The notes under the pieces: model-generated
The model's database searches: none
The model's input: only the letters and a program-made list of their open reading frames with translations
Told to the model about the DNA's origin: nothing
Source: an uncultured Polyangiaceae bacterium
GTDB lineage: Bacteria; Desulfobacterota; Binatia; UTPRO1
Length of the DNA: 64,000 nucleotides
NCBI GenBank assembly: GCA_964631985.1
Contig: CAZWAX010000002.1
Location: 2,129 to 66,128 of the forward strand
Direction: 5' to 3'
Shown here: positions 1 through 64,000 of the stretch, one piece after another
How the letters are laid out: each line of letters starts with the position of its first letter
How positions within the stretch are numbered: position 1 is the stretch's first letter
Program-made: the position numbers and the translations under genes

Positions 1-48
1 TCGGACCGAAGACAAGAGCCCGCCGGAAGAACACAAAGTAGTGTTGCG

Positions 49-705
49 ATGGCGGCCGAGTGCTTAGAAATCGACGCCGATCACCCTTTGGTGCGGGAAC
101 GGGCCGCTGCGCTTGTTCGCTCGACTCGCTCTCCGGCTGAGGCCGCACGCGTACTTTTCGAGTTCGTGCGAGACGAAATCGCTTACACCTTCCGTTGGCA
201 GGAGGGTGCGGCGGATGCCTGGCCCCCGACCGCGGTCTTTCGTGCCTCGAGCACGCTCGCGCGTGGCTCCGGCATGTGCATCCAGAAAGCGGTCCTTTTG
301 TGCGCATTGGCTCGCGCCGCGGGACTTACCGCCCGAATCAGCTTTCAGAGTGTGCGCGACTACCGTCTGCCGCGTGAGCTCGTGGCACTCATGGGAGACG
401 TGTTGACCCCACACGGGCTAGCCACCATCAAGATCAATCGCCGCGCCGTGCGCCTCGATCCCTCGCTCGATCGGAACCTCTGCGAGCGTAAGGGCTATCA
501 ACTGACCGAGTTCTCCGCGAGCACGCACGCAATGCTCCCGGCGCTCGATGCGGCAGGGAATCCCCACTTCGAGATTCTCGAAGAGCTCGGGGAGTTCGAC
601 GTGTTTCCGATGGACCTCGTCATGGCGCGATTCGAAGCGCGCTTTCGCGACCTCGATGTTGCCGCCGTGCGCGCCTACATCGAGCGGACCGCCGCCACGA
701 TGTAG
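49..705 (+). CDS. transglutaminase-like cysteine protease family protein
   Basis: ORF of 218 aa. Conserved-Cys core (GSGMCIQKAVLLCALARAAGLTAR) is typical of the transglutaminase-like superfamily. ATG at 49. Confidence 0.65.
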   Translation: MAAECLEIDADHPLVRERAAALVRSTRSPAEAARVLFEFVRDEIAYTFRWQEGAADAWPPTAVFRASSTLARGSGMCIQKAVLLCALARAAGLTARISFQSVRDYRLPRELVALMGDVLTPHGLATIKINRRAVRLDPSLDRNLCERKGYQLTEFSASTHAMLPALDAAGNPHFEILEELGEFDVFPMDLVMARFEARFRDLDVAAVRAYIERTAATM

Positions 706-738
706 GGCGACCACAATCCCAGGGAATGGAGGGCCTCG

Positions 739-1962
739 ATGCCCGCAGCGCTCAATCTGCTCGACCCGGATCTGCACGCGAACCCGTATCCGCACTATGC
801 GGCGATCCAAGACACCTCGCCCGTCTGTATCGTGGAACCCTTCGGGTTTTTTGGCGTCACGCGCTACGACGACGTGGTTTCGGTCCTTAAACGTCCGGAA
901 ATCTTTTCGTCGCGGGCCATGACGAGCATGCTTGGGGACCTAAACCCGGTGCCGGATGCGCTGACGTTGATCGCTACCGATCCGCCGGTGCACACCCGCC
1001 TTCGAACGCTCGTGAATCGCGCATTCACGCCGCGCGCGATCGCGGCGCTCGAACCGCGCATCCGCAAGATCACGCGTGCCGCCCTCGATGGGATGACGTC
1101 GGCCCACCCGTTCGAGCTCATCGGCGAGCTCGGCATCCCGCTTCCAGTGACCGTCATCGCCGAGCTCCTGGGTATTCCAGCCGAGGACCAACAGGATTTC
1201 AAGCGTTGGTCAGACGACATCGTGCAGGCCGTCGGCGGCATGATCACCGCGGAGGATCACGAGCGCATTCGGCAGAGCATCAAGGAGTTCCAGCTCTACT
1301 TCGAAGAGACGGTTGCTCGCCGGCGGCTGGAGCCCACCAACGACGTCCTCAGCGACCTCATTCGCGCGGAAGAAGATGGCCTGTTGCTAAGCGCGACCGA
1401 TGTCATGGCCTTCAGCAGTCTGCTCTTGGTCGCAGGCAATGAGACGACGACGAACCTCTTGGGAAACGCCGTCGTGGCGCTCCTCGAGAATCCCGTGGAG
1501 CTCTCGAAGGTGCGCGCCAATCCCGGCCTCATTCCGGGCCTCATCGAAGAGACCCTGCGCTACGACAACCCGGTCCAATGTCTTTTCCGCCAGACGCTAG
1601 AAGAGGTGACACTTGGCGACGTGACGATCCCGGAGGGGGCAATGGTCATGCCCTTCTTCGCGGCCGCGAACCGCGACCCGGAGAAGTTTCCAGACCCCCA
1701 TACGTTCGATGTCACGCGCAATGCCGTCGGCCATCTCGGATTTGGGTTCGGCATTCACTTCTGCTTGGGCGCACCCCTGGCACGGCTCGAGGCGCGCGTC
1801 ATGCTCGAGGTGCTCTTGGCACGAGCGCCGGAGTTCACGTTCACTGACTCGAGGGTTGAATACATCGAGTCTCTGTTTCTCCGTGGTCCCAAGCGCCTTC
1901 CCTTGACGTGTCGGGAGCGTTCGCTCGCGAGCAACGCTCCCCGCGCTGCGGTGACCGTATGA
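739..1962 (+). CDS. cytochrome P450
   Basis: 407 aa. Heme-binding signature FGFGIHFCLGAPLA, ETLR and AGNETT helix-I motifs. GGAGGG RBS before the ATG. Stop overlaps the next start (ATGA). Confidence 0.9.
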   Translation: MPAALNLLDPDLHANPYPHYAAIQDTSPVCIVEPFGFFGVTRYDDVVSVLKRPEIFSSRAMTSMLGDLNPVPDALTLIATDPPVHTRLRTLVNRAFTPRAIAALEPRIRKITRAALDGMTSAHPFELIGELGIPLPVTVIAELLGIPAEDQQDFKRWSDDIVQAVGGMITAEDHERIRQSIKEFQLYFEETVARRRLEPTNDVLSDLIRAEEDGLLLSATDVMAFSSLLLVAGNETTTNLLGNAVVALLENPVELSKVRANPGLIPGLIEETLRYDNPVQCLFRQTLEEVTLGDVTIPEGAMVMPFFAAANRDPEKFPDPHTFDVTRNAVGHLGFGFGIHFCLGAPLARLEARVMLEVLLARAPEFTFTDSRVEYIESLFLRGPKRLPLTCRERSLASNAPRAAVTV

Positions 1963-3053
1963 GCAAGCGCCTGCACTATTCGTACGAAGAGATCATGATG
2001 GATCACGACTACGTCGAGCGGATTCATCACGACGGCCGACTCTTCCATGGAGGACTAGACGCTGCAGGCCGCTACGTGCCGCCGCGATCGCGCCATCGTC
2101 TGGACGCGATTGCCGCGTGGCGCGAACGGCTTCAGCAGCGCAAACAAGCAAGCGAGGTCGTCCACCTTGGGGACGTCGAGCGAGCCTTCTTCCCGAATGT
2201 GGCGCAGGCAAAACTACTGCTGCGTTCCGGGGCCAAGGAGGCTATGACGCGGATCCTGACCCTCATTGGTGTCACCGAAGGCTTCGGCAATGACGGCATT
2301 CGGGCGTTACCTGCGATGGACCTCTCGCACTTCTATACGGCACCGCTCGAGGACACCTGTCTCGGACACCTTCGCACGGGGCTGATGGAGGCCCACGGGA
2401 ACGACGAAGCCGGACGCGGCGACGAATCTGGCCATGACCAGATGTGGTACGCGATCCGAGACGCAGCACTCGAGCGGCCGACAATCACGGCCGACATGTT
2501 CGAGAACCTGCCGATAGCTCCCCCGCCAGGGTACGAAGGACCCGCGAAGCCCGGCCCGGAAGCGATCGGTGTGAGTTCCCTCGCAAGTCAGCTCTTTCCT
2601 GAGCTGGCTCCCATGTTCGAGCTCACGCTCACAGCGCTCGCCCAGATTTTGGTCATCGAGCTCATGGCATTTTCCACGTTTGCCTGGGCGCGCGAAGTGC
2701 TGGCGGACCCCCTGGGATCCGCGGCGCCCACGTTTGGACCAACGATGGTCGATCGCATCACCGTCGATGAAGGGATTCACGTCGGATACCTGCAATGCGC
2801 GCTCGCGGAGACCCGCTGCCGGCTGCTCGTATCGGCCGTCGGCGGCACTCTTGGAGGCGCTCAAGTAGTGGACGCCATCGTCAAGAAGATCGTCGCTCAG
2901 AACACGGGCGCTCGATGGGACCGGATGAATGTCTACCGGATGAAGCAGATCAGGGCAGAGCTCGAGCGCCGGCGAGACGGGGAGCGTCTCCTTGCGGAGT
3001 TCGCCGAGCTTGGGCCGGTGCCGGCGGAGAGTGCTGCGGTCGCTCTCGCGTGA
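1959..3053 (+). CDS. hypothetical protein, paralog of 54069-55145 (protein X family, unknown function)
   Basis: Start chosen at the internal ATG that aligns with the N-terminus of its paralog (MSKRLHYSYEEIM vs MKLSYTNDEIM). Shared blocks FPNVAQ, LTLIG(V/I)TEGFGNDGI, EAHGNDEAGRG(D/E)E(S/A)GHD, PIAPPPGY(E/T)GPAKP, DE(G/N)IHV(G/S)YLQCALAE. Several E..H pairs. Confidence 0.7.
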   Translation: MSKRLHYSYEEIMMDHDYVERIHHDGRLFHGGLDAAGRYVPPRSRHRLDAIAAWRERLQQRKQASEVVHLGDVERAFFPNVAQAKLLLRSGAKEAMTRILTLIGVTEGFGNDGIRALPAMDLSHFYTAPLEDTCLGHLRTGLMEAHGNDEAGRGDESGHDQMWYAIRDAALERPTITADMFENLPIAPPPGYEGPAKPGPEAIGVSSLASQLFPELAPMFELTLTALAQILVIELMAFSTFAWAREVLADPLGSAAPTFGPTMVDRITVDEGIHVGYLQCALAETRCRLLVSAVGGTLGGAQVVDAIVKKIVAQNTGARWDRMNVYRMKQIRAELERRRDGERLLAEFAELGPVPAESAAVALA

Positions 3054-4414
3054 CGGTTAGGCGCGGCCAGACGACACGACGAGCGTTGGCAATTCTCCGC
3101 CTCTTGGGCACCGTCGGCGTCCTTTGCACACGTGTGCCCTCGAGCATGGCCGACGTCGTGACGCTCGAGGAAGCCTGTGCCGCGGCCGTGCATACGCACG
3201 AACGGATCGCGGCGGCCGAGGCCGATGAGGAACGCGCGGCCGTTGCTCCGTGGCGCGCGCTCAGTGCTCTCGGTCCGTCGGTCCACGGTACCGGCTCGTT
3301 CACTCGCGAAAAAGACGCCATCGCGTTCCCAACCCAGGCTGGTGTTCCCTCGGATAGTTTCAACCCGTTGATTCTCGCGAAAGACCCTTTGCGGGCTTCG
3401 CTCAGCGTGACTCAACCGCTCTACACGCACCAATTCTGGGCGCTCCGCGATCTCGGCAAGTCCGAGGTCGCGCGGAGTGCGGAAGCCTATCGCGCGACTG
3501 TGCAGGACATCGTCCTCGCTGTCACGGCAGCGTACTACGACGCGCTACGGGCCCGCACACTGCGCGCTGTGGCCGACGAAGCGGCACGACTTGCCGATGC
3601 CGAGGCGGTCCATGCGCGCACTCGCCTAGAAGTCGGCGAAACGATGCGCACCGATGTACTCCGCGCGGAGACTGAGATCGCGAGAACCGCGCAGCGAGTG
3701 GCCGAGACAACAGGGGCGGTCGAAGTCGCATCGATGACACTCTCTCGGCTAACAAGACTCCGCGAACCTTTTGAATTGGAAGATCCGCCGCCGCGGCGGC
3801 TGAGTGCGGACTCCCCAGCGCCGATCGTCGCGACCGCGCTGCTGCACAACCCGGACCTCCAGCAAGCGCTAGCCGCACTCGAAGCGGCGCGCGCTGAAGA
3901 AGCACGGCGGGAGGCCGCGCTGTATCCGACGCTCGCAGTGCAGGGGAGCTACCGATTGGTGAATCAGGAAACCTTCGTTGAGCTCAACAACTTCTGGCAG
4001 GTCGTCGTGGGTATCGAGATCCCCCTCTTCGAAGCAGGAGGCGCGCGCTATCTGGACGTGGCGGAGCAACGTGCCCGCGTCAAGAATGTCGCCGCGCAAG
4101 TGGCCGGACTGCAGCGCGACCTCGAGGTCGACGTCGGCCGCGCCTTTGTGACGGCCCGCACACTCGAACAGCAGGAAGCCACGGCTGAGAAGGAAGCGGC
4201 CCTTGCGGTCGACAGCTATCAACTGCTCTCCCGCCAATACCAAGGCGGGGCCGCCACCAGCCTCGATGTCCTCACCGCGCTCACTGCGCGCGCTGCCGCT
4301 CAGAGCAATCGCGCCGTCATCCGGTACGCGCACGCTATTGCCCTCGCCCAGCTCGACCGCCTCGCGGGTACGCTTGGCGTTTCCGATGCCGCACGTCCCG
4401 CGGAGAGGCCCTAG
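3050..4414 (+). CDS. TolC-family outer membrane efflux protein
   Basis: GTG start overlaps the upstream stop (GTGA). N-terminal signal-peptide-like segment (RRALAILRLLGTVGVLCTRVPSSMA). Coiled-coil and beta-barrel repeat pattern typical of OEP/TolC proteins. Confidence 0.8.
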   Translation: MTVRRGQTTRRALAILRLLGTVGVLCTRVPSSMADVVTLEEACAAAVHTHERIAAAEADEERAAVAPWRALSALGPSVHGTGSFTREKDAIAFPTQAGVPSDSFNPLILAKDPLRASLSVTQPLYTHQFWALRDLGKSEVARSAEAYRATVQDIVLAVTAAYYDALRARTLRAVADEAARLADAEAVHARTRLEVGETMRTDVLRAETEIARTAQRVAETTGAVEVASMTLSRLTRLREPFELEDPPPRRLSADSPAPIVATALLHNPDLQQALAALEAARAEEARREAALYPTLAVQGSYRLVNQETFVELNNFWQVVVGIEIPLFEAGGARYLDVAEQRARVKNVAAQVAGLQRDLEVDVGRAFVTARTLEQQEATAEKEAALAVDSYQLLSRQYQGGAATSLDVLTALTARAAAQSNRAVIRYAHAIALAQLDRLAGTLGVSDAARPAERP

Positions 4415-5472
4415 TGTCGAAGCGCCGATCGTTGTGGATCCTTCTCGGTCTTATCGTCATCGTCGTGGCCGCGATCTGGGGCGTGGAGTGGTGGCGCTTC
4501 CATCGCACACACGTCAGCACGGACAACGCCTATGTTCGCGCGGACAACGTGCTGATTACCCCGCGCATTCCCGGAACGATCAGCGAGCTCGCCGTCGAAG
4601 ATCATTGGCAGGTGAATGCGGGCACAGTGCTCGCGCGCCTCGACCGCGCAGACTATGAGATTCGGCTTCGGCAGGCGGACGCCGCATTGGCGCGTGCGAG
4701 GGAAGGTGTCGCACAGGCCCGCGCGGCAGTGTGGACCGCCGAGAGCCAGGCGCGCGCGGCTGAAGCACAGCTCGCCCAGGCGCGACTCGATGAAGCACGT
4801 GTTGCCCAGCTCGCGAGCGGTGATGCCGCACCCGCTGACCGCGTCGAACATGCCCACACCGCACGGCGCACGGCCGAGGCCCAAGTCGAAGCGGCACGCC
4901 GCGGCGTCGAACAGGCACGCGCGTTCCTCGGTATCTCCCTCGATGCCCCCGATACCGAAGCGTCGAGCGTGCGTCAGGCGACCGCCGCACGCGACGAGGC
5001 CGCGCTGCTCCTTTCGTACACGGAACTTCGAGCGTCCAGCAATGGCGTCGTCACGAAACGCTCCGTCGAGGTTGGGCAGGCCGTCCAACCGGGCCAGCCA
5101 ATCATGGTGCTTGTTCCTCTGGAGCGCGTCTACATTGAAGCCAACTTCAAAGAGACGCAGCTTGCTGCGGTCCGTGTCGGGCAGCCGGCAACCATCGTTG
5201 CCGATCTCTACCCTGATCACGTCTACACCGGGCGAGTGGCGAGTCTCGCCCCCGGAAGCGGCGCCGCCTTCGCATTGTTGCCGCCGGAGAACGCGTCCGG
5301 CAACTGGGTGAAGGTCGTCCAACGCGTGCCGGTCAGAATCACGCTCGATGCGCCGCCGCCCCCAGAATGGCCGCTCCGCGTGAGCGTCTCGGTCGTCGCC
5401 ACGATTGACGTCACGAGCAGCGAAGGAAGTCGCGTGCTGCCGCTCACGCAGCCGGCCCACGCTGCGCCATGA
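4414..5472 (+). CDS. HlyD/EmrA-family membrane fusion protein
   Basis: Single N-terminal TM helix, long Ala/Arg coiled-coil, C-terminal beta-barrel region (GRVASLAPGSGAAFALLPPENASGNWVKVVQRVPVRI). GTG start overlaps the TolC stop. Confidence 0.85.
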   Translation: MSKRRSLWILLGLIVIVVAAIWGVEWWRFHRTHVSTDNAYVRADNVLITPRIPGTISELAVEDHWQVNAGTVLARLDRADYEIRLRQADAALARAREGVAQARAAVWTAESQARAAEAQLAQARLDEARVAQLASGDAAPADRVEHAHTARRTAEAQVEAARRGVEQARAFLGISLDAPDTEASSVRQATAARDEAALLLSYTELRASSNGVVTKRSVEVGQAVQPGQPIMVLVPLERVYIEANFKETQLAAVRVGQPATIVADLYPDHVYTGRVASLAPGSGAAFALLPPENASGNWVKVVQRVPVRITLDAPPPPEWPLRVSVSVVATIDVTSSEGSRVLPLTQPAHAAP

Positions 5473-7019
5473 GCGACTCGCCGCGCCCGCCCACGAACAA
5501 GTGGCTGGTGACTCTCGCGGTCATGCTCGCGACCGTCCTCGAGGTGCTCGATGTAACGATCGCGAACGTCGCGCTGCCGCACATGCAAGCGAGTTTCTCG
5601 GCCTCGATCGACGAAGTCACGTTGGTGCTGACGTCGTATCTCGTTGCGAGCGGCATCGTGATTCCGCTCACCGGCTGGCTCGCCGACCGTGTGGGCCATA
5701 AGCGTCTCTTCATCGGTAGTACAGTGCTCTTCACGGCAAGCTCGGTGCTCTGCGGGCTCGCCTGGAACCTCGAGAGCATCGTGCTCTTTCGCGTCGCGCA
5801 GGGGATTGGCGGCGCCGCCCTCATGCCGCTTTCGCAAGCAACGCTGCTCGAGGTCTTTCCCGAGGCCCAACACGGTCTCGCGACGGCCGTCTGGGGCATC
5901 GGTATCATGGCCGCGCCAATCTTGGGGCCGACGCTCGGCGGCTGGCTCACGGACAACTACCACTGGCGATGGGTCTTCCTCGTCAATCTCCCGCTCGGAC
6001 TCGTCGCGATCGCACTCCAACTGGCATTTGTCCCCGACGACTCCACCAAAGAACGACGGGTCACGCGCGTGGACTACGTCGGCTTGCTTCTCGTCACGCT
6101 GAGCATCGGATGCATGCAGATCGTGCTCGATCGCGGCGAACGATCCGATTGGTTTGCCGCTCCGTGGGTGTGGATCTTTACCAGCGTCTCGCTGCTTTCC
6201 CTCGTACTGGTGGTGCCATGGGAACTCAGGCACGAGGCACCCGTCGTGGATTTGCGCCTATTCCGGAAGGCGAGTTTCGCCTCCGGAACGCTCTTAACGG
6301 CGCTCCTCTTTGCCTGCCTCTACTCGAACCTCATCATGTTCGGTCTCTACCTCCAGACCGTGATGCAGTACCCCGCTTGGAACGCGGGCCTCACCATGGC
6401 CCCGCGTGGGATGGCCACCATGGTGGGGATGTTTGTCATTGGGCATCTGTACGCCCGCCTCGATCCCCGCTTGGTTCTTGCAGCCGGCCTTGGCCTTGTC
6501 GCTCTCAGCAGCTTTCAAATGGCGAACTTCCACGCAGGCTATGGCCAGCACGAGTTGATGATTCCGCTCCTCGTAAGCGGGCTGGGAATTGGGTGGACCT
6601 TCGTGCCGTTGTCGGCGAGCACGCTCAACGGTGTTCCGGCCGCGTCACTTGCGAACGCCTCCGGTCTCTTCAATCTCATGCGCAATACTGGCGCGAGCGT
6701 CGGCATCGCGATCTCCGGTACGCTTCTCGTCCGCTGGGGCCAGGCCCACCAGTCCCGCCTCGTTGAGCAAGTGAACCCGGTGAACCCCGCTGCCGACGCC
6801 GCTCTCCAGGGGGCGCAAGCGCTGGCCCGTCATGGCGGGGCGGATCCATTCACCGCAGCGAACCAGGCACTGGGCATGCTGTACGGGCTCATCCAACGCG
6901 AAGCGACCATCCTCGCGTTCGAGGACGTGTTTCGCTTTGCGGGCATCGTGGCACTTGCCATCCTTCCGTTGCTCTTGCTGCTGGGCAAAGGGCGGCCGGA
7001 CCCGTCGGCAATGCACTGA
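5469..7019 (+). CDS. MFS transporter, DHA2 (EmrB/QacA) family, 14-TMS drug efflux
   Basis: 516 aa with multiple hydrophobic helices. Motifs LDVTIANVALPHM and GxLaDrxGrkr. ATGA overlap with the MFP gene. Confidence 0.9.
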   Translation: MSDSPRPPTNKWLVTLAVMLATVLEVLDVTIANVALPHMQASFSASIDEVTLVLTSYLVASGIVIPLTGWLADRVGHKRLFIGSTVLFTASSVLCGLAWNLESIVLFRVAQGIGGAALMPLSQATLLEVFPEAQHGLATAVWGIGIMAAPILGPTLGGWLTDNYHWRWVFLVNLPLGLVAIALQLAFVPDDSTKERRVTRVDYVGLLLVTLSIGCMQIVLDRGERSDWFAAPWVWIFTSVSLLSLVLVVPWELRHEAPVVDLRLFRKASFASGTLLTALLFACLYSNLIMFGLYLQTVMQYPAWNAGLTMAPRGMATMVGMFVIGHLYARLDPRLVLAAGLGLVALSSFQMANFHAGYGQHELMIPLLVSGLGIGWTFVPLSASTLNGVPAASLANASGLFNLMRNTGASVGIAISGTLLVRWGQAHQSRLVEQVNPVNPAADAALQGAQALARHGGADPFTAANQALGMLYGLIQREATILAFEDVFRFAGIVALAILPLLLLLGKGRPDPSAMH

Positions 7020-7121
7020 GAGCCCGAGTCGTGCCGCGTTGAAATGCAGGGCCTTCCGTCGCCAAGACAGCAAACAGCGCCGGCATGCGAGCGATGGCCT
7101 CGTCGTCTGGCAGGGCACCTC

Positions 7122-7766
7122 TCAGCCCGCCGTCATGCGGCCGACCGTCGAGCGAACGAGGGTGCGGATGAAGCGCTCGATGTCCGCCGGCACCCGTTTG
7201 GTGATCTTCATCTGCACGACGATGTAGGCTGCTCCCATCATCAGGAGCGCCTCGCCCTCGGGTTCGAGGTCCGGGGCTACGGTACCCTCGCGCTGGCCGT
7301 GCTCGATGGCGGCGGCGATCGAACGCACCACACGCTCCTGAAAGGCGCGGTAGCGTGGCCAGCTCCCGTCGCCGAACGTGGTGCTCCAGTCGAGCCAGAC
7401 GCGGGCGTGATCGGGATGAGTGTCGACCGAAGCTGCGAACGTTCTCGAGAGCTGAAGGAGCGCGGCGGGGGCCGAACCGGCGCCCGCGAGCGACTGGTCG
7501 ACGAGCCCACCGTAGAACGTCTCGATCTCGGCGACCACCGCTTCCACGAGCGCAGTGCGGGTCGGGAAGTACACGAAGACGGCCGAGACCGAGACTCCGG
7601 CGGCTTCAGCGATCTCGGCGTGCCGGGCGGTGCGCAGGCCGCGCAGCGCGAACACTCGGAGCGCCGCGTCCAGCAACAGCGTACGGCGCGCACCCGGCGC
7701 GAGGCGGGCGGCCCGCTTGCGTACCGGTTGACGCCGCATCGGTCGCGCTTTGGTCCGCGTGGGCAT
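7122..7766 (-). CDS. TetR/AcrR family transcriptional regulator
   Basis: N-terminal HTH (LLDAALRVFALRGLRTARHAEIAEAAGVSVSAVFVYFPTRTALV). Divergent from the CYP153 gene. Confidence 0.85.
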   Translation of the reverse strand: MPTRTKARPMRRQPVRKRAARLAPGARRTLLLDAALRVFALRGLRTARHAEIAEAAGVSVSAVFVYFPTRTALVEAVVAEIETFYGGLVDQSLAGAGSAPAALLQLSRTFAASVDTHPDHARVWLDWSTTFGDGSWPRYRAFQERVVRSIAAAIEHGQREGTVAPDLEPEGEALLMMGAAYIVVQMKITKRVPADIERFIRTLVRSTVGRMTAG

Positions 7767-7793
7767 GGACCACGAGGGTATTCTCTATTGACA

Positions 7794-7816
7794 GGATACT
7801 CAATACCGAGTATTCC
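7794..7816. promoter_or_regulatory. putative TetR operator: inverted repeat atactc-N7-gagtat next to a TTGACA -35-like hexamer
   Basis: ggatactcaataccgagtattcc lies in the divergent intergenic region between the TetR gene (minus) and the CYP153 gene (plus). TTGACA at 7788-7793. Confidence 0.4.
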
Positions 7817-7886
7817 CTACTGATAGCTTACACAATAGCGTCCTTCGCGCCGCGAAGGAGCAGCATGGCTTCCAAGGAGCATCGAC

Positions 7887-9152
7887 ATGAATGACGGAAC
7901 TGCGGCGGTCAGTGGAACCGGCACGAGCGAGGCATATGCGATCCCGCTCGATGAGATCGATGTCAGCAATCCTGAGCGGTTCCGTGACAATACCATCTGG
8001 GCATACTTCGAGCGCCTGCGGCGCGAAGACCCCGTGCACTACTGCCGGGAGAGCGTGTTCGGGCCGTATTGGTCCGTGACCAAGTTCAAGGACATCATGC
8101 AGGTCGAAACCAATCCGCAGGTGTACTCGTCTGAATCGCGGTACGGCGGCATCACGATTCTGGAATCCAATGCCGCGGCGAGCCTGCCGATGTTCATCGC
8201 GATGGATCCGCCGAAGCACGACGAGCAGCGCAAGGCCGTCAGTCCGGTCGTAGCGCCGGAGAATCTCGCCAAGCTGGAAGGTCTTATCCGTGAACGCACC
8301 GGGCAGACGCTGGACAGCCTGCCGGTCGGCGAGACCTTCAATTGGGTCACTCGGGTCTCGGTCGATCTGACGACGAAGATGCTGGCGACGCTGTTTGACT
8401 TTCCCTGGGAGGATCGCGCCAAGCTGACGCGCTGGTCGGACGTGACGACGACGCTGCTCGGGGCGGGTCTCATTGATACCGAAGAGCAGCGCATGGCGGA
8501 GTTGAGGGACTGCGCAGATTACATGACGCGCCTGTGGAACGAGCGCGTCAATGCCACGCCCGGAACCGACCTGATCTCGATGCTCGCGCATGCCGACGCC
8601 ACCCGCAACATGACCCCGGAAGAGTTTCTCGGCAACATCCTGCTGCTGATCGTCGGCGGCAACGACACGACGCGGAACTCGATGACCGGCGGGATCCTGG
8701 CGCTCAACGAGCCTCCCGGCGAATACCGCAAGCTGTGTGCGCAGCCGGCCCTGGTGAGCTCGATGATCTCGGAGATCATCCGCTGGCAGACGCCGCTGGC
8801 GCACATGCGCCGCACCGCACTCCAGGACACCGAGCTCGGCGGCAAAACCATCCGCAAGGGCGACAAAGTCGTCATGTGGTACGTCTCCGGCAATCGCGAT
8901 GCCGACGCGATCGAGAATCCGGATTCGTTCCTCATCGATCGCCCCAAGGTGCGCCATCACCTGTCGTTCGGCTTCGGTATCCATCGCTGTGTCGGCAACC
9001 GCCTCGCCGAGCTGCAACTGCGCATCCTCTGGGAGGAGCTGTTGCGGCGCTGGCCGAAGCCGATGCAGCTCGAGGTCGTTGGGACGCCCAAGCGGGTCTT
9101 GTCGCCCTTTGTGCGGGGCTTCGAGGCCTTGCCGGTCCGCATCCAGGCCTGA
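7887..9152 (+). CDS. cytochrome P450, CYP153 family (alkane/alicyclic terminal hydroxylase)
   Basis: 421 aa with very high similarity over the full length to recalled CYP153A sequences (PVHYCRESVFGPYWSVTKFKDIM, LTRWSDVTT, HLSFGFGIHRCVGNRLAELQL). AAGGAG RBS. Confidence 0.9.
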   Translation: MNDGTAAVSGTGTSEAYAIPLDEIDVSNPERFRDNTIWAYFERLRREDPVHYCRESVFGPYWSVTKFKDIMQVETNPQVYSSESRYGGITILESNAAASLPMFIAMDPPKHDEQRKAVSPVVAPENLAKLEGLIRERTGQTLDSLPVGETFNWVTRVSVDLTTKMLATLFDFPWEDRAKLTRWSDVTTTLLGAGLIDTEEQRMAELRDCADYMTRLWNERVNATPGTDLISMLAHADATRNMTPEEFLGNILLLIVGGNDTTRNSMTGGILALNEPPGEYRKLCAQPALVSSMISEIIRWQTPLAHMRRTALQDTELGGKTIRKGDKVVMWYVSGNRDADAIENPDSFLIDRPKVRHHLSFGFGIHRCVGNRLAELQLRILWEELLRRWPKPMQLEVVGTPKRVLSPFVRGFEALPVRIQA

Positions 9153-9166
9153 GGCGGCGACCTCGA

Positions 9167-10399
9167 GTGAACGAAACGGTCGTCATTGCCGGCGCCGGGC
9201 AGGCCGCCAGCCAGGTCGTCGCGAGCCTTCGCCAGGAAGGTTTTGACGGACGGATCGTGCTGGTGGGAGCGGAGCCATTGCTGCCGTATCAGCGTCCGCC
9301 GCTCTCGAAGGCCTTTCTGGCGGGCGCCATGCCGCTGGAGCGCTTGTTCGTGAAGCCGCCCGCGTTCTACGACCAGGCGCGCGTCGAACCGCTGCTAGGG
9401 GTCACTGTTGCCGGACTCGATCCCGGCCGGCGGCGGGTGCGGCTCGACGATGGCCGCGAGTTGGTCTTCGATCACTTGTTGCTCGCAACCGGTGGACGGC
9501 CCCGCCGCCTCGACTGCGCCGGCGCCGATCATCCGCGTCTGCACTACCTCCGTACGGTGGCGGACGTCGACGGCATTCGCGCCGACTTCTGTCCGGGGGC
9601 GCGCCTGGTCCTGATCGGCGGCGGCTACATCGGTCTCGAGATCGCGGCCGTGGCGATCAAACTGGGGCTCGAGGTGACCGTGCTGGAGGCGGCGCCGACG
9701 GTGCTGGCGCGCGTCACCTGTGCGGCCGTGGCCCACTTCTTCGAGCGCGTGCATCGGCAGGCGGGCGTGACGATCCGCTGCGCGGCGACCGTGACGGCGA
9801 TCGAGGGCGATGCGTCGCGGGCGCGGGTCGTGACCGGAGACGGTGCGCGTATCGACGCCGACCTGGTCATTGCCGGCATCGGCCTGCTGCCGAACGTCGA
9901 CCTGGCCGCGACAGCGGGGCTGGCCTGCGACAACGGTATCGTCGTTGACGAGGAGTGTCGGACATCCGCGCCCGGCATCTTCGCCGCCGGCGACTGCACG
10001 CAGCATCCCAGCGCGGTCTACGGCGGTCGGCTGCGCCTGGAGTCGGTGCACAATGCGATCGAGCAAGGCAAGACGGCAGCGGCGGCAATCTGCGGCAAGG
10101 CGAAGCCGTATCGACAAGTGCCCTGGTTCTGGTCCGATCAGTACGACATCAAGCTGCAAACCGCGGGCCTGAGCGGCGGGCATGACCGGGTCGTGATGCG
10201 GGGCGACCCCGACAGCCATGCGTTCGCGGCGTTCTACCTCCGCGACGGTCGCGTGCTTGCCGTCGATGCGATCAACCGGCCGGCCGAGTTCATGGCGGCG
10301 AAAGGATGGATTGCGAACCACGCCGCTATCGCACCCGAACGGCTCGCCGACGAACGTATCGCACCCAAGGATCTCGCAACGAAAGATCTCGCGGCCTGA
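9167..10399 (+). CDS. FAD-dependent ferredoxin reductase (putidaredoxin-reductase type)
   Basis: GTG start in frame inside a longer ORF. Two Rossmann GxGxxG/A motifs (VVIAGAGQAA; LVLIGGGYIGLE). Typical CYP153-operon partner. Confidence 0.85.
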   Translation: MNETVVIAGAGQAASQVVASLRQEGFDGRIVLVGAEPLLPYQRPPLSKAFLAGAMPLERLFVKPPAFYDQARVEPLLGVTVAGLDPGRRRVRLDDGRELVFDHLLLATGGRPRRLDCAGADHPRLHYLRTVADVDGIRADFCPGARLVLIGGGYIGLEIAAVAIKLGLEVTVLEAAPTVLARVTCAAVAHFFERVHRQAGVTIRCAATVTAIEGDASRARVVTGDGARIDADLVIAGIGLLPNVDLAATAGLACDNGIVVDEECRTSAPGIFAAGDCTQHPSAVYGGRLRLESVHNAIEQGKTAAAAICGKAKPYRQVPWFWSDQYDIKLQTAGLSGGHDRVVMRGDPDSHAFAAFYLRDGRVLAVDAINRPAEFMAAKGWIANHAAIAPERLADERIAPKDLATKDLAA

Positions 10400-10438
10400 G
10401 TCGCGGGCCCAACCCAAGCCCCGTTCTGGAGAACCAAC

Positions 10439-10759
10439 ATGGCGAAAGTCACGTTCATCGAATACAGCGGCACGGTCCGCACCGTCGACCTCGACGACGG
10501 TCAGTCGTTGATGGAGGCCGCGGTCAATAACCTGGTGCCCGGTATCGACGGCGACTGCGGGGGGGCCTGCGCCGGCGCCCCCTGCCACCTGCACGTGGAC
10601 GCCGAATGGCTCGACAAGCTGCCGCCGATGGCAGCGATGGAGAAGTCGATGCTCGAGCTCGCCGCAGGCTGCGACGAATCGTCACGTCTGGGATGCCAGA
10701 TCAAGGTCTGCCCCGCGCTCGACGGCATCGTGGTGCGGACGCCAGCCGGCCAGCACTAG
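10439..10759 (+). CDS. 2Fe-2S ferredoxin (adrenodoxin/putidaredoxin type)
   Basis: 106 aa. Cys ligand pattern CGGACAGAPCH...C (LGCQ). Third gene of the CYP153 operon. Confidence 0.85.
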   Translation: MAKVTFIEYSGTVRTVDLDDGQSLMEAAVNNLVPGIDGDCGGACAGAPCHLHVDAEWLDKLPPMAAMEKSMLELAAGCDESSRLGCQIKVCPALDGIVVRTPAGQH

Positions 10760-10786
10760 AGAACTGGAGGGATTGGCAGGGACGCG

Positions 10787-11584
10787 ATGGATCTCGATCT
10801 CGACGGCAAGTCCGTGCTGGTGACGGGCGGGGCTTCCAACATCGGACGGGCGATCACGCTGGCGTTCGCAGCCGAGGGGGCCAACGTGACGCTGGGAGAC
10901 CTCGACGAGACGCAGGCGGCGCGTGTCGCCGTCACGGCGGCGGAGCGCGGTCAGGGCCGCGTCGAAGTCGTACGTGCGGACGTCACCGACCGCGCTGACG
11001 TCGAGCGGCTGGTGGAAAGCGCCCGCCGCGCCTTCGGCGTGGTCGACGTGCTGATCAACGGGGTCGGTTGGGACGATCTCAAGTTCTTCGGCCAAACGAC
11101 GCCGGAGCTCTGGGACAAGATCATCCGCGTGAACTTCGTGAGCGTCCTCAACTGCACTCGTGCGGTGCTCGATGAGATGGTCGCGCGCCGGGGCGGCGCC
11201 ATCGTCTCGATCAGCTCGGATGCGAGCCGTCAGGGCGAGCCCCGTGAGGCGGTCTACGGTGGTATGAAGGCCGCGGTGAACAGCTTCATGAAGACCATCG
11301 CCAAAGAATTCGGCCGCTCCGGCATCCGGTGCAACGTGGTTTGTCCCGGGGTCACGCTGCCCGAACACGAGGAAGAGCTCGGAGCGAATAGTCTCTGGGT
11401 CCGCCGCAGTGACATCTTCAGCGACGAGCAGCTCGTGAAGCTCACCCGGGCCTTGCCCTTGCGGAAGCTCGGCCGTCCGGCGGACATCGCCAACGCCGTT
11501 GTTTTCCTCGCCTCGCAGCGGGTGGCGGGGCACATTACCGGCCAAGTGCTGAGCGTGAGCGGTGGCTACAGCATGATCGGCTGA
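10787..11584 (+). CDS. SDR family oxidoreductase
   Basis: TGGASNIGRA glycine-rich motif, catalytic YGGMKAA (YxxxK), NVVCPG. Confidence 0.85.
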   Translation: MDLDLDGKSVLVTGGASNIGRAITLAFAAEGANVTLGDLDETQAARVAVTAAERGQGRVEVVRADVTDRADVERLVESARRAFGVVDVLINGVGWDDLKFFGQTTPELWDKIIRVNFVSVLNCTRAVLDEMVARRGGAIVSISSDASRQGEPREAVYGGMKAAVNSFMKTIAKEFGRSGIRCNVVCPGVTLPEHEEELGANSLWVRRSDIFSDEQLVKLTRALPLRKLGRPADIANAVVFLASQRVAGHITGQVLSVSGGYSMIG

Positions 11585-11617
11585 GCCGGCAACCGAGAAA
11601 TAAGGAGCACGCGACCA

Positions 11618-12391
11618 GTGTCCGAGTACAAAGACATTCTCTACGACGTGAAAGACGCGGTCGCGACGATCGCCATCAATCGGCCGAAGTCCCTGAATGC
11701 CTTCACCGGCGAGACGATCCTCGAGCTGCAGGACGCCATCGAACGGTCGGGGGTAAGCCGGGAAGTGGGTGTGCTCGTCCTGACGGGTGTGGGCACCCGC
11801 GCCTTTTGTGCCGGCGGCGACGTGAAGTGGGAGTCCGGTGGCGGCCTCGACGGCCTCGACTTCAAGATCAATCGCATGCTCGTCGAGTGCCCGAAGCCCG
11901 TCATCGCCCGCGTCAACGGCTATGCGATCGGGGGCGGCAACCACATCGCCTACTTCTGCGATTTCACGATCGCGGCCGAGCATGCCGTGTTCGGCCAGAA
12001 CGGGCCGCGGGTGGGCTCGCCGGCGGCCGGGCACATCGTCTCGCACTCGGCCAGCATTCTCGGCCACAAGCGGGCCCGCGAGCTGTGGATGGTCTGCCGG
12101 CGCTACTCGGCGCGGCAGATGCTCGAGTGGGGCCTGGTGAACGCGGTGGTCCCGATCGAGCAGCTCGACGACGAGGTGGCGACGTGGTGTCGGGAGCTGC
12201 TCGCTCTCAGTCCGACCTGTCTCAAGATCCACAAGCTGACGTTTCGGAAGCACATGGAACACTACCTGGCGCACGACTTCCAAGAGATCGTCACGCAAGT
12301 CGCGCCCGGATACTTCGGGACCGGTGAGCAGCAGGAGGGCGCTGCCGCGTTTCTCGAGAAGCGGGCGCCGGATTTCAGCCGCTGGCGTTGA
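11618..12391 (+). CDS. enoyl-CoA hydratase/isomerase family protein (MenB/BadI-like crotonase)
   Basis: IAINRPKSLNAF, FCAGGDV, GYAIGGG. GTG start with AAGGAG RBS. Confidence 0.8.
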   Translation: MSEYKDILYDVKDAVATIAINRPKSLNAFTGETILELQDAIERSGVSREVGVLVLTGVGTRAFCAGGDVKWESGGGLDGLDFKINRMLVECPKPVIARVNGYAIGGGNHIAYFCDFTIAAEHAVFGQNGPRVGSPAAGHIVSHSASILGHKRARELWMVCRRYSARQMLEWGLVNAVVPIEQLDDEVATWCRELLALSPTCLKIHKLTFRKHMEHYLAHDFQEIVTQVAPGYFGTGEQQEGAAAFLEKRAPDFSRWR

Positions 12392-12414
12392 CGGCGCGCA
12401 TCGGAGGCAGGGGC

Positions 12415-12960
12415 ATGACACGTGCGGACGAGGTGGTGCTCGACATGGCATTCGGCACCTGGGAAGAGGCCGAGGCGTGGATCGGGCGCGACCTACCAGT
12501 AGTAGTCGGGGCCGACCGCGTCGAGCCGTCGGTGATCCGCCGCCGCATGGAGGCTCTGGAGTGGAGCTGTCCGCTCCACGAGGGGGAGGGCCCGACGGTG
12601 GAGGCGCCGCTCTCGATGCTGCTGACCCTGGCGCTCCCACCGTACTGGTCGCCTGGGGATCCCCTGGTCCGGATTGACGATCCTGCGAAGCTGCCACCGA
12701 TGGCGATGCTGGCGATACCGGCGCCGGGGACGCAGATCACCGCCACCGAGTGCACCATCGAAGCCGGCGAGCCCGTCCGCTTGGGTGATCGCCTCACCGC
12801 CACCAGCCGGCTCGTGAGTCTCACCCGCAAACGGTTGCGCATCGGCGACGGCGCCTTCATGACCCAGGAGACCACCTACACGACGCAGGATGGTCGGAAC
12901 GTGGGGCGGAGTCTCGTCACGATCTTCCGCTTCACCCCCGAGGGGAGCGATGCCGGCTGA
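12415..12960 (+). CDS. hotdog-fold protein (FAS1-like dehydratase / ChsH2-like N-terminal type)
   Basis: GGAGG RBS before the ATG at 12415. Pairs with the downstream MaoC-like gene via an overlap. Confidence 0.6.
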   Translation: MTRADEVVLDMAFGTWEEAEAWIGRDLPVVVGADRVEPSVIRRRMEALEWSCPLHEGEGPTVEAPLSMLLTLALPPYWSPGDPLVRIDDPAKLPPMAMLAIPAPGTQITATECTIEAGEPVRLGDRLTATSRLVSLTRKRLRIGDGAFMTQETTYTTQDGRNVGRSLVTIFRFTPEGSDAG

Positions 12961-13354
12961 ATTCGCGCTCGGACGCGAGATTCCGGCCGTGTCGATCGCC
13001 GTCACGGTGCAGCGCATGGTCATGGAGGCGGGCGCCAACCGCGACTTCATGCCCGTGCACCACGACGCGCGGGTGGCGCGGGCCCAGGGCGCCCCCGACA
13101 TGTACGTCAACACGTTCTTCGTCGCCGCGATGATCGAGCGCACGATCCGCGCGTGGGCGGGACCGGAAGCCCACATGCTGCGCATCGGGCCGTTTCGGAT
13201 GACGCGCTTCGCGTGCGTCGGCCGTGTGCTCACCTGCCGCGGGCGGATCGCCGCGATCGACGGTGCCGAGGTCGAGCTCGAGATGTCGATGGCGGACGAT
13301 GCCGGCCCAACGATGAGCGGCCGTGCCCGTGTCCGCCTGGAGCCGCGGACATGA
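12950..13354 (+). CDS. MaoC-like (R)-specific enoyl-CoA hydratase/dehydratase
   Basis: Hotdog MaoC-type sequence (MVMEAGANRDFMPVHHD). Overlaps its neighbours on both sides. Confidence 0.7.
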   Translation: MPAEFALGREIPAVSIAVTVQRMVMEAGANRDFMPVHHDARVARAQGAPDMYVNTFFVAAMIERTIRAWAGPEAHMLRIGPFRMTRFACVGRVLTCRGRIAAIDGAEVELEMSMADDAGPTMSGRARVRLEPRT

Positions 13355-14520
13355 GCGCCGACATCGCCATCGTGGCCGCTTCCGAGCTGAAGCCCGGGCG
13401 GAACGGGATTGCGGCCGTCGATCTCCATTTGCTGGCCGTGCGCGAGCTCCTGGGGGCGTGGGATCTGCGGGACGTCCAACTCGACGGCTTCCTCGCGTGT
13501 CCGGCCGGAATGGCAGCCGGCGGTGGCGCCGACGTCTTCGTGCACGAGGCCGTGATCGATCACCTCGGGTTGCACCCCACGTTCGCGGAGACGATCAATG
13601 CCGGCGGATCGACCTACGTGGTCATGGTGCGGCGGGCCGTCGACGCGATCCGCGCCGGGCGTTGCGAAGCCGTGCTCTGCGTCGGGGCTGGCACCTTCCC
13701 GAAGGTCGGGAGCGGTGCCGGCGACATCATGGCCGCCATGGTCAGTCACGAGGAGTACGAGGCGCCGTATGGCGGATTCATCCCGGCGTATTACGCCCTG
13801 GCGGCAACGCGCTACCTCCACGAGACCGGCGCCAGCGTCGAGGACCTCGCCCGGGTCGCGGTGTCGCAGCGCCGCTGGGCGCGTCTCCACCCGCACGCGC
13901 TCATGCATGACGGGCCGGAGCTGACGGTGCAGGACGTGCGCGCGGCGCGTCCGATCGCCTCGCCGTTCGGTCTCCTCGACTGCTCGATCCCGACCGAAGG
14001 CGGCGGCGCGTTCGTGGTGGCCTCACGGGACGTGGCCCGGAAGATGAGCCCTCGCCCGGCATGGGTGCTCGGGACGGGGGAGTATCACGGATTCGGGTGC
14101 ATCAGTCAGGCGCCTGATCTGCTCGATCTCGGCGCGCAGGAGTCGGGTCAGCAGGCGTACGCGGAGGCGGGTCTCGCGCCGTCCGACATCGATGTCGCCG
14201 AGATCTACGACTCCTTCACGATCAATCCCTTGCTGTTCGCCGAGGACCTCGGCTTCGCCGCGCGCGGCGAGGCGTCGCGGCTCTACCGCGAGCGGCGGAC
14301 GGATCCGGGCGGGGATCTCCCCATCAATACCTACGGTGGGTTGCTGTCCTATGGCCACACTGGCGACGCGTCGGGCCTGTCCATGCTGGTCGAGGGCGCG
14401 CTTCAGGTCATGGGGCGCGCCGGCGGGCGCCAGGTGGAGCACGCGCACCGCGTCCTCGTCCACACTTACGGGGGCATGACCGTCGAGCACGCGACGGTGA
14501 TTCTCGGGGCACAGCCGTGA
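13351..14520 (+). CDS. SCP-x type thiolase / lipid-transfer protein (Ltp2-like)
   Basis: Thiolase-like fold lacking a classical N-terminal Cys box, as in recalled Ltp2/SCP-x-type proteins. ATGA overlap upstream and GTGA overlap with the DUF35 gene. Confidence 0.8.
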   Translation: MSADIAIVAASELKPGRNGIAAVDLHLLAVRELLGAWDLRDVQLDGFLACPAGMAAGGGADVFVHEAVIDHLGLHPTFAETINAGGSTYVVMVRRAVDAIRAGRCEAVLCVGAGTFPKVGSGAGDIMAAMVSHEEYEAPYGGFIPAYYALAATRYLHETGASVEDLARVAVSQRRWARLHPHALMHDGPELTVQDVRAARPIASPFGLLDCSIPTEGGGAFVVASRDVARKMSPRPAWVLGTGEYHGFGCISQAPDLLDLGAQESGQQAYAEAGLAPSDIDVAEIYDSFTINPLLFAEDLGFAARGEASRLYRERRTDPGGDLPINTYGGLLSYGHTGDASGLSMLVEGALQVMGRAGGRQVEHAHRVLVHTYGGMTVEHATVILGAQP

Positions 14521-14912
14521 CGCCAGCCACCACCATCGAACGGTACCGGAACGCCGCTGCCGCCGGAACGCTCCTGATACAGCGCTGCCTAGGCTGTCAC
14601 GCGTACATTCACTATCCACGCATCGTCTGTCCGCATTGCCGCGGGCTCGACCTCGAGTGGCTCGAGGCCTGTGGGCGTGGGCTGGTGTACTCGTTCTCGA
14701 TCGTCCATCAGCCGCCGTCGGCGCGGTGGAAGGGGCGCGTGCCGTATGTGCTCGCCATCGTCGAGCTAGAAGAGGGGCCGCGCATGATGACCAACGTCAC
14801 CGGATGTGCCGTCGATGCGGTCCGCTGCGGCATGGCGGTAACCGTGACCTTCGAAGAGCGCGACGGTCGAGCGCTTCCCCAGTTCCGCCCGGCCGATCGC
14901 CAGGCGCCATAG
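14517..14912 (+). CDS. DUF35 OB-fold/Zn-ribbon protein (thiolase partner)
   Basis: Zn-ribbon CxxC...CxxC (CLGCHAYIHYPRIVCPHC), then an OB-fold region. Confidence 0.75.
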   Translation: MTPATTIERYRNAAAAGTLLIQRCLGCHAYIHYPRIVCPHCRGLDLEWLEACGRGLVYSFSIVHQPPSARWKGRVPYVLAIVELEEGPRMMTNVTGCAVDAVRCGMAVTVTFEERDGRALPQFRPADRQAP

Positions 14913-14924
14913 AGGAGACACGGC

Positions 14925-16079
14925 ATGAGCTTCATCGAAAGCGAAGAGCAGGTGGCGATACGCGAGACGGTACGTCGTATCGCGGGCGAGTTCGGCTACG
15001 AGTATTGGGCCGCGAAGACGCGGGCCGGGGAGCGGACGCACGAGCTGTGGCGGGCGCTCGGCCGCGGCGGCTTTCTCGGCATCAACGTCCCTGAAGTATA
15101 CGGGGGCGGCGGCGCCGGCATCCGCGAGCTCGCCATCGTCTGCGAGGAAGTGGCCGCCGTCGGCTGTCCGCTGCTGATGATCGTCGTGTCACCGGCGATC
15201 TGCGCCTCGATCCTCGCGGCGCACGCGAGCGACGAATTGAAACGCCGATGGCTGCCGGGTATCGCCTCCGGCGAGCGGAAGATGGCCTTCGCGATCACCG
15301 AGCCCGATGCCGGATCGAACTCCCACAACATCGCGACGACGGCCGAACGCGTCGGCGACGCCTACCGCCTGCGCGGATCGAAGACGTTCATCTCGGGGGT
15401 GGATGAGGCGGAGGCGATTCTGGTCGTCGCGCGGACCGGCTCGGACGAGCCGACGGGGCGGGGGAAGCTCTCGCTGTTCGTGGTCGAGACCGACCGGCCA
15501 GGGTTGGAGAAGAGTTTCATTCCCATCGAGATCTTCGCGCCCGAGAAGCAGTATCTCCTGCATTTCGACGACCTCGAGGTGCCGAACGCAAACCTCGTTG
15601 GCGAGGAGCACCACGGGCTCCGCACGGTATTCGACGGCCTCAACCCTGAGCGCATCATGGGTGCGGCCGTCTCGTTGGGCATCGCCCGCTACGCCCTCGA
15701 GAAGGCCGCGCGCTACGCCAACGAGCGCGTGGTGTGGCGGGTGCCGATCGGCTCACACCAGGGTCTCGCCCATCCGATGGCCGAGGCCAAGATCGAGGTG
15801 GAGCTCGCGCGCCTGATGATGAGCAAGGCCGCCTGGCTCTACGACCAGGGGTTACCGGCGGGCGAGGAGGCCAACATGGCCAAGTACGCCGCGGCCGAGG
15901 CTGGGCTCCACGCGCTCGACTGCGCCATCCAGACCCACGGGGGCAACGGGATGGCATCGGAGTACGGGCTCGCGACGATGTGGGGGATGACCCGCCTGCT
16001 GCGCACGGCGCCGATCAGCCGCGAGATGATCCTGAACTTCATCGGCCAGCACGCCCTCGGCCTGCCAAGGTCGTACTGA
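14925..16079 (+). CDS. acyl-CoA dehydrogenase
   Basis: ACAD N-terminal, middle and C-terminal hallmarks (AFAITEPDAGSNS; GGNGM). Confidence 0.9.
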   Translation: MSFIESEEQVAIRETVRRIAGEFGYEYWAAKTRAGERTHELWRALGRGGFLGINVPEVYGGGGAGIRELAIVCEEVAAVGCPLLMIVVSPAICASILAAHASDELKRRWLPGIASGERKMAFAITEPDAGSNSHNIATTAERVGDAYRLRGSKTFISGVDEAEAILVVARTGSDEPTGRGKLSLFVVETDRPGLEKSFIPIEIFAPEKQYLLHFDDLEVPNANLVGEEHHGLRTVFDGLNPERIMGAAVSLGIARYALEKAARYANERVVWRVPIGSHQGLAHPMAEAKIEVELARLMMSKAAWLYDQGLPAGEEANMAKYAAAEAGLHALDCAIQTHGGNGMASEYGLATMWGMTRLLRTAPISREMILNFIGQHALGLPRSY

Positions 16080-16136
16080 GTCCTACTGCCGGAGGTCCTC
16101 TCGCCGGCCGCGGCGCAACAAGGAGACGAAGGGACC

Positions 16137-17780
16137 ATGACGAACGTTCGGCAGAATTCGCGAGCACGTGGCACAGCGCCGGTCGATCGCTACGACGCCA
16201 TCATCATCGGTGCGGGGATCGCAGGCATGTATCAGCTCTACCGCCTTCGGGAACTCGGGCTCTCCGTTCGGGTCTTCGAGGCCGGAGGTGGGGTGGGCGG
16301 AACCTGGTACTGGAACCGCTACCCCGGCGCGCGTTTCGATTCCGAGAGCTACAGCTATGGCTACTCGTTCGACGAAAAGCTTCTGCAGGACTGGGACTGG
16401 AGCGAGCACTTTTCCCCGCAGCCCGAGACGCTGCGCTACCTCGAGCTCGTCGCGGACCGGTTCGACCTGCGCAAGGACATCGAGTTCGACAGCCGCATCA
16501 CGACCGCGACGTTCGACCAGGCCGAGAGCGTCTGGGAGATCGAGACCGAGAACGGTCGCCGTGCGCGGGCCCAGCTCATGATCACGGCAATCGGCGTCCT
16601 GTCCGCCCCGACGTGGCCGAACATCAAGGGGATCGAGAGCTTCGAGGGCGCCGCGTACCACACGGCTCGGTGGCCGCACGAGCCCGTGGAATTCACCGGC
16701 AAACGCGTCGGCGTGATCGGAACGGGCGCGACTGGCGTCCAGGTCATACAGGAGGTCGCCAAGACAGCGGGCCACCTCACGGTCTTCCAGCGGACGCCGA
16801 ACTACTGCGCACCGCTGGGCAACCGTCCAATCGACGAGGAGACTCAGCGCACGATCAAGGCGAGCTATCCCGAGATCTTCGCGAAGTGTCGGGAGTCCTT
16901 CGGCGGCTTCCTCCACGAGTTCGACCCGCGCTCCACCCTGGAGGTGCCGCCGGAAGAGCGCGAGGCGTTCTGGGAGAATCGCTACCGGGAGCCCGGCTTC
17001 GCCATGTGGCTGGGTAACTTCAGCGACATCCTGATCAGCAAGGAGGCGAACGACCTCATCAGCGAGTTCATGCGCAAGAAGATCCGCGAGCGCGTTCGGG
17101 ACCCCGAGACCGCGGAGAAGCTGTGCCCGACGAACCACGGCTTCGGCACCCGGCGCGTGCCGCAAGAGACGGGCTACTACGAGGTCTACAACCAGGACAA
17201 CGTCGAGCTGGTCGATCTCCGGGAGACACCCATCGAGCGCATCACACCGAAGGGCATCCAGACCGAGAACGCCGAGTACGAGCTCGACATCATCATCTAC
17301 GCCACGGGTTTCGATGCCATCACCGGGGCGTTCGACCGGATCGACATCCGCGGGAGGGGCGGGCAGAAGCTCAAGGACAAGTGGGCGGACGGCCCGCGGA
17401 CCTACCTCGGAATCCAGGGCGTCGGCTTTCCCAACCTCCTAACGCTGGTCGGGCCGCACAACGCCGCCACCTTCTGCAACATTCCGCGCTGCATCGAGCA
17501 GAACGTGGAGTGGGTGACGGACCTGATCCGCTACATGCGCCAGAACGGCTACACACGCATCGAGCCGACCGAAACCGCCGAGGACGCGTGGACACGGCAC
17601 GTGTACGAGTTGGTCGAGGCCACGCTCCTGCCGACGGCCGATTCCTGGTTCATGGGCGTGAACCAGAATCTCCCGAACAAGAAGCGCACCTTCCTGGCCT
17701 ACATGGGCGGCGCGCCGGCCTACCGCGCCAGGTGCAACGACATCGCCGCGAAGGGCTATGAGGGCTTCGTGCTCCAATAA
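16137..17780 (+). CDS. Baeyer-Villiger monooxygenase (type I flavin-containing BVMO, cyclohexanone-monooxygenase-like)
   Basis: IIGAGIAGM FAD motif. BVMO fingerprint FEGAAYHTARWP. Second Rossmann VIGTGATG. Confidence 0.9.
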   Translation: MTNVRQNSRARGTAPVDRYDAIIIGAGIAGMYQLYRLRELGLSVRVFEAGGGVGGTWYWNRYPGARFDSESYSYGYSFDEKLLQDWDWSEHFSPQPETLRYLELVADRFDLRKDIEFDSRITTATFDQAESVWEIETENGRRARAQLMITAIGVLSAPTWPNIKGIESFEGAAYHTARWPHEPVEFTGKRVGVIGTGATGVQVIQEVAKTAGHLTVFQRTPNYCAPLGNRPIDEETQRTIKASYPEIFAKCRESFGGFLHEFDPRSTLEVPPEEREAFWENRYREPGFAMWLGNFSDILISKEANDLISEFMRKKIRERVRDPETAEKLCPTNHGFGTRRVPQETGYYEVYNQDNVELVDLRETPIERITPKGIQTENAEYELDIIIYATGFDAITGAFDRIDIRGRGGQKLKDKWADGPRTYLGIQGVGFPNLLTLVGPHNAATFCNIPRCIEQNVEWVTDLIRYMRQNGYTRIEPTETAEDAWTRHVYELVEATLLPTADSWFMGVNQNLPNKKRTFLAYMGGAPAYRARCNDIAAKGYEGFVLQ

Positions 17781-17823
17781 CCCGAACGGCCGCGGTGTGA
17801 GCCCGTCAGGCTATTCGATCGGC

Positions 17824-17862
17824 CCGGAATCGGTGTTCGGCTTGCTCCGGAATCGGTGTTCG
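17824..17862. repeat. 16-bp direct repeat ccggaatcggtgttcg x2 separated by 7 bp
   Basis: Exact 16-mer at 17824-17839 and 17847-17862, at the junction between the BVMO 3' end and the truncated Z-family fragment. Confidence 0.6.
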
Positions 17863-18179
17863 ACATGGCCCGGTGCACGCAGCCGGAGGATCCTGAGCTC
17901 ACCATCGAGAAGCTCGCCGGCGTTTTCGACGTGATGAAGCCCCATCTCGTCGCAACCTATGAGGCAACGGCGCGCGGCACCGATCAAATCGCCGATGCCC
18001 CGACCGTCGAGCTGCTGGAAGACATCGTCCGGCGCACTCGGCACCATGTCGCCTGGGGTCAGGAGGTGCTCGACCGGTTGTGCGACACCCCGGCGAAGCG
18101 AGAACGACGCCGTCTCCGCGCGACGAAGCTCCAGGCCAGCGTATGTGCCTGTGGTGGCGTCACGGCCGAGCTATCATGA
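17856..18179 (+). pseudogene. C-terminal relic of protein-Z family (paralog of 56127-56795), N-terminally truncated
   Basis: 107 aa aligning to the C-terminal half of the 222-aa protein Z (PEDPELTIEKLAGVFDV..PH.VATYE.TAR.TDQIADAPTVELL..IVRR). The N-terminal ~120 aa are absent. Confidence 0.5.
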
Positions 18180-18216
18180 GAGCTAACCAAATAGAGGGGG
18201 CGGTTGGCTCGTGCGG

Positions 18217-18834
18217 CTACGCCGTGTGAGCGCGCCGCTTGCGGGTCATGCGTTCCTCGATCTCCGCGTCCTGGAATGATCGGGGCATGCTTGCGACCAC
18301 GATCATCCGAGCGGTCCGCTTCGCCGCGTTGCGCCACGAATGCGGGAGGCTGCTTTTGAAGTGCAGGCTGTCGCCGGGCCGGAGCACGAAGCGCCGATCC
18401 CCGATTTGAAAGTCGACCTGCCCTTCCAGGCAGATCGTGAGCTCGTCGCCGCGGTGTTGAAGCGGCGTGCGGCCGCTGCCCTTCCCGGGTGGCATGATGA
18501 TCTCGTAGGCGTCGAAGTCCGGAGCCCGGAGATCGGCCGCGAGACGCTCGATCCGAATGTGATTGCTGGTTCCCATCGATGATCGCCGATTGGCTTCGCG
18601 GTGCCCGATCTCAAGAGACCCCTCGTCGTCACCGATGAAGTAGCTGACCCGCCGCTTGAGACCGGCGGCGATTTTCATCAGGACGGCGATCGTGGGCACC
18701 ATTTGACTCTGCTCGATCTTCTGGATGGTGCTCGGCGCGACGCCGCTTCGTGTCGCGAGGTCGAGCAGCGTCAGATCCGCTTCCTTGCGGCACGCTTTCA
18801 TTCGAAATCCGAGAAGTCTGAGTTCACCCTCCAT
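18217..18834 (-). CDS. XRE-family HTH regulator with C-terminal cupin domain
   Basis: HTH (LTLLDLATRSGVAPSTIQKIEQ) plus a cupin motif region. Divergent from the ACAD pair. Confidence 0.8.
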   Translation of the reverse strand: MEGELRLLGFRMKACRKEADLTLLDLATRSGVAPSTIQKIEQSQMVPTIAVLMKIAAGLKRRVSYFIGDDEGSLEIGHREANRRSSMGTSNHIRIERLAADLRAPDFDAYEIIMPPGKGSGRTPLQHRGDELTICLEGQVDFQIGDRRFVLRPGDSLHFKSSLPHSWRNAAKRTARMIVVASMPRSFQDAEIEERMTRKRRAHTA

Positions 18835-18996
18835 CGATGTTTCGCTGCTTCGCCCGATGGGTCGTCGTTGTCAAGCAGGATGATGAACGCCGACGTCGCC
18901 TCGGTCGGAAGTTCTAGACTTTCAGAAACGAAATGAGTAGTGAGGATCGGAAACACGTATCAGCCCGAAGCGTCGTTTCGAGAAGAGAATCCTGCC

Positions 18997-20028
18997 ATGT
19001 TCCACTTCGAGATTTCCGACGAAGAACGGATGATTCAGGAGACCACGCGCCGGTTCGCGCAGGACCGGCTCCTTCACGGCGTGCGAGCCCACGAGCGGGC
19101 TCGCGGGCTCGCGGCGGCCACGGTCGGCGAGTTCGCCGCCCTCGGGTTGGCGGGCGTCACATCGGAGCGGACACTCGGAACCTTCGCCAAGGCCCTCATC
19201 CTCGAGGAGTTGGCCGCCGTCGATCCAGGAGCGGCGTTGGCGCTCGATGGTCTGGTGCTGGTGGGTCCCCTGCTGATCGCGAGTGGTGTAGAGCTCGGCA
19301 GCGCCGTGAGCCGAGCCGGCGCCCGTGGTGTTCTCGTGCACGATACGGAGCGACGCTTCCGCGCAGAAGGTGGTGTGGTCGCGGGAGCGCACCCCTGGGT
19401 GCCGGCGGACCGGGCCGACGTCGTCGTAATCCTGCAGGGCGACCGTGCCTTGGTCGTGACCAGCGGCTTCGACCTCGTGCCGATCGACGCCTGCGGCTTG
19501 GGCGCGGCCGGGGCTTCCCGATTGTGCGTGACCAGTGCCCCCGTCGTCGCGACGATCGAGGAGCCTAGCACCCTCGTGCGCGCCCGCGCCCAGGTCCACA
19601 CGAGAGTCGCGGCGCTGCTGACCGGGGCCGCGCGCGGCGCGTACGAGTATGCGGTTCGCTACGCTCGAGAGCGCACCGCCTTTGGTTGCCCGATCGCGCA
19701 TCACCAGGCTCTCGCGTTCTTGATTGCGGACATGGCAACCGGCGTCGATGTCGCGCGCGCCATGACGTGGGCGTCGGCGGTGACGATCGACGAAGGGAAT
19801 GACGCGGCGTGGGCGAGCGCCGCCGCGTTCGCCGAGGCTGCCGAGCAGGGCCTCTTCGTCGGACCGAACGCGGTCCAGATCCTCGGGGGCCACGGCTACA
19901 TGAAGGATCATTTGGTTGAGAAGTGGATGCGCGACATCCGGACGCTCGCGCAGTGTGCAGGGGGACGCGACGAGGCGGAGATCGCGAGCGCGGCGCTCGT
20001 CGTCGATCACGACCTGGGGTTTCGATGA
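18997..20028 (+). CDS. acyl-CoA dehydrogenase family protein (alpha/beta pair member, FadE26/27-like)
   Basis: Start chosen at MFHFEISDEE. ATGA overlap with the next ACAD gene, consistent with heteromeric alpha2beta2 ACADs. Confidence 0.75.
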   Translation: MFHFEISDEERMIQETTRRFAQDRLLHGVRAHERARGLAAATVGEFAALGLAGVTSERTLGTFAKALILEELAAVDPGAALALDGLVLVGPLLIASGVELGSAVSRAGARGVLVHDTERRFRAEGGVVAGAHPWVPADRADVVVILQGDRALVVTSGFDLVPIDACGLGAAGASRLCVTSAPVVATIEEPSTLVRARAQVHTRVAALLTGAARGAYEYAVRYARERTAFGCPIAHHQALAFLIADMATGVDVARAMTWASAVTIDEGNDAAWASAAAFAEAAEQGLFVGPNAVQILGGHGYMKDHLVEKWMRDIRTLAQCAGGRDEAEIASAALVVDHDLGFR

Positions 20029-21212
20029 TCGAGCTCGCGCTACCAGCGGGTCTCGAGAGACGCGTGCGGCAGATCCGTGATCTTGGCCGGGAGTTCCTGC
20101 GTCCACTCGGTATCGAGGCGGATCGCGCCGGCGCCCCGGTACCTGCCGATCATTCCTTCTTCTCGATGGTGTGGAAGCTGGGCGTCGGCCAGCCGATCGG
20201 CGAAGGGGAGACGGACGGCCCAGCGGTCGGGAGCACGGGGGCACGGCGCGGCGTCGTGCTCGCCGAGGAGATGTCGTACTGGGATCGCGGCATGTCGGTC
20301 GCCCTACCGGGCCTGGGGCTCGGCGGGCCGCCGCTTTTGGCCATGGGCACGCCGGAGCAAAAAGAGAGGTTCCTCGCGCCCTTCAGGGACCGATCCCATC
20401 CGCGCTGGGCGGCGTTCGGCATGACCGAGCCTGGGGCGGGAAGCGACGTCGCCGGCATTCGCACCACGGCCGTGAAGGACGGTGACCAGTGGATTCTCAA
20501 TGGCGCGAAGACGTTCATCTCGAACGCCATGCGCGCCGACTGGATCGTGGTGTGGGCCACCGTCGATGCGTCAGCCGGCCGCGGCGGTCACCGCGCCTTC
20601 ATCGTGGAGAAGGGGACTTCCGGCCTGGAGGACATGCGGTACGAGCACAAGATGGGCTTGATCGCCTATGAAAGCTCGTCGTTCGCACTTCGTGATTGCC
20701 GCCTGCCCGGGTTCAATTTGCTTGGCGGGGAGGCCTACTATGCGGAACGGGCGGGCTTCGCGGGGGCCATGAAGAGTTTCAACTCGACGCGGCCTGCGGT
20801 CGCGGCCATGGCGCTCGGGATTGCGCGGGCCGCTTACGACGTCGCTCGGGCCTTTGCGCGGGAGCACTACGCGCTGGAGCGGCCCATCGCGCGCTATCAG
20901 CGCATGCGCGAGAAGCTGGCGCGCATGGCGCGCAAGATCGAAGCCGGTCGACTGCTGTGCTGGCGCGCTGCCTACCTCGCCGACACGGCGCAGCCGAACA
21001 TCGTCGAGGCATCGATGGCAAAGGCTTTCTGCCCCGCGATCGCCCAAGAGGCAGCTGGCTTCGCCGTCGAAATCATGGGCGACGCCGGTGTCACGCGCGA
21101 CACGTACGTCGAGAAGCTGTACCGCGATGTCAAGGCCATGGATATCGTCGAAGGTACGGGTCAGATCCAGCACGTCATCATGGCGCGTCGGCTGGTCGGC
21201 TTGCCGCACTGA
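20025..21212 (+). CDS. acyl-CoA dehydrogenase (partner of 18997-20028)
   Basis: FGMTEPGAGSDVA, ISNAM, EGTGQIQ. Confidence 0.85.
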   Translation: MIELALPAGLERRVRQIRDLGREFLRPLGIEADRAGAPVPADHSFFSMVWKLGVGQPIGEGETDGPAVGSTGARRGVVLAEEMSYWDRGMSVALPGLGLGGPPLLAMGTPEQKERFLAPFRDRSHPRWAAFGMTEPGAGSDVAGIRTTAVKDGDQWILNGAKTFISNAMRADWIVVWATVDASAGRGGHRAFIVEKGTSGLEDMRYEHKMGLIAYESSSFALRDCRLPGFNLLGGEAYYAERAGFAGAMKSFNSTRPAVAAMALGIARAAYDVARAFAREHYALERPIARYQRMREKLARMARKIEAGRLLCWRAAYLADTAQPNIVEASMAKAFCPAIAQEAAGFAVEIMGDAGVTRDTYVEKLYRDVKAMDIVEGTGQIQHVIMARRLVGLPH

Positions 21213-21227
21213 GAGAAGGAGCAATTG

Positions 21228-22709
21228 ATGGATCACGCGCGGCTGAGTGCGGAACTCGGGATCGGAAAGGAAACGCGGCTCCTCATCGGGGGCGATCTCC
21301 GGCCGCCATCCGGTGGCGGCGTCATCCAGAGCGTCGACCCGACGACGGGCGCCGTGCTCGCCGAGATTCCGGCGGCGTCGACGGCCGATGTCGATGACGC
21401 CGTAGCTGCCGCGCGGCATGCGTTCGACGCGACCGACTGGGCCACCAATCTCGGAAAGCGACGGAAGATTCTTGCGAAGCTTGCCGAGCTGACGACGGCC
21501 CATGCCGACGAGCTCGCGGGAGTGGAGACGCTCGACGTCGGCACGCTGCATACGGCGAGCAAGGGTTTCGGCGCGCGCGCCATGGTGCGGAACCTCGAGT
21601 ACTACGCGTCCTGGATCGACAAGATCTACGGCGAGGTGGTGCCGGTTACGTCCCCCACGACGTTCGACTACACGCTCCGCGAACCGCTCGGCGTCGTGGC
21701 CGCGATCTTCGCGTGGAATACGCCGATGCTCTTCCTCGGAAGCAAGGTCGGTCCGGCCTTGGCAACCGGCAATACCATCGTCCTCAAACCGTCCGAGCTC
21801 GGCTCACTTACGGCGCTCCGCTTCGCGGAGCTCTGCCAAGAGGCGGGGGTGCCCGCGGGGGTCATCAACATCCTCAGCGGTGGGCCCGAGGTGGGCCAGC
21901 GGCTCGTGGAGCACCCCGACGTCGACAAGGTGAGCTTTACGGGTGGCACGGAGACCGGGAGGCGCATCATGGAGGTCGCCGCCCGGACGTTGAAGAGCGT
22001 GCATCTGGAGCTCGGTGGCAAGTCACCGAACGTGATCTTTGCCGACGCGGATCTCGGCAAGGCGGCCATGGGCGCAGTCATGGCCTGCTTCGCGATGACC
22101 GGCCAGGCGTGCATCGCCGGGAGCCGGTTGTTCGTCGAGGAGTCCGTGCACGATACGATCGTCGAGAGGGTCACCGCGATCGCCGCGGGGCTGCGTGTCG
22201 GCGATCCGATGGAGGCCGACACCATGCTCGGACCGCTGATCTCCGCCAAGCAATTGGCGAATGCCGAGCGCTACGTCGCGAGCGGCACCAAGGCCGGCGC
22301 GCGGCTCGTCAGTGGGGGCAAGCGTCCGGCGGCGGCGCCCGCCGGCGGTTACTTCCTCGAGCCGACGGTGTTCGTCGACGTCGCGCCGGAGATGGAGATC
22401 GCGCGCGACGAGATCTTCGCACCGGTGCTGAGTGTCTTTCGGTTCAAGGACGCGGAGGAAGTCGTTGCTGCCGCCAACGCCACGCGTTACGGCTTGGCGG
22501 CGGCCGTCTGGACGCGCGACGTCGGGCGGGCGCACCGACTGGCGCGCTCGCTCCGTGCCGGGAACGTGTGGGTGAACAGCTACGGAACGATCTCGTACAC
22601 GGCGCCCTTCGGGGGCTACAAGCAAAGTGGACTCGGTCGCGAGGGCGGCCGCCAGGCGATCGAAGAATACACGCAGATCAAGAACGTCAGCGTGGATCTC
22701 CGGCCATGA
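21228..22709 (+). CDS. NAD(P)-dependent aldehyde dehydrogenase
   Basis: FTGGTETG, ELGGKSP, catalytic Cys context GQACIAGSR. GAAGGAG RBS. Confidence 0.9.
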   Translation: MDHARLSAELGIGKETRLLIGGDLRPPSGGGVIQSVDPTTGAVLAEIPAASTADVDDAVAAARHAFDATDWATNLGKRRKILAKLAELTTAHADELAGVETLDVGTLHTASKGFGARAMVRNLEYYASWIDKIYGEVVPVTSPTTFDYTLREPLGVVAAIFAWNTPMLFLGSKVGPALATGNTIVLKPSELGSLTALRFAELCQEAGVPAGVINILSGGPEVGQRLVEHPDVDKVSFTGGTETGRRIMEVAARTLKSVHLELGGKSPNVIFADADLGKAAMGAVMACFAMTGQACIAGSRLFVEESVHDTIVERVTAIAAGLRVGDPMEADTMLGPLISAKQLANAERYVASGTKAGARLVSGGKRPAAAPAGGYFLEPTVFVDVAPEMEIARDEIFAPVLSVFRFKDAEEVVAAANATRYGLAAAVWTRDVGRAHRLARSLRAGNVWVNSYGTISYTAPFGGYKQSGLGREGGRQAIEEYTQIKNVSVDLRP

Positions 22710-23797
22710 GGGCCGCGGTTCTGCACCGGACGGGCGAGCCGCTCCAGCTCGAGGACATCGAGATCGCACCACCAAACAGCGGGGAGGTTTCGATCCGGGT
22801 CGTCGCGAGCGGCATCTGCCACAGTGATTATTCAGTTGCCCACGGCGTGCTGCGCTCCCCGCTGCCGGTGGTGCTCGGGCACGAGGCCGCCGGCATCATC
22901 GAGCGGGTGGGTCCTGAGGTGACAGGGCTCGTGCCTGGCGATCACGTGGTGGCGGTATTGACGCCGTCGTGCGGCCAGTGCCCGCTGTGTATCGAGGGCA
23001 AGCCGTTCCTCTGCATGCAGATGATGCACACGATGGGGAACTGCACGATGCTCGACGGGACGACCCGTCTCCGGCTCGGCGGCCGAAGCGTGCATCAGCT
23101 CTGTGGGGTCGCCTCGTTTGCCGAGCGCGCCGTCATCCCCGCAGGTGCCGTCATCAAGGTTCCGGCCGACGTTCCGCTCGACACCGTGTGTCTCGTCGGG
23201 TGCGGCGTGACGACCGGGACCGGTGCGGTCTTCAACACTGCGGGCGTCGAGGCGGGGACGAGCGTCGCGGTCATCGGCTGCGGCGGTGTGGGGCTCTCGA
23301 TCGTGCAGGCGGCGCGGATCGCAGAAGCCGCGACGATCATCGCGATTGATCCGGTCGCCGAGAAACGCCAGCTCGCACTCGAGCTCGGCGCCACGCACAC
23401 CATCGACCCGAGCTGCGAGGACGTCGCGAAGCAAGTGCGCGCAATGACCATGATGGGCGTCCATTACGCCTTCGAGGCGATTGGTACGCTCGCGACCATC
23501 GAGCAGGCCTGGGCGCTCGTCAGGCCGACCGGTCGGGTCGTCGTCGTCGGCATGCCGGCGGTGAAAGACGAAGTCCGGTTACGGGTGGGTGGGTTCTTCC
23601 AGCAGAAGAGCATCACCGGCTCAGCGTATGGTTCGGCGGTGCCGATTCGCGACGTTCCGCGGCTGATCGACCTCTACCGGACGGGGAAGCTCAAGCTCGA
23701 TGCCATGATCACGAGTCGCATTCCACTCGAGGGCGTGAACGACGCGTTCGAGGCCATGGCGCGCGGCGAGGGCGCGCGCTCCGTCATCGTGTTTTGA
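22706..23797 (+). CDS. zinc-dependent alcohol dehydrogenase (MDR family)
   Basis: [14 protein letters not shown], structural-Zn Cys cluster CGQCPLC, GxGxxG (VIGCGGVG). ATGA overlap. Confidence 0.85.
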
Positions 23798-23811
23798 GAG
23801 GGAGATCGATC

Positions 23812-24978
23812 GTGCATTGGGGAGAGCGCGCGGCAATCGTGGGGATCGGCGAGACGGAGTACGTCCGCGGCTCCGAGCGCACGCCCGCCGAGATGATGCT
23901 GGAGGCGAGTAGATCGGCGATCGCCGACGCGGGTCTCACGGTCGCGGACATCGACGGGCTGATTCCGCCGCCGACGCTGACGAGCGCCGAGGAGCTGGCG
24001 GCGAATCTCGGGATCGAGGACCTCCATTACACGGTGACCGTCCACATGGGTGGTGCGAGCCCGACGGCTGCGTTGCAGAGCGCGGCCGTGGCGGTTGCAG
24101 CTGGGCTGGCGCGGAACGTCCTCGTGACCCTCGGGTGGAACGGCTACTCGGCGCTCCGGCGGAGAAGCGCGAGCCGGCAACGGATCTCCCTCGATGCCCT
24201 CACGACGACGCTCGCCGACTTCTACCTTCCCCACGGCGCGACCGCGCCCGTGCAGTGGTATGCCTGGATCGCCATGCGTCACATGCAGACGTACGGCATA
24301 CGGCACGAGGACATGGGCGCGGTGGCGCTGGCCTGCCGGAAGCACGCGCAGCTCAACGAGCGCGCGCTGATGCGGGGGCGCGCGCTTTCTATGGACGAGT
24401 ACCTCGCGTCGCGCTGGATCTCCGAGCCGTTCCGACTGTTCGATTGCTGCCTGGAGACCGATGGCGCCTGCGCCGTGGTGATCTCGAGCGTCGAGCAAGC
24501 CAAGGACCTGCCGAACCGTCCCGTGGTCATCATGGCGGCGGCCGAGGGGCATCCGTATCCTGCCGACGACATCGGGAGCAGGCCAGACCTCCTGCGGATC
24601 GGACTGACCTCGGCAGCACCGCGCGCATTCGCGATGGCGGGTATTCGACCGACCGACGCCGACTTTCTCGAGATCTATGATTGCTTCACGTATGTCGTGC
24701 TGCTGCAGATCGAAGCCCTCGGTCTCTGCGGGCCTGGTGAAGCCGGAGCATTCGTCCGCAACGGTCGGATCGAGCTCGGCGGCGAGTTTCCGCTGAACAC
24801 GCACGGTGGCCTGCTGTCGCAGGCCCACGTGTGGGGGCTGAATCACGTCGTCGAGGCGACGCGCCAGCTGCGCGGCACGGCCGGCGCGGCGCAGGTTGCC
24901 GACGCCGAGATCGGGGTCGTCACCGGCTGGGGCGATTTCGGCGACGGCAGCATCGCGATCCTGAGGCGCGGGTCATGA
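23812..24978 (+). CDS. SCP-x type thiolase / lipid-transfer protein (Ltp3/4-like)
   Basis: GTG at 23812 with a GAGGGAG RBS; an alternative TTG sits at 23794. ATGA overlap with the downstream DUF35 gene. Confidence 0.75.
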
Positions 24979-25409
24979 GCGAACGTCTCGCGATACCGCG
25001 GCCGATTCCCACCCCGCAGCCGGGAAGCCTGAACGCCCAGTTCTACGAGCACTGCGCGAGCGGAGCGCTTCGCTTCCAGCGCTGCTCCGGCTGTGGAACG
25101 TGGCGCCATCTCCCGCGGATCATGTGCGCACGCTGTGGGTCCGACGTGTGGTCGTGGGAGCTATCGAGCGCCCGGGGGGCGGTCTACTCGTGGACCGTGA
25201 CGCACCAGGCGCTCTATCCGGCATTCGTCGACGAGACGCCGTACATCGTCGTGGTCGTCGAGTTGGCGGAGGGCGTGCGCCTGGTGGGCCGACTCTACGA
25301 CCTGCCACCCGGCGATCTCGTCATCGGTCTCATGGTACAGGTCCGGCTCGCGCCGGTCTCCGAGCACGTCGCCCTACCGTATTTCGTGCCGTCAAAGGAG
25401 GGGCGATGA
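24975..25409 (+). CDS. DUF35 OB-fold/Zn-ribbon protein
   Basis: [20 protein letters not shown] Zn-ribbon. Paralog of 14517-14912. Confidence 0.75.
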
Positions 25410-25564
25410 AAGTATCCTTGTTCTACCTGCCGAGCATCAACGCGCTGATTCCATACGCCAAGCTCATGAAGAGCATCGAGCTCTTCCAGCGCAAGGTGCT
25501 CCCCCGGGTGGCGAACCTCAACGTTGATGCGCCGCTGCCGGGCGCCGGAGCAGCCCGCATATGA
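25407..25564 (+). pseudogene. N-terminal 52-aa relic of a luciferase-like monooxygenase
   Basis: [11 protein letters not shown]... matches the N-terminus of the LLM at 57253 ([13 protein letters not shown]) and stops after 52 aa. Confidence 0.45.
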
Positions 25565-26373
25565 GCGAGTCCCCTGTCATCTACGAGCGCGAGGGGGCGG
25601 TTGCCATCCTCACGCTCAATCGGCCCCAGAACCGCAACAGCATGACGCCCGACGTGATGGAGGCGTTCAGCGCCGGTATCGCTCGCGTGCGCAGCGACCG
25701 GGGCGTCCGCGTGGTCGTCATCACGGGGCGGGGAGGCAGCTTCTGCGCCGGCGCGGACTTTCGCACGGCCTCGCCGACGGCGGTAGGCGCGAGCGGGTCG
25801 GCGGATCAGGGTGGTGCGATGCTTCCCGCCGAGCGCGCGTTTGGGCTGTATGAGCCGTTCCTCTCGGTGCTCGACATCGAGGTGCCGACGATTGCCGCCA
25901 TGAATGGCCACGCCATCGGCGGGGGACTCGGGCTCGCGCTTGTGACCGACATTCGAGTCGCGAACCGCGAGGCGAAGTACGGCGCGAACTTCGCCCGCCT
26001 CGGTTTTCACTCGGGCATGGCCATCAGCTATCTGCTGCCCCGGATCGTGGGCGTGCCGGTGGCGGCCGATCTGCTCTTCTCGGGGAGCGTCATCACCGGG
26101 GTGGAGGCGCACGCGATCGGCCTCGTCCACTGCGCGGTGGCGCCCGACGAGGTGGCAGCGGAGGCCATGCGGCGGGCGCGGACGATCGCCGCGTGCGCGC
26201 CCCTGGCCGTGCGTCTCATGAAGAAGTCGCTCTACCGTGGCGCCGGTTGGAACGCCCGCGCGGCGGCGGAGGCCGAGGCGTGGGCGCAGAGCGCGACGCT
26301 CGCCACCGCCGATGCGCGGGAAGGCATCCGCGCTCTGCTCGAAAAGCGCGATCCTGATTTCAAGGGCAACTGA
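25561..26373 (+). CDS. enoyl-CoA hydratase/isomerase family protein
   Basis: LTLNRPQNRNSM, FCAGADF, GHAIGGGLGLAL. Confidence 0.85.
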   Translation: MSESPVIYEREGAVAILTLNRPQNRNSMTPDVMEAFSAGIARVRSDRGVRVVVITGRGGSFCAGADFRTASPTAVGASGSADQGGAMLPAERAFGLYEPFLSVLDIEVPTIAAMNGHAIGGGLGLALVTDIRVANREAKYGANFARLGFHSGMAISYLLPRIVGVPVAADLLFSGSVITGVEAHAIGLVHCAVAPDEVAAEAMRRARTIAACAPLAVRLMKKSLYRGAGWNARAAAEAEAWAQSATLATADAREGIRALLEKRDPDFKGN

Positions 26374-26414
26374 ACGTGGCCACGGCGCAGCGCATCGATA
26401 CGGGAGGCCTACAC

Positions 26415-27512
26415 ATGCCGAGCAAGATCGTCTCTGCGGATTCGCACGTCACGGAACCGCCCGACACCTACACCAAGCGGATCGCCGTGGAGTTTCGGGA
26501 CCGCGCTCCGCACGTCGTGTACGACGAAAAGATGGGCGACGTCTTCGTCATCCCGGGCATGAAGCGGCCGGTTCCCATGGGGCTGGTGGCGGGAGCCGGT
26601 AAAAAAGCCGAGGAGCTCACGACCTTCGGGGTGCGCTTCGAGGATCTCCATCGCGGCGGCTGGGATCCGCGGGCGCGACTGGACGACCAGGCGCGTGACG
26701 GCGTCGACGCGGAGGTCATCTACCCCACCGTCGGGATGGCGCTCTGCAATCACCGGGACCTCGATTACAAGAAGGCCTGCATGGACGCCTACAACCTCTG
26801 GATCGCCGAGTACTGCGGATACGATCCGCGGCGGCTGATCGGCGTTGGACAGACGGCGATGCGAACGCCCGCGGAGGGGATCGAGGATCTGCGCTGCATC
26901 AAGGGACTCGGCCTCAAGGGGGTGATGCTCCCCGGCACACCCGGCCAGGAGGATTACGACAGCGCGATCTACGATCCGCTCTGGCAGGCGGCCATCGATC
27001 TCGAGCTGCCGCTGTCTTTTCACATTCTCACCTCGCGCAGCGACATGGGCGAGGTGCGGGGGCCGAAGCTGAACGGCTTCCTCGCCATCATTCGCGGCTG
27101 CCAGGACATCATGGGGTTGCTCGTCTATGGAGCGGTCTTCGAGCGCCATCCACGCTTGAAGGTGGTCTGCGTCGAGGCCGACGCGGGTTGGGTGCCGCAT
27201 TTCATGTATCGCATGGACCATGCGTACAAGCGCCATCGCTACTGGCTGCCGGCGGGCGCGCTCCCCAAGATGCCGAGCGAGTATTTCCGCGAGAACATCT
27301 ACGTCACCTTTCAGGACGACTCGGTGGCGTTTCAGGTGACCGGCCTGTGCAACCCGCACCGGCTGATGTGGGCGAACGACTTCCCGCACAGCGACTCGAC
27401 GTGGCCGGACTCGCAGGAGGTGATCCGGCAGCAGGCCGCTCAGCTCTCGGACGAGGAGAGGGGCTGGATCCTCCACGACAACGTCTGCGAGCTCTACGGG
27501 ATCGAGGTCTGA
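26415..27512 (+). CDS. amidohydrolase-2 (PF04909-like, ACMSD/LigI-type metal-dependent hydrolase or decarboxylase)
   Basis: N-terminal SADSHVTEPP, HIL and WANDFPHSD motifs. GGGAGG RBS. Paralog at 34468. Confidence 0.8.
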   Translation: MPSKIVSADSHVTEPPDTYTKRIAVEFRDRAPHVVYDEKMGDVFVIPGMKRPVPMGLVAGAGKKAEELTTFGVRFEDLHRGGWDPRARLDDQARDGVDAEVIYPTVGMALCNHRDLDYKKACMDAYNLWIAEYCGYDPRRLIGVGQTAMRTPAEGIEDLRCIKGLGLKGVMLPGTPGQEDYDSAIYDPLWQAAIDLELPLSFHILTSRSDMGEVRGPKLNGFLAIIRGCQDIMGLLVYGAVFERHPRLKVVCVEADAGWVPHFMYRMDHAYKRHRYWLPAGALPKMPSEYFRENIYVTFQDDSVAFQVTGLCNPHRLMWANDFPHSDSTWPDSQEVIRQQAAQLSDEERGWILHDNVCELYGIEV

Positions 27513-27557
27513 GGTGCGGCTTCGGTCCCGATGCGTATCGGTGTTCAGGAGAGCGTG

Positions 27558-29249
27558 ATGGACTACGATCTGAAGATCAGCGGCGGACGCATCGTCGACG
27601 GCAGCGGCGCACCGGCGTACATGGGCGACGTCGGTATTCGCCAAGGCACGATCGCCGCGCTCGGCAAAGCCACCGGCACTGCCGCCGAGACCATCAACGC
27701 CGACGGACGAGTCATCGCCCCCGGCTTCGTCGACATTCACACCCACTACGATGCGCAGATCTTGTGGGATCAGATGCTCACAATCTCGCCCTGGCACGGC
27801 GTGACGACCGTCGTGATGGGCAACTGCGGCTTCGGCGTCGCTCCGACGCGGCCAGGGGATCGCGATCTCATCCTCCGCACGCTCGAGAAGGTCGAGGGGA
27901 TGAGCCTCGCGGCGCTCCGCGAAGGGCTCGGTGAGGACTGGGGGTTCGAGACGTTCCCCGAGTACCTCGATGCCATCGAGCGGCGCGGCGCGGTCATCAA
28001 CGTGGCGGCGATGATCGGACACACGCCGGTCCGTCTCTATGTGATGGGCGAAGAGGCTACCGAGCGTCCCGCGACCCCCGCTGAGGTCGCGCGCATGCGG
28101 GACGTGGTGAGGGAAGGTCTTCAAGCGGGGGCGCTCGGGTTCGCGACGTCGAAATCGCCCACCCACGTCGGCTACGGCGGCCGACCGGTGCCGAGTCGGG
28201 TCGCCGAAACCTCGGAGATCGCGGCCATCGTAGGTGCCCTCGGCGCGGCCGGCCGGGGAATATTGCAGGTCACTATCGGCCCCGAGTTCTTCCTCGAGGA
28301 GATGGCGGCGCTCGCGCGTAGTACGGGGTGTGCGATCTCGTGGACGGCACTGCTTGGCGGCATGCTGGGGCCGGGCTCGCACCGTGCGCTGCTCGAGCGC
28401 TCCGCCGAGCTGGCACGCGAAGGGCTCGCGATCTTCCCGCAAGTCACGTGTCGGCCGCTCAATTTCGAGTTCACGTTCGAGGAGCCGTTCATCTTCGAGA
28501 GCCTCGCGCTCTTCAAGCCGATCTCGGCGAGCGATCACGACGGGAAAGTGCGGATCTACAGCGATCGCGAGTTCCGCGCGGCGTTCAGCGGCAAGACCGG
28601 TCCGGGGACGGGCAAGCGCTTCGCCGATCGCTGGAGCCGCACGGTCGTGAGCTACTACCCACCGGACCCGAGTCTCGAGGAGCGTAATCTCGTCGAGATG
28701 GCGGCCGAGCGGGGCGTCAACCCCGTCGACCTCGCCCTCGATCTCGCGCTGAGCTCGAACCTCGAAGCGCGCTTCCGGATGGCGGTGATGAATGACGACG
28801 AGCGCGAGGTCGAGGAGCTCCTCACGGATCGGAATACGGTGCTCGGACTGTCTGATGCGGGGGCGCACGCGAGCCAGCTCTGCGACGCGTGCTTCTCGAC
28901 TCATCTGCTCGGGCGCTGGGTGCGCGAGAAGGGCGTGCTCTCGCTCGAAGAGGCCGTGCGCATGCTGACCTCGCGGCCGGCCGAGGTCTTCGGCATCGCC
29001 GATCGCGGGCGCCTGCAAGTCGGAAGGCCGGCGGATGTCGTCGTCTTCGATCCCCAGACCGTCGGGGCCGGGAAGCTGCGCAGGGTCCGAGACCTGCCCG
29101 CCGGTGCCGAGCGACTGGTCTCCGACGCGGCGGGTATCGAGGCGGTCGTCGTCAACGGCATGATCGTGCGTCACGCCGGGCGTGATGCCGCCGATCCCGC
29201 GGGTACGCTACCTGGCAAGCTGCTGCGCGGCGGTCGGGCGTCGGGATGA
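27558..29249 (+). CDS. N-acyl-D-amino-acid deacylase (D-aminoacylase)-like amidohydrolase
   Basis: GFVDIHTHYD metal-binding motif. Overall length and N-terminal Gly-rich region (ISGGRIVDGSG). Confidence 0.75.
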   Translation: MDYDLKISGGRIVDGSGAPAYMGDVGIRQGTIAALGKATGTAAETINADGRVIAPGFVDIHTHYDAQILWDQMLTISPWHGVTTVVMGNCGFGVAPTRPGDRDLILRTLEKVEGMSLAALREGLGEDWGFETFPEYLDAIERRGAVINVAAMIGHTPVRLYVMGEEATERPATPAEVARMRDVVREGLQAGALGFATSKSPTHVGYGGRPVPSRVAETSEIAAIVGALGAAGRGILQVTIGPEFFLEEMAALARSTGCAISWTALLGGMLGPGSHRALLERSAELAREGLAIFPQVTCRPLNFEFTFEEPFIFESLALFKPISASDHDGKVRIYSDREFRAAFSGKTGPGTGKRFADRWSRTVVSYYPPDPSLEERNLVEMAAERGVNPVDLALDLALSSNLEARFRMAVMNDDEREVEELLTDRNTVLGLSDAGAHASQLCDACFSTHLLGRWVREKGVLSLEEAVRMLTSRPAEVFGIADRGRLQVGRPADVVVFDPQTVGAGKLRRVRDLPAGAERLVSDAAGIEAVVVNGMIVRHAGRDAADPAGTLPGKLLRGGRASG

Positions 29250-29292
29250 TTCACGACTCATCATCTCAATCTGCTGAAAGAGAGGCCGAGCC

Positions 29293-30645
29293 ATGATCGA
29301 AATCGGTGTGTTTCACAACGGGGCCTGCGAGCTGCCGACGGTGCGGACTCCGAGCGGGACGGTCGTCACCGACGGGACGCTGGCGGAAGTGCACGCGAGC
29401 TCGCAGCAAACCGTCCTCAACCAGGTGCGCCAGGGGATTCTCGCCGACGAGCTCGGCTTCGACTACTGGTTCCAGACCGAGCACCACTTTCAACCCGAGG
29501 GGGCGGAGTTCAGTCCGAACCCCTTGCTGTCCGAGATGGCGATCGCGGCTTGCACCAAGCGCATCCGGCTCGGCCAGGCGGCCAACATCATCACCTGGCA
29601 TCATCCGGTGCGCTTCGCTGAGCAGGTGGCGATGCTCGACATCGTGAGCGGGGGTCGCGTGGAGTGCGGCATCGGCCGCGGCTACCAGCCGCGCGAAAAC
29701 GAAACGCTCGGGAGGCCCTACGGCTCAACCATCCAAGACCAGGAGCGCAACCGCGCGGCCTTCGAGGAGGCCTACGAGCTGATCGTCAAGTGCTGGACCG
29801 AGCCGTCCTTCTCTCACCGCGGGGAGAACTTCTCCATTCCGCCGCGCTACACCAAGTGGAACCACGATCAGACCTTCGCCTACTACGGCATGGACAAGGT
29901 CGAGCGGAGTGTGGACGAGGTGCTCAACGTCGGGCCACCCGACATGTACGCGGCCGGCAACCCGGTGCTCGCCACCACGACGACGCTCAAAGAGATCAGC
30001 GTCTTCCCGCAGCCCCTCCAGAAGCCCTATCCACAGATCTGGGAGCCGCTCACCAGCTCGCGATCCATCACATGGGCGGCCCGCCACGGCGTGAACGGCT
30101 ACTTCATCGTGGAGCCGAACTCACGCCTGCGTCGCAACATCGAGCTGTACTACGAGGAGGCGCAGAAGCACGGCTGGCCCGACCGCCTCGGCCGCGGAAG
30201 CTTCAAGTTCGGCTGGGATGCCTCGAAGCGCCGCGGCATCGTCACGTGTCGCTACATCCACCTGCTCCTCCCCGGCAAGGATCGCGCCCGCGAGCTGGCG
30301 CGCTACAAGCAGGCCATGGAACTGCAGTGGCACTACTACGGACCGTTCGGGTTTGCGGCCGTGCTGACCGATGAGGGGGAGACGTTCGATCCCCGCCAGA
30401 AGGTGGAGGCGGATCGGCTCTTCGAAAAAGGGGTAGCGGTGTTCGGGACTCCGCAGGAAATTGCCGAAGCCATTCTCCGCATCAAGACCGAGTGCGGGTA
30501 CGAGGACTTCATGTTCCACGCCTGGTTCGAGAAGGGTGGGTTCGCCGGCGAAGAGATCGAAGAGCAGATGCGCTATTTCGCTGCCGAGGTGATGCCGATC
30601 TTGCGGCGCGAGTGCGGGGGCTCCCCGCGCGATCATCATCGGTAG
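29293..30645 (+). CDS. LLM-class flavin-dependent oxidoreductase (luciferase-like monooxygenase)
   Basis: FDYWFQTEHHF plus a TIM-barrel LLM pattern. Confidence 0.85.
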   Translation: MIEIGVFHNGACELPTVRTPSGTVVTDGTLAEVHASSQQTVLNQVRQGILADELGFDYWFQTEHHFQPEGAEFSPNPLLSEMAIAACTKRIRLGQAANIITWHHPVRFAEQVAMLDIVSGGRVECGIGRGYQPRENETLGRPYGSTIQDQERNRAAFEEAYELIVKCWTEPSFSHRGENFSIPPRYTKWNHDQTFAYYGMDKVERSVDEVLNVGPPDMYAAGNPVLATTTTLKEISVFPQPLQKPYPQIWEPLTSSRSITWAARHGVNGYFIVEPNSRLRRNIELYYEEAQKHGWPDRLGRGSFKFGWDASKRRGIVTCRYIHLLLPGKDRARELARYKQAMELQWHYYGPFGFAAVLTDEGETFDPRQKVEADRLFEKGVAVFGTPQEIAEAILRIKTECGYEDFMFHAWFEKGGFAGEEIEEQMRYFAAEVMPILRRECGGSPRDHHR

Positions 30646-30659
30646 AGAGGAACACGCCC

Positions 30660-31547
30660 ATGGCAAGTGTGGAATTGGAACGACTCAAAGCGCGACTCAC
30701 GACGCGCCTGGCGACCTGGGGCGGCCTCGGCATCGAGCAGATGCGCCAGTCCTGGGAGGATCTGTTCGGAGCCCCCGGGGGCGCGTGTGAATGCGTCCCG
30801 GTCGATGCCGGGGGCGTGCGCGCGGAGTGGATCAGCACGCCGGGTGCGAGCCGCGAGCGGGTCGTCCTGTATCTGCACGGCGGTGGATACGTGCTCGGCT
30901 CGATCAACTCCCACCGCGACATGATCGTGCGGCTGTCGGCGGCGTGCCGGGCACGCGTTTTGGCGCTCGACTACCGACTGGCGCCCGAGCATCCGCATCC
31001 GGCCGCCGTGGAAGATGCGACGGCGGCATACCGCTGGCTGTTGGCGCAGGGGATCGATCCCAAGCGGGTGGTTGTGGCCGGCGACTCGGCGGGCGGCGGA
31101 CTCACAGTGGCGACGCTGGTTGCGCTCCGCGACGGGGGCGAGGCGTTGCCTGCGGCCGGAGTCTGTCTGTCGCCGTGGGTGGACCTCGAGGGATCGGGAG
31201 AGTCGATGACCACTCGGGCGCACCTCGATCCGATGGTGACGTGCGAGATGATCCAGATGATGGGACAGATCTACCTCGGAGGGAAGGATCCGAGGACGCC
31301 GCTCGCGGCGCCGTTGCATGCGGATCTTACGGGATTGCCTCCCATGCTCATCCAGGTCGGTACCGCCGAGACGCTCTACGACGACGCGACCCGGTTGGCC
31401 GAGCGCGCACGTGCGGCCGGTGTGACCGTGACGCTGGAGCCGTGGGACGAGATGATCCACGTTTGGCAGATCTTTGCCCGCGAGCTTCCCGAGGGGCAGG
31501 CGGCGATCGAGCGCATCGGAGAGTTCGTGCGCGAGCACACGGCTTGA
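30660..31547 (+). CDS. alpha/beta hydrolase, HSL-family esterase/lipase
   Basis: HGGGY oxyanion motif, GDSAGG nucleophile elbow. GAGAGG RBS. Confidence 0.85.
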   Translation: MASVELERLKARLTTRLATWGGLGIEQMRQSWEDLFGAPGGACECVPVDAGGVRAEWISTPGASRERVVLYLHGGGYVLGSINSHRDMIVRLSAACRARVLALDYRLAPEHPHPAAVEDATAAYRWLLAQGIDPKRVVVAGDSAGGGLTVATLVALRDGGEALPAAGVCLSPWVDLEGSGESMTTRAHLDPMVTCEMIQMMGQIYLGGKDPRTPLAAPLHADLTGLPPMLIQVGTAETLYDDATRLAERARAAGVTVTLEPWDEMIHVWQIFARELPEGQAAIERIGEFVREHTA

Positions 31548-31555
31548 GCCGGGAC

Positions 31556-32170
31556 ATGACGGCGGACAGGCAATCGTCGGGCGAGGCGGGAAAATCAGGG
31601 GGCATCCGTGTCTCCCCACTCACGATCGAGGCGGCCGAGGCGGCGGCGGCCGCCGCTGGCGTGCCGGCCGCCATGGCGCACCTGAACATCTTCCGGGTGC
31701 TGCTGCACCATCCGCCGCTGGCCAAAGCGGTCGGCAATCTTTTGGTGACGCTGCTCTGGAACGCGAAGCTCGACATGCGTCTTCGGGAGCTCGTGATTCT
31801 CAGGCTCGGGTGGGCGACCGGCTCGGACTACGAGTGGACGCAACACTGGCGGGTCGCAAGTGGTCTCGGCGTGAGCGATCAGGACATGCTCGGCGTGCGG
31901 GACTGGCGTGCCTACGCGGCGTTCGGCGCCGCCGAGCGCGCGGTCCTCGCCGCGACGGACGAGACGCTTGCCACGGGAACGATCAGCCCAGGCACCTGGG
32001 AGGAATGTCGCGTCCACGTCGGGGAGGTCGAGGCCCTGCTTGAGCTCGTGGTCGCGATCGGGAACTGGCGCATGATTTCGTCGCTCCTTCGCAGCCTCCA
32101 GATTCCCCTCGAAGACGGGATCGCAAGCTGGCCCCCGGACGGCGCCGGCCCGCCTGGCTTCGTTGCCTAA
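31556..32170 (+). CDS. carboxymuconolactone decarboxylase (AhpD-like) family protein
   Basis: AhpD-like helical core. Start chosen at the internal ATG (MTADRQ) after the esterase stop. Confidence 0.7.
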   Translation: MTADRQSSGEAGKSGGIRVSPLTIEAAEAAAAAAGVPAAMAHLNIFRVLLHHPPLAKAVGNLLVTLLWNAKLDMRLRELVILRLGWATGSDYEWTQHWRVASGLGVSDQDMLGVRDWRAYAAFGAAERAVLAATDETLATGTISPGTWEECRVHVGEVEALLELVVAIGNWRMISSLLRSLQIPLEDGIASWPPDGAGPPGFVA

Positions 32171-32182
32171 AGGAGACGTATT

Positions 32183-33367
32183 GTGGATCTCAGCTTCGGT
32201 CAGGAATACGAGACCTTTCGCGCCGAGGTTCGCGCCTTCCTCGAGTCCCACGCGGACGTGGCGCGCCCGGCCGGAACGAGCGACGAGCTGTCGCCCGAGT
32301 TGCGGGCATGGCAACGGACGCTGATCGAGCACGGCTACGCGGCGCGCACCATCCCGAAGGAGTACGGTGGCTACGGCGGCGAGCCCGATCTGCTGCGGAC
32401 GATCATCATCGAGGAGGAATTTCACCGGGCGCGGGTGTCTCTCGGCATGATGAACCAAGGCATCGGCATGTTCGTTCCGACACTGCTGCAGTTCGGTACG
32501 GAAGAGCAGAAGCGGAAGTGGGTAGGGCCGACGATTCGCGGCGAGATGATTTGGTGCCAGGGCTACAGCGAACCAGGCGCCGGGAGCGATCTGGCAAGCC
32601 TACGGACCAGCGCCGTCCTCGACGGTGACGATTTCGTCGTGAACGGCCAGAAAATTTGGACCAGCACCGCGCGGGAGGCCGACATGATGTTCGCCCTGGT
32701 GCGGACGGAGCCTGACGCCGCCAAGCACGCCGGGATCAGCTATCTCGTCCTCGACATGCGGAGCCCCGGTATCGAGGTCCGCCCCCTGCGAACGATGATC
32801 GGCACGGCGACGTTCAACGAGGTGTTTTTCGACGCCGTGCGGGTTCCGCGGGAGAATCTCATCGCCAAGCGGGGCCAGGGTTGGGAGGTCGGCACGACCA
32901 CCCTGGTGCACGAGCGCAACATGCTGGGCGGCAGCAGCCAGACCGAGACGATGCTGCAAGGATGCATCGACGTGCTGCGCGACGTCGGGGCACTCGACGA
33001 GCCGGTGTATCGTGACCGCCTCGTGCGGTTGCAGGCACGAGTGCTGGCGATGAAGTACCACGGGTTGCGTCTGCTGACGGATCGTCTCAAGCGGCGCAGC
33101 TCGGGGGTCGCCGGTCTCATCACCAAGCTCAACGCCTGTCAGTTGAACCACGACCTCTGTGCCCTCGCGATCGATGCGATGGAGGAATACGGGCTGCTGC
33201 GCCGCGGCTCGCGGCACGTGCGGGACCACGGGAACTGGCAGAGCCAGTACATGTTCACGCTCGGTTTGATCATCGGCGGCGGCACGGCGCAGATCCAGAA
33301 GAACATCATCAGCGAGCGGGGGCTCGGGATGCCGCGGGAGCCGCGGTCGGAAGGGCGGGGGGCCTAG
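32183..33367 (+). CDS. acyl-CoA dehydrogenase
   Basis: CQGYSEPGAGSDLA, IWTS, GGGTAQIQ. AGGAGA RBS. Confidence 0.85.
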   Translation: MDLSFGQEYETFRAEVRAFLESHADVARPAGTSDELSPELRAWQRTLIEHGYAARTIPKEYGGYGGEPDLLRTIIIEEEFHRARVSLGMMNQGIGMFVPTLLQFGTEEQKRKWVGPTIRGEMIWCQGYSEPGAGSDLASLRTSAVLDGDDFVVNGQKIWTSTAREADMMFALVRTEPDAAKHAGISYLVLDMRSPGIEVRPLRTMIGTATFNEVFFDAVRVPRENLIAKRGQGWEVGTTTLVHERNMLGGSSQTETMLQGCIDVLRDVGALDEPVYRDRLVRLQARVLAMKYHGLRLLTDRLKRRSSGVAGLITKLNACQLNHDLCALAIDAMEEYGLLRRGSRHVRDHGNWQSQYMFTLGLIIGGGTAQIQKNIISERGLGMPREPRSEGRGA

Positions 33368-33369
33368 CC

Positions 33370-34443
33370 GTGGACTTTGGTCTCTCTGAGGATCAGAGGC
33401 TGTTCCAGCAGGCGTTGCGCGGCTACCTGGCCGAGCACGTGCCCATGGCACGTGTCCGTGCGCTCATGGAGAGCGACGACGGTCACGACCCCGCGCTCGT
33501 CAGAGAGCTCGGCGCGCAGGGGGTCACCGGGATCCTCATCCGGGCCGAAGAGGGAGGCGTCGGTCTCGGACTGCTCGACGCGGCGGTCGTGGCCGAGGAG
33601 CTTGGGCGCGCGGTGACGCCCTACTCGTTCTTCAGCGCCGCGGTGCTGGCGCCGCTGGCACTCAGCGCCGCGGGTACCGACGAGCAGCGGGCACGCTGGT
33701 TGCATTTGCTTGGTACCGGCGAGACGGTGCTCTCCTTGGCCTCCCCGGCACCGGCCGTGCGCGGAGGCCGCCTCGATGGGACCGTCCGGTTCGTACCCGA
33801 TGCGCACGTCGCCGACGCGTTCGTGGTCGTTGCCGGCAACGAAGCGCGTCCGGAGCTGCTGCTCGTCCCCCGCGACACACCGGGGCTGTCGGTCGCTGCG
33901 CTCGCCACAGTGGATGCCACGCGGCGCGTGAGTGAGCTCGTGTTCGACGGCCTCAGCATCACGGACGCCATGCGGATGCGGACCGACGTGTCGGCGTTGG
34001 ACGTCGAGCGGGTGGTGGACGCCGGCCGCATCGTGCTTGCGGCCGACGCGCTCGGGGCGGCGGAGCGTGGTCTCGAGCTCGCCGTCGAATATGCTCAGAC
34101 CCGCCAGCAATTCGGCCGATCCATCGGCTCGTTCCAAGCGGTGAAGCACATGTGCGCCGAGACCGTCGCGGAGATCGAGCCCGTCCGTGCCATGCTCTGG
34201 TACGCGGCATTCGCCTGGGACGAGCGTCGAGCCGACGCTGCCGTGACGGCGGCGCTGCTCAAGAGTCACGCCACGGAGGTCGCGACCCAGGCGCTGACGA
34301 CGTGCATTCAGGTGTTCGGCGGCATGGGGTTCACCTACGAGTGCGACATGCACATCTGGTTCAAACGCGCTGGCTACGACCGCCAAGCGCTCGGCGGTCC
34401 CGACGCGATGCGCCGGCGAGCCGCTGTACTGCAATTCGGCTGA
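33370..34443 (+). CDS. acyl-CoA dehydrogenase family protein
   Basis: ACAD C-terminal region (QQFGRSIGSFQAVKH, FGGMGFT). GTG start 3 nt after the upstream stop. Confidence 0.8.
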   Translation: MDFGLSEDQRLFQQALRGYLAEHVPMARVRALMESDDGHDPALVRELGAQGVTGILIRAEEGGVGLGLLDAAVVAEELGRAVTPYSFFSAAVLAPLALSAAGTDEQRARWLHLLGTGETVLSLASPAPAVRGGRLDGTVRFVPDAHVADAFVVVAGNEARPELLLVPRDTPGLSVAALATVDATRRVSELVFDGLSITDAMRMRTDVSALDVERVVDAGRIVLAADALGAAERGLELAVEYAQTRQQFGRSIGSFQAVKHMCAETVAEIEPVRAMLWYAAFAWDERRADAAVTAALLKSHATEVATQALTTCIQVFGGMGFTYECDMHIWFKRAGYDRQALGGPDAMRRRAAVLQFG

Positions 34444-34467
34444 GATCCGGCCGATGGGAGACCCCTC

Positions 34468-35601
34468 ATGACCAGCCCAATCATCTCGGCCGACTCGCAC
34501 ATCACCGAGCCGCCGGGCACCTACATCGATCGCATCGACCGGAAGTACAAAGACCGGGCGCCGCACATGGTGCGCGACCCGAAGCTCGGCGACATCTTCG
34601 TCATCGACGGGCTCAACACGCCGGTGCCCATGGGGCTCGTCGCCGCCGCGGGCAAGAGCGCCGAGGAGCTGCGCACGTTCGGCGTCAAGTTCGAGGAGTT
34701 GCACCGGGGAGGGTGGGATCCCGAGGCGCGGTTGGCCGATCAGGATCGCGACGGCATCGCGGGCGAGATCCTCTATCCCACCGTCGGGATGATGCTCTGC
34801 AACCACCCCGACTTCGACTACAAAAAGGCGTGCTTCGACGCCTACAATCTGTGGATCGCCGAGTACGTCGCGGCACACCCCGATCGGCTGTTCGGAATCG
34901 GCCAGACCGCCATGCGGTCGCCGGACGAGGGGATCAGCGACCTCCGGAGAATGAAGGAGCTCGGCCTGCGGGGCGTGATGATGCCCGGCGACCCGCAGGA
35001 AGAGGACTACGATAGTCCGGTCTACGACGCCTTCTTCGAGGCGGCGGTCGACCTGGAAATGCCGCTCTCATTCCACATCCTCACCAGCAAGAGTGGACGC
35101 CTTGACCAAAAGACGCGCGGGCCGAAATTGAACGGGTTCCTCGCGATCATTCGCGGATGCCAGGACATCCTGGGGATGTTCGTCCTCGGGGCGGTCTTCG
35201 AGCGCCATCCGCGGCTGAAAGTGGTCTGCGTCGAAGCCGATGCAGGTTGGGTGCCGCACTACATGTACCGGATGGACCACGCCTACAAGCGCCACCGTCA
35301 TTGGATGCCCGCCGGTGCGCTCAGCAAGCTCCCGAGCGAGTACTTCCGCGAGCACGTCTACGTGACCTTCCAGGATGATTGGGTGGCTTTTCGGCTGAAG
35401 GATCTGTGCAATGTGCGGCGGCTGATGTGGGCAAACGACTTCCCCCACAGCGACTCGACCTGGCCGGATTCGCAGGCGATCCTCGCCGAACATGCCCAAG
35501 GGCTGAGCGAGCAGGAGCGCCGATGGATTCTCCACGACAACGTCGCCGAGCTTTATCATCTCGATCGACGCGCGATGCCGGGGCAACTGATCGATGGCTG
35601 A
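34468..35601 (+). CDS. amidohydrolase-2 family protein (paralog of 26415-27512)
   Basis: Collinear similarity along the whole length to 26415-27512 (SADSHITEPP, WANDFPHSDSTWPDSQ). Confidence 0.85.
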   Translation: MTSPIISADSHITEPPGTYIDRIDRKYKDRAPHMVRDPKLGDIFVIDGLNTPVPMGLVAAAGKSAEELRTFGVKFEELHRGGWDPEARLADQDRDGIAGEILYPTVGMMLCNHPDFDYKKACFDAYNLWIAEYVAAHPDRLFGIGQTAMRSPDEGISDLRRMKELGLRGVMMPGDPQEEDYDSPVYDAFFEAAVDLEMPLSFHILTSKSGRLDQKTRGPKLNGFLAIIRGCQDILGMFVLGAVFERHPRLKVVCVEADAGWVPHYMYRMDHAYKRHRHWMPAGALSKLPSEYFREHVYVTFQDDWVAFRLKDLCNVRRLMWANDFPHSDSTWPDSQAILAEHAQGLSEQERRWILHDNVAELYHLDRRAMPGQLIDG

Positions 35602-36346
35602 TCGTCTGCGCGGCAAGGTCGCGCTCATCTCCGGGGGGGCGCGGGGGCAGGGCGCGGCCGAGGCCCGACTCTTCACGGCCGAGGGCGCGCAGGTCGTTGT
35701 CGGCGATGTCCTCGACGAGGTCGGCGCGCAACTCAGCGACGAGATCAACGCTGTGCGATCGGGCGCGGCGCGCTACGTCCATTTGAACGTGACCCTGGCG
35801 GCCGATTGGCAGCAGAGCGTCGCCACCGCCGAACGCGTCTTCGGTGGGCTCGATATCCTCGTGAACAACGCCGGCATTTTCAGCATGAACGGCGTCGAGG
35901 GCACGACCGAGGAAGAATGGGACCGGGTCGTGCTGGTCAATCAGAAAGGCGTCTGGCTCGGTATGAAGACGGCGGTGCCAGCGCTCCGTCGGCGAGGGGG
36001 CGGCTCGATCATCAACGTCTCCTCGATCTACGGGCTGATCGGTTCAGGTGCGGCAACGGCCTATCAGGGAACGAAAGGCGCGGTGCGACTGCTCTCGAAG
36101 ACGGCCGCCGTGGAGTACGGAGCCGAGCGGATTCGGGTGAACTCCATTCATCCAGGGATCATCGACACGCCGATGATCGGGCCGTTCCCGCAGGAGATGC
36201 GCGCCGGCATCGCGGCGATGACACCCATGAAACGGGAGGGCACACCGGAGGAGGTCGCCTGGGCTGTGCTCTTTTTGGCATCCGACGAGGCCTCGTACGT
36301 CACCGGTGCCGAGCTCGTTGTTGACGGCGGGTACACGGCGGCGTGA
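35594..36346 (+). CDS. SDR family oxidoreductase
   Basis: ISGGARGQG, NNAG, YQGTKGA (YxxxK). Confidence 0.85.
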   Translation: MADRLRGKVALISGGARGQGAAEARLFTAEGAQVVVGDVLDEVGAQLSDEINAVRSGAARYVHLNVTLAADWQQSVATAERVFGGLDILVNNAGIFSMNGVEGTTEEEWDRVVLVNQKGVWLGMKTAVPALRRRGGGSIINVSSIYGLIGSGAATAYQGTKGAVRLLSKTAAVEYGAERIRVNSIHPGIIDTPMIGPFPQEMRAGIAAMTPMKREGTPEEVAWAVLFLASDEASYVTGAELVVDGGYTAA

Positions 36347-36415
36347 GTAGGTTGCGCCGCTCACGATGTCTCCGTTTCTCATGATCGAGCCTCGGCAGTG
36401 CAGGAGTGGGCGGGG

Positions 36416-37182
36416 ATGACAGCGGAGACGACACCGCTCTCGGGCAAGGTGGCGCTCGTGACCGGCGCCTCCCGTGGCATCGGCCGAGCGACCGCCCTGC
36501 GGTTTGCGCGGGACGGCGCGTCCGTCGTGGTCAACTATCGACGGAACGAAGCGGCGGCGGGGGAAACGGTCGCGGCGATTGCGGGCAGCGGGGGGTGCGC
36601 ACTGGCGGTTCGAGCCGACCTCGAGGACGGCCCGGAGATTGCCACTTTGTTTGCGACCGTGCGCGAGCGCTTCGGGCGCCTCGACGTGCTCATCGCCAAC
36701 GCTGCGGCCACGGCCTTTCGCCCGCTCCTCGAGACGGGTGATCACAATGTGGAGCGCACCTTCGGGATCACGGTCACGGGCTTCGTTCGCTGTGTTCGTG
36801 AGGCGGTTCCGCTGATGAGCGGCGGGACGATCGTGGCCGTCTCCGGTTTCGATACACAGCGGGTGCTCGCGGGCCATGCGACGCTCGGCGCCGCGAAGGC
36901 CGCGCCGAAACGCTCGTGCGCTACCTGGCGGTCGAGCTCGCGCCGCGTGGCATTCGCGTCAACGGCGTGAGCCCGGGCTACGTCGAGACGGATTCGGCTC
37001 GGAGGTATGCCGGCGAGGAGTACGAGACCCGCATTCGTGCCGAGTGGGCGGCGGCGACGCCACTCGGTCGGCTGGGCCGGCCGGAGGAGATCGCCGGCGT
37101 GATTGCCTTCCTCTGCTCCGGCGACGCCAGTTTCATCTGCGGCCAGACCGTCGTCGCCGACGGCGGGCGAACGCTCTGGTGA
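36416..37182 (+). pseudogene. SDR oxidoreductase with an apparent frameshift near 36,900 (or a sequencing error)
   Basis: N-terminal part in one frame (TGASRGIG...GHATLGAAKAA). The C-terminal part (ETLVRYLAVELAPRGIRVNGVSPGYVET...) continues in another frame. Joining them restores a typical ~255-aa SDR. Confidence 0.6.
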
Positions 37183-37242
37183 GGGATGCGGGCGGCCCGA
37201 GCGACGAACGGCGGTTTCACCATTCCGTAGCCGGAGGGGGAC

Positions 37243-38022
37243 ATGTACCAGACGCTCGAATACTCGTGTGAGCAGGCCGTCGCCCTCGTTCGGCTGAACC
37301 GGCCCGAGAAGCTTAATGCCATCAACCGGGAGATGGTCGGCGAGCTCGGGGACGTCGTCCGCCGCATCCATGACGACGAGGACGTGCGTGCCGTGGTCGT
37401 TACCGGAAATGGCCGGGCGTTCTCGGCCGGTGCCGACATCTCGCGCCTCGTCGAGCTGGCCGGCCCGCCCGACTTCTTGAATTTCATCGAGGAGGTCCAG
37501 ACGACCTTCAACGCCCTCGAAGACCTGAACCGACCGACGATCGCGGCCGTGAACGGGTTTGCCTTCGGCGGTGGCTGCGAGCTCGTCCTCGCCTGCGACT
37601 TTCGCATCCTCGCGGCCAGCGCCGCTCTCGGCGTTCCGGAGATCAAGATCGGCGTGCTTCCGGGTGCCGGCGGAACGCAGCGACTGTCACGCATGCTGCC
37701 CCAGGGGCTCGCCAAGCAGATGATCTATCTCGGCGTGCCGCTCGCCGCACCACTCTGTCTCCAGCATGGCCTGGTGAACAGTGTCGTGCCGGACGAGAAG
37801 GTGCTGGAGACTGCCTTGGCGTGGGCGCATGAGCTCGCAGAGCTTCCGCCGCTGGCGATCCGCTCCGCGAAGCTCCTGGTGCATGGCGCGGCGAACCGTG
37901 GCCTCAAGGAAGGGATCGAGGCCGAGCGCCAAGCGCTTGCCTTCCTCTTTGGCACGGCGGACCGGACGGAGGGCATGCGGGCCTTCCTGGAAAAACGCCA
38001 GGCGACCTTCACCGGCCGCTGA
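37243..38022 (+). CDS. enoyl-CoA hydratase/isomerase
   Basis: LNRPEKLNA, FSAGADI, GFAFGGGCEL. GGAGGGGG RBS. Confidence 0.85.
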   Translation: MYQTLEYSCEQAVALVRLNRPEKLNAINREMVGELGDVVRRIHDDEDVRAVVVTGNGRAFSAGADISRLVELAGPPDFLNFIEEVQTTFNALEDLNRPTIAAVNGFAFGGGCELVLACDFRILAASAALGVPEIKIGVLPGAGGTQRLSRMLPQGLAKQMIYLGVPLAAPLCLQHGLVNSVVPDEKVLETALAWAHELAELPPLAIRSAKLLVHGAANRGLKEGIEAERQALAFLFGTADRTEGMRAFLEKRQATFTGR

Positions 38023-38057
38023 GTCACGACCATGGTCTTCGACACGGAGCGTGCGCG

Positions 38058-39209
38058 ATGAATTTTACCTTCGACGACGAGGAGACGGCTTTCGCGGAGA
38101 CGCTGCGCCGGTATGCCCGAGAGCGGTTGCTGCCGGACTTCGCGATCTGGGACCGCGGGGCGGCGTTCCCACGCGAACGGCTGCACGAGCTTGCCGGACT
38201 CGGCCTCATGGGGCTCCGCGTTCCCACCGAGTACGGCGGGGTCGACGGGACGTACGTCATGGCCGGCATCGCGGCCGAGGAGCTCGGGCGCGGCGACCTC
38301 GGCCACACCCTCTTCATCCAGCTCGGCGCGATCACCGGCGACCTCCTCTCGGGATACGCGACGCGGCAGGTGAAGGAGGAGTGGCTCTCCGCCCAGGCAA
38401 CCGGCGAGCGCTTGGTCGCCTTCGGGTTGACCGAGCCGGGCACGGGTTCGGACGCCGCGGCGATTCAGGCCACGGCCACGCGCCGCGGCGACGAATACAT
38501 CGTGTGCGGCGAGAAGGCGTCGATCACCTTCGCAGGCTTCGCCGACGCCTGTATCGTCTTCGCGCGCACCAGCGGCGCCGGCGCCAAGGGGATCGGCGCG
38601 ATCCTCGTCCCGCTCGACCGCCCGGGCGTTTCCCGTCGCGTCTACAAGAGCGTCGGCGAGCGCCTCACTCAGCGCGGATCCCTCGTCTTCGAGGACGTCC
38701 GCGTCCCGGCCGACCACCTCCTCGGCGACGAGCACGGCGGCTTCATCCAAGCGATGCTGGCCTTCGACTACAACCGAGCGATCATCGCTCTGGCCTGCGT
38801 CGGCGCGGCGGGTCAGTCGATGGACGAGACGATCGGGTACGTGAAGCAGCGGACGACCTTTGGGAAACCGCTCGCCTCGCGCCAGGGAGTCGCTTTCCAG
38901 GTTGCCGAGCACCTGACGATGATCCAGGCAGCGCGGTTCCTCGCTTACGACTGCCTGGCGCGCCGCGACCGTGGGGAGCCGCACACGAAAGAAGCGGCGA
39001 TGGCGAAGTGGCTGGGCCCGAAGGTGTCGGCAGAGGCGATCCACGCCTGCATGATTCTCCACGGCTGGATGGGCTACGACCAGGAGTTACCGCACGAGCA
39101 GCGACTGCGTGACGTGATCGGGCTCGAGATCGGCGACGGGACGCCCGAGATCATGAAAGGGATCATCGCGCGAGAAGTGATCGGGCGCGATCACTTCTCG
39201 TTCCGCTGA
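38058..39209 (+). CDS. acyl-CoA dehydrogenase
   Basis: FGLTEPGTGSDAA, GDGTPEI. Confidence 0.9.
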   Translation: MNFTFDDEETAFAETLRRYARERLLPDFAIWDRGAAFPRERLHELAGLGLMGLRVPTEYGGVDGTYVMAGIAAEELGRGDLGHTLFIQLGAITGDLLSGYATRQVKEEWLSAQATGERLVAFGLTEPGTGSDAAAIQATATRRGDEYIVCGEKASITFAGFADACIVFARTSGAGAKGIGAILVPLDRPGVSRRVYKSVGERLTQRGSLVFEDVRVPADHLLGDEHGGFIQAMLAFDYNRAIIALACVGAAGQSMDETIGYVKQRTTFGKPLASRQGVAFQVAEHLTMIQAARFLAYDCLARRDRGEPHTKEAAMAKWLGPKVSAEAIHACMILHGWMGYDQELPHEQRLRDVIGLEIGDGTPEIMKGIIAREVIGRDHFSFR

Positions 39210-39212
39210 GCG

Positions 39213-40328
39213 ATGGCGAACAAGCAGGAGCAAGAACCAGCGCGCCGGGAGATCACCGAGGTGGCGCCGAACGTGCTGCGCATGGAATTGCCCATCCGGA
39301 TGCCGGGGCTCGGCCATGTGAACTGTTACGCGCTCCTCGACCACGAAGGGGCGACAGTCGTCGATCCGGGACTGCCGGGTCCATCCACCTGGCGGGCGCT
39401 CCAGGGGCGTTTGCGGCAAGCCGGTTTGCGGGTGCGGCACGTTCACACCGTCATCGTGACCCATTCACATCCCGACCATTTCGGCGGTGCGGCGCGCTTG
39501 GCGACGGAGGCCGGTGCGCACATCGTCGCGCATGCAGAGTTTCGGTTGGGCGCGGGTACTCCCGTTGGGGCCGCCCCTGATGTCTCGGTGGACGACCTGC
39601 CCTCGGCGGTCGAGGAATCGGCGGACGATGCTCGCAGCGCTGGCAACGGGGCAAGTCAGCACGCGCGGGCGACCACACCCCCCGCCAGCAGCGTGTGGGG
39701 TGCGCCGACGCCGTGGGGCGGCACGCGGATGGGACCGCCGCTCCGGATGCGAGTCTCGTGGCGGCTCTTTTCATTGATCAGCCGGACACCGTTCGTGCCG
39801 GAAATCACGCGGCCGGTTCGAGGTGGCGACGTGATCCGGATCTCGGGCAGCGAGTGGGCCGTGATCCACACGCCGGGGCACACCAGCGACCACATCTGTC
39901 TGCACGATCCCGCGAGCGGCATCCTGCTCGCGGGCGACCATGTGTTGCCGACGATCACGCCGCACATCTCCGGGCTGAGCGCGGCGGCCGATCCGCTTCA
40001 GGCGTTTTTCGAGTCGCTCGACCGGGTGGCGGATATTTCCGGTGTTACGCAGGTGCTGCCGGCGCATGGCCATCCGTTCCGCGACTTGCGAGCGCGCACC
40101 GAAGCGATCAAACGGCATCACCACGAGCGGCTCGAGCGTGTGAAGGCGATCTCGCGCGAACTCGGGCCCGCAACGGTCCAGGCGTTCTCGCGGACACTCT
40201 TCCGGCCGCGGAGCTGGGGCGCGATGGCGGAAAGCGAGACCTACGCGCACCTGGAGCACTTGCGGCTCAGGGGCGACGCGGATCGTCACGTCGACAGGGA
40301 GGGCAGGTTTCTCTACGTGACCGCCTAG
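39213..40328 (+). CDS. MBL-fold metallo-hydrolase with C-terminal extension
   Basis: THSHPDHFGG motif. Low-complexity insertion. Same architecture as 52704-54050. Confidence 0.75.
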   Translation: MANKQEQEPARREITEVAPNVLRMELPIRMPGLGHVNCYALLDHEGATVVDPGLPGPSTWRALQGRLRQAGLRVRHVHTVIVTHSHPDHFGGAARLATEAGAHIVAHAEFRLGAGTPVGAAPDVSVDDLPSAVEESADDARSAGNGASQHARATTPPASSVWGAPTPWGGTRMGPPLRMRVSWRLFSLISRTPFVPEITRPVRGGDVIRISGSEWAVIHTPGHTSDHICLHDPASGILLAGDHVLPTITPHISGLSAAADPLQAFFESLDRVADISGVTQVLPAHGHPFRDLRARTEAIKRHHHERLERVKAISRELGPATVQAFSRTLFRPRSWGAMAESETYAHLEHLRLRGDADRHVDREGRFLYVTA

Positions 40329-40346
40329 ACCACCGGCGTGATGCCG

Positions 40347-41813
40347 TCAGCGAGCGAACATTCCGTGCATAGCCGCATGCAGCTCGGCGCGATGGTCTGG
40401 ATGCGCCACAGCGATGAGATCCTCCGCCCGCTGACGATGGTTCTTGCCGAGGAGCCGAGCGATGCCGTGCTCGGTGATCACGATATCCGCGAAGAAGCGC
40501 GGTATGGTGATGATCGATCCCTCCGGGTGCATCGGGACGATGCGCGAGACTGCTCCATCGAGTGCCGTCGACGGCAGGAGGGTGATCGCTTTCCCGCCGC
40601 GCGACAAGAAAGCGCCGACGTGGGTCTCCGGCTGCCCCCCGGTGCCATTGATCATCAGGGGCCCAAAGACCGATTCCGAATTGATCTGGCCGATCAGGTC
40701 GACGCTGAGGGCGCTGTTGATCGAGACCTGGCGGTCGTTGGCGCCGATGCGCTTCACATCCAGGATGAAGTCGGGGTCGTACAGCTCGAAGGTCGGGTTG
40801 TCGTTGATGATCGCGAAGTCCTCGTCGTTGCCGCCCGTCCAGGCAGCCGCCACGACCTTCCCGCGAAACTGGTTCTTCCGGCGACCGTTGATGATCCCGC
40901 GCTCGACGAGGGTGGCGGTTCCGGGCGTGATCAGCTCGGTGTGCATGCCCAGGTCATGCCTGTGGTCGAACGCGCCGAGTTGGACCATCAGCGATGACGG
41001 CTCGCCGACGCCGATCTGGATACAGTCGCCGTCCTCGATCACCTCGGAGAGATATCCGGCGATTGCCGTGTGCGAATCGAGGGGCGGCGCCAGGCCGAGG
41101 AGGCGCTCGAAGGCGCGGACCTCGATCACGCCTAAGAGCGGGAACACCAGCCGCAGCCGCTCGCGGGGAATCCGGGGGATCAGCCGCCGCATCGGCTCGT
41201 GCTGCTCGGCCGGCATCTGAGCAATCTTGATCTCGATCTGCTCCGAGGTGAGCTCGTCTTCGTACGACTCGACGAAGTGGGTGATTTCCGAAACGTGCGC
41301 GTAGACGTCGCCGTGGACGGCGATGAAGCGAGGATTGATCTCGGCGATGCTCACCTCGCACCGGCGCACCAGGCTCCGCTTGGTCCAATGATGCGGACCG
41401 AAGTGCACGTAGCCCGCTTCGTTGGGCGGCGAGCAGCTGACGATGGCGACGTTCTGATGTCGGACACCGGGGCGATGCTCGTCATACGCTTTGAAGGCCG
41501 TCGAGAAGAGGTTGGGCAGGTAGTAGCCGCGCTTGTCGGTGTGGGCGTGACGCGCGAAGTCGCCGATGAAGATCTCGAACTCGATGGGGAAGGTCGGAGC
41601 GAGGTCCGGTTGGAACCAGCCCGGATCGAAGGACGGCGCGTTCATGCGCAACTGCACGTCGCGCAGCTCGTCACGGCGGGCGTAGAGCGCGGCGAGCAAG
41701 CCGTTCGGGGCAAAGATCGGCAGATTGACGGTGTCGCCGCTCTTGATCGACTTGACCGCCTCCTCGGCGGTCGTCAGACGGCTGCGAAAGACGTCTCTCC
41801 AGGATCCGGTCAT
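40347..41813 (-). CDS. acetyl-CoA hydrolase/transferase family protein (4-hydroxybutyrate/succinyl-CoA CoA-transferase-like)
   Basis: About 488 aa from the internal Met (MTGSWRDVF). Two-domain CoA-transferase pattern. Start coordinate taken from the ORF-track frame. Confidence 0.8.
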   Translation of the reverse strand: MTGSWRDVFRSRLTTAEEAVKSIKSGDTVNLPIFAPNGLLAALYARRDELRDVQLRMNAPSFDPGWFQPDLAPTFPIEFEIFIGDFARHAHTDKRGYYLPNLFSTAFKAYDEHRPGVRHQNVAIVSCSPPNEAGYVHFGPHHWTKRSLVRRCEVSIAEINPRFIAVHGDVYAHVSEITHFVESYEDELTSEQIEIKIAQMPAEQHEPMRRLIPRIPRERLRLVFPLLGVIEVRAFERLLGLAPPLDSHTAIAGYLSEVIEDGDCIQIGVGEPSSLMVQLGAFDHRHDLGMHTELITPGTATLVERGIINGRRKNQFRGKVVAAAWTGGNDEDFAIINDNPTFELYDPDFILDVKRIGANDRQVSINSALSVDLIGQINSESVFGPLMINGTGGQPETHVGAFLSRGGKAITLLPSTALDGAVSRIVPMHPEGSIITIPRFFADIVITEHGIARLLGKNHRQRAEDLIAVAHPDHRAELHAAMHGMFAR

Positions 41814-41993
41814 ACGGCTTCCTCCGCGAGGAGCGCGGTTGCTACGTCCCCGGGCTCCATTGAGATCGCCTGTGGCAGGCATTGGCGGTGGTACATGACG
41901 CGGAAATGACCGGCAAGAAGTTCTTTGCGCTGGACGTTCTGAAACGAAAGGAATATGCATCATCGGAAATCGTCATCCGCAGGAGACCGAGCG

Positions 41994-43097
41994 ATGCCAC
42001 CGCGAACCAGCCGCGCCGTCGTGCAAACCGGGCCGCGGCAGCTCGAGCTGCGCGAGCTGCCAATTCCCGACATCGATGACGAGAGCGCCCTGTTGCGCGT
42101 CGAGGCCTGCGGCATCTGCGGCAGCGACGTCGAACAGTACACCGGGACCATTCCGGTGCGCTGGCCGCTGATTCCCGGGCACGAGCCGCTCGGCATCATC
42201 GAAAAAATCGGCGATCGCGCGGCGCAGCGTTGGGGCGTCGACGTGGGGGATCGCGTGGCGGTCGAGGTGCTCATCCCGTGCGGCCATTGCCGGGCGTGCG
42301 TCGAAGGCAGCTATCACGTGTGTCGCGGCCGCGGCGCCATGTTCGGCTACGCCTACGTGCCGTTGTCGCACCCGCCGGGGCTGTGGGGCGCCTACGCGGA
42401 GTACATGTACCTCGACCCATTCACGATCGTGCACAAAGTCCGGAAGGACATTCCCGCCAACATTGCGGTCATGTTCAATCCGCTGGGTGCCGGTTTTCGC
42501 TGGGCCGTGGAGATTCCGGACACCGGACCGGGCGATACGGTCCTGATTCTCGGACCCGGGCAGCGCGGGCTCGCGAGCGTAGTCGCGGCGCGCGCCGCGG
42601 GCGCCGACCAGATCATCGTGACCGGGCTGACGCGCGATGCCAAGAAGCTCGCCGTCGCCACGCAGCTGGGCGCCGATCATGTCATCGACATCGAGCAGGA
42701 GGACGCCCGCCAGCGGGTGGCGGAGATCACCAATGGGCGGGGCGCCGACGTGGTGGTGGAAGTGTCGTCGTACGCCTCCGAACCGGTGGCCGAGGCGTTG
42801 CACTACGCGGCGACGGGTGGACGCATCGTGCTCGCCGGGGTCAAAGGCTTCAAGAGCGTGCCCGATTTCGTGAGCGACCTGATTGTCGTCAAGGAGCTCT
42901 CCATCAAGGGCGCGTTCGGCGTGACCAGCCGGTCGTACCGCTCAGCGATCCGGTTGATCGAAGCGGGGCACGTGCCACTGGCCACGATGCACACGCATGA
43001 CTTCGCGCTCGAGGATGCGGAGCGTGCCATTCGAACGCTCGCAGGCGATTTTCCCGAAGCGGCAAGTATCCACTCGTGTCTGTTGCCGCACGGGTAG
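41994..43097 (+). CDS. zinc-dependent alcohol dehydrogenase (MDR family)
   Basis: CGICGSD, GHEPLG, CGHCRAC structural-Zn motif, GPGQRG. AGGAGA RBS. Confidence 0.85.
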   Translation: MPPRTSRAVVQTGPRQLELRELPIPDIDDESALLRVEACGICGSDVEQYTGTIPVRWPLIPGHEPLGIIEKIGDRAAQRWGVDVGDRVAVEVLIPCGHCRACVEGSYHVCRGRGAMFGYAYVPLSHPPGLWGAYAEYMYLDPFTIVHKVRKDIPANIAVMFNPLGAGFRWAVEIPDTGPGDTVLILGPGQRGLASVVAARAAGADQIIVTGLTRDAKKLAVATQLGADHVIDIEQEDARQRVAEITNGRGADVVVEVSSYASEPVAEALHYAATGGRIVLAGVKGFKSVPDFVSDLIVVKELSIKGAFGVTSRSYRSAIRLIEAGHVPLATMHTHDFALEDAERAIRTLAGDFPEAASIHSCLLPHG

Positions 43098-43131
43098 CCG
43101 GGATGCCGATGACGCGACGAACCCCGTGGCG

Positions 43132-44007
43132 ATGACCGCGACTCTCGCCGCGCGCTGTGAGGGCTCGCCGTACAACGCCGGGATCGGGGTCCGCGTGGAA
43201 TCGATCGAGCCGGAGCGCGTTCGGGTACGCATCCCCTACGCGGACGAGAACTCCAACCCTGGCCGTGCGCTCCACGGCGGCGTCGTGGCGTCCATCATCA
43301 ACATCGCGGGTGCTCTGGTGGCGGTGACGACGTCGCAGCCAAACGACCACAGCGAGCTGGGTACCCTCGACTTGAGCGTCAATTACCTGGCGGCCGCGAT
43401 CGGCGAAGACATCGTGGCCGAGGCTGACGTGCTGCGCCGTGGGAAGGAGATCGTCTACAGCGATGTCGGGGTGCGCAACGATGCCGGCAAGTGGATTGCC
43501 AAAGGTCTCGTGACGTTCCGCGCGTTGGCGGCGGCTCCACGGCATACCGACCGCCAGCTCCACACGTCAGCCGACGTTGGCATGTCAGCGCGCGAGGTGC
43601 CGCAGATGGTACGGATGCTCGAGGCCACGCCCTTCATGGCGCGTCTCGGCATGTCGATCGTCCACATGCACGGCGGGCACGCGCGGGTCGAGATGCCGTT
43701 CAAGCCCGCGAACGCGGATGATGGCGAGGCCGTGCACGAGGGCGCGTTGGCTGCACTGATCGATACGACCGGAGCGATGGCGGCGTGGTCGATCGTCGGT
43801 CTCGACTTTCGCTACAAGGCTTCGACGGTGGGCATCCACGTGAACTATCACGCTCCCGCGATCAAGGAGGACGTCGTGGCGCAGGCCCGCACCCTCCGGC
43901 GCAACAACGAGATCTTCCTCAATCAGGTAACGGTGAGTGGGTGCCAATCAGGTCGCCTAGTCGCCGCCGGGTCGGTGACGTACCGCATCGTCGTGCCGGC
44001 TGGATAG
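43132..44007 (+). CDS. tandem hotdog (PaaI-type) acyl-CoA thioesterase
   Basis: Two consecutive hotdog repeats, each with an HGG(V/A) motif. Confidence 0.7.
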   Translation: MTATLAARCEGSPYNAGIGVRVESIEPERVRVRIPYADENSNPGRALHGGVVASIINIAGALVAVTTSQPNDHSELGTLDLSVNYLAAAIGEDIVAEADVLRRGKEIVYSDVGVRNDAGKWIAKGLVTFRALAAAPRHTDRQLHTSADVGMSAREVPQMVRMLEATPFMARLGMSIVHMHGGHARVEMPFKPANADDGEAVHEGALAALIDTTGAMAAWSIVGLDFRYKASTVGIHVNYHAPAIKEDVVAQARTLRRNNEIFLNQVTVSGCQSGRLVAAGSVTYRIVVPAG

Positions 44008-44725
44008 TTCGGTACAATGCGGTCCGTCAGTGGACGTGCTCGTCGGGTGGCGGCGCGAGCTGCGGCTCGGCGGCGAGGAGGCGCAGCTGCTCCTGGAGGA
44101 GCTGCAGGTTACTCCAGCCGGGGCCGTCCTGGTCGGGTCGCCAGCGCGCGCGGACGTAGCCGAAGCGATCGATCAGCACCTCGAGGTGAGGGGGCACGTC
44201 GTCGTCGCGCTCGTTCCCGGGATCGGCGAACGTGCGGCGGAAGAGCGCGTAGGTCTCGACGATCTCCGCGGCGTGGGCGGCGACGACCGGAAGGAGCGGG
44301 AGGGCCGTGTCTGCCGTTAGGGGCACGGCGAGGATCTCGGTGCCGAGCGCGCGGAGTGCTGGGCGAGAAGAGGACGAGCAGGACGGCGGCGCGCTTCCGG
44401 AAGTCGCGGAGCCGACCGCTGCCATTTTCGGTGAAGGCGAAGTCAAGCAGATCCAGCGCCGGAGGGCGGGGTTGGTATCTGAAAGATCGATTTCTTCCCC
44501 GGACGCGCGTACGAGTGATCGGCGTGGGCTAGGACCAACGGCCCGCGAGCATCTGAGTCGTGATGGGATCCGCGACGTCAGCCGCTGTTGCAGTTTCATG
44601 CGGCCGCTGTGTTGCCCGCGTGCGGTCGCTGAGTTGGTTCGTTGCAAACTGAGGAGCGCGTCGGTCTCGCTCCGGTGCGTTTCGAGCGCGCTTCCGCCAG
44701 GATGTGGGGGACAGAGACCGTCAGT

Positions 44726-45125
44726 CGCCTCGGGTAGGCGTACATGAACGATCGTTCCGCTTCTCGGCGCGCTCTCGATGTCGATGGTGCCTCCCAGGAC
44801 CTCAACCAGGCGCGCCACGATCGCCAGCCCGAGCCCCCAGCCTCCGCCTCGACCGTTGCCCCGCACGAAGGGCTCCATGGCCCGCGCGCGGATCTCGGGA
44901 TCAATGCCCCGGACCGGTATCGACCACGGAAATCCGGATGGTTTTCCCATCCCGCTTCGCGGCGAAACGGACGGAGCCGCTGACGGTGAATTTCGCGGCG
45001 TTAGTCAACAGATTCGTGAGGACCTGTCGTAGCCGGTCGAAAGGAGAGCAAGGATGGGGATCAAACTGAGAGGCCTCACGCTCGGCGAGATGGGCGTCGA
45101 TCGGGAGCTGCTCGTCTTCCCGCAC
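44726..45125 (-). pseudogene. remnant of a sensor histidine kinase ATPase (HATPase_c) domain, frameshifted and N-terminally truncated
   Basis: N-box (LRQVLTNLLTNAAKFT) and G-boxes (VVDTGPG; GGGWGLGLAIV) lie in two different frames. No HisKA or sensor region upstream. The upstream end is overrun by the lactonase gene. Confidence 0.5.
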
Positions 45126-45890
45126 CCGAAGTACATGCTCTCCGCGTCACGGCGTGAGGGGCGGAAGGTGTGGTGCGAGTGCCCGGCGATCAGCTACCTG
45201 ATCGAGCACCCCGATGGGCTGATCCTCTGGGAGACGGGCATCGCGACGACTTTCGCGGCGGAGTGGACCGCAGAATGGCAGGAGCTCATCGACATGAGCG
45301 CGATTACGCCAGCGGTCTGCTTGGAGGCGCGCCTGCGATCGCTCGGTTTCGGTCCGGAGGACGTGAAGTATGTCATCCAGGGCCACCTCCATTGCGATCA
45401 CGCGGGCGGCCTACGCTTGTTCGAGACGACGGCCGCCACCATCGTCTGCCACGAGGAGGAGTACAAGTTCGTGACGCAGATCGACACGACCGATTTCTTC
45501 TACTCGCGGGCGGATTGGAATTTCCTCGGCCAGCGCCGGCCGGCGACGACCTACGGCGATCAGGAGATCCTGAAGGATCTCTGGCTCATCAGCCTGCCGG
45601 GGCACACGCCGGGCATGATGGGCCTGCTGACCCGCCTCGACCACACCGGCTGGGTATTGCTCACGTCGGACGCGCTCTACACCCACGAGAGCTACGGTCC
45701 GCCGGCGGTCGGCTCGCCGATCGTCTGGGATCGCGAGCAGTGGGCCGCGTCGGTCGAGAAGATTCGCCGGATCGCGATCGCGCGCAATGCGTTCGTGCTG
45801 CCGGGGCACGATCGGACAGGTATCCAGCACACGTTAGGCACCGTGGCGACGCGGGAGATCACGTTCGCGCCCGGTGCTGCCTACGAGTGA
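45054..45890 (+). CDS. MBL-fold N-acyl-homoserine-lactonase-like hydrolase
   Basis: HLHCDHAGG metal motif. AiiA-like length and order. Confidence 0.8.
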   Translation: MGIKLRGLTLGEMGVDRELLVFPHPKYMLSASRREGRKVWCECPAISYLIEHPDGLILWETGIATTFAAEWTAEWQELIDMSAITPAVCLEARLRSLGFGPEDVKYVIQGHLHCDHAGGLRLFETTAATIVCHEEEYKFVTQIDTTDFFYSRADWNFLGQRRPATTYGDQEILKDLWLISLPGHTPGMMGLLTRLDHTGWVLLTSDALYTHESYGPPAVGSPIVWDREQWAASVEKIRRIAIARNAFVLPGHDRTGIQHTLGTVATREITFAPGAAYE

Positions 45891-45910
45891 GGCCGCCACT
45901 GAAGATTGTC

Positions 45911-45960
45911 CGTTGACAGGAGCGTTTAGTGTACAGTACAGCTATATACTGACTGGCATA
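45911..45960. promoter_or_regulatory. AT-rich putative promoter with TTGACA hexamer and TGTACA-containing dyad
   Basis: ttgacaggagcgtttagtgtacagtacagctatatact is locally AT-rich in a GC-rich genome and lies upstream of the reductase gene. The MerR regulator is encoded downstream. Confidence 0.35.
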
Positions 45961-45961
45961 A

Positions 45962-47101
45962 GTGCCTATGTTTAATGGAATCGTGACGGTTTGGCATAAC
46001 CTCGTTGCGACTGAGCTGCCGCCAAGCTTCGAGCTTCGCGAGGCGAACGTTCGGTGGGGCATGTCGCGTTCGACGCGCCGCCGGCGCTCCGTGCGAGTCG
46101 TCGATGTCGTCCAGGAGACCCCGTCCACCCGCACCTACGTCCTCGAGAATCTCGCCCTGGACAAAGAGCCGATCATCTATCGAGCCGGGCAGCATCTGAC
46201 GGTGCTTCTCGAGGTCGACGGAGTCTCCCATCGCCGATGCTATTCGTTCTCGACGTCGCCGGCTGCCGGCGGATCAGCGGCGATCACGGTAAAATGCATC
46301 CCAGGTGGCGTCGTCTCGGGCTTTCTCGCGGAAAACATCGAGCCGGGACACACCCTCCGCATCGCCGAGCCCAGCGGGGTCTTCACGATCCCGACCGAGC
46401 CGGACACTGCACGGCGCTTCGTCTTCGTGGCCGGGGGCGTCGGAATCACGCCGCTCATCAGCCTCGCCGAGACCATTCTTCGCATGGAGCCGCGAAGCGA
46501 GGTCACACTCCTCTACGGAAGCCGCAGCGAGGATGAGATCATCTTCCGTCGTCGCCTCGCGACCCTCACCGCCGAATTTCCGCAAGCCCTCCGCGTCGTC
46601 CACGCAGTCGACGAAGCCCCCGAGGGGTGGACAGGCGTGACAGGCTGTCTCGACGGCAGCCGCGTTCTCGAGATCCTCGGCGGGCGCCCGGCCGCCGACT
46701 TCTATTACGTCTGCGGCCCAGCCCCGATGATGGACAGCGTGACTGAAGCGCTGCGCAGCGCGGGGATTCCGACCGATCGCGTGCGCACCGAGCGTTTCAC
46801 TTACGTCGCGAGGCAGGGCACCACGCGCCCCACCCAACCCTGTGACGTGGTGTTTGCGGCGAGCGGCAAGCGCATCACCGTGCGCCCCGATCAGACGATT
46901 CTCGAGGCGAGTCTCGAAGCTGGGATCGCGCTGGAATTCAGCTGCACGATGGGTGGCTGCGGAGCATGCAAGGTAAGGAGAACAATGGGACGGGTGGTCA
47001 TGGACGAGCCGAACTGCCTGACGCAGCAGGAGGCCGAAGAAGGCTGGATCCTCACCTGCTGCGCCTACCCCACAGAAACAACGGTCATCGAAGCGAGGTG
47101 A
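45962..47101 (+). CDS. oxidoreductase: FNR-type FAD/NAD(P)-binding reductase with C-terminal plant-type 2Fe-2S ferredoxin domain (PaaE/phenol-hydroxylase-reductase-like)
   Basis: RCYSFS FAD motif, GGVGITP NAD motif, C-terminal Cys cluster CTMGGCGACK...C. GTG at 45962 or ATG at 45968. Confidence 0.8.
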   Translation: MPMFNGIVTVWHNLVATELPPSFELREANVRWGMSRSTRRRRSVRVVDVVQETPSTRTYVLENLALDKEPIIYRAGQHLTVLLEVDGVSHRRCYSFSTSPAAGGSAAITVKCIPGGVVSGFLAENIEPGHTLRIAEPSGVFTIPTEPDTARRFVFVAGGVGITPLISLAETILRMEPRSEVTLLYGSRSEDEIIFRRRLATLTAEFPQALRVVHAVDEAPEGWTGVTGCLDGSRVLEILGGRPAADFYYVCGPAPMMDSVTEALRSAGIPTDRVRTERFTYVARQGTTRPTQPCDVVFAASGKRITVRPDQTILEASLEAGIALEFSCTMGGCGACKVRRTMGRVVMDEPNCLTQQEAEEGWILTCCAYPTETTVIEAR

Positions 47102-47166
47102 GCACGGTGCCGAGCCGAAACCGAGTGAGAACGGAGCCTCGGGGCGAGGGGCCGCACGCGCTCCGC

Positions 47167-47877
47167 ATGAAGGATCTCGTCCGCGAGGCCGGCCTCCCGC
47201 GCGAGACGATCCACTTCTACCTTTCGGAAGGGCTGCTACCGCCTGCGCGCAAGACGGGGCGGAACACCGCCCTCTATGAGAGGGAGCACCTCGACCGCAT
47301 CCGCACGATCAAGGAGCTCCAAGAAAAGCACTTCCTTCCCCTGCGAGCGATCAAGGCGATCCTCGACGAACGGGCCGAACCCCACGGGTTCACGCCCGAG
47401 CAGCGTCAGTTCCTCGCAGGAATCCGCACTCGCATGAACGGCCGGTTGGTGCCAGCCCCTGGCGTCGGCGTGCCGCTCCGTGAGGTCGTCGAGCGGACGG
47501 GCGTCTCCAAACAGGATCTCGCGGACCTCGAGAGCTCGGGTGCGATTGACGTCGAGCGACAGGGTCGGCGAGTGCTGGTGTCGAAGGAAGATGCCGAGGT
47601 GATCGAGTGTTGGGTGGCGCTCACCAGAATCGGCATCACTCCGGAGCGCGGATTCTCGCCTCGCCACGTTCAGATCTTCTCGAAGGCTCTCGACTCGATC
47701 GTGGACCAGGAGGTCGGCCTCTTTGCCGAGCGCTTCACGAAGGTCTCCGGGGTCGATGCGAGCGTGATCGTCGATCAGGCCGTACCCCTACTGAACCAGC
47801 TGATCGGCACGATTCACTGGAAGAAAATCCGGCGCTTCTTCGCGGACCTCGAATCAACCAATCGCGACCCCGACTGA
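47167..47877 (+). CDS. MerR family transcriptional regulator
   Basis: N-terminal MerR HTH (MKDLVREAGLPRETIHFYLSEGLLPP). Confidence 0.75.
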   Translation: MKDLVREAGLPRETIHFYLSEGLLPPARKTGRNTALYEREHLDRIRTIKELQEKHFLPLRAIKAILDERAEPHGFTPEQRQFLAGIRTRMNGRLVPAPGVGVPLREVVERTGVSKQDLADLESSGAIDVERQGRRVLVSKEDAEVIECWVALTRIGITPERGFSPRHVQIFSKALDSIVDQEVGLFAERFTKVSGVDASVIVDQAVPLLNQLIGTIHWKKIRRFFADLESTNRDPD

Positions 47878-47919
47878 GCCAGTCCGTATGCGCATTCACG
47901 AGCAAAAAGGAGCCCCATC

Positions 47920-49098
47920 ATGCCGAAAGACCGAATGTTGCAGGGGATGCCCGTTGGCGCGCGCCGTCAGGTGGAAGACGTCTTCGACGCGATGGCGATC
48001 GCGAACCAGATGCAGAACTGGACCGTGTTGAAGGACATGTTGCCCTCGGTCGGTCGCGGATTCGTCTTGAAGAAAGGCAAGCAAGGCCTGCCTGTGACGA
48101 TGAAGGCGAGCCACTCCGCGCATTTCGATTTTCAGTACAAGGGCGACTTCCCCGAGATGTACGATCTCTACCGGCGTGCCGTCCAGAACCAGTGGGACGC
48201 CGATGTCGCGCTCGACTGGACGACCGACGTCGATCCCATGGACCCAAACGTGAAAATCCTTCCCGACGAGGTCGTTCCTTTCGAGGGTCTCGAACAGCAC
48301 GGTATTCGACTCAACGCCGAGGAGCGCAAGCGCTTCGTACACTCGTTTAGCTCATGGATCCTGTCGCAATTTCTGCACGGCGAGCAGGGCGCGCTCTACG
48401 CGGCCTGTCAGGTCACCGAGAGCGTGCAATGGATGGATGGAAAGTTCTATGGCGCAACGCAGGTGATGGACGAGGGACGTCACGTCGAAGTCTTCCTGCG
48501 CTACCTCGAGTCGAAGCTCGGCAAGCTCTATCAGGTGAACGACAATCTCTACGTGATCATGGACAGTCTGATGCACGACTCGCGGTGGGACATGAAGTTT
48601 CTCGGCATGCAGATCATGATCGAGGGCCTCGCGCTCGGCGCTTTCGGCACGCTCTATCGGGTGACTGGCGAGCCGCTGCTGAAGGAGCTTTTGCGCTACG
48701 TGATCCAAGACGAGGCGCGCCACGTCCACTACGGGGTCCTCGCGCTCCGCGAGCACTTTACGAAGGCGCTCGACGAGCGTGAGCGTCGCGATCGGGAAGA
48801 CTGGTCGTTCGAGCTCGCGATCCTCATGCGCAATCGCTTCCTGGCGCACGAGATCTACGACGAGTGGTTCGCGCATAAGCTGAGCCGGTTGGACTGGAAC
48901 GAGGTGATCCAGACCATGCCATTCATGTGTCAGTTCCGCCACACGATGTTCCAGCGGCTGATCCCGAACCTCGAGTACATCGGGCTCCTCACGCCGAGAA
49001 TTCAGAAGTACTACGAGGACGCTGGGTTGATGACTTTCTCCGGAGGCCGAAACGCGACCGAGCTCACGGCGCGCGACCTCCTCGACGAGGTGAGCTGA
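47920..49098 (+). CDS. ferritin-like diiron-carboxylate protein (putative diiron oxygenase)
   Basis: Two E...ExxH motifs (EQGALYAACQVTES...MDEGRHVE and IEGLALGAF...QDEARHVHYG). AAGGAG RBS. Confidence 0.65.
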   Translation: MPKDRMLQGMPVGARRQVEDVFDAMAIANQMQNWTVLKDMLPSVGRGFVLKKGKQGLPVTMKASHSAHFDFQYKGDFPEMYDLYRRAVQNQWDADVALDWTTDVDPMDPNVKILPDEVVPFEGLEQHGIRLNAEERKRFVHSFSSWILSQFLHGEQGALYAACQVTESVQWMDGKFYGATQVMDEGRHVEVFLRYLESKLGKLYQVNDNLYVIMDSLMHDSRWDMKFLGMQIMIEGLALGAFGTLYRVTGEPLLKELLRYVIQDEARHVHYGVLALREHFTKALDERERRDREDWSFELAILMRNRFLAHEIYDEWFAHKLSRLDWNEVIQTMPFMCQFRHTMFQRLIPNLEYIGLLTPRIQKYYEDAGLMTFSGGRNATELTARDLLDEVS

Positions 49099-49229
49099 CA
49101 CCTGACCTCACAATCGGCCATGTTCTGGGCGGGACATTTCGATGACCTCGCGATTCGACGCGTAGCGGCGACATCGGTCAAAAGGCACTGCGCGTTCGAC
49201 AGCGGTTTCAGCTTCGGACCTTCGGACCC

Positions 49230-50864
49230 ATGAACGACATGATGCCAACCGACGCACGCAGCGCGCGGGGAGTCGCGCCCGCCATCGACGCCGGAGGCCC
49301 TACCGCAGCACCATCGGAGCGTATCGCTCGGGCGCTTCACCTGGCAGTGGAGGGTCTGTTCCCATTGCTCGGCGAGAAATTCTTCCCCGCGTTGGTGCGG
49401 CATCTTGTCGGGGCTCTGCAAACTCGCTTCGCGTTCGTCTCCGAGCTCCATGAGTCGATCCCCGGGCGTTGTCGGGTGAATGCCTTTTGGGATGGAACGA
49501 AAGTGGGAGCGTGTTTCGAGTACGACGTGAAGGGCACGCCGTGCGAGCAGGTGTTGGAGCGCGGGTTTGCGTATCATTCCTTCGGCGTGCGGACGTTGTT
49601 TCCTCAAGACTCGTGGTTGAATGGGCACGGGATCGAAGGCTACCTGGCCGTGGCCTTGTACGATCCCAGCGGCCAACCGATCGGGCACCTGGGCGTGATG
49701 CATGACGCGCCCCTTCTGGATGGCATGTCGTGCGTCCCACTTCTCAAGGTGTTCGCCGCCCGCGCCGGCGCGGAGATCGACCGGCGGCGCGCAGAAGCGG
49801 CGCTTCATGAAAGCGAGGCGCGCTACCGGGGGCTCGTCGAGTCGCAGGAGGAGCTGATCGTTCGCTTCGACATGAAGGGCGGTATCACCTTTGTGAATGA
49901 GGCGTGTTGCCGATTCTACGAGAAGGCTCCCAGTGCGCTTCATGCCCAGAAGTTTCGTGCCTTGGTCTTCGACGAGGACGTCGATCTTGCGCGTGCCGCG
50001 ATCAAGAGACTCGAGATTCCACCCCACCGCGCGCGAGTCGACACCCGGACGCCAACGCCCAGGGGTCGGCGGTGGGTGGCCTGGGAGGGGTGCGCGATCA
50101 GAGACGAGGCGGGTAGGACCGTGGAGGTGCAGGTCGTCGGCCGCGACGTGACGGATCAGCACGCGGCTGCCGACAATTTGCTGGCCCTGGTGAAAACGCT
50201 TCGCGCGCGCGAATACAAGCTGCGTAGGCTGGCAGGGCGCCTGGCGACGATTCGAGATCAGGAACGTAAGCGGCTCGGTTTTGATCTTCATGACGGCGTC
50301 TGCCAGGAGCTGGCCGGAATCACGATATTCCTCGAATCGCTTCGCCGTCGGCTCCTCCCGCTACCAGCGGACACGGATGCGACGTTCGATCGTCTCACGC
50401 ACTATTTGAGCCGGCTCGGAGAGCACTTGCGAAATCTGGCCCATGACCTCCGCCCCCTTCAGCTCGAGGACCTCGGGCTCGCGAGGAGCCTGGGTGCTCT
50501 GGCGCAAGCGTTTTCGTCGGCGGAGCACCGCGTGGTCGCCTATGTTCCAACACAAGTTCCGCGGCTGAGCGAAAATGTCGAGATCGCAATCTATCGCGTT
50601 GCCCAGGAAGCCCTCACGAATGCGCTGCGCCATGCCGCGGCGCGGGAGATCGTGCTTAAACTGTCGATTACTGACAGGCGGCTGCTTTTGGAAATCAACG
50701 ACGACGGACACGGATTCGACCCAAGCTCTCACACCGCCTCACTCGGGCTTCTGGGTATGGAAGAGCGTGCCCTCGGGATCGGCGCTCGGCTCGACATCCA
50801 GTCGACGGTGGGGAAGGGGACGAGGATCAGCCTACGCTATCCGCTTCCCGGGAGTGTTCCGTGA
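49230..50864 (+). CDS. sensor histidine kinase with GAF and PAS domains (HisKA_3/NarL-type)
   Basis: H-box RKRLGFDLHDGVCQELAGI, N-box EALTNALRHA, G-box DDGHGFD...GLLGMEERA. No TM segments. Confidence 0.85.
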   Translation: MNDMMPTDARSARGVAPAIDAGGPTAAPSERIARALHLAVEGLFPLLGEKFFPALVRHLVGALQTRFAFVSELHESIPGRCRVNAFWDGTKVGACFEYDVKGTPCEQVLERGFAYHSFGVRTLFPQDSWLNGHGIEGYLAVALYDPSGQPIGHLGVMHDAPLLDGMSCVPLLKVFAARAGAEIDRRRAEAALHESEARYRGLVESQEELIVRFDMKGGITFVNEACCRFYEKAPSALHAQKFRALVFDEDVDLARAAIKRLEIPPHRARVDTRTPTPRGRRWVAWEGCAIRDEAGRTVEVQVVGRDVTDQHAAADNLLALVKTLRAREYKLRRLAGRLATIRDQERKRLGFDLHDGVCQELAGITIFLESLRRRLLPLPADTDATFDRLTHYLSRLGEHLRNLAHDLRPLQLEDLGLARSLGALAQAFSSAEHRVVAYVPTQVPRLSENVEIAIYRVAQEALTNALRHAAAREIVLKLSITDRRLLLEINDDGHGFDPSSHTASLGLLGMEERALGIGARLDIQSTVGKGTRISLRYPLPGSVP

Positions 50865-51001
50865 ATACCCCCTGAGGCTGGGCCGACATTTCCATAACGC
50901 CACCGAGAAAGGGTGACATTTCTGTCACCCGGCGCGTCAGCGTCCTTCGGTCAGCGAACCGATGGGACCCGTGGAGAGCGCGCAAGCATCTGGCATCGCG
51001 A

Positions 51002-51664
51002 TTGCTCTTACTCGGCATGGATTCCGAGGAAGCGCAGGACCGGCGCCCGATTCCTCGGCACTTCCCTGACTTCCGCGCTGCCCGGCGCAGACTGCTCGTC
51101 GGCCAGAGTCTGATGGTGGTCGGCGTTGTGTGGGGGCTAGCTCTCGCCTATGCTTTGTGGGTTTGGCTGCTCGACCCACTGCAGCGTTCGTGGGTCTTCT
51201 TCTGCTACGCGTGGGAGGTCCCGCTTGTCGGCGGGCTCGCCACAGTCGGGCTGCCGGTATGGTGGCTGACGGAGATCGAGCGTTGTCATCGCGCCCGCAG
51301 GCCCGAGGATGAGCCGCCGGACGCGGAGCACATCGCGGCGATGCTGGTCTGGTTTCCCACCCGCGTCGCCGTGACGTGTTTCGCCGCCAGCGTGATCGGG
51401 TATGCGCTCGGTGGTGTCCAGCTGAGAACCTTCGCAAATCTTCCGTGGGCCGAACTCGAGAAGCTCGGGACGCTCGGGATGGTCACCGATGGGCGAGCGG
51501 CCGATCGCTACGGGCCGGCATCTACGGACGACACCACCGAACACGCGGAAGGTTGCTATCTTTCACGCCGGCGGCGACCCAGTCGGGGATGTCGAAGTCG
51601 ACGTTCAAGGTGGCCATTGGAGCGGTCCCCTACCCTGAAATCTCGTGTTGCTTACGCATCATAA
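51002..51664 (+). CDS. hypothetical membrane protein (3 predicted TM helices), possibly a fragment
   Basis: Three hydrophobic stretches. The C-terminal tail is Arg/Ser-rich low complexity. No recognisable domain. Confidence 0.3.
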   Translation: MLLLGMDSEEAQDRRPIPRHFPDFRAARRRLLVGQSLMVVGVVWGLALAYALWVWLLDPLQRSWVFFCYAWEVPLVGGLATVGLPVWWLTEIERCHRARRPEDEPPDAEHIAAMLVWFPTRVAVTCFAASVIGYALGGVQLRTFANLPWAELEKLGTLGMVTDGRAADRYGPASTDDTTEHAEGCYLSRRRRPSRGCRSRRSRWPLERSPTLKSRVAYAS

Positions 51665-51684
51665 GGTGCTGGTTATGATGCACT
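51621..51684. repeat. ~60-bp imperfect direct repeat copy A (att-like), with internal hairpin gcatcataa/ttatgatgc
   Basis: agcggtcccctaccctgaaatctcgtgttgcttacgcatcataaggtgctggttatgatgcact matches 60243-60305 at roughly 80%. Shared blocks agcggtcccctac, ttgcttacgcatcataa, ttatgat. Confidence 0.7.
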
Positions 51685-51835
51685 AGCGGCGGAGGGCCTT
51701 GAGCCACGGACGTTTCCGAGGCGTGGCCGGCAAGCCCGGCGGTAGGGCACCTTGCGCCTCGCGGCGAAGCGCGGCGTAGAACGGGTAGAGATTCTGACGG
51801 ACCTCTGGGAGGAACGGATTGGACCCCAGTCATGG

Positions 51836-52510
51836 CTATCTCGCTTTCCCCACTCGCGGCCGCGTTCGTCGAGCAGTTGCCACCGCCGACGGGCTGAAGA
51901 GCGCGGAGACCAGCTCGTCCGCCGCGGGTAGCAGAGTCTCGAACGATTCCTCTGGCGTCCGGGTGATCCAGTCCGTAGCGGCAGCCGTCAGGATGCCCAC
52001 GAGAGCAACCGCCGCGAGCCGCGGATGGAGAGTCGAACGAAAAGCGCCTGCGCGAATCCCCTCGCGGCATGTTCCCTCAAGGAACTCGAGAAACGCCAGA
52101 TGGTGATCGTGGACCTGTTCGCCCAACTCGGCTTTGACGTTCCAGAGGAAGCCGCCGGTCACGTGCACGTAGATTTGGAAGAGGTGCTTGCGCGCGCCAA
52201 AGAAGTCGAAGAAGGCTCGGACCAGACGCTCAACTTTTTCGGGCGGTGATGTCACCTGCATCATCGCGTCGCGCAGGTGCTGCGCTATCTGGGGGAGCCG
52301 TCGCTCGACCACTGCGGCAAAGAGCGCATCCTTGCTGTCAAAGATCGTATACAGCGTGCCCGTCGCGTACTCGGCTTCACGCGCGATCTCCTGCATCGTC
52401 GCCTCGTGAAACCCCTTGCGAGCGAAGACGCGCTCGGCGACGTCGAGGACTTGATCCCGCCGCCACTCAAGCGCCCGTTGCTGTCGGGATAGCGGCTTCG
52501 GTTGGGTCAT
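51836..52510 (-). CDS. TetR family transcriptional regulator
   Basis: HTH (ATMQEIAREAEYATGTLYTIF). Start at the internal Met (MTQPKPL). Divergent from the MBL/X/ferritin/Z operon. Confidence 0.8.
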   Translation of the reverse strand: MTQPKPLSRQQRALEWRRDQVLDVAERVFARKGFHEATMQEIAREAEYATGTLYTIFDSKDALFAAVVERRLPQIAQHLRDAMMQVTSPPEKVERLVRAFFDFFGARKHLFQIYVHVTGGFLWNVKAELGEQVHDHHLAFLEFLEGTCREGIRAGAFRSTLHPRLAAVALVGILTAAATDWITRTPEESFETLLPAADELVSALFSPSAVATARRTRPRVGKAR

Positions 52511-52703
52511 CAGTGGAGGGCCTCCCCGAAGGCGGCCGTGACATCGCCGAGCCGCACGAATTCCTCCCCCACAGTCATCTTCGATCCCGACCGCCAAGGA
52601 CGGACCATTGGGGCCGCGCGCCACTCTAAGAGAGTCACTCGTGTATAGTCTACGTCGGCATTGACTTACTTGCAATGCTCTCCTAGAAACTGAATTCTCG
52701 TTC

Positions 52704-54050
52704 ATGGCGGACCAACTTGAAGCGCGGATCACGTGGCGGTTGGTGGCGACCAAGGCGGGCGACCTCCGTCTGTATCGGGTCGACGCTGCACCCCTCGGCC
52801 TCGCCACGCCCGGTCGCGACTTCGACCCGCTCGACCTGCTCCTCGCCCAATTTCCGAACCCCAGCACGGCACAGGTTCGTTCCGAGTTCGCGGAGGCGGG
52901 TGCGCCCGTCGGCGCGAGCTCGCTCGAGGTCGCGTGTCACGTGGTGTCGACACCCGACACTATGTTGATCGTCGACTCGACGTTCCGGCGCACGGCACCG
53001 CATGTCTTTCCGCGCGTGCTCGAGGAGATCGCCCGCCACGAGTCGCGTCACACAGGATCGCGGCCAATCGAGGTTCTCTACACGCACGCGCACTTCGACC
53101 ATGCGGGCGGCCGGGCCGCGATCGAGGGACTCGGCGCCGGCGTGACGACGCTCGCGCACCCCTACACTCGCGCGCTCTTCCCACTCGTGAGCCGCCCGGA
53201 GACGATGTTCCGGTCGAAAGGGCAGTTCCTGCGCGATTGCGGCATCACGCCACCGATGGAAGAGCTGTTCGCCGGCTACAGCGCAGCCCGCGAGCAACTC
53301 CTCGACCGGGCGCCCCGCCACCTAGACCTCGGACTTTTTCGGAGCGCGGAGGAGTCAGGGCTCCGCGTCGACCGAGTCATCGACCCAGCGGTCGAGCCCG
53401 TTGCGCTCCTTGGTGGGCGCGCCGAGGTGCTCCGCTTTGACGGCCACATTCCCGGCCATCTGTGCCTCCTGGTCGACGGCGGGCATCTCATCACCGGCGA
53501 CATGTGGCTCCCGGCGACGACCTCCACCGTCACGCCCGGCAGCCTCGCGGCGCAGGTCGGTGTCCCGGCGGAGACGTGTGGGGTGCTTCGCTATCTCGAA
53601 TCGAGCGAACGACTCCTCGCCGCTCCACTCGACAACTGCCTTTCCTATCCCAGTCACGAGGACATTTTTCGCAACCCGAAGCGGATGGCGCTGCGCGATC
53701 TGGAGGTCGTCGCAGCGAGCGCTGACCACGTCTATCGTGTGCTCGAGGAGCATCGCGCCCTCCCCATGCGGGTGCTTGACCTCACCTGGGGCGGCACGAG
53801 TCGCCTCCCGATCTGGAAGCTTCGGGGGAGCAAGTACCGTCTCCTGCTCGCACATGACGAGGCTACAGCGTGGGTCGAGGACCTGCTCCGGGCGGGAGAC
53901 CTGCGCGAGGTCGAGCCCGAGCGCTACGTATGGTCGGGCGGACGAACGCTGTGGCAGCGCGTCCACGAAGCCCGGGAACGTGCCCGTGCGCTGCATGGAG
54001 CTCTCGAGTTCCGGAGCCGTGGGCGTGCAAACATGCAGCCGGCGCCCTGA
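52704..54050 (+). CDS. MBL-fold metallo-hydrolase with long C-terminal extension
   Basis: YTHAHFDHAGG motif. Same architecture as 39213-40328. Confidence 0.75.
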   Translation: MADQLEARITWRLVATKAGDLRLYRVDAAPLGLATPGRDFDPLDLLLAQFPNPSTAQVRSEFAEAGAPVGASSLEVACHVVSTPDTMLIVDSTFRRTAPHVFPRVLEEIARHESRHTGSRPIEVLYTHAHFDHAGGRAAIEGLGAGVTTLAHPYTRALFPLVSRPETMFRSKGQFLRDCGITPPMEELFAGYSAAREQLLDRAPRHLDLGLFRSAEESGLRVDRVIDPAVEPVALLGGRAEVLRFDGHIPGHLCLLVDGGHLITGDMWLPATTSTVTPGSLAAQVGVPAETCGVLRYLESSERLLAAPLDNCLSYPSHEDIFRNPKRMALRDLEVVAASADHVYRVLEEHRALPMRVLDLTWGGTSRLPIWKLRGSKYRLLLAHDEATAWVEDLLRAGDLREVEPERYVWSGGRTLWQRVHEARERARALHGALEFRSRGRANMQPAP

Positions 54051-54068
54051 GCGCCATGAGGTGAGCGG

Positions 54069-55145
54069 ATGAAGCTCAGCTACACGAACGATGAGATCAT
54101 GGCCGAGGCGGACTACGCGTCTCGCCTCCGCTGCGGCAAGGTGCTCTTTCACGGTGGGCTCGACGCCCGGGGTCGCTACGTTCCGCCCCGGTCGCGTAAC
54201 CGCCTGGCGGCCATTGCCGCCTGGACGGAGCGACTGCGTTCCGAAGGCCACGCGACGCAGGTGGTGACGATGGCGCAGGTCGAGCGCGAGTTCTTCCCGA
54301 ACGTCGCGCAGAGCAAGTGTCTGCTGCGACACGGCGCGCGCGACGCGATGACGCGCATGCTGACGCTCATCGGCATCACGGAGGGGTTCGGCAACGACGG
54401 CATCAAGATCATGCCGCGCCTCGATCTCCAGCAGTTCTTCAAGGAATCCATCGCCGACACCTGTCTCGCCCACCTACACGGCGGCCTCTTCGAGGCGCAC
54501 GGCAACGACGAGGCGGGGCGTGGTGAGGAGGCAGGCCACGACGTGATGTGGTTCCAGATCCGGGACGCAGCGCTCGAGAACCCGCGCATCACGCCCGACA
54601 TGTTCGAGAGTCTGCCGATCGCGCCGCCACCAGGCTACACCGGACCCGCAAAACCATCACCCGATGCGCTGAGCGTGGGCGATCTCGTCGAGCGGGCGGT
54701 GCCAGCGCTGGACCCCATGCTCGAGATCCTCCTATCCGCGCTGGCACAGATCCTAGTCATCGAGCTCATGGCCTACTCGACCTTCCGCTGGGCCCAGGAG
54801 GTTCTCGCCGACGCCGAGTGCTCGGCCGCTCCAGCGTTCGCACCGCAGATGGTCGACTACATCCAGGCTGACGAGAACATCCACGTGAGCTACCTCCAGT
54901 GCGCGCTCGCTGAGGCCCGGGCCCGGACGCTCATCGCCCAGGAGGGGCGGGAGCTGCCGGGGACGCACGTCGTCGACACGATCTGCGATCGAATCGTCCG
55001 TCGGAACACCGGCAGCCGGTGGGAGCGGATGATGGCGTACCGGATGAACCAGATTCGCAAGGAGATGGCCGCCCGTCCCGACGGCGAGCGGATCCTCGCC
55101 GAGTTCGCAGCCCTCGGCCCCGTTCCCCAGGCGGCAGCGGCCTGA
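54069..55145 (+). CDS. hypothetical protein X (unknown function; paralog of 1959-3053)
   Basis: 358 aa. Conserved blocks shared with 1959-3053. Repeated E/H-containing motifs (EAHGNDE, ADENIHV) hint at metal binding. Confidence 0.75.
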   Translation: MKLSYTNDEIMAEADYASRLRCGKVLFHGGLDARGRYVPPRSRNRLAAIAAWTERLRSEGHATQVVTMAQVEREFFPNVAQSKCLLRHGARDAMTRMLTLIGITEGFGNDGIKIMPRLDLQQFFKESIADTCLAHLHGGLFEAHGNDEAGRGEEAGHDVMWFQIRDAALENPRITPDMFESLPIAPPPGYTGPAKPSPDALSVGDLVERAVPALDPMLEILLSALAQILVIELMAYSTFRWAQEVLADAECSAAPAFAPQMVDYIQADENIHVSYLQCALAEARARTLIAQEGRELPGTHVVDTICDRIVRRNTGSRWERMMAYRMNQIRKEMAARPDGERILAEFAALGPVPQAAAA

Positions 55146-55170
55146 ACGAACCATCATACGGAGGTAACCC

Positions 55171-56130
55171 ATGCGCCGCTTCATTACCCACGACGAGCTG
55201 GCCCGCGACCGCCGGTTCATACGGCAAAATCTGATCGCGGACCTGATGGCCTCGCTTCCCGACGACGTCGACACCGTGGTCGAGGCGTTCGAAAACCTCG
55301 GACCGATGATCGCGGTGTCGGTGCAAACGACACCATTGGCCGAGGTCTTCGACGCCTACGGCCCGGGCTTCCTCCTCACCATCCTGAACGAGCCGCTCGA
55401 CCCTGACGATCCGGTCGCGCTGTTGCGTCTCAAAGTGCGCATGCACGGCATCTTCATGGGCGAGATGCAGGCGCTCGAGGGGGCCGGGCGGACGCTCTGG
55501 GACTTCCCGGACGCGCCGTGGGAGTTCAAGATGAACATGGCTCGGCAGTGTTGGGACGAGGCGCGCCACGTGCAGATCTACGAGAAGCTCCTCACGCACG
55601 TGGGCGGCACGGTCGGGATGTTCCCGGAGAGCACGTTTCTCTTCGAGGCCGCCTGCGCAGATGACCCGGTCCTGCGCGTCGCCGGCGTGAATCGTGGCCT
55701 TGAGGGCCTCGCCTGCGACGTCTTCCGCGACATGATCCGCTATGCCGAGAAGACCGGCGACGAAGTCCTGAGACAGGCGGTGGACTACGTGCTCGCCGAC
55801 GAGCTGACGCACGTGCGCTTCGGGAGCGAATGGGTGAAGGAGTTCACCCGGGACGACCCCGAGCGCGCGGCACGAGCCAAGGAGTTCCAGCTCGCGGTGG
55901 ACAAGAAGTTCAGCATCGGCGGCACCCGCTCGGGGCGCGAGGACGCCTCGATCCCGGTCGCCGTCGCCGACCGCAAGGAGGCCGGCTTCACCGACGGCGA
56001 GATCGAGGATCTCTACCGCGTGTCGGCGGAGGGACCGACGCGGCCGACGCTCCGGAAGGCGGCCGCGATCCTGCGCGAGCGGCACCTCGCGCGGAAGGCG
56101 GCCCAGGCCGTGGAGGCGGAGCGCTCATGA
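55171..56130 (+). CDS. ferritin-like domain protein (putative diiron-carboxylate protein)
   Basis: CWDEARHVQIYEKLL and ADELTHVRFGSEW (ExxH motifs). GGAGGT RBS. ATGA overlap with the next gene. Confidence 0.7.
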   Translation: MRRFITHDELARDRRFIRQNLIADLMASLPDDVDTVVEAFENLGPMIAVSVQTTPLAEVFDAYGPGFLLTILNEPLDPDDPVALLRLKVRMHGIFMGEMQALEGAGRTLWDFPDAPWEFKMNMARQCWDEARHVQIYEKLLTHVGGTVGMFPESTFLFEAACADDPVLRVAGVNRGLEGLACDVFRDMIRYAEKTGDEVLRQAVDYVLADELTHVRFGSEWVKEFTRDDPERAARAKEFQLAVDKKFSIGGTRSGREDASIPVAVADRKEAGFTDGEIEDLYRVSAEGPTRPTLRKAAAILRERHLARKAAQAVEAERS

Positions 56131-56795
56131 CCGCCGAGGCGCGCCGCTACCCCGGGCACCGAGACGACGAGCGGACCCCTTTCGAGCCATACTCGGCGTT
56201 CGACATTCCGGCCGACCTCCGTGCGCTCCACGGGCGGTTCGACGTCGAGGCGACCGCGCGGCGGGTACGCAATTTCCGCTACGCGGAGGAGTGGCTGATG
56301 ATGATCCTCGGCGGCTGGGTGGCGACGATCCCCGAGCTGCCGGTCAAGACCGGCCTTGGTAAGATCATCTGGGACACGGCGCAGGCGGCCGACGCTCTCG
56401 GCAGCCGGCTCCCGGAGCTTCGCGCTGGTCGGAATCCGAACACCGCCTCAGCGGCGGCCAACGGCGGTTTCGCCAAACTCATTCAGGCGGTCGCGGAGCC
56501 GGAGGATCCCGAGCTGACCATCGAGAAGCTCGCGGGCGTCTTCGACGTGCTGACGCCGCACGTCGTTGCCACGTACGAGTGGACGGCACGCCACACGGAT
56601 CAGATCGCGGATGCGCCCACGGTCGAGCTGCTCGACGAGATCGTACGCAGGAAGCGCCAACACCTCGCCTGGGGCCGCGAGGTACTCGAGCGCTTGTGCG
56701 ACACCGATGCGAAGAAAGAGCGTCGGCGCCTTCGGTCCCGCGTACTGAACGCACAGCTCGAGGGATGTGGCGGCATCACCGGGGAGCGCGTGTAG
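56127..56795 (+). CDS. hypothetical protein Z (unknown function, helical; a truncated paralog lies at 17856-18179)
   Basis: 222 aa. ATGA-coupled to the ferritin-like gene. Contains FRYAEEW and TYEWTARHTDQIAD blocks. Confidence 0.65.
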   Translation: MTAEARRYPGHRDDERTPFEPYSAFDIPADLRALHGRFDVEATARRVRNFRYAEEWLMMILGGWVATIPELPVKTGLGKIIWDTAQAADALGSRLPELRAGRNPNTASAAANGGFAKLIQAVAEPEDPELTIEKLAGVFDVLTPHVVATYEWTARHTDQIADAPTVELLDEIVRRKRQHLAWGREVLERLCDTDAKKERRRLRSRVLNAQLEGCGGITGERV

Positions 56796-57250
56796 TGCCG
56801 CTCACCACCGCCCCGAAGTTCGATCAGTTCGATCAAGCCATCGCCCAGGCGTTTCTGAACGCCAGCGAGGTTGCGAGCGGGTTGCCGGGATATCTCGGCG
56901 TTCGTGTCGTGGAGATCGGACCCGGGCGCCTGGTCGCATCGCTCGACGCTCGGCAGGAACTCCTGACGCCGTTTGGGACCCTCCACGGTGGCGTCATGGC
57001 GGCCTTCGTGGATCACGTCCTCGGGTGCGTCCTCTATCCCCTGATGCAGCGCGGCCAGTGGGCCGCGACGACGGAGTTCAAGCTGAACTACCTGGCTCCC
57101 GTCCGAGGTGGGACGTTGTTAGCCGAATCGACGGTCATCTCCATGGGCCGGCGCGCCGCCGTCGTGCGCGTCGAAGTCGCCAATGACGATCGCTTGGCGT
57201 GCACGGCACAGGGAACCCTCCTCATCTCCGATCCGCCCGGACGGGGGTAA
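56795..57250 (+). CDS. PaaI/4HBT-family hotdog thioesterase
   Basis: GTG start overlapping the protein-Z stop. Contains the hotdog motif LHGGVMAAFVD. Confidence 0.7.
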   Translation: MPLTTAPKFDQFDQAIAQAFLNASEVASGLPGYLGVRVVEIGPGRLVASLDARQELLTPFGTLHGGVMAAFVDHVLGCVLYPLMQRGQWAATTEFKLNYLAPVRGGTLLAESTVISMGRRAAVVRVEVANDDRLACTAQGTLLISDPPGRG

Positions 57251-57252
57251 GC

Positions 57253-58407
57253 ATGAAGGTATCACTCTTCTACCTTCCGTCGATCGGCAGCCGTGCCGAG
57301 ATCGAGCGTGGCATGGCCGGCCTTCGCGGGGACCTCTACCAGCGGATGCTGCACGAGCTCGTCGAGCAGGCCAAGATGGCGGACCAGCTCGGCTACGATT
57401 CTATTAGCTTCACGGAGCATCATTTTCACGTCGAAGGCTTTGAGTTGTCGAACAATCCGGTGATGCTCGACCTCTTCGTCGGCATGCAGACCAAGCACAT
57501 CCGCGTGGGGCAGCTCGGTATCGTCCTTCCCGCGGACAATCCGCTTCGCGTCGCGGAGGACATCGCGATGCTCGACCACATGACTGGCGGGCGCGCGAAC
57601 GCCGGGTTCGCCCGGGGGTACCAGCGCCGTTGGGTCGACGTCATGGCGCAGCAGCTCCACGGCATCCACGGAGCCCAGCCGCACCAGCACGACGCGATCG
57701 ATGAAGCCAACCGCGGCGCGTTCGAGGAGTCCTTTCGCATCATCAAGAAGGCGTGGACCGAGGACATGCTGTCCTACCAGGGTCGCTACTGGCGCATTCC
57801 GCCGGGCGAGACGCCGTGGAACGTCGAGTCGAGTCTCCGTTACGGCGCAGGAGTAGAGGACGGCATGGTGCGCGCCGTCGGCGTAGTGCCAAAGCCGCTT
57901 CAGAAGCCGCACCCTCCCATCTTTCAGCCGTTCGCATCGTCGGAGCGCAGTATCCGGTGGTGTGCGGAGGAGGGGGTGACGGCGATCCTGCCTCCGCTTC
58001 ATCCCCGACTCGAGGAGCGCCTGGTGCGCCTCTACGCGGAGGTATCGGGGAAGCCCCCGGGAGACGGCATCGGGGTGCTCCGCGACCTCATCGTGGCACC
58101 AACCGACGAGGAAGCGCTCGCGCTGTGGGCCGACAGCGGAGTCTTCTGCGGTGGGGAGTGGTTCGAGCCGTTCGGATTCTCCCGAGGTTTGGCCGATCCC
58201 GACACCGGGGAGCTCCCCGACATCCTGGGCCAGAGCCTCGCCCTCGTTGGATCGATTGACACCGTAACGAAGCAGCTCGAGGCGCTACGGACGCGCCTTC
58301 CGGTCCGCTGGTTGTTCGCCTGGACTTACAACGGGCTCGTGCCGCACGATCGAATCATGCACTCGCTATCCCGTTTCGCGACGCGCGTGTTGCCGAGAGT
58401 CTCATAG
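57253..58407 (+). CDS. LLM-class flavin-dependent oxidoreductase (luciferase-like monooxygenase)
   Basis: [11 protein letters not shown]-terminus, FTEHHF, LLM TIM-barrel pattern. Confidence 0.85.
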   Translation: MKVSLFYLPSIGSRAEIERGMAGLRGDLYQRMLHELVEQAKMADQLGYDSISFTEHHFHVEGFELSNNPVMLDLFVGMQTKHIRVGQLGIVLPADNPLRVAEDIAMLDHMTGGRANAGFARGYQRRWVDVMAQQLHGIHGAQPHQHDAIDEANRGAFEESFRIIKKAWTEDMLSYQGRYWRIPPGETPWNVESSLRYGAGVEDGMVRAVGVVPKPLQKPHPPIFQPFASSERSIRWCAEEGVTAILPPLHPRLEERLVRLYAEVSGKPPGDGIGVLRDLIVAPTDEEALALWADSGVFCGGEWFEPFGFSRGLADPDTGELPDILGQSLALVGSIDTVTKQLEALRTRLPVRWLFAWTYNGLVPHDRIMHSLSRFATRVLPRVS

Positions 58408-58502
58408 CGTCGTCGCTGCGGAGCGCACGGCGCTCAGCTTGGACGAGCGCGGGATCGGATATCCGCGGTTGCGTCGGCGACCAGATCCGAACGTCGCTTC
58501 GG

Positions 58503-58850
58503 TTACGTCGTAGCCCGCTGCGGCTGGAATTTCAGCACACCCGCTTCGGCATCTAGCTGCGGCAGCACCGTGACGATCGGCTCACGGGTTGCACGGGCCA
58601 CGGCCTCGGCGATCGAGCCGGCCCGCGCCAATTCGGCGAGATTCATGCGCGTCGGAAAGATGATCGTGCGCCGGCCCGCATCGGCCGCGGCAAGTGCCGC
58701 GTCGGGAGCGACCCATGCGGAATCGACGGACTCCGTACCATCGTGGAGGGCAAGCTGATCAGCAGGCGCGATGGCAAGGAAGAAGTGCGTGTCGTAGCGC
58801 TTCGGCATCACCTCACGGGTGATCCAATGGGCGACGGGGAAGAGTTCATC
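58503..58850 (-). pseudogene. possible NUDIX-hydrolase-like C-terminal remnant
   Basis: C-terminal tail YDTHFFLA...DGTES..AWV.P.AAL resembles the region downstream of a Nudix box. The upstream part of the ORF is low-complexity and no Nudix box is present. Confidence 0.25.
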
Positions 58851-60242
58851 GAGCGTAACCGGAGAGGGCAGGGAATGGAGTCCCCCCTTTCGCGGACGTT
58901 GAGCACTCGCGGGGTGGGATCTAGGCGAGTCGTCAGCGGACAAAGGCACGACTTTCACTGTTCGTCTGCTGCCTCGCAGGTTTTCCCAGCAGCCCGACGA
59001 TGTGAAGTGGCGGTGCCGGAGAGGCAACGGCGCGCCCGATGGCCGGGCGCAAGGGTGTTCAGGCCCGACGACGCTGTGCCTCCGCTTTGTCGCCCAGCAG
59101 GCACAGCATGATCTGGTCTCGCCGTCGTCGCCGTTCCGCCATCGGTAACGCCTCGCACACCGCGCAGAGCACGAGCGCGTCGGGATTCGCGACGGCATTC
59201 GTTGAAGGCGCGCGACCGACCATCAGCAGTCGATCGCAGAGAACACAGCGCGCGGCGGGCATGGCTTCCCTTTCATCCCTTCGGCGCGCGTCGTCAATTC
59301 CGGAGTGTTACAGAGGGGGTGTAGGCACGCCGGGATGGCGCTTCCCTAACGCAAAGCGCCAAATGGGAGCACGTCGTATTATGCTAGCGTCCACTGCATG
59401 CGAGCCCCGAACGTGACCGGATCGTTCGGGAAGCGGCGACGGCCTCGGACGGTGCGCGGCGGTCGTATCTCGCCGCGACTGCGGCGGCAGACAGGCTTGG
59501 TCTCTCGCCGCGACGTGGACGACTGCTTTGAGCGGACACGCCGCGCGGTCCATCGTTCGGCCATAGGCGCGACCCAGCCGGATGTTCATGAGAACTGCGG
59601 CGCCGCGGATCACTCACCATACGCGAGTTCGTCCATCACCGGGGCGACCACGGGCAACGCTTGCGCTTCTGACGCCCGCGACCCTTCCAAAAGAGTGAGC
59701 CTCGCCCGATTTCGACAGTGCCAATCTTTTCGCCCTCGTGAAAGACCTCGAGCATTAGCGACGTCCCGGTCTTCGTGAGTTCGTGAACATGGAGCGTCGC
59801 TTAAGCGGTATGGGTTTGGCGTCGCGTGACCTTCGCTTCCTCTTAGTCGGCATGACGGGAATCCGTATTCGGAATCGGCTCGACCTTAGTAGCCTACCGA
59901 CCGCGAGCGAGACATGATCTATGCGCGAGGCGTCCGCCGCTGTCCCTTTGGACTGCGTGGGCGCCGTACCGAGGGTACAGCCCGCAGACAACGCAGGCTT
60001 CGCTCATCAATTCGCCCCGGCGTGGTTGGTCTGCCTTGGCAGAGTTCGACCGTGCTTGGCCTATACGCGGCTGCTCAGGGGACGCCATCGGAGGAACTGC
60101 CCGACGGGACGAGGACATGGTCCATTCTGTAGCAGTGAACCTTGCCGTGACCAACCGGCGCGCAGACGTGTGCAGTCTGGGTTCTTGATCAGTTCGTAGT
60201 GCAGCTCGCGGACTCTTGAGGCTTTCATCGAAGCCGGATTCC

Positions 60243-60305
60243 AGCGGTCCCCTACTCTGAATCCTTCGTCTTGCTTACGCATCATAAAGGACGTTATGAT
60301 ACTCT
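60243..60305. repeat. ~60-bp imperfect direct repeat copy B (att-like)
   Basis: agcggtcccctactctgaatccttcgtcttgcttacgcatcataaaggacgttatgatactct. It lies immediately upstream of the small ORF and the tyrosine integrase. Confidence 0.7.
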
Positions 60306-60339
60306 GAGAACATCGGGAAACCTAGAAGAGGGGTCGGAA

Positions 60340-60615
60340 ATGGACGGCGATGAGGACGGTCAGATCGAGGGGCCAAAAATGTCGCCGGCGACGTCGGCCG
60401 CGGCCGAACTCAGCGCGCGGATCGACGAGGTCGTGCGATCGTTCGAAGCCCGCGTTCCGGATCCGCTGCCAGCGGACACGCTTCAAGCTCTGCGGGCCGA
60501 GGTCCTCCAGCTCGCGCGCGCCCATGCCGCCCGAACGGTCCTCGAGACCGTCACGGCCCGATATGCGGCTCGACACCCGCCGCGGCCGCGGCGCCCCTGG
60601 AGCCGCCGGCCGTGA
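60340..60615 (+). CDS. small hypothetical protein upstream of the integrase (excisionase-like position)
   Basis: 91 aa. Its stop overlaps the integrase GTG start (GTGA). Confidence 0.35.
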   Translation: MDGDEDGQIEGPKMSPATSAAAELSARIDEVVRSFEARVPDPLPADTLQALRAEVLQLARAHAARTVLETVTARYAARHPPRPRRPWSRRP

Positions 60616-61643
60616 GGCCCGAGGATCCGATCATGCCTGAACCCTGGGAACTCGCCGTCGTCGAGAAGCCGAAGCGGCTGAGCGCTGAGGATTGCGCGAT
60701 GGTGCCGGCGCTGATTCGCAGCGCCGGCGACCGTGCGGCATGGCGCTTTCTCGAGTTCTTCACCGCGAACATTCGAAACAAGAACACCCGGATCGCCTAT
60801 GCGCGTGCCGTACGGCTCTTTTGCGACTGGCTCGACGAGCGCGGCATCCACGATCTTGCTCACGTGAACCCCGTCTTCGTCGCCGCGTACGTGGAGCATC
60901 TCGGCGAGCGCTTCTCGAGGCCCACAGTGAAGCAGCACCTCGCGGCCATCCGAATGCTGATGGACTATCTCGTGACCGGCGGAGTTCTGCCCTTCAACCC
61001 CGCCGCGGCCGTTCGCGGGCCCAAGCACGTTGTGAAGCGGGGAAAAACTCCGGTGCTTTCTGCTGCCGAAGCCAGGCAGCTCCTCGACTCGATCTCGCTC
61101 GCCGGCGACGACGGATCCGTTGACATTGTGGGTCTTCGCGATCGCGCACTCATCGGCCTCATGGTCTTCAGCTTCGCTCGGGTCGGCGCTGCCATTTCGA
61201 TGCGCGTTGAAGACTACTACGCGGAAGGCAAACGGTGGTGGTTCCGATTGCACGAGAAAGGCGGCAAGCGACACGAGGTTCCCGCGCATCACAACGCCGA
61301 GGCATACATGGACGCTTATCTCGAGGCGTCGGGTCACAAGGCGGAGAAGCGTTCCCCCCTCTTCCGCACCACCCGCGGCCGCAGCGGTGAGCTCACCCCG
61401 AAGCCGATGCACCGGGTAGATGCTCTTCGGATGATCAAGCGCCGCGCTAAGGCGGCCGGGTTACCCGCTGCAGTCTGCTGTCACACGTTCCGTGCGACCG
61501 GCATCACCGCCTACCTCGAGAACGGCGGCACGATCGAGAACGCGCAAGCGATCGCCGCGCACGAGAGTCCCCGCACGACTAAGCTCTACGACCGCACCGA
61601 CGACGCGATCACGCTCGACGAGGTTGAGCGAATCGCTATTTAG
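60612..61643 (+). CDS. tyrosine-type site-specific recombinase/integrase
   Basis: C-terminal catalytic region with R...HxxR...Y (CHTFRATGITAYL, ESPRTTKLYD). Confidence 0.85.
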   Translation: MRPEDPIMPEPWELAVVEKPKRLSAEDCAMVPALIRSAGDRAAWRFLEFFTANIRNKNTRIAYARAVRLFCDWLDERGIHDLAHVNPVFVAAYVEHLGERFSRPTVKQHLAAIRMLMDYLVTGGVLPFNPAAAVRGPKHVVKRGKTPVLSAAEARQLLDSISLAGDDGSVDIVGLRDRALIGLMVFSFARVGAAISMRVEDYYAEGKRWWFRLHEKGGKRHEVPAHHNAEAYMDAYLEASGHKAEKRSPLFRTTRGRSGELTPKPMHRVDALRMIKRRAKAAGLPAAVCCHTFRATGITAYLENGGTIENAQAIAAHESPRTTKLYDRTDDAITLDEVERIAI

Positions 61644-61683
61644 CAAGCACCTTTCGCTTGACTTTCGCCTGTGCACTGCCAGG

Positions 61684-61875
61684 ATGTTTGTGCGTTTTCA
61701 GGGCCAACGCACTACACGCTGGCGAGAGGGGGTGAGTCTTTTGGGGAAGAATGAACAAACCGGAAAGGCCGCAGGGTCGGCGGCGTCGAAGGTTCTCCGC
61801 AACCCGCAGTCGTCGAAGGCGACGAAGTCGGCAGCGGCCTCCGCACTCACGCAACGACCTAACAAGAAGCGCTAG
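61684..61875 (+). CDS. small basic hypothetical protein
   Basis: 63 aa, Lys/Ala/Ser-rich. Higher GC3 than the overlapping alternative frame. No recognisable domain. Confidence 0.25.
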   Translation: MFVRFQGQRTTRWREGVSLLGKNEQTGKAAGSAASKVLRNPQSSKATKSAAASALTQRPNKKR

Positions 61876-61883
61876 AACGTCCG

Positions 61884-61917
61884 GTGCCTGGTCGTCCATG
61901 GTTGGTCGACCAGGCAC
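61884..61917. terminator. 11-bp perfect inverted repeat (gtgcctggtcg / cgaccaggcac) with a 12-nt loop; possible terminator or operator
   Basis: Stem-loop lying between the small ORF stop (61875) and the TcmP start. No U-tract follows. Confidence 0.3.
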
Positions 61918-61952
61918 ACCGACACCGCGTAGGTGCTCCCCGAAAGCAGCTC

Positions 61953-63077
61953 ATGAGTTCATTCTTCGATGAAACCACCGCTCAGTCGGCCATCAAGGCC
62001 AAAATCGTCAGCGACTACTTTTGGGCGTGGGCGAAGGTCATCATCCCCACCGCTAAGAAACACGGCGACCGCATCGGCTACATCGACCTCTTCGCTGGCC
62101 CGGGCCGCTACGCAGACGGGACGAAGTCAACGCCACTCCTGGTTCTGGAGAAAGCTATTGGCGACGCTGACATGCGGCGCATGCTTGTCACGCTCTTCAA
62201 CGACGCCGACCCCGACAACATCGCATCCCTTGAAAAGGAAATCGCTGCCCTGCCAGGCATCGAGAAACTCAAACATAAACCGATTGTTCGGAACCAAATC
62301 GTCGACACAGAGGTAGCCAAGTTCTTCAGTGGCAGGAACGTCATCCCGAGTTTCTTCTTCATCGACCCGTGGGGCTACAAGGGACTTTCGCTGGACCTCA
62401 TCAATTCTGTCCTCAAGGACTGGGGATGTGACTGCGTCTTCTTCTTCAACTTCAACCGCATCAACATGGGGGTAACGAACGAAGCGGTCGCGCCTCACCT
62501 CAATGCGCTCTTCGGAGAGCAGCGTGCCGAAGCCCTTAGAGTGCTTCTCCCTACGCTGGCGCCGCCACAGCGCGAACTCGCCATCGTCGAGAACCTCGTC
62601 GAGGCGCTCAAGGAGAAGGGAGCGGGCTACGTGTTGCCGTTCTGCTTCAAGAACGAGCAGGGCACCCGGACGAGCCACCATCTTGTCTTCGTCACAAAAC
62701 ACCCCAAGGGCTACCAGATCATGAAAGACATCATGGCGCGCGAGAGCTCGTCTGCAGAGCAGGGCGTGCCCTCCTTCGACTACAATCCCGCACCCACAGA
62801 CCCGCAGATGAAGCTGCTCTTTGAGCTCGCTCGCCCTCTCGACGACCTCGCGGGTATGCTGCTCGAGCGCTTCGCCGGCCAGACTTTGACGGCAGGAGAA
62901 GTCTTCGAGAGACACAATGTCGGCACTCGGTTTATAGGACGCAACTACAAGGATGTGCTTCGCAAGATGGAAGCCGAAGGCCTAATCAAGACGAACCCAC
63001 CGGCTCCGCAAAGGCGGAAGCTAAAGGGCGAAGTGACCTTTGCGGACCGGGTCGTCGTGAAGTTTCCGAAAAGGTGA
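61953..63077 (+). CDS. three-Cys-motif partner protein TcmP-like
   Basis: N-terminus MSSFFDETTAQSAIKAKIVSDYFWAWAKVI resembles the recalled TcmP family. Lower GC and A/T-ending codons. 3-nt gap to the downstream Gp37/Gp68 gene. Confidence 0.7.
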   Translation: MSSFFDETTAQSAIKAKIVSDYFWAWAKVIIPTAKKHGDRIGYIDLFAGPGRYADGTKSTPLLVLEKAIGDADMRRMLVTLFNDADPDNIASLEKEIAALPGIEKLKHKPIVRNQIVDTEVAKFFSGRNVIPSFFFIDPWGYKGLSLDLINSVLKDWGCDCVFFFNFNRINMGVTNEAVAPHLNALFGEQRAEALRVLLPTLAPPQRELAIVENLVEALKEKGAGYVLPFCFKNEQGTRTSHHLVFVTKHPKGYQIMKDIMARESSSAEQGVPSFDYNPAPTDPQMKLLFELARPLDDLAGMLLERFAGQTLTAGEVFERHNVGTRFIGRNYKDVLRKMEAEGLIKTNPPAPQRRKLKGEVTFADRVVVKFPKR

Positions 63078-63080
63078 TGA

Positions 63081-63833
63081 ATGGGCGCTAACTCCGCCAT
63101 CGAGTGGACTGAGGCGACTTGGAACCCCGTTACCGGGTGCGACAAGATAAGCCCCGGCTGCAAGCACTGCTACGCGGAACGCATGGCTGAACGGCTGCAA
63201 GCCATGGGTCAGCGGAACTACCGGAACGGCTTTGAGCTAACACTGCAAGAGCATGCCCTCCGACTTCCGCTCTCCTGGAAGAAACCACAGACCATCTTCG
63301 TGAACTCGATGAGCGACCTCTTCCACGTCGACGTTCCCGCAAGTTTCATCGCACGTGTCTTTGACGTCATGTGTCGCGCCGCCTGGCATCACTTCCAGGT
63401 CTTGACGAAACGGGCCGAGCGACTCGAGGAGCTCGCGCCGTCGCTCCCCTGGCAGCCGAACATCTGGATGGGTGTCAGCGTCGAGCGCGCAGACTACACC
63501 TTTCGCATCGACCACCTCCGGCGAACGAATGCCGGCACGAAGTTTTTGTCTCTCGAACCGCTTCTCGGTCCTCTGGCCGACTTGAACCTCGCTGGAATCG
63601 ACTGGGTCATCGTGGGTGGCGAGTCAGGACCAGGGGCTCGACCAATGGCAGGGGATTGGGTGAGCGACATCCGCGACCAATGCCTCCGTGCCGGCGTGCC
63701 TTTCTTCTTCAAGCAATGGGGCGGTGTGAACAAGAAGAAGACTGGACGCCTCCTAGAGGGCCGCACCTGGGACGAAATGCCCCATCCGTCGCGTGCATCG
63801 GCACCTCTGGCCGCCTCCGACCTGCGCGGGTGA
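63081..63833 (+). CDS. phage Gp37/Gp68 family protein (DUF5131, three-Cys motif)
   Basis: N-terminal [14 protein letters not shown] and Cys triad [11 protein letters not shown], characteristic of the DUF5131 family. Confidence 0.8.
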
Positions 63834-64000
63834 GAATCGCCACCAATCATTGTCGCGCACAACCATCCGTCGGGAGACCTTACGCCATCGGATGCTGATC
63901 GCTCAGTTACGAAGCGTCTCGCCGAAGCTGGCTCTCTCCTAGGCATCCCGCTCCTCGACCACCTCATCGTGACCGGCGCGGGATTCTACTCCTTGCAGGA
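63834..64000 (+). pseudogene. RadC-family JAMM domain C-terminal fragment (N-terminus missing; runs off the window)
   Basis: [43 protein letters not shown] matches the RadC JAMM core HNHPSG...D. No start codon. It is in frame with, and directly after, the Gp37/Gp68 stop. Confidence 0.55.

Follow-up and report, generated by a model that had tools for sequence, protein, structure and literature searches.

A dif-like site beside an Xer-like tyrosine recombinase gene: a probable recombination site at the left edge of a mobile element, and its orphan copy

The window (the whole 64,000-nt stretch of DNA that was analysed) contains two imperfect direct repeats, copies A and B, which bracket an 8.6-kb block. 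In the reading that best accounts for them, to which we assign a probability of about 0.6, copy B would be the cognate site of the Xer-like recombinase encoded next to it, where a mobile element running rightwards has its left border, and copy A would be an orphan relic. As the original prediction stated, the repeat corresponds to no coding feature; nor is it a generic REP element, and, judged from sequence, it appears to be a site of the type used by tyrosine recombinases and to go with the integrase next to it. The same prediction took the two copies for attL and attR of the bracketed block. Its link between the repeats and integrase-mediated recombination stood, whereas it is unlikely that A and B mark the ends of an 8.6-kb insertion. 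The parts of the two copies and the genes next to copy B are the following:

51621–51655, + strand: left block of copy A, homologous to the left block of copy B
51656–51681, + strand: core of copy A, with arm GCATCATAA (51656–51664), 8-nt centre GGTGCTGG (51665–51672) and arm TTATGATGC (51673–51681)
51682–51705, + strand: continuation 3' of copy A, CACTAGCGGCGGAGGGCCTTGA, which by eye weakly resembles the post-site leader of relatives (CACTAGGTGTCGACGAAAGCCTAGA in locus L087)
60243–60278, + strand: left block of copy B, about 40 bp (GCGGTCCCCTACTCTGAA...CTTGCTTAC), the left edge of the conserved site–integrase module
60279–60302, + strand: core of copy B, with arm GCATCATAA (60279–60287), centre AGGACG (60288–60293) and arm TTATGATAC (60294–60302)
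60340–60615, + strand: 91-aa ORF between site and integrase, with a 4-nt overlap with the integrase start
60612–61643, + strand: Xer-like 'simple' tyrosine recombinase, 343 aa (PF02899 at residues 56–121, PF00589 at residues 150–330)

The predicted pair of direct repeats of about 60 bp is real. The copies occupy positions 51621–51681 and 60243–60302 and are 83% identical over 60 bp; blastn, run on the whole window, aligned 51621–51679 with 60243–60300 over 60 columns, 83.3% of them identical (E = 4e-10), and detected no mutual similarity between the flanks of A and B on either side. The 17-bp identical core TTGCTTACGCATCATAA also held up, being present in the window at exactly two places (51648–51664 and 60271–60287), even with three mismatches allowed, against an expected count of 0.02 in shuffled sequences. 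This stretch of identity consists of the left arm and its flank and does not include the centre. The left block AGCGGTCCCCTACYCTGAA likewise has exactly two occurrences in the window. An internal hairpin, as predicted, can be drawn in both copies, with arms around a centre of 8 nt in A or 6 nt in B and a predicted stem of 9 bp in A and 7 bp in B. The two copies stand in direct orientation, each with arms and left block. On a covariance model of the site family, copy B scores 44.5 bits and copy A 27.7 bits (E = 5e-6), the arms of A being fitted and its centre treated as an 8-nt insertion.

Copy B does lie directly upstream of the small ORF and the integrase, ending 38 nt before the 91-aa ORF, whose end overlaps the integrase start. 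The 91-aa ORF is kept at the DNA level in the related loci L087, L101 and L195 but is missing from L090 and most of the integrase family; it matches no protein family, Pfam included. The integrase pairs a SAM-like core-binding domain with a catalytic domain and lacks an arm-binding domain, the layout of a 'simple' tyrosine recombinase in the classification scheme of PMC8138268. Its catalytic residues R190, K219, H291, R294, H317 and Y326 align with R148, K172, H244, R247, H270 and Y279 of XerD and are invariant across 22 relatives. Among the NCBIfam models XerD fits best, but its 111.6 bits stay below the cut-off of 329.6; XerC scores 97.3 against 335. More than 8000 relatives were found at E < 1e-20. 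Their identity is 60–75% across Planctomycetota, Acidobacteriota, Gemmatimonadota, Pseudomonadota, Verrucomicrobiota and Binatia, relatives are present on 145 plasmids, and they adjoin mobile-element and defence genes, with several copies in some loci.

The site is conserved along with the gene. The exact 16-mer CATAAAGGACGTTATG (CATAA-AGGACG-TTATG) precedes the integrase gene in about 50 of the 79 genome loci compared, and at least six phyla are represented. A stricter recount placed a site with this class of centre before 60 of 81 integrase copies, the centre being exactly AGGACG in 47. The consensus, tG.atCATAA-AGGACG-TTATGat.Ca, forms a dyad of about 12 + 6 + 12 bp and has the inverted arms, the asymmetric centre of 6–8 bp and the recombinase alongside that characterise the core site of a tyrosine recombinase. 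The arms co-vary: 83 cells carry double changes, as opposed to 37.7 ± 5.9 in shuffles, none of 500 of which reached 83, and 83% of cells pair in the true register compared with 25–47% when the partner is slid. G.T combinations account for 23 of the 136 non-Watson–Crick cells, which is the chance level, so a double-stranded DNA dyad fits better than an RNA hairpin. Across 87 loci there is one site per integrase, and a second copy of the locus's own site region within 10 kb was found in none of 57 other loci. Rare second sites are present in L051 and L078, after the integrase and toxin–antitoxin or NUDIX cargo. In other genomes only one site per locus is seen, and a recombination partner was not found there. 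A CCCCTAC/CCCTGC box recurs at the left-block position in distant loci, and the roughly 40 bp upstream of the core probably carry a promoter or accessory sequence.

The limits of the conserved module were evident from the same comparisons. Homology of copy B with L101, L087, L090, L003 and copy A begins at 60243 to within about 3 bp, and the left flanks are unrelated. L101 and L195 (both 91% identical at the DNA level), L087 and L090/L091 share only the segment that begins with the site and ends at the stop codon of the integrase, and have unrelated flanks; close relatives additionally share a radC segment further right. To the right of the integrase, the window encodes genes that represent island cargo or backbone:

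61884–63077, + strand: TcmP
63081–63833, + strand: DUF5131 / radical-SAM mobile-pair-A-like protein
63838–64000, + strand: radC 3' segment

GC content drops to the right of copy B, to 0.57–0.60 across 61884–64000, and in relatives the element backbone also carries DUF2726 and ParA/B. Because the backbone genes and the low GC lie right of copy B and relatives share the site–integrase module, the mobile element runs rightwards from about 58.9–60.2 kb; the module is its left edge, and the element extends beyond the window. The map of the locus is corrected accordingly, with mobile DNA to the right of copy B and not between the repeats. The left boundary is sharp, about 40 bp from the palindrome, and common to A, B and the relatives, so the actual crossover or element end could lie at this boundary near 60243 and not in the palindrome.

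Several observations speak against the view of A and B as an attL/attR pair. Their putative crossover sequences are unlike, GGTGCTGG (8 nt) in A and AGGACG (6 nt) in B, and since these centres differ in both length and sequence, recombination between A and B would not be possible in their present form and the two do not form a simple product pair. Copy B is no hybrid of element and target: it is a full family site with the same left block as in L101, L195, L087, L090 and L003, and because palindrome and left block of about 40 bp are intact beside the integrase in dozens of unrelated contexts, it is not a hybrid attL junction. The bracketed DNA does not look foreign either, as the integrase lies outside the bracket, the block has genome-like GC, and the backbone and the low GC are found right of B. 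The repeats had further been expected to explain how the X and Z genes were copied elsewhere; the X/Z paralogues, which lie at about 2.3 kb and 17.9 kb, have no copy of the repeat in their vicinity, so those duplications are not accounted for by the repeats. Of the tRNA 3' ends at which the original prediction suggested looking for the core, the window offers none, as its 64 kb contain no tRNA.

The genes that had been named between the copies were borne out by Pfam, with X lacking a family and the ferritin-like protein belonging to DUF455:

51836–52510, − strand: TetR
52704–54050: MBL
54069–55145: X, an ORF without a Pfam family
55171–56130: DUF455 (previously called ferritin-like)
56127–56795: Z
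56795–57250: 4HBT thioesterase
57253–58407: luciferase-like monooxygenase (LLM)
58551–58859, − strand: 3' fragment of a NUDIX-like gene (residues ~135–245 of ~270), its 5' half gone
58860–60242, no strand: 1.4 kb without a recognisable gene by Pfam and blastx, with falling GC

A 231-aa ORF considered as a mobile-element gene proved in a full HMMER search to be the truncated NUDIX gene, whose missing 5' half points to a rearrangement breakpoint near 58860. The 1.4 kb that follow may be the leftmost DNA of the foreign element or border junk. When the two gene-free gaps were compared by blastx with all ORFs of the fetched loci, no pseudogenes were detected and only the site was matched; ORF215 had no homologue. 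GC content of the 8.6-kb block is 0.63–0.70, close to the genome value of 0.657, and X, DUF455 and Z have paralogues and relatives in ordinary metabolic contexts. The TetR-to-LLM block is outside the element of the integrase. A search for an empty site found none: all contigs with the histidine kinase, ORF215 or integrase proteins came from the same strain and had the same arrangement, and a DUF455-based metagenome scan yielded nearest relatives that have only X, DUF455 and Z in common with the window.

Copy A stands alone. By tblastn, no integrase remnant was detected downstream of it or elsewhere in the window. Its arms are intact, while the otherwise invariant 6-bp centre is replaced by the unrelated 8-nt GGTGCTGG. 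On sequence grounds copy A duplicates the 5' cassette seen in B, within the same sub-lineage, but is an orphan; we read it as left over from an earlier element or recombination event and as no longer serving as a partner for B. On its left side copy A most resembles B and L101, and its right arm and tail (GATGCACTAG) are nearer to L087 and L090, a mosaic signal of fewer than 10 nucleotides. A terminator or promoter reading of copy A itself was rejected. So was a minus-strand reading of the repeats, as a divergent gene start or Shine–Dalgarno sequence, since the ORFs that would begin at 51617 and 60228 show no conservation, are short and are differently spaced. The combination of perfect arms with a wholly replaced centre is odd for simple neutral decay.

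The bracket could alternatively have arisen by capture, if the TetR-to-LLM block arrived on a circular DNA bearing a family site, this site recombined with the one already present next to the integrase, and the centre of A changed later, locking the insert in place; att × att integration by IntA, insertion at loxP and pdif modules would be parallels. Such a history is possible but unlikely. Two direct and complete copies, each with arms and left block, are what recombination between sites yields, the integrase abuts copy B, and the rare second sites of L051 and L078 likewise lie past an integrase and cargo; comparable brackets, on the other hand, are seen in 0 of 57 other loci. Copy A is altered solely at its centre, the presumed place of cleavage, which would fit selection against re-excision or a botched re-excision, but the two centres differ in length and at nearly every position, so that several mutations would be needed. 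The resemblance of A to different relatives on its two sides hints at a hybrid site, although so few nucleotides carry it. The content of the block also speaks against capture: its GC is like that of the genome, the kin of X, DUF455 and Z are found in ordinary metabolic contexts, and it contains 1.4 kb of junk besides the truncated NUDIX gene. A bolder version, in which the site–integrase module would serve as a pan-phylum lox-like docking system and the bracket would be a captured 8.6-kb catabolic block fixed by the centre mutation, on a platform distinct from integrons and from pdif modules that use the host Xer proteins, is speculative and quite unlikely. Under it, the identity of the 16-bp centre between phyla as far apart as Planctomycetota and Pseudomonadota would let the recombinase fuse or exchange any two replicons or DNA circles that bear the site.

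Some features of the site are those of a control region. The median distance from the site to the integrase is 36 nt in the stricter recount; in 10 of 54 loci a TTGACA-like box precedes the TATCAT of the left arm by 16 nt, and where the promoter is clear the predicted transcription start falls within the site. The sequence AAGGA-N4-ATG resembles a ribosome-binding site with its start codon. In 13 of 47 loci it is tied translationally to the integrase, its ATG opening the integrase ORF in four and a short ORF that ends on the integrase start codon in nine, so the invariance of AGGACG could be partly translational in origin. The centre also faces the gene in most loci (50 versus 10 in one count, about 53 versus 20 in another). 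A regulatory role only, with the palindrome as operator, promoter and ribosome-binding site or start codon and with copy A as a duplicated dead promoter fragment, is nevertheless improbable. The 12 + 6 + 12 dyad with CATAA/TTATG has canonical Xer-type geometry and its sole conserved neighbour is a recombinase gene; the 10–20 loci with an inverted centre lose the Shine–Dalgarno-like motif and keep the site; and in plasmid loci the site lies 400–800 nt from the integrase, before unrelated genes. Resolution sites commonly overlap the promoter of their recombinase, and regulatory and recombination roles are compatible. The predicted stems and the co-varying arms would also suit a structured RNA, a single-stranded DNA hairpin, or a REP- or MITE-like repeat unrelated to the integrase, which we consider highly improbable. 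No known RNA family was matched in the window at the Rfam gathering thresholds, and relaxed thresholds gave only chance-level matches. G.T pairs show no enrichment, a quarter of the loci have the loop inverted, transcription is predicted to begin within the site where the promoter is clear, and a T-run terminator is absent. A generic repeat is also contradicted by its two copies in 64 kb and by its one-to-one association with the integrase in other genomes. The exact pattern TTGCTTACGCATCATAA-N4-12-TTATGAT had no match in 185,579 reference genomes, among which the sub-lineage of A and B is unrepresented.

If copy B is the cognate site of the integrase, its arms would be bound by two recombinase monomers, two sites would come together in synapsis, and strands would be exchanged at the borders of the 6-bp centre. 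The outcome would be multimer resolution, or fusion and separation of site-bearing replicons, as with Cre/loxP, XerS/difSL and Rhizobium etli IntA/attA. Binding of the recombinase at the site would probably autoregulate the integrase as well, because the site overlaps the promoter and translation start of the gene.

The inner 5 bp of the arms and the 6-bp spacing match those of Escherichia coli dif, GGTGCGCATAA-TGTATA-TTATGTTAAAT (PMC2731167). The single-recombinase modules XerS/difSL and XerH/difH are also comparable, the inner arm bases CATAA/TTATG being those of dif. Those modules are vertically inherited and resolve chromosome dimers at the terminus, whereas the present family resides on plasmids and islands, can be multi-copy, crosses phyla, has its own centre AGGACG and falls far below the cut-offs of the XerC, XerD and XerS models. 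Canonical XerC/XerD–dif chromosome dimer resolution was rejected on the low scores, the plasmid locations and the 91% DNA identity in unrelated contexts. In R. etli, the attA site has palindromic arms (TCCGATAA) around a 7-bp centre about 100 bp upstream of the recombinase gene, and att × att recombination by IntA fuses replicons, leaving the insert between duplicated att sites (PMC4928290). The layout is that of the present site, and the arms TCCGATAA...TTATCGGA are also found in the family sites of L083 and L031; IntA (382 aa) is an analogue and not a family member, given a BLASTP E value of 1.3. In Cre/loxP of phage P1 and in the plasmid or transposon resolution systems ResD/rfsF and TnpI/IRS, a simple tyrosine recombinase likewise has a symmetric core site, present once per replicon, that lies close to its own promoter or overlaps it. 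The geometry of loxP is 13 + 8 + 13 as opposed to 12 + 6 + 12 here.

Integrons share with this locus a tyrosine recombinase with a site beside its gene and genes located between imperfect palindromic sites. An integron was rejected, as the integrase scores 32.7 bits on the integron-integrase model TIGR02249 (cut-off 265) and there is no array of cassettes and sites; unlike in integrons, the bracketed block is a seven-gene operon region with its own regulator, and the site is a double-stranded dyad and not an attC. In the pdif modules of Acinetobacter plasmids and in the gonococcal island, blocks are bracketed by dif-like sites and the host XerC/D are used. Here, by contrast with pdif modules and IMEX, a dedicated recombinase gene abuts the site and a single bracket is seen. 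For pdif modules and IMEX at dif, PMC5790767 indicates that an imperfect site can stabilise an insert.

The comparisons point to a family of simple tyrosine recombinases that is very large and strongly conserved and has a 30-bp dif-like site that appears essentially invariant across phyla, and we found no description of this site in the searchable literature. If the enzyme recombines it, the two would make a natural broad-host-range pair similar to Cre/lox, through which plasmids and the defence or catabolic islands of soil bacteria might fuse and exchange modules. A phage origin of the integrase is unlikely, as its phage matches are three in number and distant. The exact 16-mer occurs in eight viral contigs; one of the eight has the integrase, and the others look like chance matches to a ribosome-binding site followed by ATG.

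Two imperfect direct repeats are present in the window as originally predicted, copy A at 51621-51679 and copy B at 60243-60300 (83.3% identity over 60 columns, E = 4e-10, blastn against the window), and no similarity was detected by blastn beyond the repeat ends in either flank. Two parts of the repeat, the 17-mer TTGCTTACGCATCATAA and the left block AGCGGTCCCCTACYCTGAA, have exactly two occurrences each in the window with up to three mismatches allowed, where shuffles predict 0.02-0.04. Each copy contains a dyad, corresponding to the predicted internal hairpin, and no further CATAA-N5-9-TTATG was found in the 64 kb:

Copy A dyad: GCATCATAA / GGTGCTGG / TTATGATGC
Copy B dyad: GCATCATAA / AGGACG / TTATGATAC

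The genes found between the copies and right of copy B agree with the earlier listing; no tRNA genes and no Rfam families were detected in the window.

The gene downstream of copy B (60612-61643) encodes a simple, Xer-like tyrosine recombinase with Pfam domains PF02899 and PF00589. Among NCBIfam models it matches XerD best (111.6 bits; cut-off 329.6), and six of six catalytic residues correspond in the alignment with XerD. Membership in the XerC/D, XerS, IntI or IntA families was ruled out by score or BLAST. More than 8000 proteins are related to this integrase at E < 1e-20, and a relative is encoded in 558 of 600 candidate stretches (references, one genome per species). Relatives with 60-75% amino-acid identity are spread across Planctomycetota, Acidobacteriota, Gemmatimonadota, Pseudomonadota, Verrucomicrobiota, Binatia and others, and relatives are also found on 145 plasmids, many just 12-50 kb in size. 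Conservation of the family across at least six phyla is unusually high.

About 50 of 79 genome loci carry the exact 16-mer CATAAAGGACGTTATG, which forms the centre of copy B, immediately 5' of the integrase. In a stricter recount, a site of the copy B class precedes 60 of 81 integrase copies at a median distance of 36 nt, with exactly AGGACG in 47 cases. Anchored on their centre, 54 sites yield the consensus tG.atCATAA-AGGACG-TTATGat.Ca, with arm complementarity above expectation to about position 14 counted from the centre. Across 13 arm pairs, 83% of cells are paired, as opposed to 25-47% when the partner is slid, and double-change cells number 83 against 37.7 +/- 5.9 in shuffled arms (none of 500 shuffles attains 83). 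The site has the geometry of dif (GGTGCGCATAA-TGTATA-TTATGTTAAAT; PMC2731167), a 12 + 6 + 12 layout with inner arms CATAA/TTATG, and the arrangement of site and recombinase may, by analogy, be functionally similar to XerS/difSL, XerH/difH, Cre/loxP and IntA/attA. The site string was not found in the searchable literature, and the family's site may be hitherto undescribed; its invariance across phyla is the most interesting by-product of this analysis.

Among the non-complementary arm cells, G.T occurs at chance frequency (23/136), and the site centre is inverted relative to the gene in roughly one quarter of loci. Both observations are as expected for a double-stranded dyad to which a dimer binds, which is what we predict the site to be, and disfavour an RNA hairpin; that the repeat is an RNA or REP-like element is highly improbable. 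The palindrome is probably the core site of the recombinase, serving resolution or cointegration, and a promoter and translation start overlapping this core would make autoregulation possible. In 10 of 54 loci, a TTGACA-like box precedes the left-arm TATCAT by 16 nt, and in 13 of 47, AAGGA-N4-ATG inside the site is linked translationally to the integrase. This link could explain the invariance of the centre without recombination, so a palindrome with a purely regulatory role is retained as a rival, although a rather improbable one. An apparent ribosome-binding site and start codon are seen in the site centre as AAGGACGTTATG (e.g. window 60287-60298). The site-centre ATG opens the integrase ORF in 4/47 loci. 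The short ORF that it begins ends on the integrase start codon in 9/47, and this ORF has just three codons in 10/47, several of these being ATG-NNN-CAC-TAA/TAG.

Plasmids carry this kind of site 5' of a two-gene operon consisting of a variable ORF and then the integrase; one Burkholderia plasmid encodes a CAP12/Pycsar TIR protein in the variable position. In three plasmid loci (L082 5107-6981, L084 1984-3740, L083 4485-5921), the stop of the variable gene that follows the site and the start of the integrase gene overlap by 4 nt, as they do for the 91-aa ORF of the window. The plasmid variable genes encode a CAP12/Pycsar TIR-domain protein, a DUF2513 protein or a protein without family match. 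The 4-nt overlap suggests that cargo genes and the integrase are expressed together from the site.

A covariance model trained on the 54 family sites scored copy B at 44.5 bits and copy A at 27.7 bits (E = 5e-6), with no other matches in the window. The arms of copy A fit this model, its centre being handled as an 8-nt insertion. The left boundary common to both copies is the module/flank border in other genomes, and copy A carries the 17-bp left arm and flank specific to the sub-lineage of copy B and L101, a locus with a related integrase. The right arm is more perfectly palindromic in copy A than in copy B, and the copy A tail (CACTAG...) resembles another such locus, L087. No integrase remnant was found downstream of copy A or elsewhere in the window. 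Given the model fit, the common boundary, the sub-lineage arm and the lack of an integrase remnant, copy A is an orphan copy of the cassette with an altered spacer. One annotated ORF runs into it:

51017-51664, forward strand: 215-codon ORF, annotated as a gene in public assemblies; its TAA stop lies within the copy A left arm

This ORF has no homologue besides itself in 5.8 billion proteins and is probably not a real gene. Orphan site copies are rare. Within 10 kb, the site region is repeated at none of 57 other loci; a second dyad whose arms reach 9 bp is absent from all of 86 loci (1.4 Mb); and L051, L078 and L058 are the only loci where the covariance model detected additional sites. The second sites at L051 2130-2169 and L078 12346-12361 lie 1-1.5 kb 3' of the integrase in direct orientation and bracket the integrase with PIN toxin-antitoxin genes (L051) or a NUDIX gene (L078), possibly as small excisable units.

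Across the 79 loci, the genes next to the module are mobile-element and defence cargo, and none of them is conserved throughout. The module starts about 40 bp to the left of the palindrome and ends at the integrase stop codon. It is the only stretch common to the window and its close relatives, among which no conservation past that codon was found:

L101: window 60246-61641, 91% DNA identity
L195: window 60270-61643, 90.8% identity

L087 has the same module in common with the window, as do L090 and L091 with each other; L090 shares it with the window except for the leader and small ORF, which it lacks. With L195 the window has a second common stretch, a radC segment (63838-64000, 91.5% identity). 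A backbone (ParE, DprA, PIN, RadC, DUF2726, ParA/B, BrxR) lies right of the integrase in L195, and likewise in L087. GC content of the window drops from about 0.66 to 0.57-0.60 right of the integrase, with lowered values already seen from about 59.3 kb; that of the 8.6-kb block between the copies is 0.63-0.70, and the window as a whole averages 0.657. Near the right end of this block is a truncated gene, adjoined by 1.4 kb without a recognisable gene:

58551-58859, reverse strand: 3' fragment of a NUDIX-like gene (residues ~135-245 of ~270), 5' half absent from the whole window

The loss of the 5' half places a rearrangement breakpoint near 58860. From the module limits, backbone position, GC drop and this breakpoint, we conclude that the mobile element extends from ~58.9-60.2 kb rightwards, past the end of the window, and that the TetR-to-LLM block lies outside it.

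The original prediction took the repeats for attL/attR of an inserted 8.6-kb element. This survives only in modified form, as capture by site x site recombination with a circle and a subsequent change of the centre in copy A; IntA integration, which duplicates the att site, offers a model (PMC4928290). In favour of capture, the two copies are in direct orientation and both are complete sites, copy A is replaced selectively at the centre, and there is a faint mosaic signal. However, capture needs multiple changes, the block is native-like in composition and holds junk and a truncated gene, and no parallel was seen at other loci, so we consider it unlikely and prefer the orphan-copy reading. The repeats had also been invoked to explain the copies of X and Z elsewhere, which fails because no repeat copy adjoins their paralogues in the window. 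Those paralogue pairs (2319-2573 and 54423-54677 for X, 17878-18118 and 56494-56734 for Z) have 72-77% DNA identity, and DUF455 and Z with X close by, in either orientation, form a conserved gene set on many metagenome contigs (L104-L110).

Directly 3' of the integrase (61884-63833), the window encodes TcmP (three-Cys-motif partner; GMT-like wHTH) and then a DUF5131 / radical-SAM mobile-pair-A-like protein; the two genes are already recognised as a mobile pair. About 40 bp past the intact integrase of L101, a 170-bp piece (4081-4252) resembles the integrase 3' end (68% identical to window 61436-61607); it is the scar of a second module, comparable to orphan copy A. Between like neighbours, Czc heavy-metal efflux on one side and RadC/Thoeris/ParE on the other, the module of L091 is in the opposite orientation to that of L195 and L090, which suggests that it inverts or re-inserts independently.

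Follow-up and report, generated by a model that had tools for sequence, protein, structure and literature searches.

Organization of the Locus

Two genes, encoding a TcmP protein and a DUF5131 (Gp37/Gp68) protein, lie near the right end of the window, by which we mean the whole 64,000-nucleotide stretch of DNA that was analyzed. They follow a tyrosine integrase gene and run directly into the remains of radC. The features of the region are as follows.

60612 to 61643, + strand: tyrosine integrase (PF00589, PF02899; PHROG 1 integrase), context outside the cassette
61644 to 61952, + strand: cassette leader, about 300 bp, with homology to L095, a copy embedded in a restriction-modification (R-M) system
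61884 to 61917, no strand: inverted repeat with perfect 11-bp arms, GTGCCTGGTCG, 12 nt, CGACCAGGCAC
61953 to 63077, + strand: TcmP, with a methyltransferase fold at residues ~1 to 265 and a wHTH domain at residues ~276 to 351
63081 to 63833, + strand: DUF5131/Gp37-Gp68 protein in its minimal 250-aa form, with the CX6CX2C triad C20, C27, and C30 and a GGES motif at 179 to 182
63834 to 64000, + strand: RadC (JAB/JAMM) remnant, 5'-truncated (PF04002), bounding the cargo slot on the right

The TcmP start was set at the ATG at 61953, as in its homologues and in database protein P0001 (374 aa); the open reading frame itself opens earlier, at a GTG at 61884. Only 3 nt separate the TcmP stop from the DUF5131 start. 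The pair has a GC content of 0.590 versus 0.661 ± 0.018 for the backbone, a value as low as this occurring in 0 of 286 equal-size backbone windows, and its GC3 is 0.74–0.75 versus 0.80–0.90 in three flanking genes. The RadC remnant is read from 63834 onward, immediately behind the stop of DUF5131 and in its reading frame. It covers positions 67–120 of the 121 in PF04002 (78.8 bits) and retains the HNHPSG motif, but the first ~66 profile positions and the start codon are missing, leaving no complete JAB domain. The remnant extends 16 nt beyond the window end and finishes at position 12064 of L001, a near-identical contig. RadC, ParA, and ParDE are also encoded on the same island, and no tRNA genes were found within the window.

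An earlier, sequence-only reading of this DNA had described the lower GC content, the upstream tyrosine integrase, and an in-frame, start-less RadC fragment, and all three are borne out by these results. For the att-like repeat that it also reported, a search of L001 from 6400 to 19684 (~13 kb), data that stop short of the island's far end, returned short imperfect pairs only and no credible att pair.

A Discrete Cassette in a Variable Cargo Slot

Positions 61644–63834 (2.2 kb: leader, TcmP, and DUF5131) constitute a discrete, horizontally mobile cassette. A stretch of 2136 bp including the leader is 86.9% identical in DNA to L095, which is sited between hsdS and hsdR, and the closest relatives of the cassette are also found alone between housekeeping genes. 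The cassette has been transferred as a unit. Its leader, from 61651 onward, shares ~81% identity with the sequence that precedes TcmP in L095, the copy within a type I R-M system, and the interval 61644–61952 is probably the promoter and 5'UTR region. No promoter-like or sigma-70 consensus sites were found in 61500–64000, leader included, and an Rfam scan of 58000–64000 gave a single weak, irrelevant miRNA match. A 44-codon open reading frame in the leader was rejected as a gene, having no Pfam match and being frame-broken in L095. The inverted repeat sits 35 nt upstream of the TcmP ATG and is locus-specific. It was considered as an operator for the wHTH domain and rejected as a general feature of such loci: its second arm is missing in L095, and there is no enrichment, the longest stem upstream of TcmP averaging 5.8 across 80 loci versus 5.6 in shuffles.

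The slot that holds the cassette is occupied differently elsewhere. In the sister island L112, a Thoeris system (ThsA/ThsB) lies in exactly the same slot, beside an intact radC (165-aa RadC); homology to L112 stops at the integrase stop codon and restarts at window position 63835, inside radC. Cargo 3' of this integrase family is hypervariable. The 80 metagenome loci with integrases 61–84% identical to this one carry other cargo, and the TcmP/DUF5131 pair occurs in none of them, so a fixed integrase–TcmP–DUF5131 trio was rejected. Conversely, among the loci that carry the pair, an adjacent integrase is found in L088 only, and it is unrelated to that of the island. We propose that the cassette entered the island at this variable slot, immediately downstream of the integrase gene, and that its insertion removed the 5' part of radC. 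An integrase-linked slot with such hypervariable content could be mined for further candidates.

Folds and Conserved Motifs of TcmP and DUF5131

Both proteins have a fold with matches among known enzymes and conserved motifs of probable catalytic role. HMM search agreed with the family assignments made in the sequence-only reading. TcmP scored 207.7 bits against TIGR04474 (cut-off 53), with residues 11–264 aligned to profile positions 2–262 of 263, and its C-terminus (residues 276–351) matched the GMT-wHTH family PF22560 with 70 bits. DUF5131 scored 344.8 bits against PF07505 (cut-off 28.9) over the full profile (1–243 of 243).

TcmP adopts the fold of a class I SAM-dependent methyltransferase of the RlmJ-like (m6A-type) kind, RlmJ being the top structural match by two methods, with Trm1, CmoA, and TYW4 also among the best matches. 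This fold had been missed in the earlier reading. Conservation is complete at K15, G49, G51, D138, and G141 and reaches 90% or more of sequences at P139 and Y142. Motif I (YIDLFAGPGRY) resembles the YLDTHAGAGRY of RlmJ, while motif IV reads DPWGY where RlmJ has DPPY. In sequence searches of the PDB with TcmP, DUF5131, or the TcmP profile, nothing meaningful matched, and the TcmP profile did not retrieve RlmJ. Alignment of TcmP with E. coli RlmJ by hhalign gave a probability of 11.7% (E = 0.0026) with motif I alone aligned; at the sequence level, TcmP falls outside the RlmJ family. The hypervariable segment expected of a sequence-specific DNA methylase is absent from TcmP. More than 5,900 TcmP homologues were scored, and no extra Pfam domains (fusions) were found in the longer ones. 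This methyltransferase has no characterized DNA-modifying relative.

The structure model of DUF5131 resembles a partial TIM barrel, with spore photoproduct lyase (SPL) as the best structural match. The Cys triad C20-x6-C27-x2-C30, seen earlier from the letters and present as described, is invariant in 45 close homologues as well as in eight phage and cellular homologues, and the GGES motif (179–182), a candidate for the GGE-type motif that binds SAM in radical SAM enzymes, is likewise invariant in the homologue alignments. The spacing is CX6CX2C and not the CX3CX2C of canonical radical SAM enzymes. DUF5131 is nevertheless a curated SFLD subgroup of the radical SAM superfamily, with SPL as a neighboring subgroup (PMC9477430), and the "metal or Fe-S centre" previously suggested for the triad is too vague a description. 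DUF5131 scored 80.3 bits against TIGR04471 (radical SAM mobile pair protein A; cut-off 355); this places it near that family but outside it.

Recurrence and Coupling of the Two Genes

The recurrence of TcmP and DUF5131 as a two-gene module, which the sequence-only reading had put forward, was evident in related genomes. Of 80 related loci, drawn from at least 10 phyla, 79 have the two genes side by side, and the pairwise distances of the two are correlated (r = 0.69, Mantel p ~0.001). Their linkage is obligatory, and the genes co-evolve. Arrangement of the pair varies: across 78 loci, it is co-directional in 42, convergent in 31, reversed in order in 4, and divergent in 1. Cross-phylum identity of the two proteins is unusually high, at about 60% and 55–77%. 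There is no third conserved gene; the next most frequent neighbor cluster occurs in 12 of the 80 loci, mostly syntenic cyanobacteria. A genome scan with one genome per species gave at least 557 confirmed matches, and among the matches listed, the carriers include many cyanobacteria, Deinococcales, and Rubrobacteraceae, which may mirror sequencing bias. On viral contigs the pair is rare (20 loci in 2.9 million).

TcmP is almost never solitary, whereas DUF5131 often is. On a Halopiger plasmid, TcmP adjoins SplB-like canonical radical SAM proteins that take the place of DUF5131; partner swapping is therefore confined to the SPL-related clade. Solitary phage DUF5131 proteins form a distinct subfamily of 290–360 aa with three insertions that are absent from the minimal 250-aa form, and phage DUF5131 was recorded alone in 181 cases versus 5 with TcmP. 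These solitary phage genes are located in early, replication, and recombination modules, where they adjoin RecT, RusA, SSB, and clamp genes.

The frequency of solitary DUF5131, together with the near absence of solitary TcmP, argues against simple R-M logic. For a toxic nuclease held in check by a methylase, the reverse pattern would be expected, although the solitary phage DUF5131 belongs to a different subfamily. Neither protein matched a nuclease family in Pfam, NCBIfam, or PADLOC, and the methyltransferase is not accompanied by the recognizable endonuclease domain that would make the pair a type II R-M system.

Defense Surroundings of the Pair

The pair is present in defense slots. Two unrelated type I R-M systems carry it between hsdS and hsdR, a further copy lies within a ResIII/N6_N4_Mtase system, and another adjoins a type III CBASS. 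Wadjet JetA/B and a zeta toxin are further neighbors. The integrase and the immunity repressor flank the pair in the Gordonia prophage Easley, and in S. meliloti it adjoins Hna (PMC12445080). Proximal neighbors matched 269 PADLOC families versus 41 matched by distal controls, a crude measure because one R-M system matches many models. Some copies lie among housekeeping genes with no defense neighbors. The R-M embedding, the CBASS neighbor, and the Thoeris system in the same island slot together uphold the association with mobile and defense loci that had been suspected from the sequence.

Proposed Function and Alternatives

The reading that we tentatively favor, while rating it at somewhat less than an even chance, is that the cassette is stand-alone anti-phage or anti-mobile-element defense cargo of the PDC-M30/M41 type, whose target would be nucleic acid, probably DNA, and whose chemistry would depend on SAM. 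DUF5131 would be the core enzyme, a relative of SPL that binds a [4Fe-4S] cluster on C20, C27, and C30 and generates a 5'-deoxyadenosyl radical from SAM. TcmP would be its obligate partner: the wHTH domain may dock on nucleic acid, and the methyltransferase domain may act by base flipping and transfer a methyl group to an exocyclic amine at an RlmJ-like site (K15, DLFAGPG, DPWGY). Two options follow for the role of this putative methylation. It could serve as a self-mark on DNA, leaving only the unmarked DNA of invaders open to damage by the radical enzyme, or it could complete a two-step base modification. The Fe-S and SAM chemistry, the DNA substrate, the order of reactions, and the defense phenotype are inferred. 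Counted against the favored reading are the DPWGY motif in place of DPPY, the non-canonical Cys spacing, the lack of a hypervariable segment in TcmP, the very high cross-phylum conservation, and the copies among housekeeping genes without a defense neighbor.

We consider it unlikely that the pair represents a new immune mechanism in which an SPL-like radical SAM enzyme damages or inactivates invader DNA and an RlmJ-like methyltransferase provides the self-mark or the targeting. If this radical reading were true, the pair would amount to an R-M system with radical instead of hydrolytic "restriction" chemistry. If the pair is defensive, radical SAM enzymes would be represented in bacterial immunity by a second class besides the viperins.

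An alternative is self-protective DNA hypermodification, in which the pair builds a modified base, an anti-restriction or epigenetic mark, on the DNA of the carrying element or host and shields it against restriction instead of attacking invaders. Solitary DUF5131 genes are common in the early, replication, and recombination modules of phages, as anti-restriction modification genes are, and the dependence of TcmP on DUF5131, and not the reverse, fits a TcmP that finishes a DUF5131 product. The RadC, ParA, and ParDE genes on the island are typical of the establishment regions of mobile elements. Wybutosine synthesis offers a precedent in which methylation by Trm5 is followed by radical SAM chemistry of TYW1 on the methylated base. 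However, embedding in host R-M operons and occupancy of a slot that elsewhere holds Thoeris fit defense cargo better, the pair is rare in viral contigs, and a simple two-step pathway would not usually show convergent genes in as many as 31 of 78 loci. We regard hypermodification as improbable on balance.

In structure, TcmP is closest to enzymes that act on RNA and not on DNA, an observation that speaks against a defense reading on DNA. An RNA-directed abortive-infection or retaliation module, with TcmP and DUF5131 modifying or damaging rRNA or tRNA upon infection by PrrC-like logic, would account for the matches to RlmJ, Trm1, CmoA, and TYW4. The absence of a variable target-recognition segment and the very high conservation suggest a universal target, and the position between hsdS and hsdR is shared with PrrC (PrrC comparison in 10.1101/2024.01.29.577857). 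Yet the nearest radical SAM relatives of DUF5131, SPL and SplB-like proteins, are DNA enzymes (PMC9477430), wHTH domains more typically bind DNA, a sensor or regulator domain is lacking, and phage DUF5131 genes lie within DNA-metabolism modules. An RNA target is quite improbable in our estimate.

With a still smaller probability, the pair could be a selfish addiction module, R-M-like or toxin-antitoxin-like, that acts by post-segregational killing, has no real anti-phage role, and in which DUF5131 is harmful unless TcmP methylates its target. The strict two-gene linkage, insertion of the lone cassette between housekeeping genes, the wide and patchy distribution, the frequent convergent order, the HTH domain on the methylase-like partner, and the frequency of toxin-antitoxin genes as neighbors (ParE/Phd, ParDE, zeta) are all consistent with such a module. 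Solitary DUF5131 is common and evidently tolerated, though it comes from a different subfamily, and addiction and defense roles are compatible with each other. Least probable of all is DNA repair, in which DUF5131 would reverse a lesion by radical chemistry as SPL does, with TcmP assisting and the defense-island setting incidental: SPL is the top structural match and a neighboring SFLD subgroup, many hosts belong to groups exposed to light or desiccation (cyanobacteria, Deinococcales, Rubrobacteraceae), and phage copies are flanked by RecT, RusA, SSB, and clamp genes, but the methyltransferase has no obvious role in lesion reversal, repair genes would not be expected inside R-M operons or in a slot that Thoeris occupies elsewhere, and the host list may simply mirror what was sequenced.

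Comparison with Known Systems

The pair had been put forward from its sequence as the best candidate for an undescribed system, without an assigned function. The second part stands, as the searched literature contained no function assignment or experiment for the pair. The first does not: the pairing underlies the TIGR04474 name, and both genes match PDC-M30A/B and PDC-M41A/B, "guilt-by-embedding" phage-defense candidates of Payne et al. (bioRxiv 10.1101/2024.01.29.577857). Overall, the sequence-only reading was right on the families, Cys triad, GC content, integrase, RadC, pairing, and mobile or defense link, and was not supported on "undescribed" or, for its vagueness, on its "Fe-S" wording. 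Because the pair is already listed as a defense candidate, the locus is a good test case and not a new discovery. It offers a clean test object of 2.2 kb whose ends are defined, which brings its own leader, and for which an island with Thoeris in the same slot serves as a natural comparison; the object comes from a very large family that spans many phyla and has no published function.

PDC-M30/M41 share with the pair the same two-gene makeup and the same kind of evidence, namely, copies embedded in defense systems. In raw scores, DUF5131 reaches 404 bits against PDC-M41B and 386 bits against PDC-M30B; TcmP aligns with PDC-M30A along its entire length at 72–74 bits and with PDC-M41A only weakly, at 18.5 bits. 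Relative to the A-models, this TcmP represents a distant subfamily (72–74 bits, versus 208 bits to TIGR04474). Most guilt-by-embedding candidates are still unvalidated (PMC12988326), and neither validation nor a mechanism for PDC-M30/M41 was found in the searched literature. The TIGR04474 and PF07505 entries, both matched far above cut-off, define families and give no function.

The best structural match to TcmP is RlmJ (E. coli 23S rRNA m6A2030 methyltransferase) with its family, to which Legionella LPL1258 (PDB 2oo3) belongs. TcmP resembles the RlmJ family in motif I, Y-[IL]-D-x-x-A-G-x-G-R-Y, in an N-terminal Lys (K15 in TcmP versus K18), and in a D-P-x-x-Y type motif following strand 4. 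It differs in its extra C-terminal wHTH domain and in its mobility alongside a radical-SAM-like partner gene, and it is not a housekeeping gene. SPL and SplB-like proteins (the Rv2578c and PA0069 families; TIGR04470/TIGR04471) have CX3CX2C where DUF5131 has CX6CX2C. SPL is much longer, and DUF5131 has no evident lesion-repair context.

R-M systems are likewise small, mobile, tightly linked pairs with a methyltransferase-fold member, and they share with the pair the frequent convergent arrangement and the HTH domain on the methylase-like protein. Copies of the pair lie between hsdS and hsdR, as do R-M-embedded defense genes such as PrrC in type I R-M loci. Unlike R-M systems, the pair has neither a nuclease domain nor a variable specificity region, its non-methylase partner is often solitary, and the cross-phylum conservation usual for restriction enzymes is far below its own. 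The pair is a member of a known candidate kind, to which the present analysis adds the two folds, including the RlmJ-like methyltransferase fold of TcmP, the linkage survey, the cassette limits, and the Thoeris system in the sister slot.

Results and Discussion

Toward the end of the window, an integrase island carries two co-directional genes, TcmP and DUF5131, separated by 3 nt.

60612-61643, tyrosine integrase
61953-63077, + strand, TcmP ORF, 374 aa
63081-63833, + strand, DUF5131 (Gp37/Gp68) ORF, 250 aa

TcmP matches TIGR04474 at 207.7 bits, and its residues 276-351 form a Pfam GMT-wHTH domain. The second ORF matches PF07505 over its full length (344.8 bits) and contains the cysteines C20-x6-C27-x2-C30. 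Immediately after its stop, the same frame encodes the end of a RadC JAB domain (its final 54 profile positions, HNHPSG included); this remnant lacks the first 66 profile positions and a start codon. The pair has a GC content of 0.590 and the backbone one of 0.661 ± 0.018; none of 286 equal-sized backbone windows was as low. The sequence-only reading had correctly described the genes, their families, the Cys triad, the GC content, the integrase and the RadC remnant, but the att-like repeat it placed upstream was not confirmed.

From a luciferase-like gene to the integrase, the stretch 58408-60600 is gene-poor, with GC down to 0.61 and short ORFs without a family match; it probably forms the island's left edge. 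It includes a possibly truncated 151-aa ORF on the minus strand (58503-58958). A weak Rfam mir-932 match at 59287-59347 was taken as chance. Located 35 nt before the TcmP start, an inverted repeat (61884-61917) has perfect 11-bp arms and a 12-nt loop; it is not conserved in the closest copy of the cassette.

Scanning a single genome per species gave at least 80 TcmP loci. The 80 analyzed span Acidobacteriota, Cyanobacteria, Chloroflexota, Nitrospira, Planctomycetota, Poribacteria, Deltaproteobacteria, Deinococcales, Firmicutes and others. In 79 of them, TcmP has a DUF5131 gene no more than about 120 bp away. The DUF5131 match is near full length at 78 loci, where the genes are co-directional in 42, convergent in 31, in reversed order in 4 and divergent in 1. 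Linkage kept despite such rearrangement argues for a functional need beyond mere co-transcription and points to one functional unit. Pairwise identities of the two proteins are correlated (r = 0.69, Mantel p ~0.001), and no third conserved gene was found in the neighborhoods of the 80 loci.

The pair is a discrete mobile cassette occupying a defense slot. Positions 61651-63781 share 86.9% DNA identity over 2136 bp with a copy (L095) that sits within a type I R-M system, flanked by hsdS and hsdR. The match includes the leader of about 300 bp (61651-61952, ~81% identical). An S/A/K-rich 44-codon ORF in this leader is frame-broken in L095, so leader conservation is probably non-coding, as a promoter or 5'UTR; the leader has no Rfam match. 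A second, unrelated type I R-M system in a Chloroflexi genome also hosts the pair, as do a ResIII/N6_N4_Mtase system, an integrase island with type III CBASS (L088) and a Rhodococcus plasmid with zeta toxin and JetA/B. Neighbors at two other loci are ParE/Phd and an IS1595 element, respectively. In S. meliloti, TcmP neighbors Hna (PMC12445080). In Gordonia prophage Easley (L004 3992-6483), the integrase and the immunity repressor flank a TcmP homologue annotated "methyltransferase", which comes directly after the repressor and shares its strand; DUF5131 is convergent to this homologue with a 4-bp overlap. This slot is a classic position for prophage-encoded defense genes. No defense genes were found near the pair in two contexts. 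By a crude measure, proteins encoded no more than two genes from the pair matched 269 PADLOC families, against 41 for those at least six genes away in the same loci, which points in the direction of a defense context. Enrichment of COG4422 along with R-M genes has been reported in sponge symbionts (PMC5649159).

A sister island on metagenome contig Ga0268299_1000568 (L112) delimits the cassette. Its integrase is 84% identical to that of the window; DNA homology breaks off precisely at the stop codon of the integrase gene and restarts at 63835, inside radC. The counterpart of window 61644-63834 (L112 5984-9090) holds a TIR protein (1e-42 to PDB 8wcf, 1.6e-14 to ThsB 6lhy) and ThsA (1.7e-103 to 6lhx), a Thoeris system, followed by an intact 165-aa RadC. 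Integrase relatives 61-84% identical are common in soil and sediment metagenomes (L111-L190), and none of 80 loci with related integrases carried TcmP/DUF5131. Cargo directly after the integrase in 32 loci fell into about 114 protein clusters, almost none common to several loci; among the proteins encoded are a DUF262 protein, an 842-aa helicase whose homologue has a solved structure (PDB 10uj) and a SNF2/RapA-like protein. The region downstream of this integrase family looks like a cargo or defense hotspot worth mining.

The CBASS-bearing L088 island has its own, unrelated integrase upstream. Just past its CBASS operon, an 86-residue fragment (14926-15183) shares 78% identity with the C-terminal end of the window integrase and was possibly left behind when islands replaced one another at a common site. 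A contig 99.8% identical over 12 kb (L001) carries the window island past 64000. After the RadC remnant, L001 12097-19479 encodes a DUF2726 protein with weak REase_MTES_1575 similarity, several family-less proteins, ParA, ParD/ParE and an HTH protein; PADLOC models gave no convincing match there.

In the predicted TcmP structure, which is of very high confidence (pLDDT 96.3), a winged helix follows a class I SAM-dependent methyltransferase domain. K15, G49, G51, D138 and G141 are invariant in 118 homologues (38-90% identity) and fall within YIDLFAGPGRY and FFFIDPWGY. These segments align with motif I (YLDTHAGAGRY) and motif IV (LILIDPPYE) of RlmJ, the E. coli 23S rRNA m6A2030 methyltransferase, yet sequence profiles alone gave no link between the families. 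This combination suggests that TcmP is an RlmJ-like amino-methyltransferase by fold and motifs, outside the RlmJ sequence family.

Curation of the radical SAM superfamily includes DUF5131 as a subgroup adjoining spore photoproduct lyase (SPL) (PMC9477430). The match to TIGR04471 ("radical SAM mobile pair protein A") is sub-threshold only. In the AF2 model, the beta/alpha core is confident and the Cys loop poorly defined. Even in remote homologues from phages and archaeal viruses, neither the Cys triad nor a GGES motif varies. On the Halopiger xanaduensis plasmid pHALXA02 (L106 2314-6104), a TcmP homologue (TIGR04474, 197.6 bits) adjoins two canonical radical SAM proteins of the SplB-like Rv2578c/PA0069 type, with no DUF5131; TcmP partners therefore comprise several radical SAM lineages, every one of them SPL-related. 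DUF5131 is more autonomous than TcmP, occurring in 181 phage records against only 5. Solitary phage and archaeal-virus forms have 290-360 aa, with three insertions absent from the TcmP-linked 250-aa form (L093, L094, L092, L006, L005, L091). The solitary phage genes sit in early replication/recombination modules with RecT, RusA, DnaQ, SSB, sliding clamp and dNMP phosphatase.

We tentatively read the pair as defense cargo working by SAM chemistry on nucleic acid, in which DUF5131 would perform Fe-S and SAM radical chemistry and DNA would be the substrate. What the analysis itself shows are the folds, the conservation of catalytic motifs, the linkage, the behavior as a cassette and the occupancy of defense slots. 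The solitary-gene asymmetry fits better with a joint two-step modification, in which TcmP would depend on DUF5131, than with an R-M-like scheme. The latter, in which TcmP would mark self and DUF5131 would damage unmarked DNA, is attractive within the defense reading and agrees with the convergent arrangements and with the HTH that TcmP carries. It is weakened by the frequent solitary occurrence of DUF5131, the lack of a variable specificity segment in TcmP and the very high conservation of both proteins. A radical-SAM-based restriction mechanism has a low probability. Competing explanations would be hypermodification for self-protection, abortive infection directed at RNA, an addiction module and nothing more, or DNA repair.

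Conclusions

The interpretation given in the sequence-only reading held in part, but the system is not undescribed: PADLOC-DB already models both proteins (PDC-M30 and PDC-M41). Payne et al. (bioRxiv 10.1101/2024.01.29.577857) obtained these "phage defence candidates" in a guilt-by-embedding screen, and PDC-M30 has merely been counted in P. aeruginosa surveys (PMC10855318). The pair is nevertheless unstudied, with no functional or biochemical study found in the searched literature. Its defined cassette ends and Thoeris-bearing sister island make this locus a good experimental entry point to a known but uncharacterized type.
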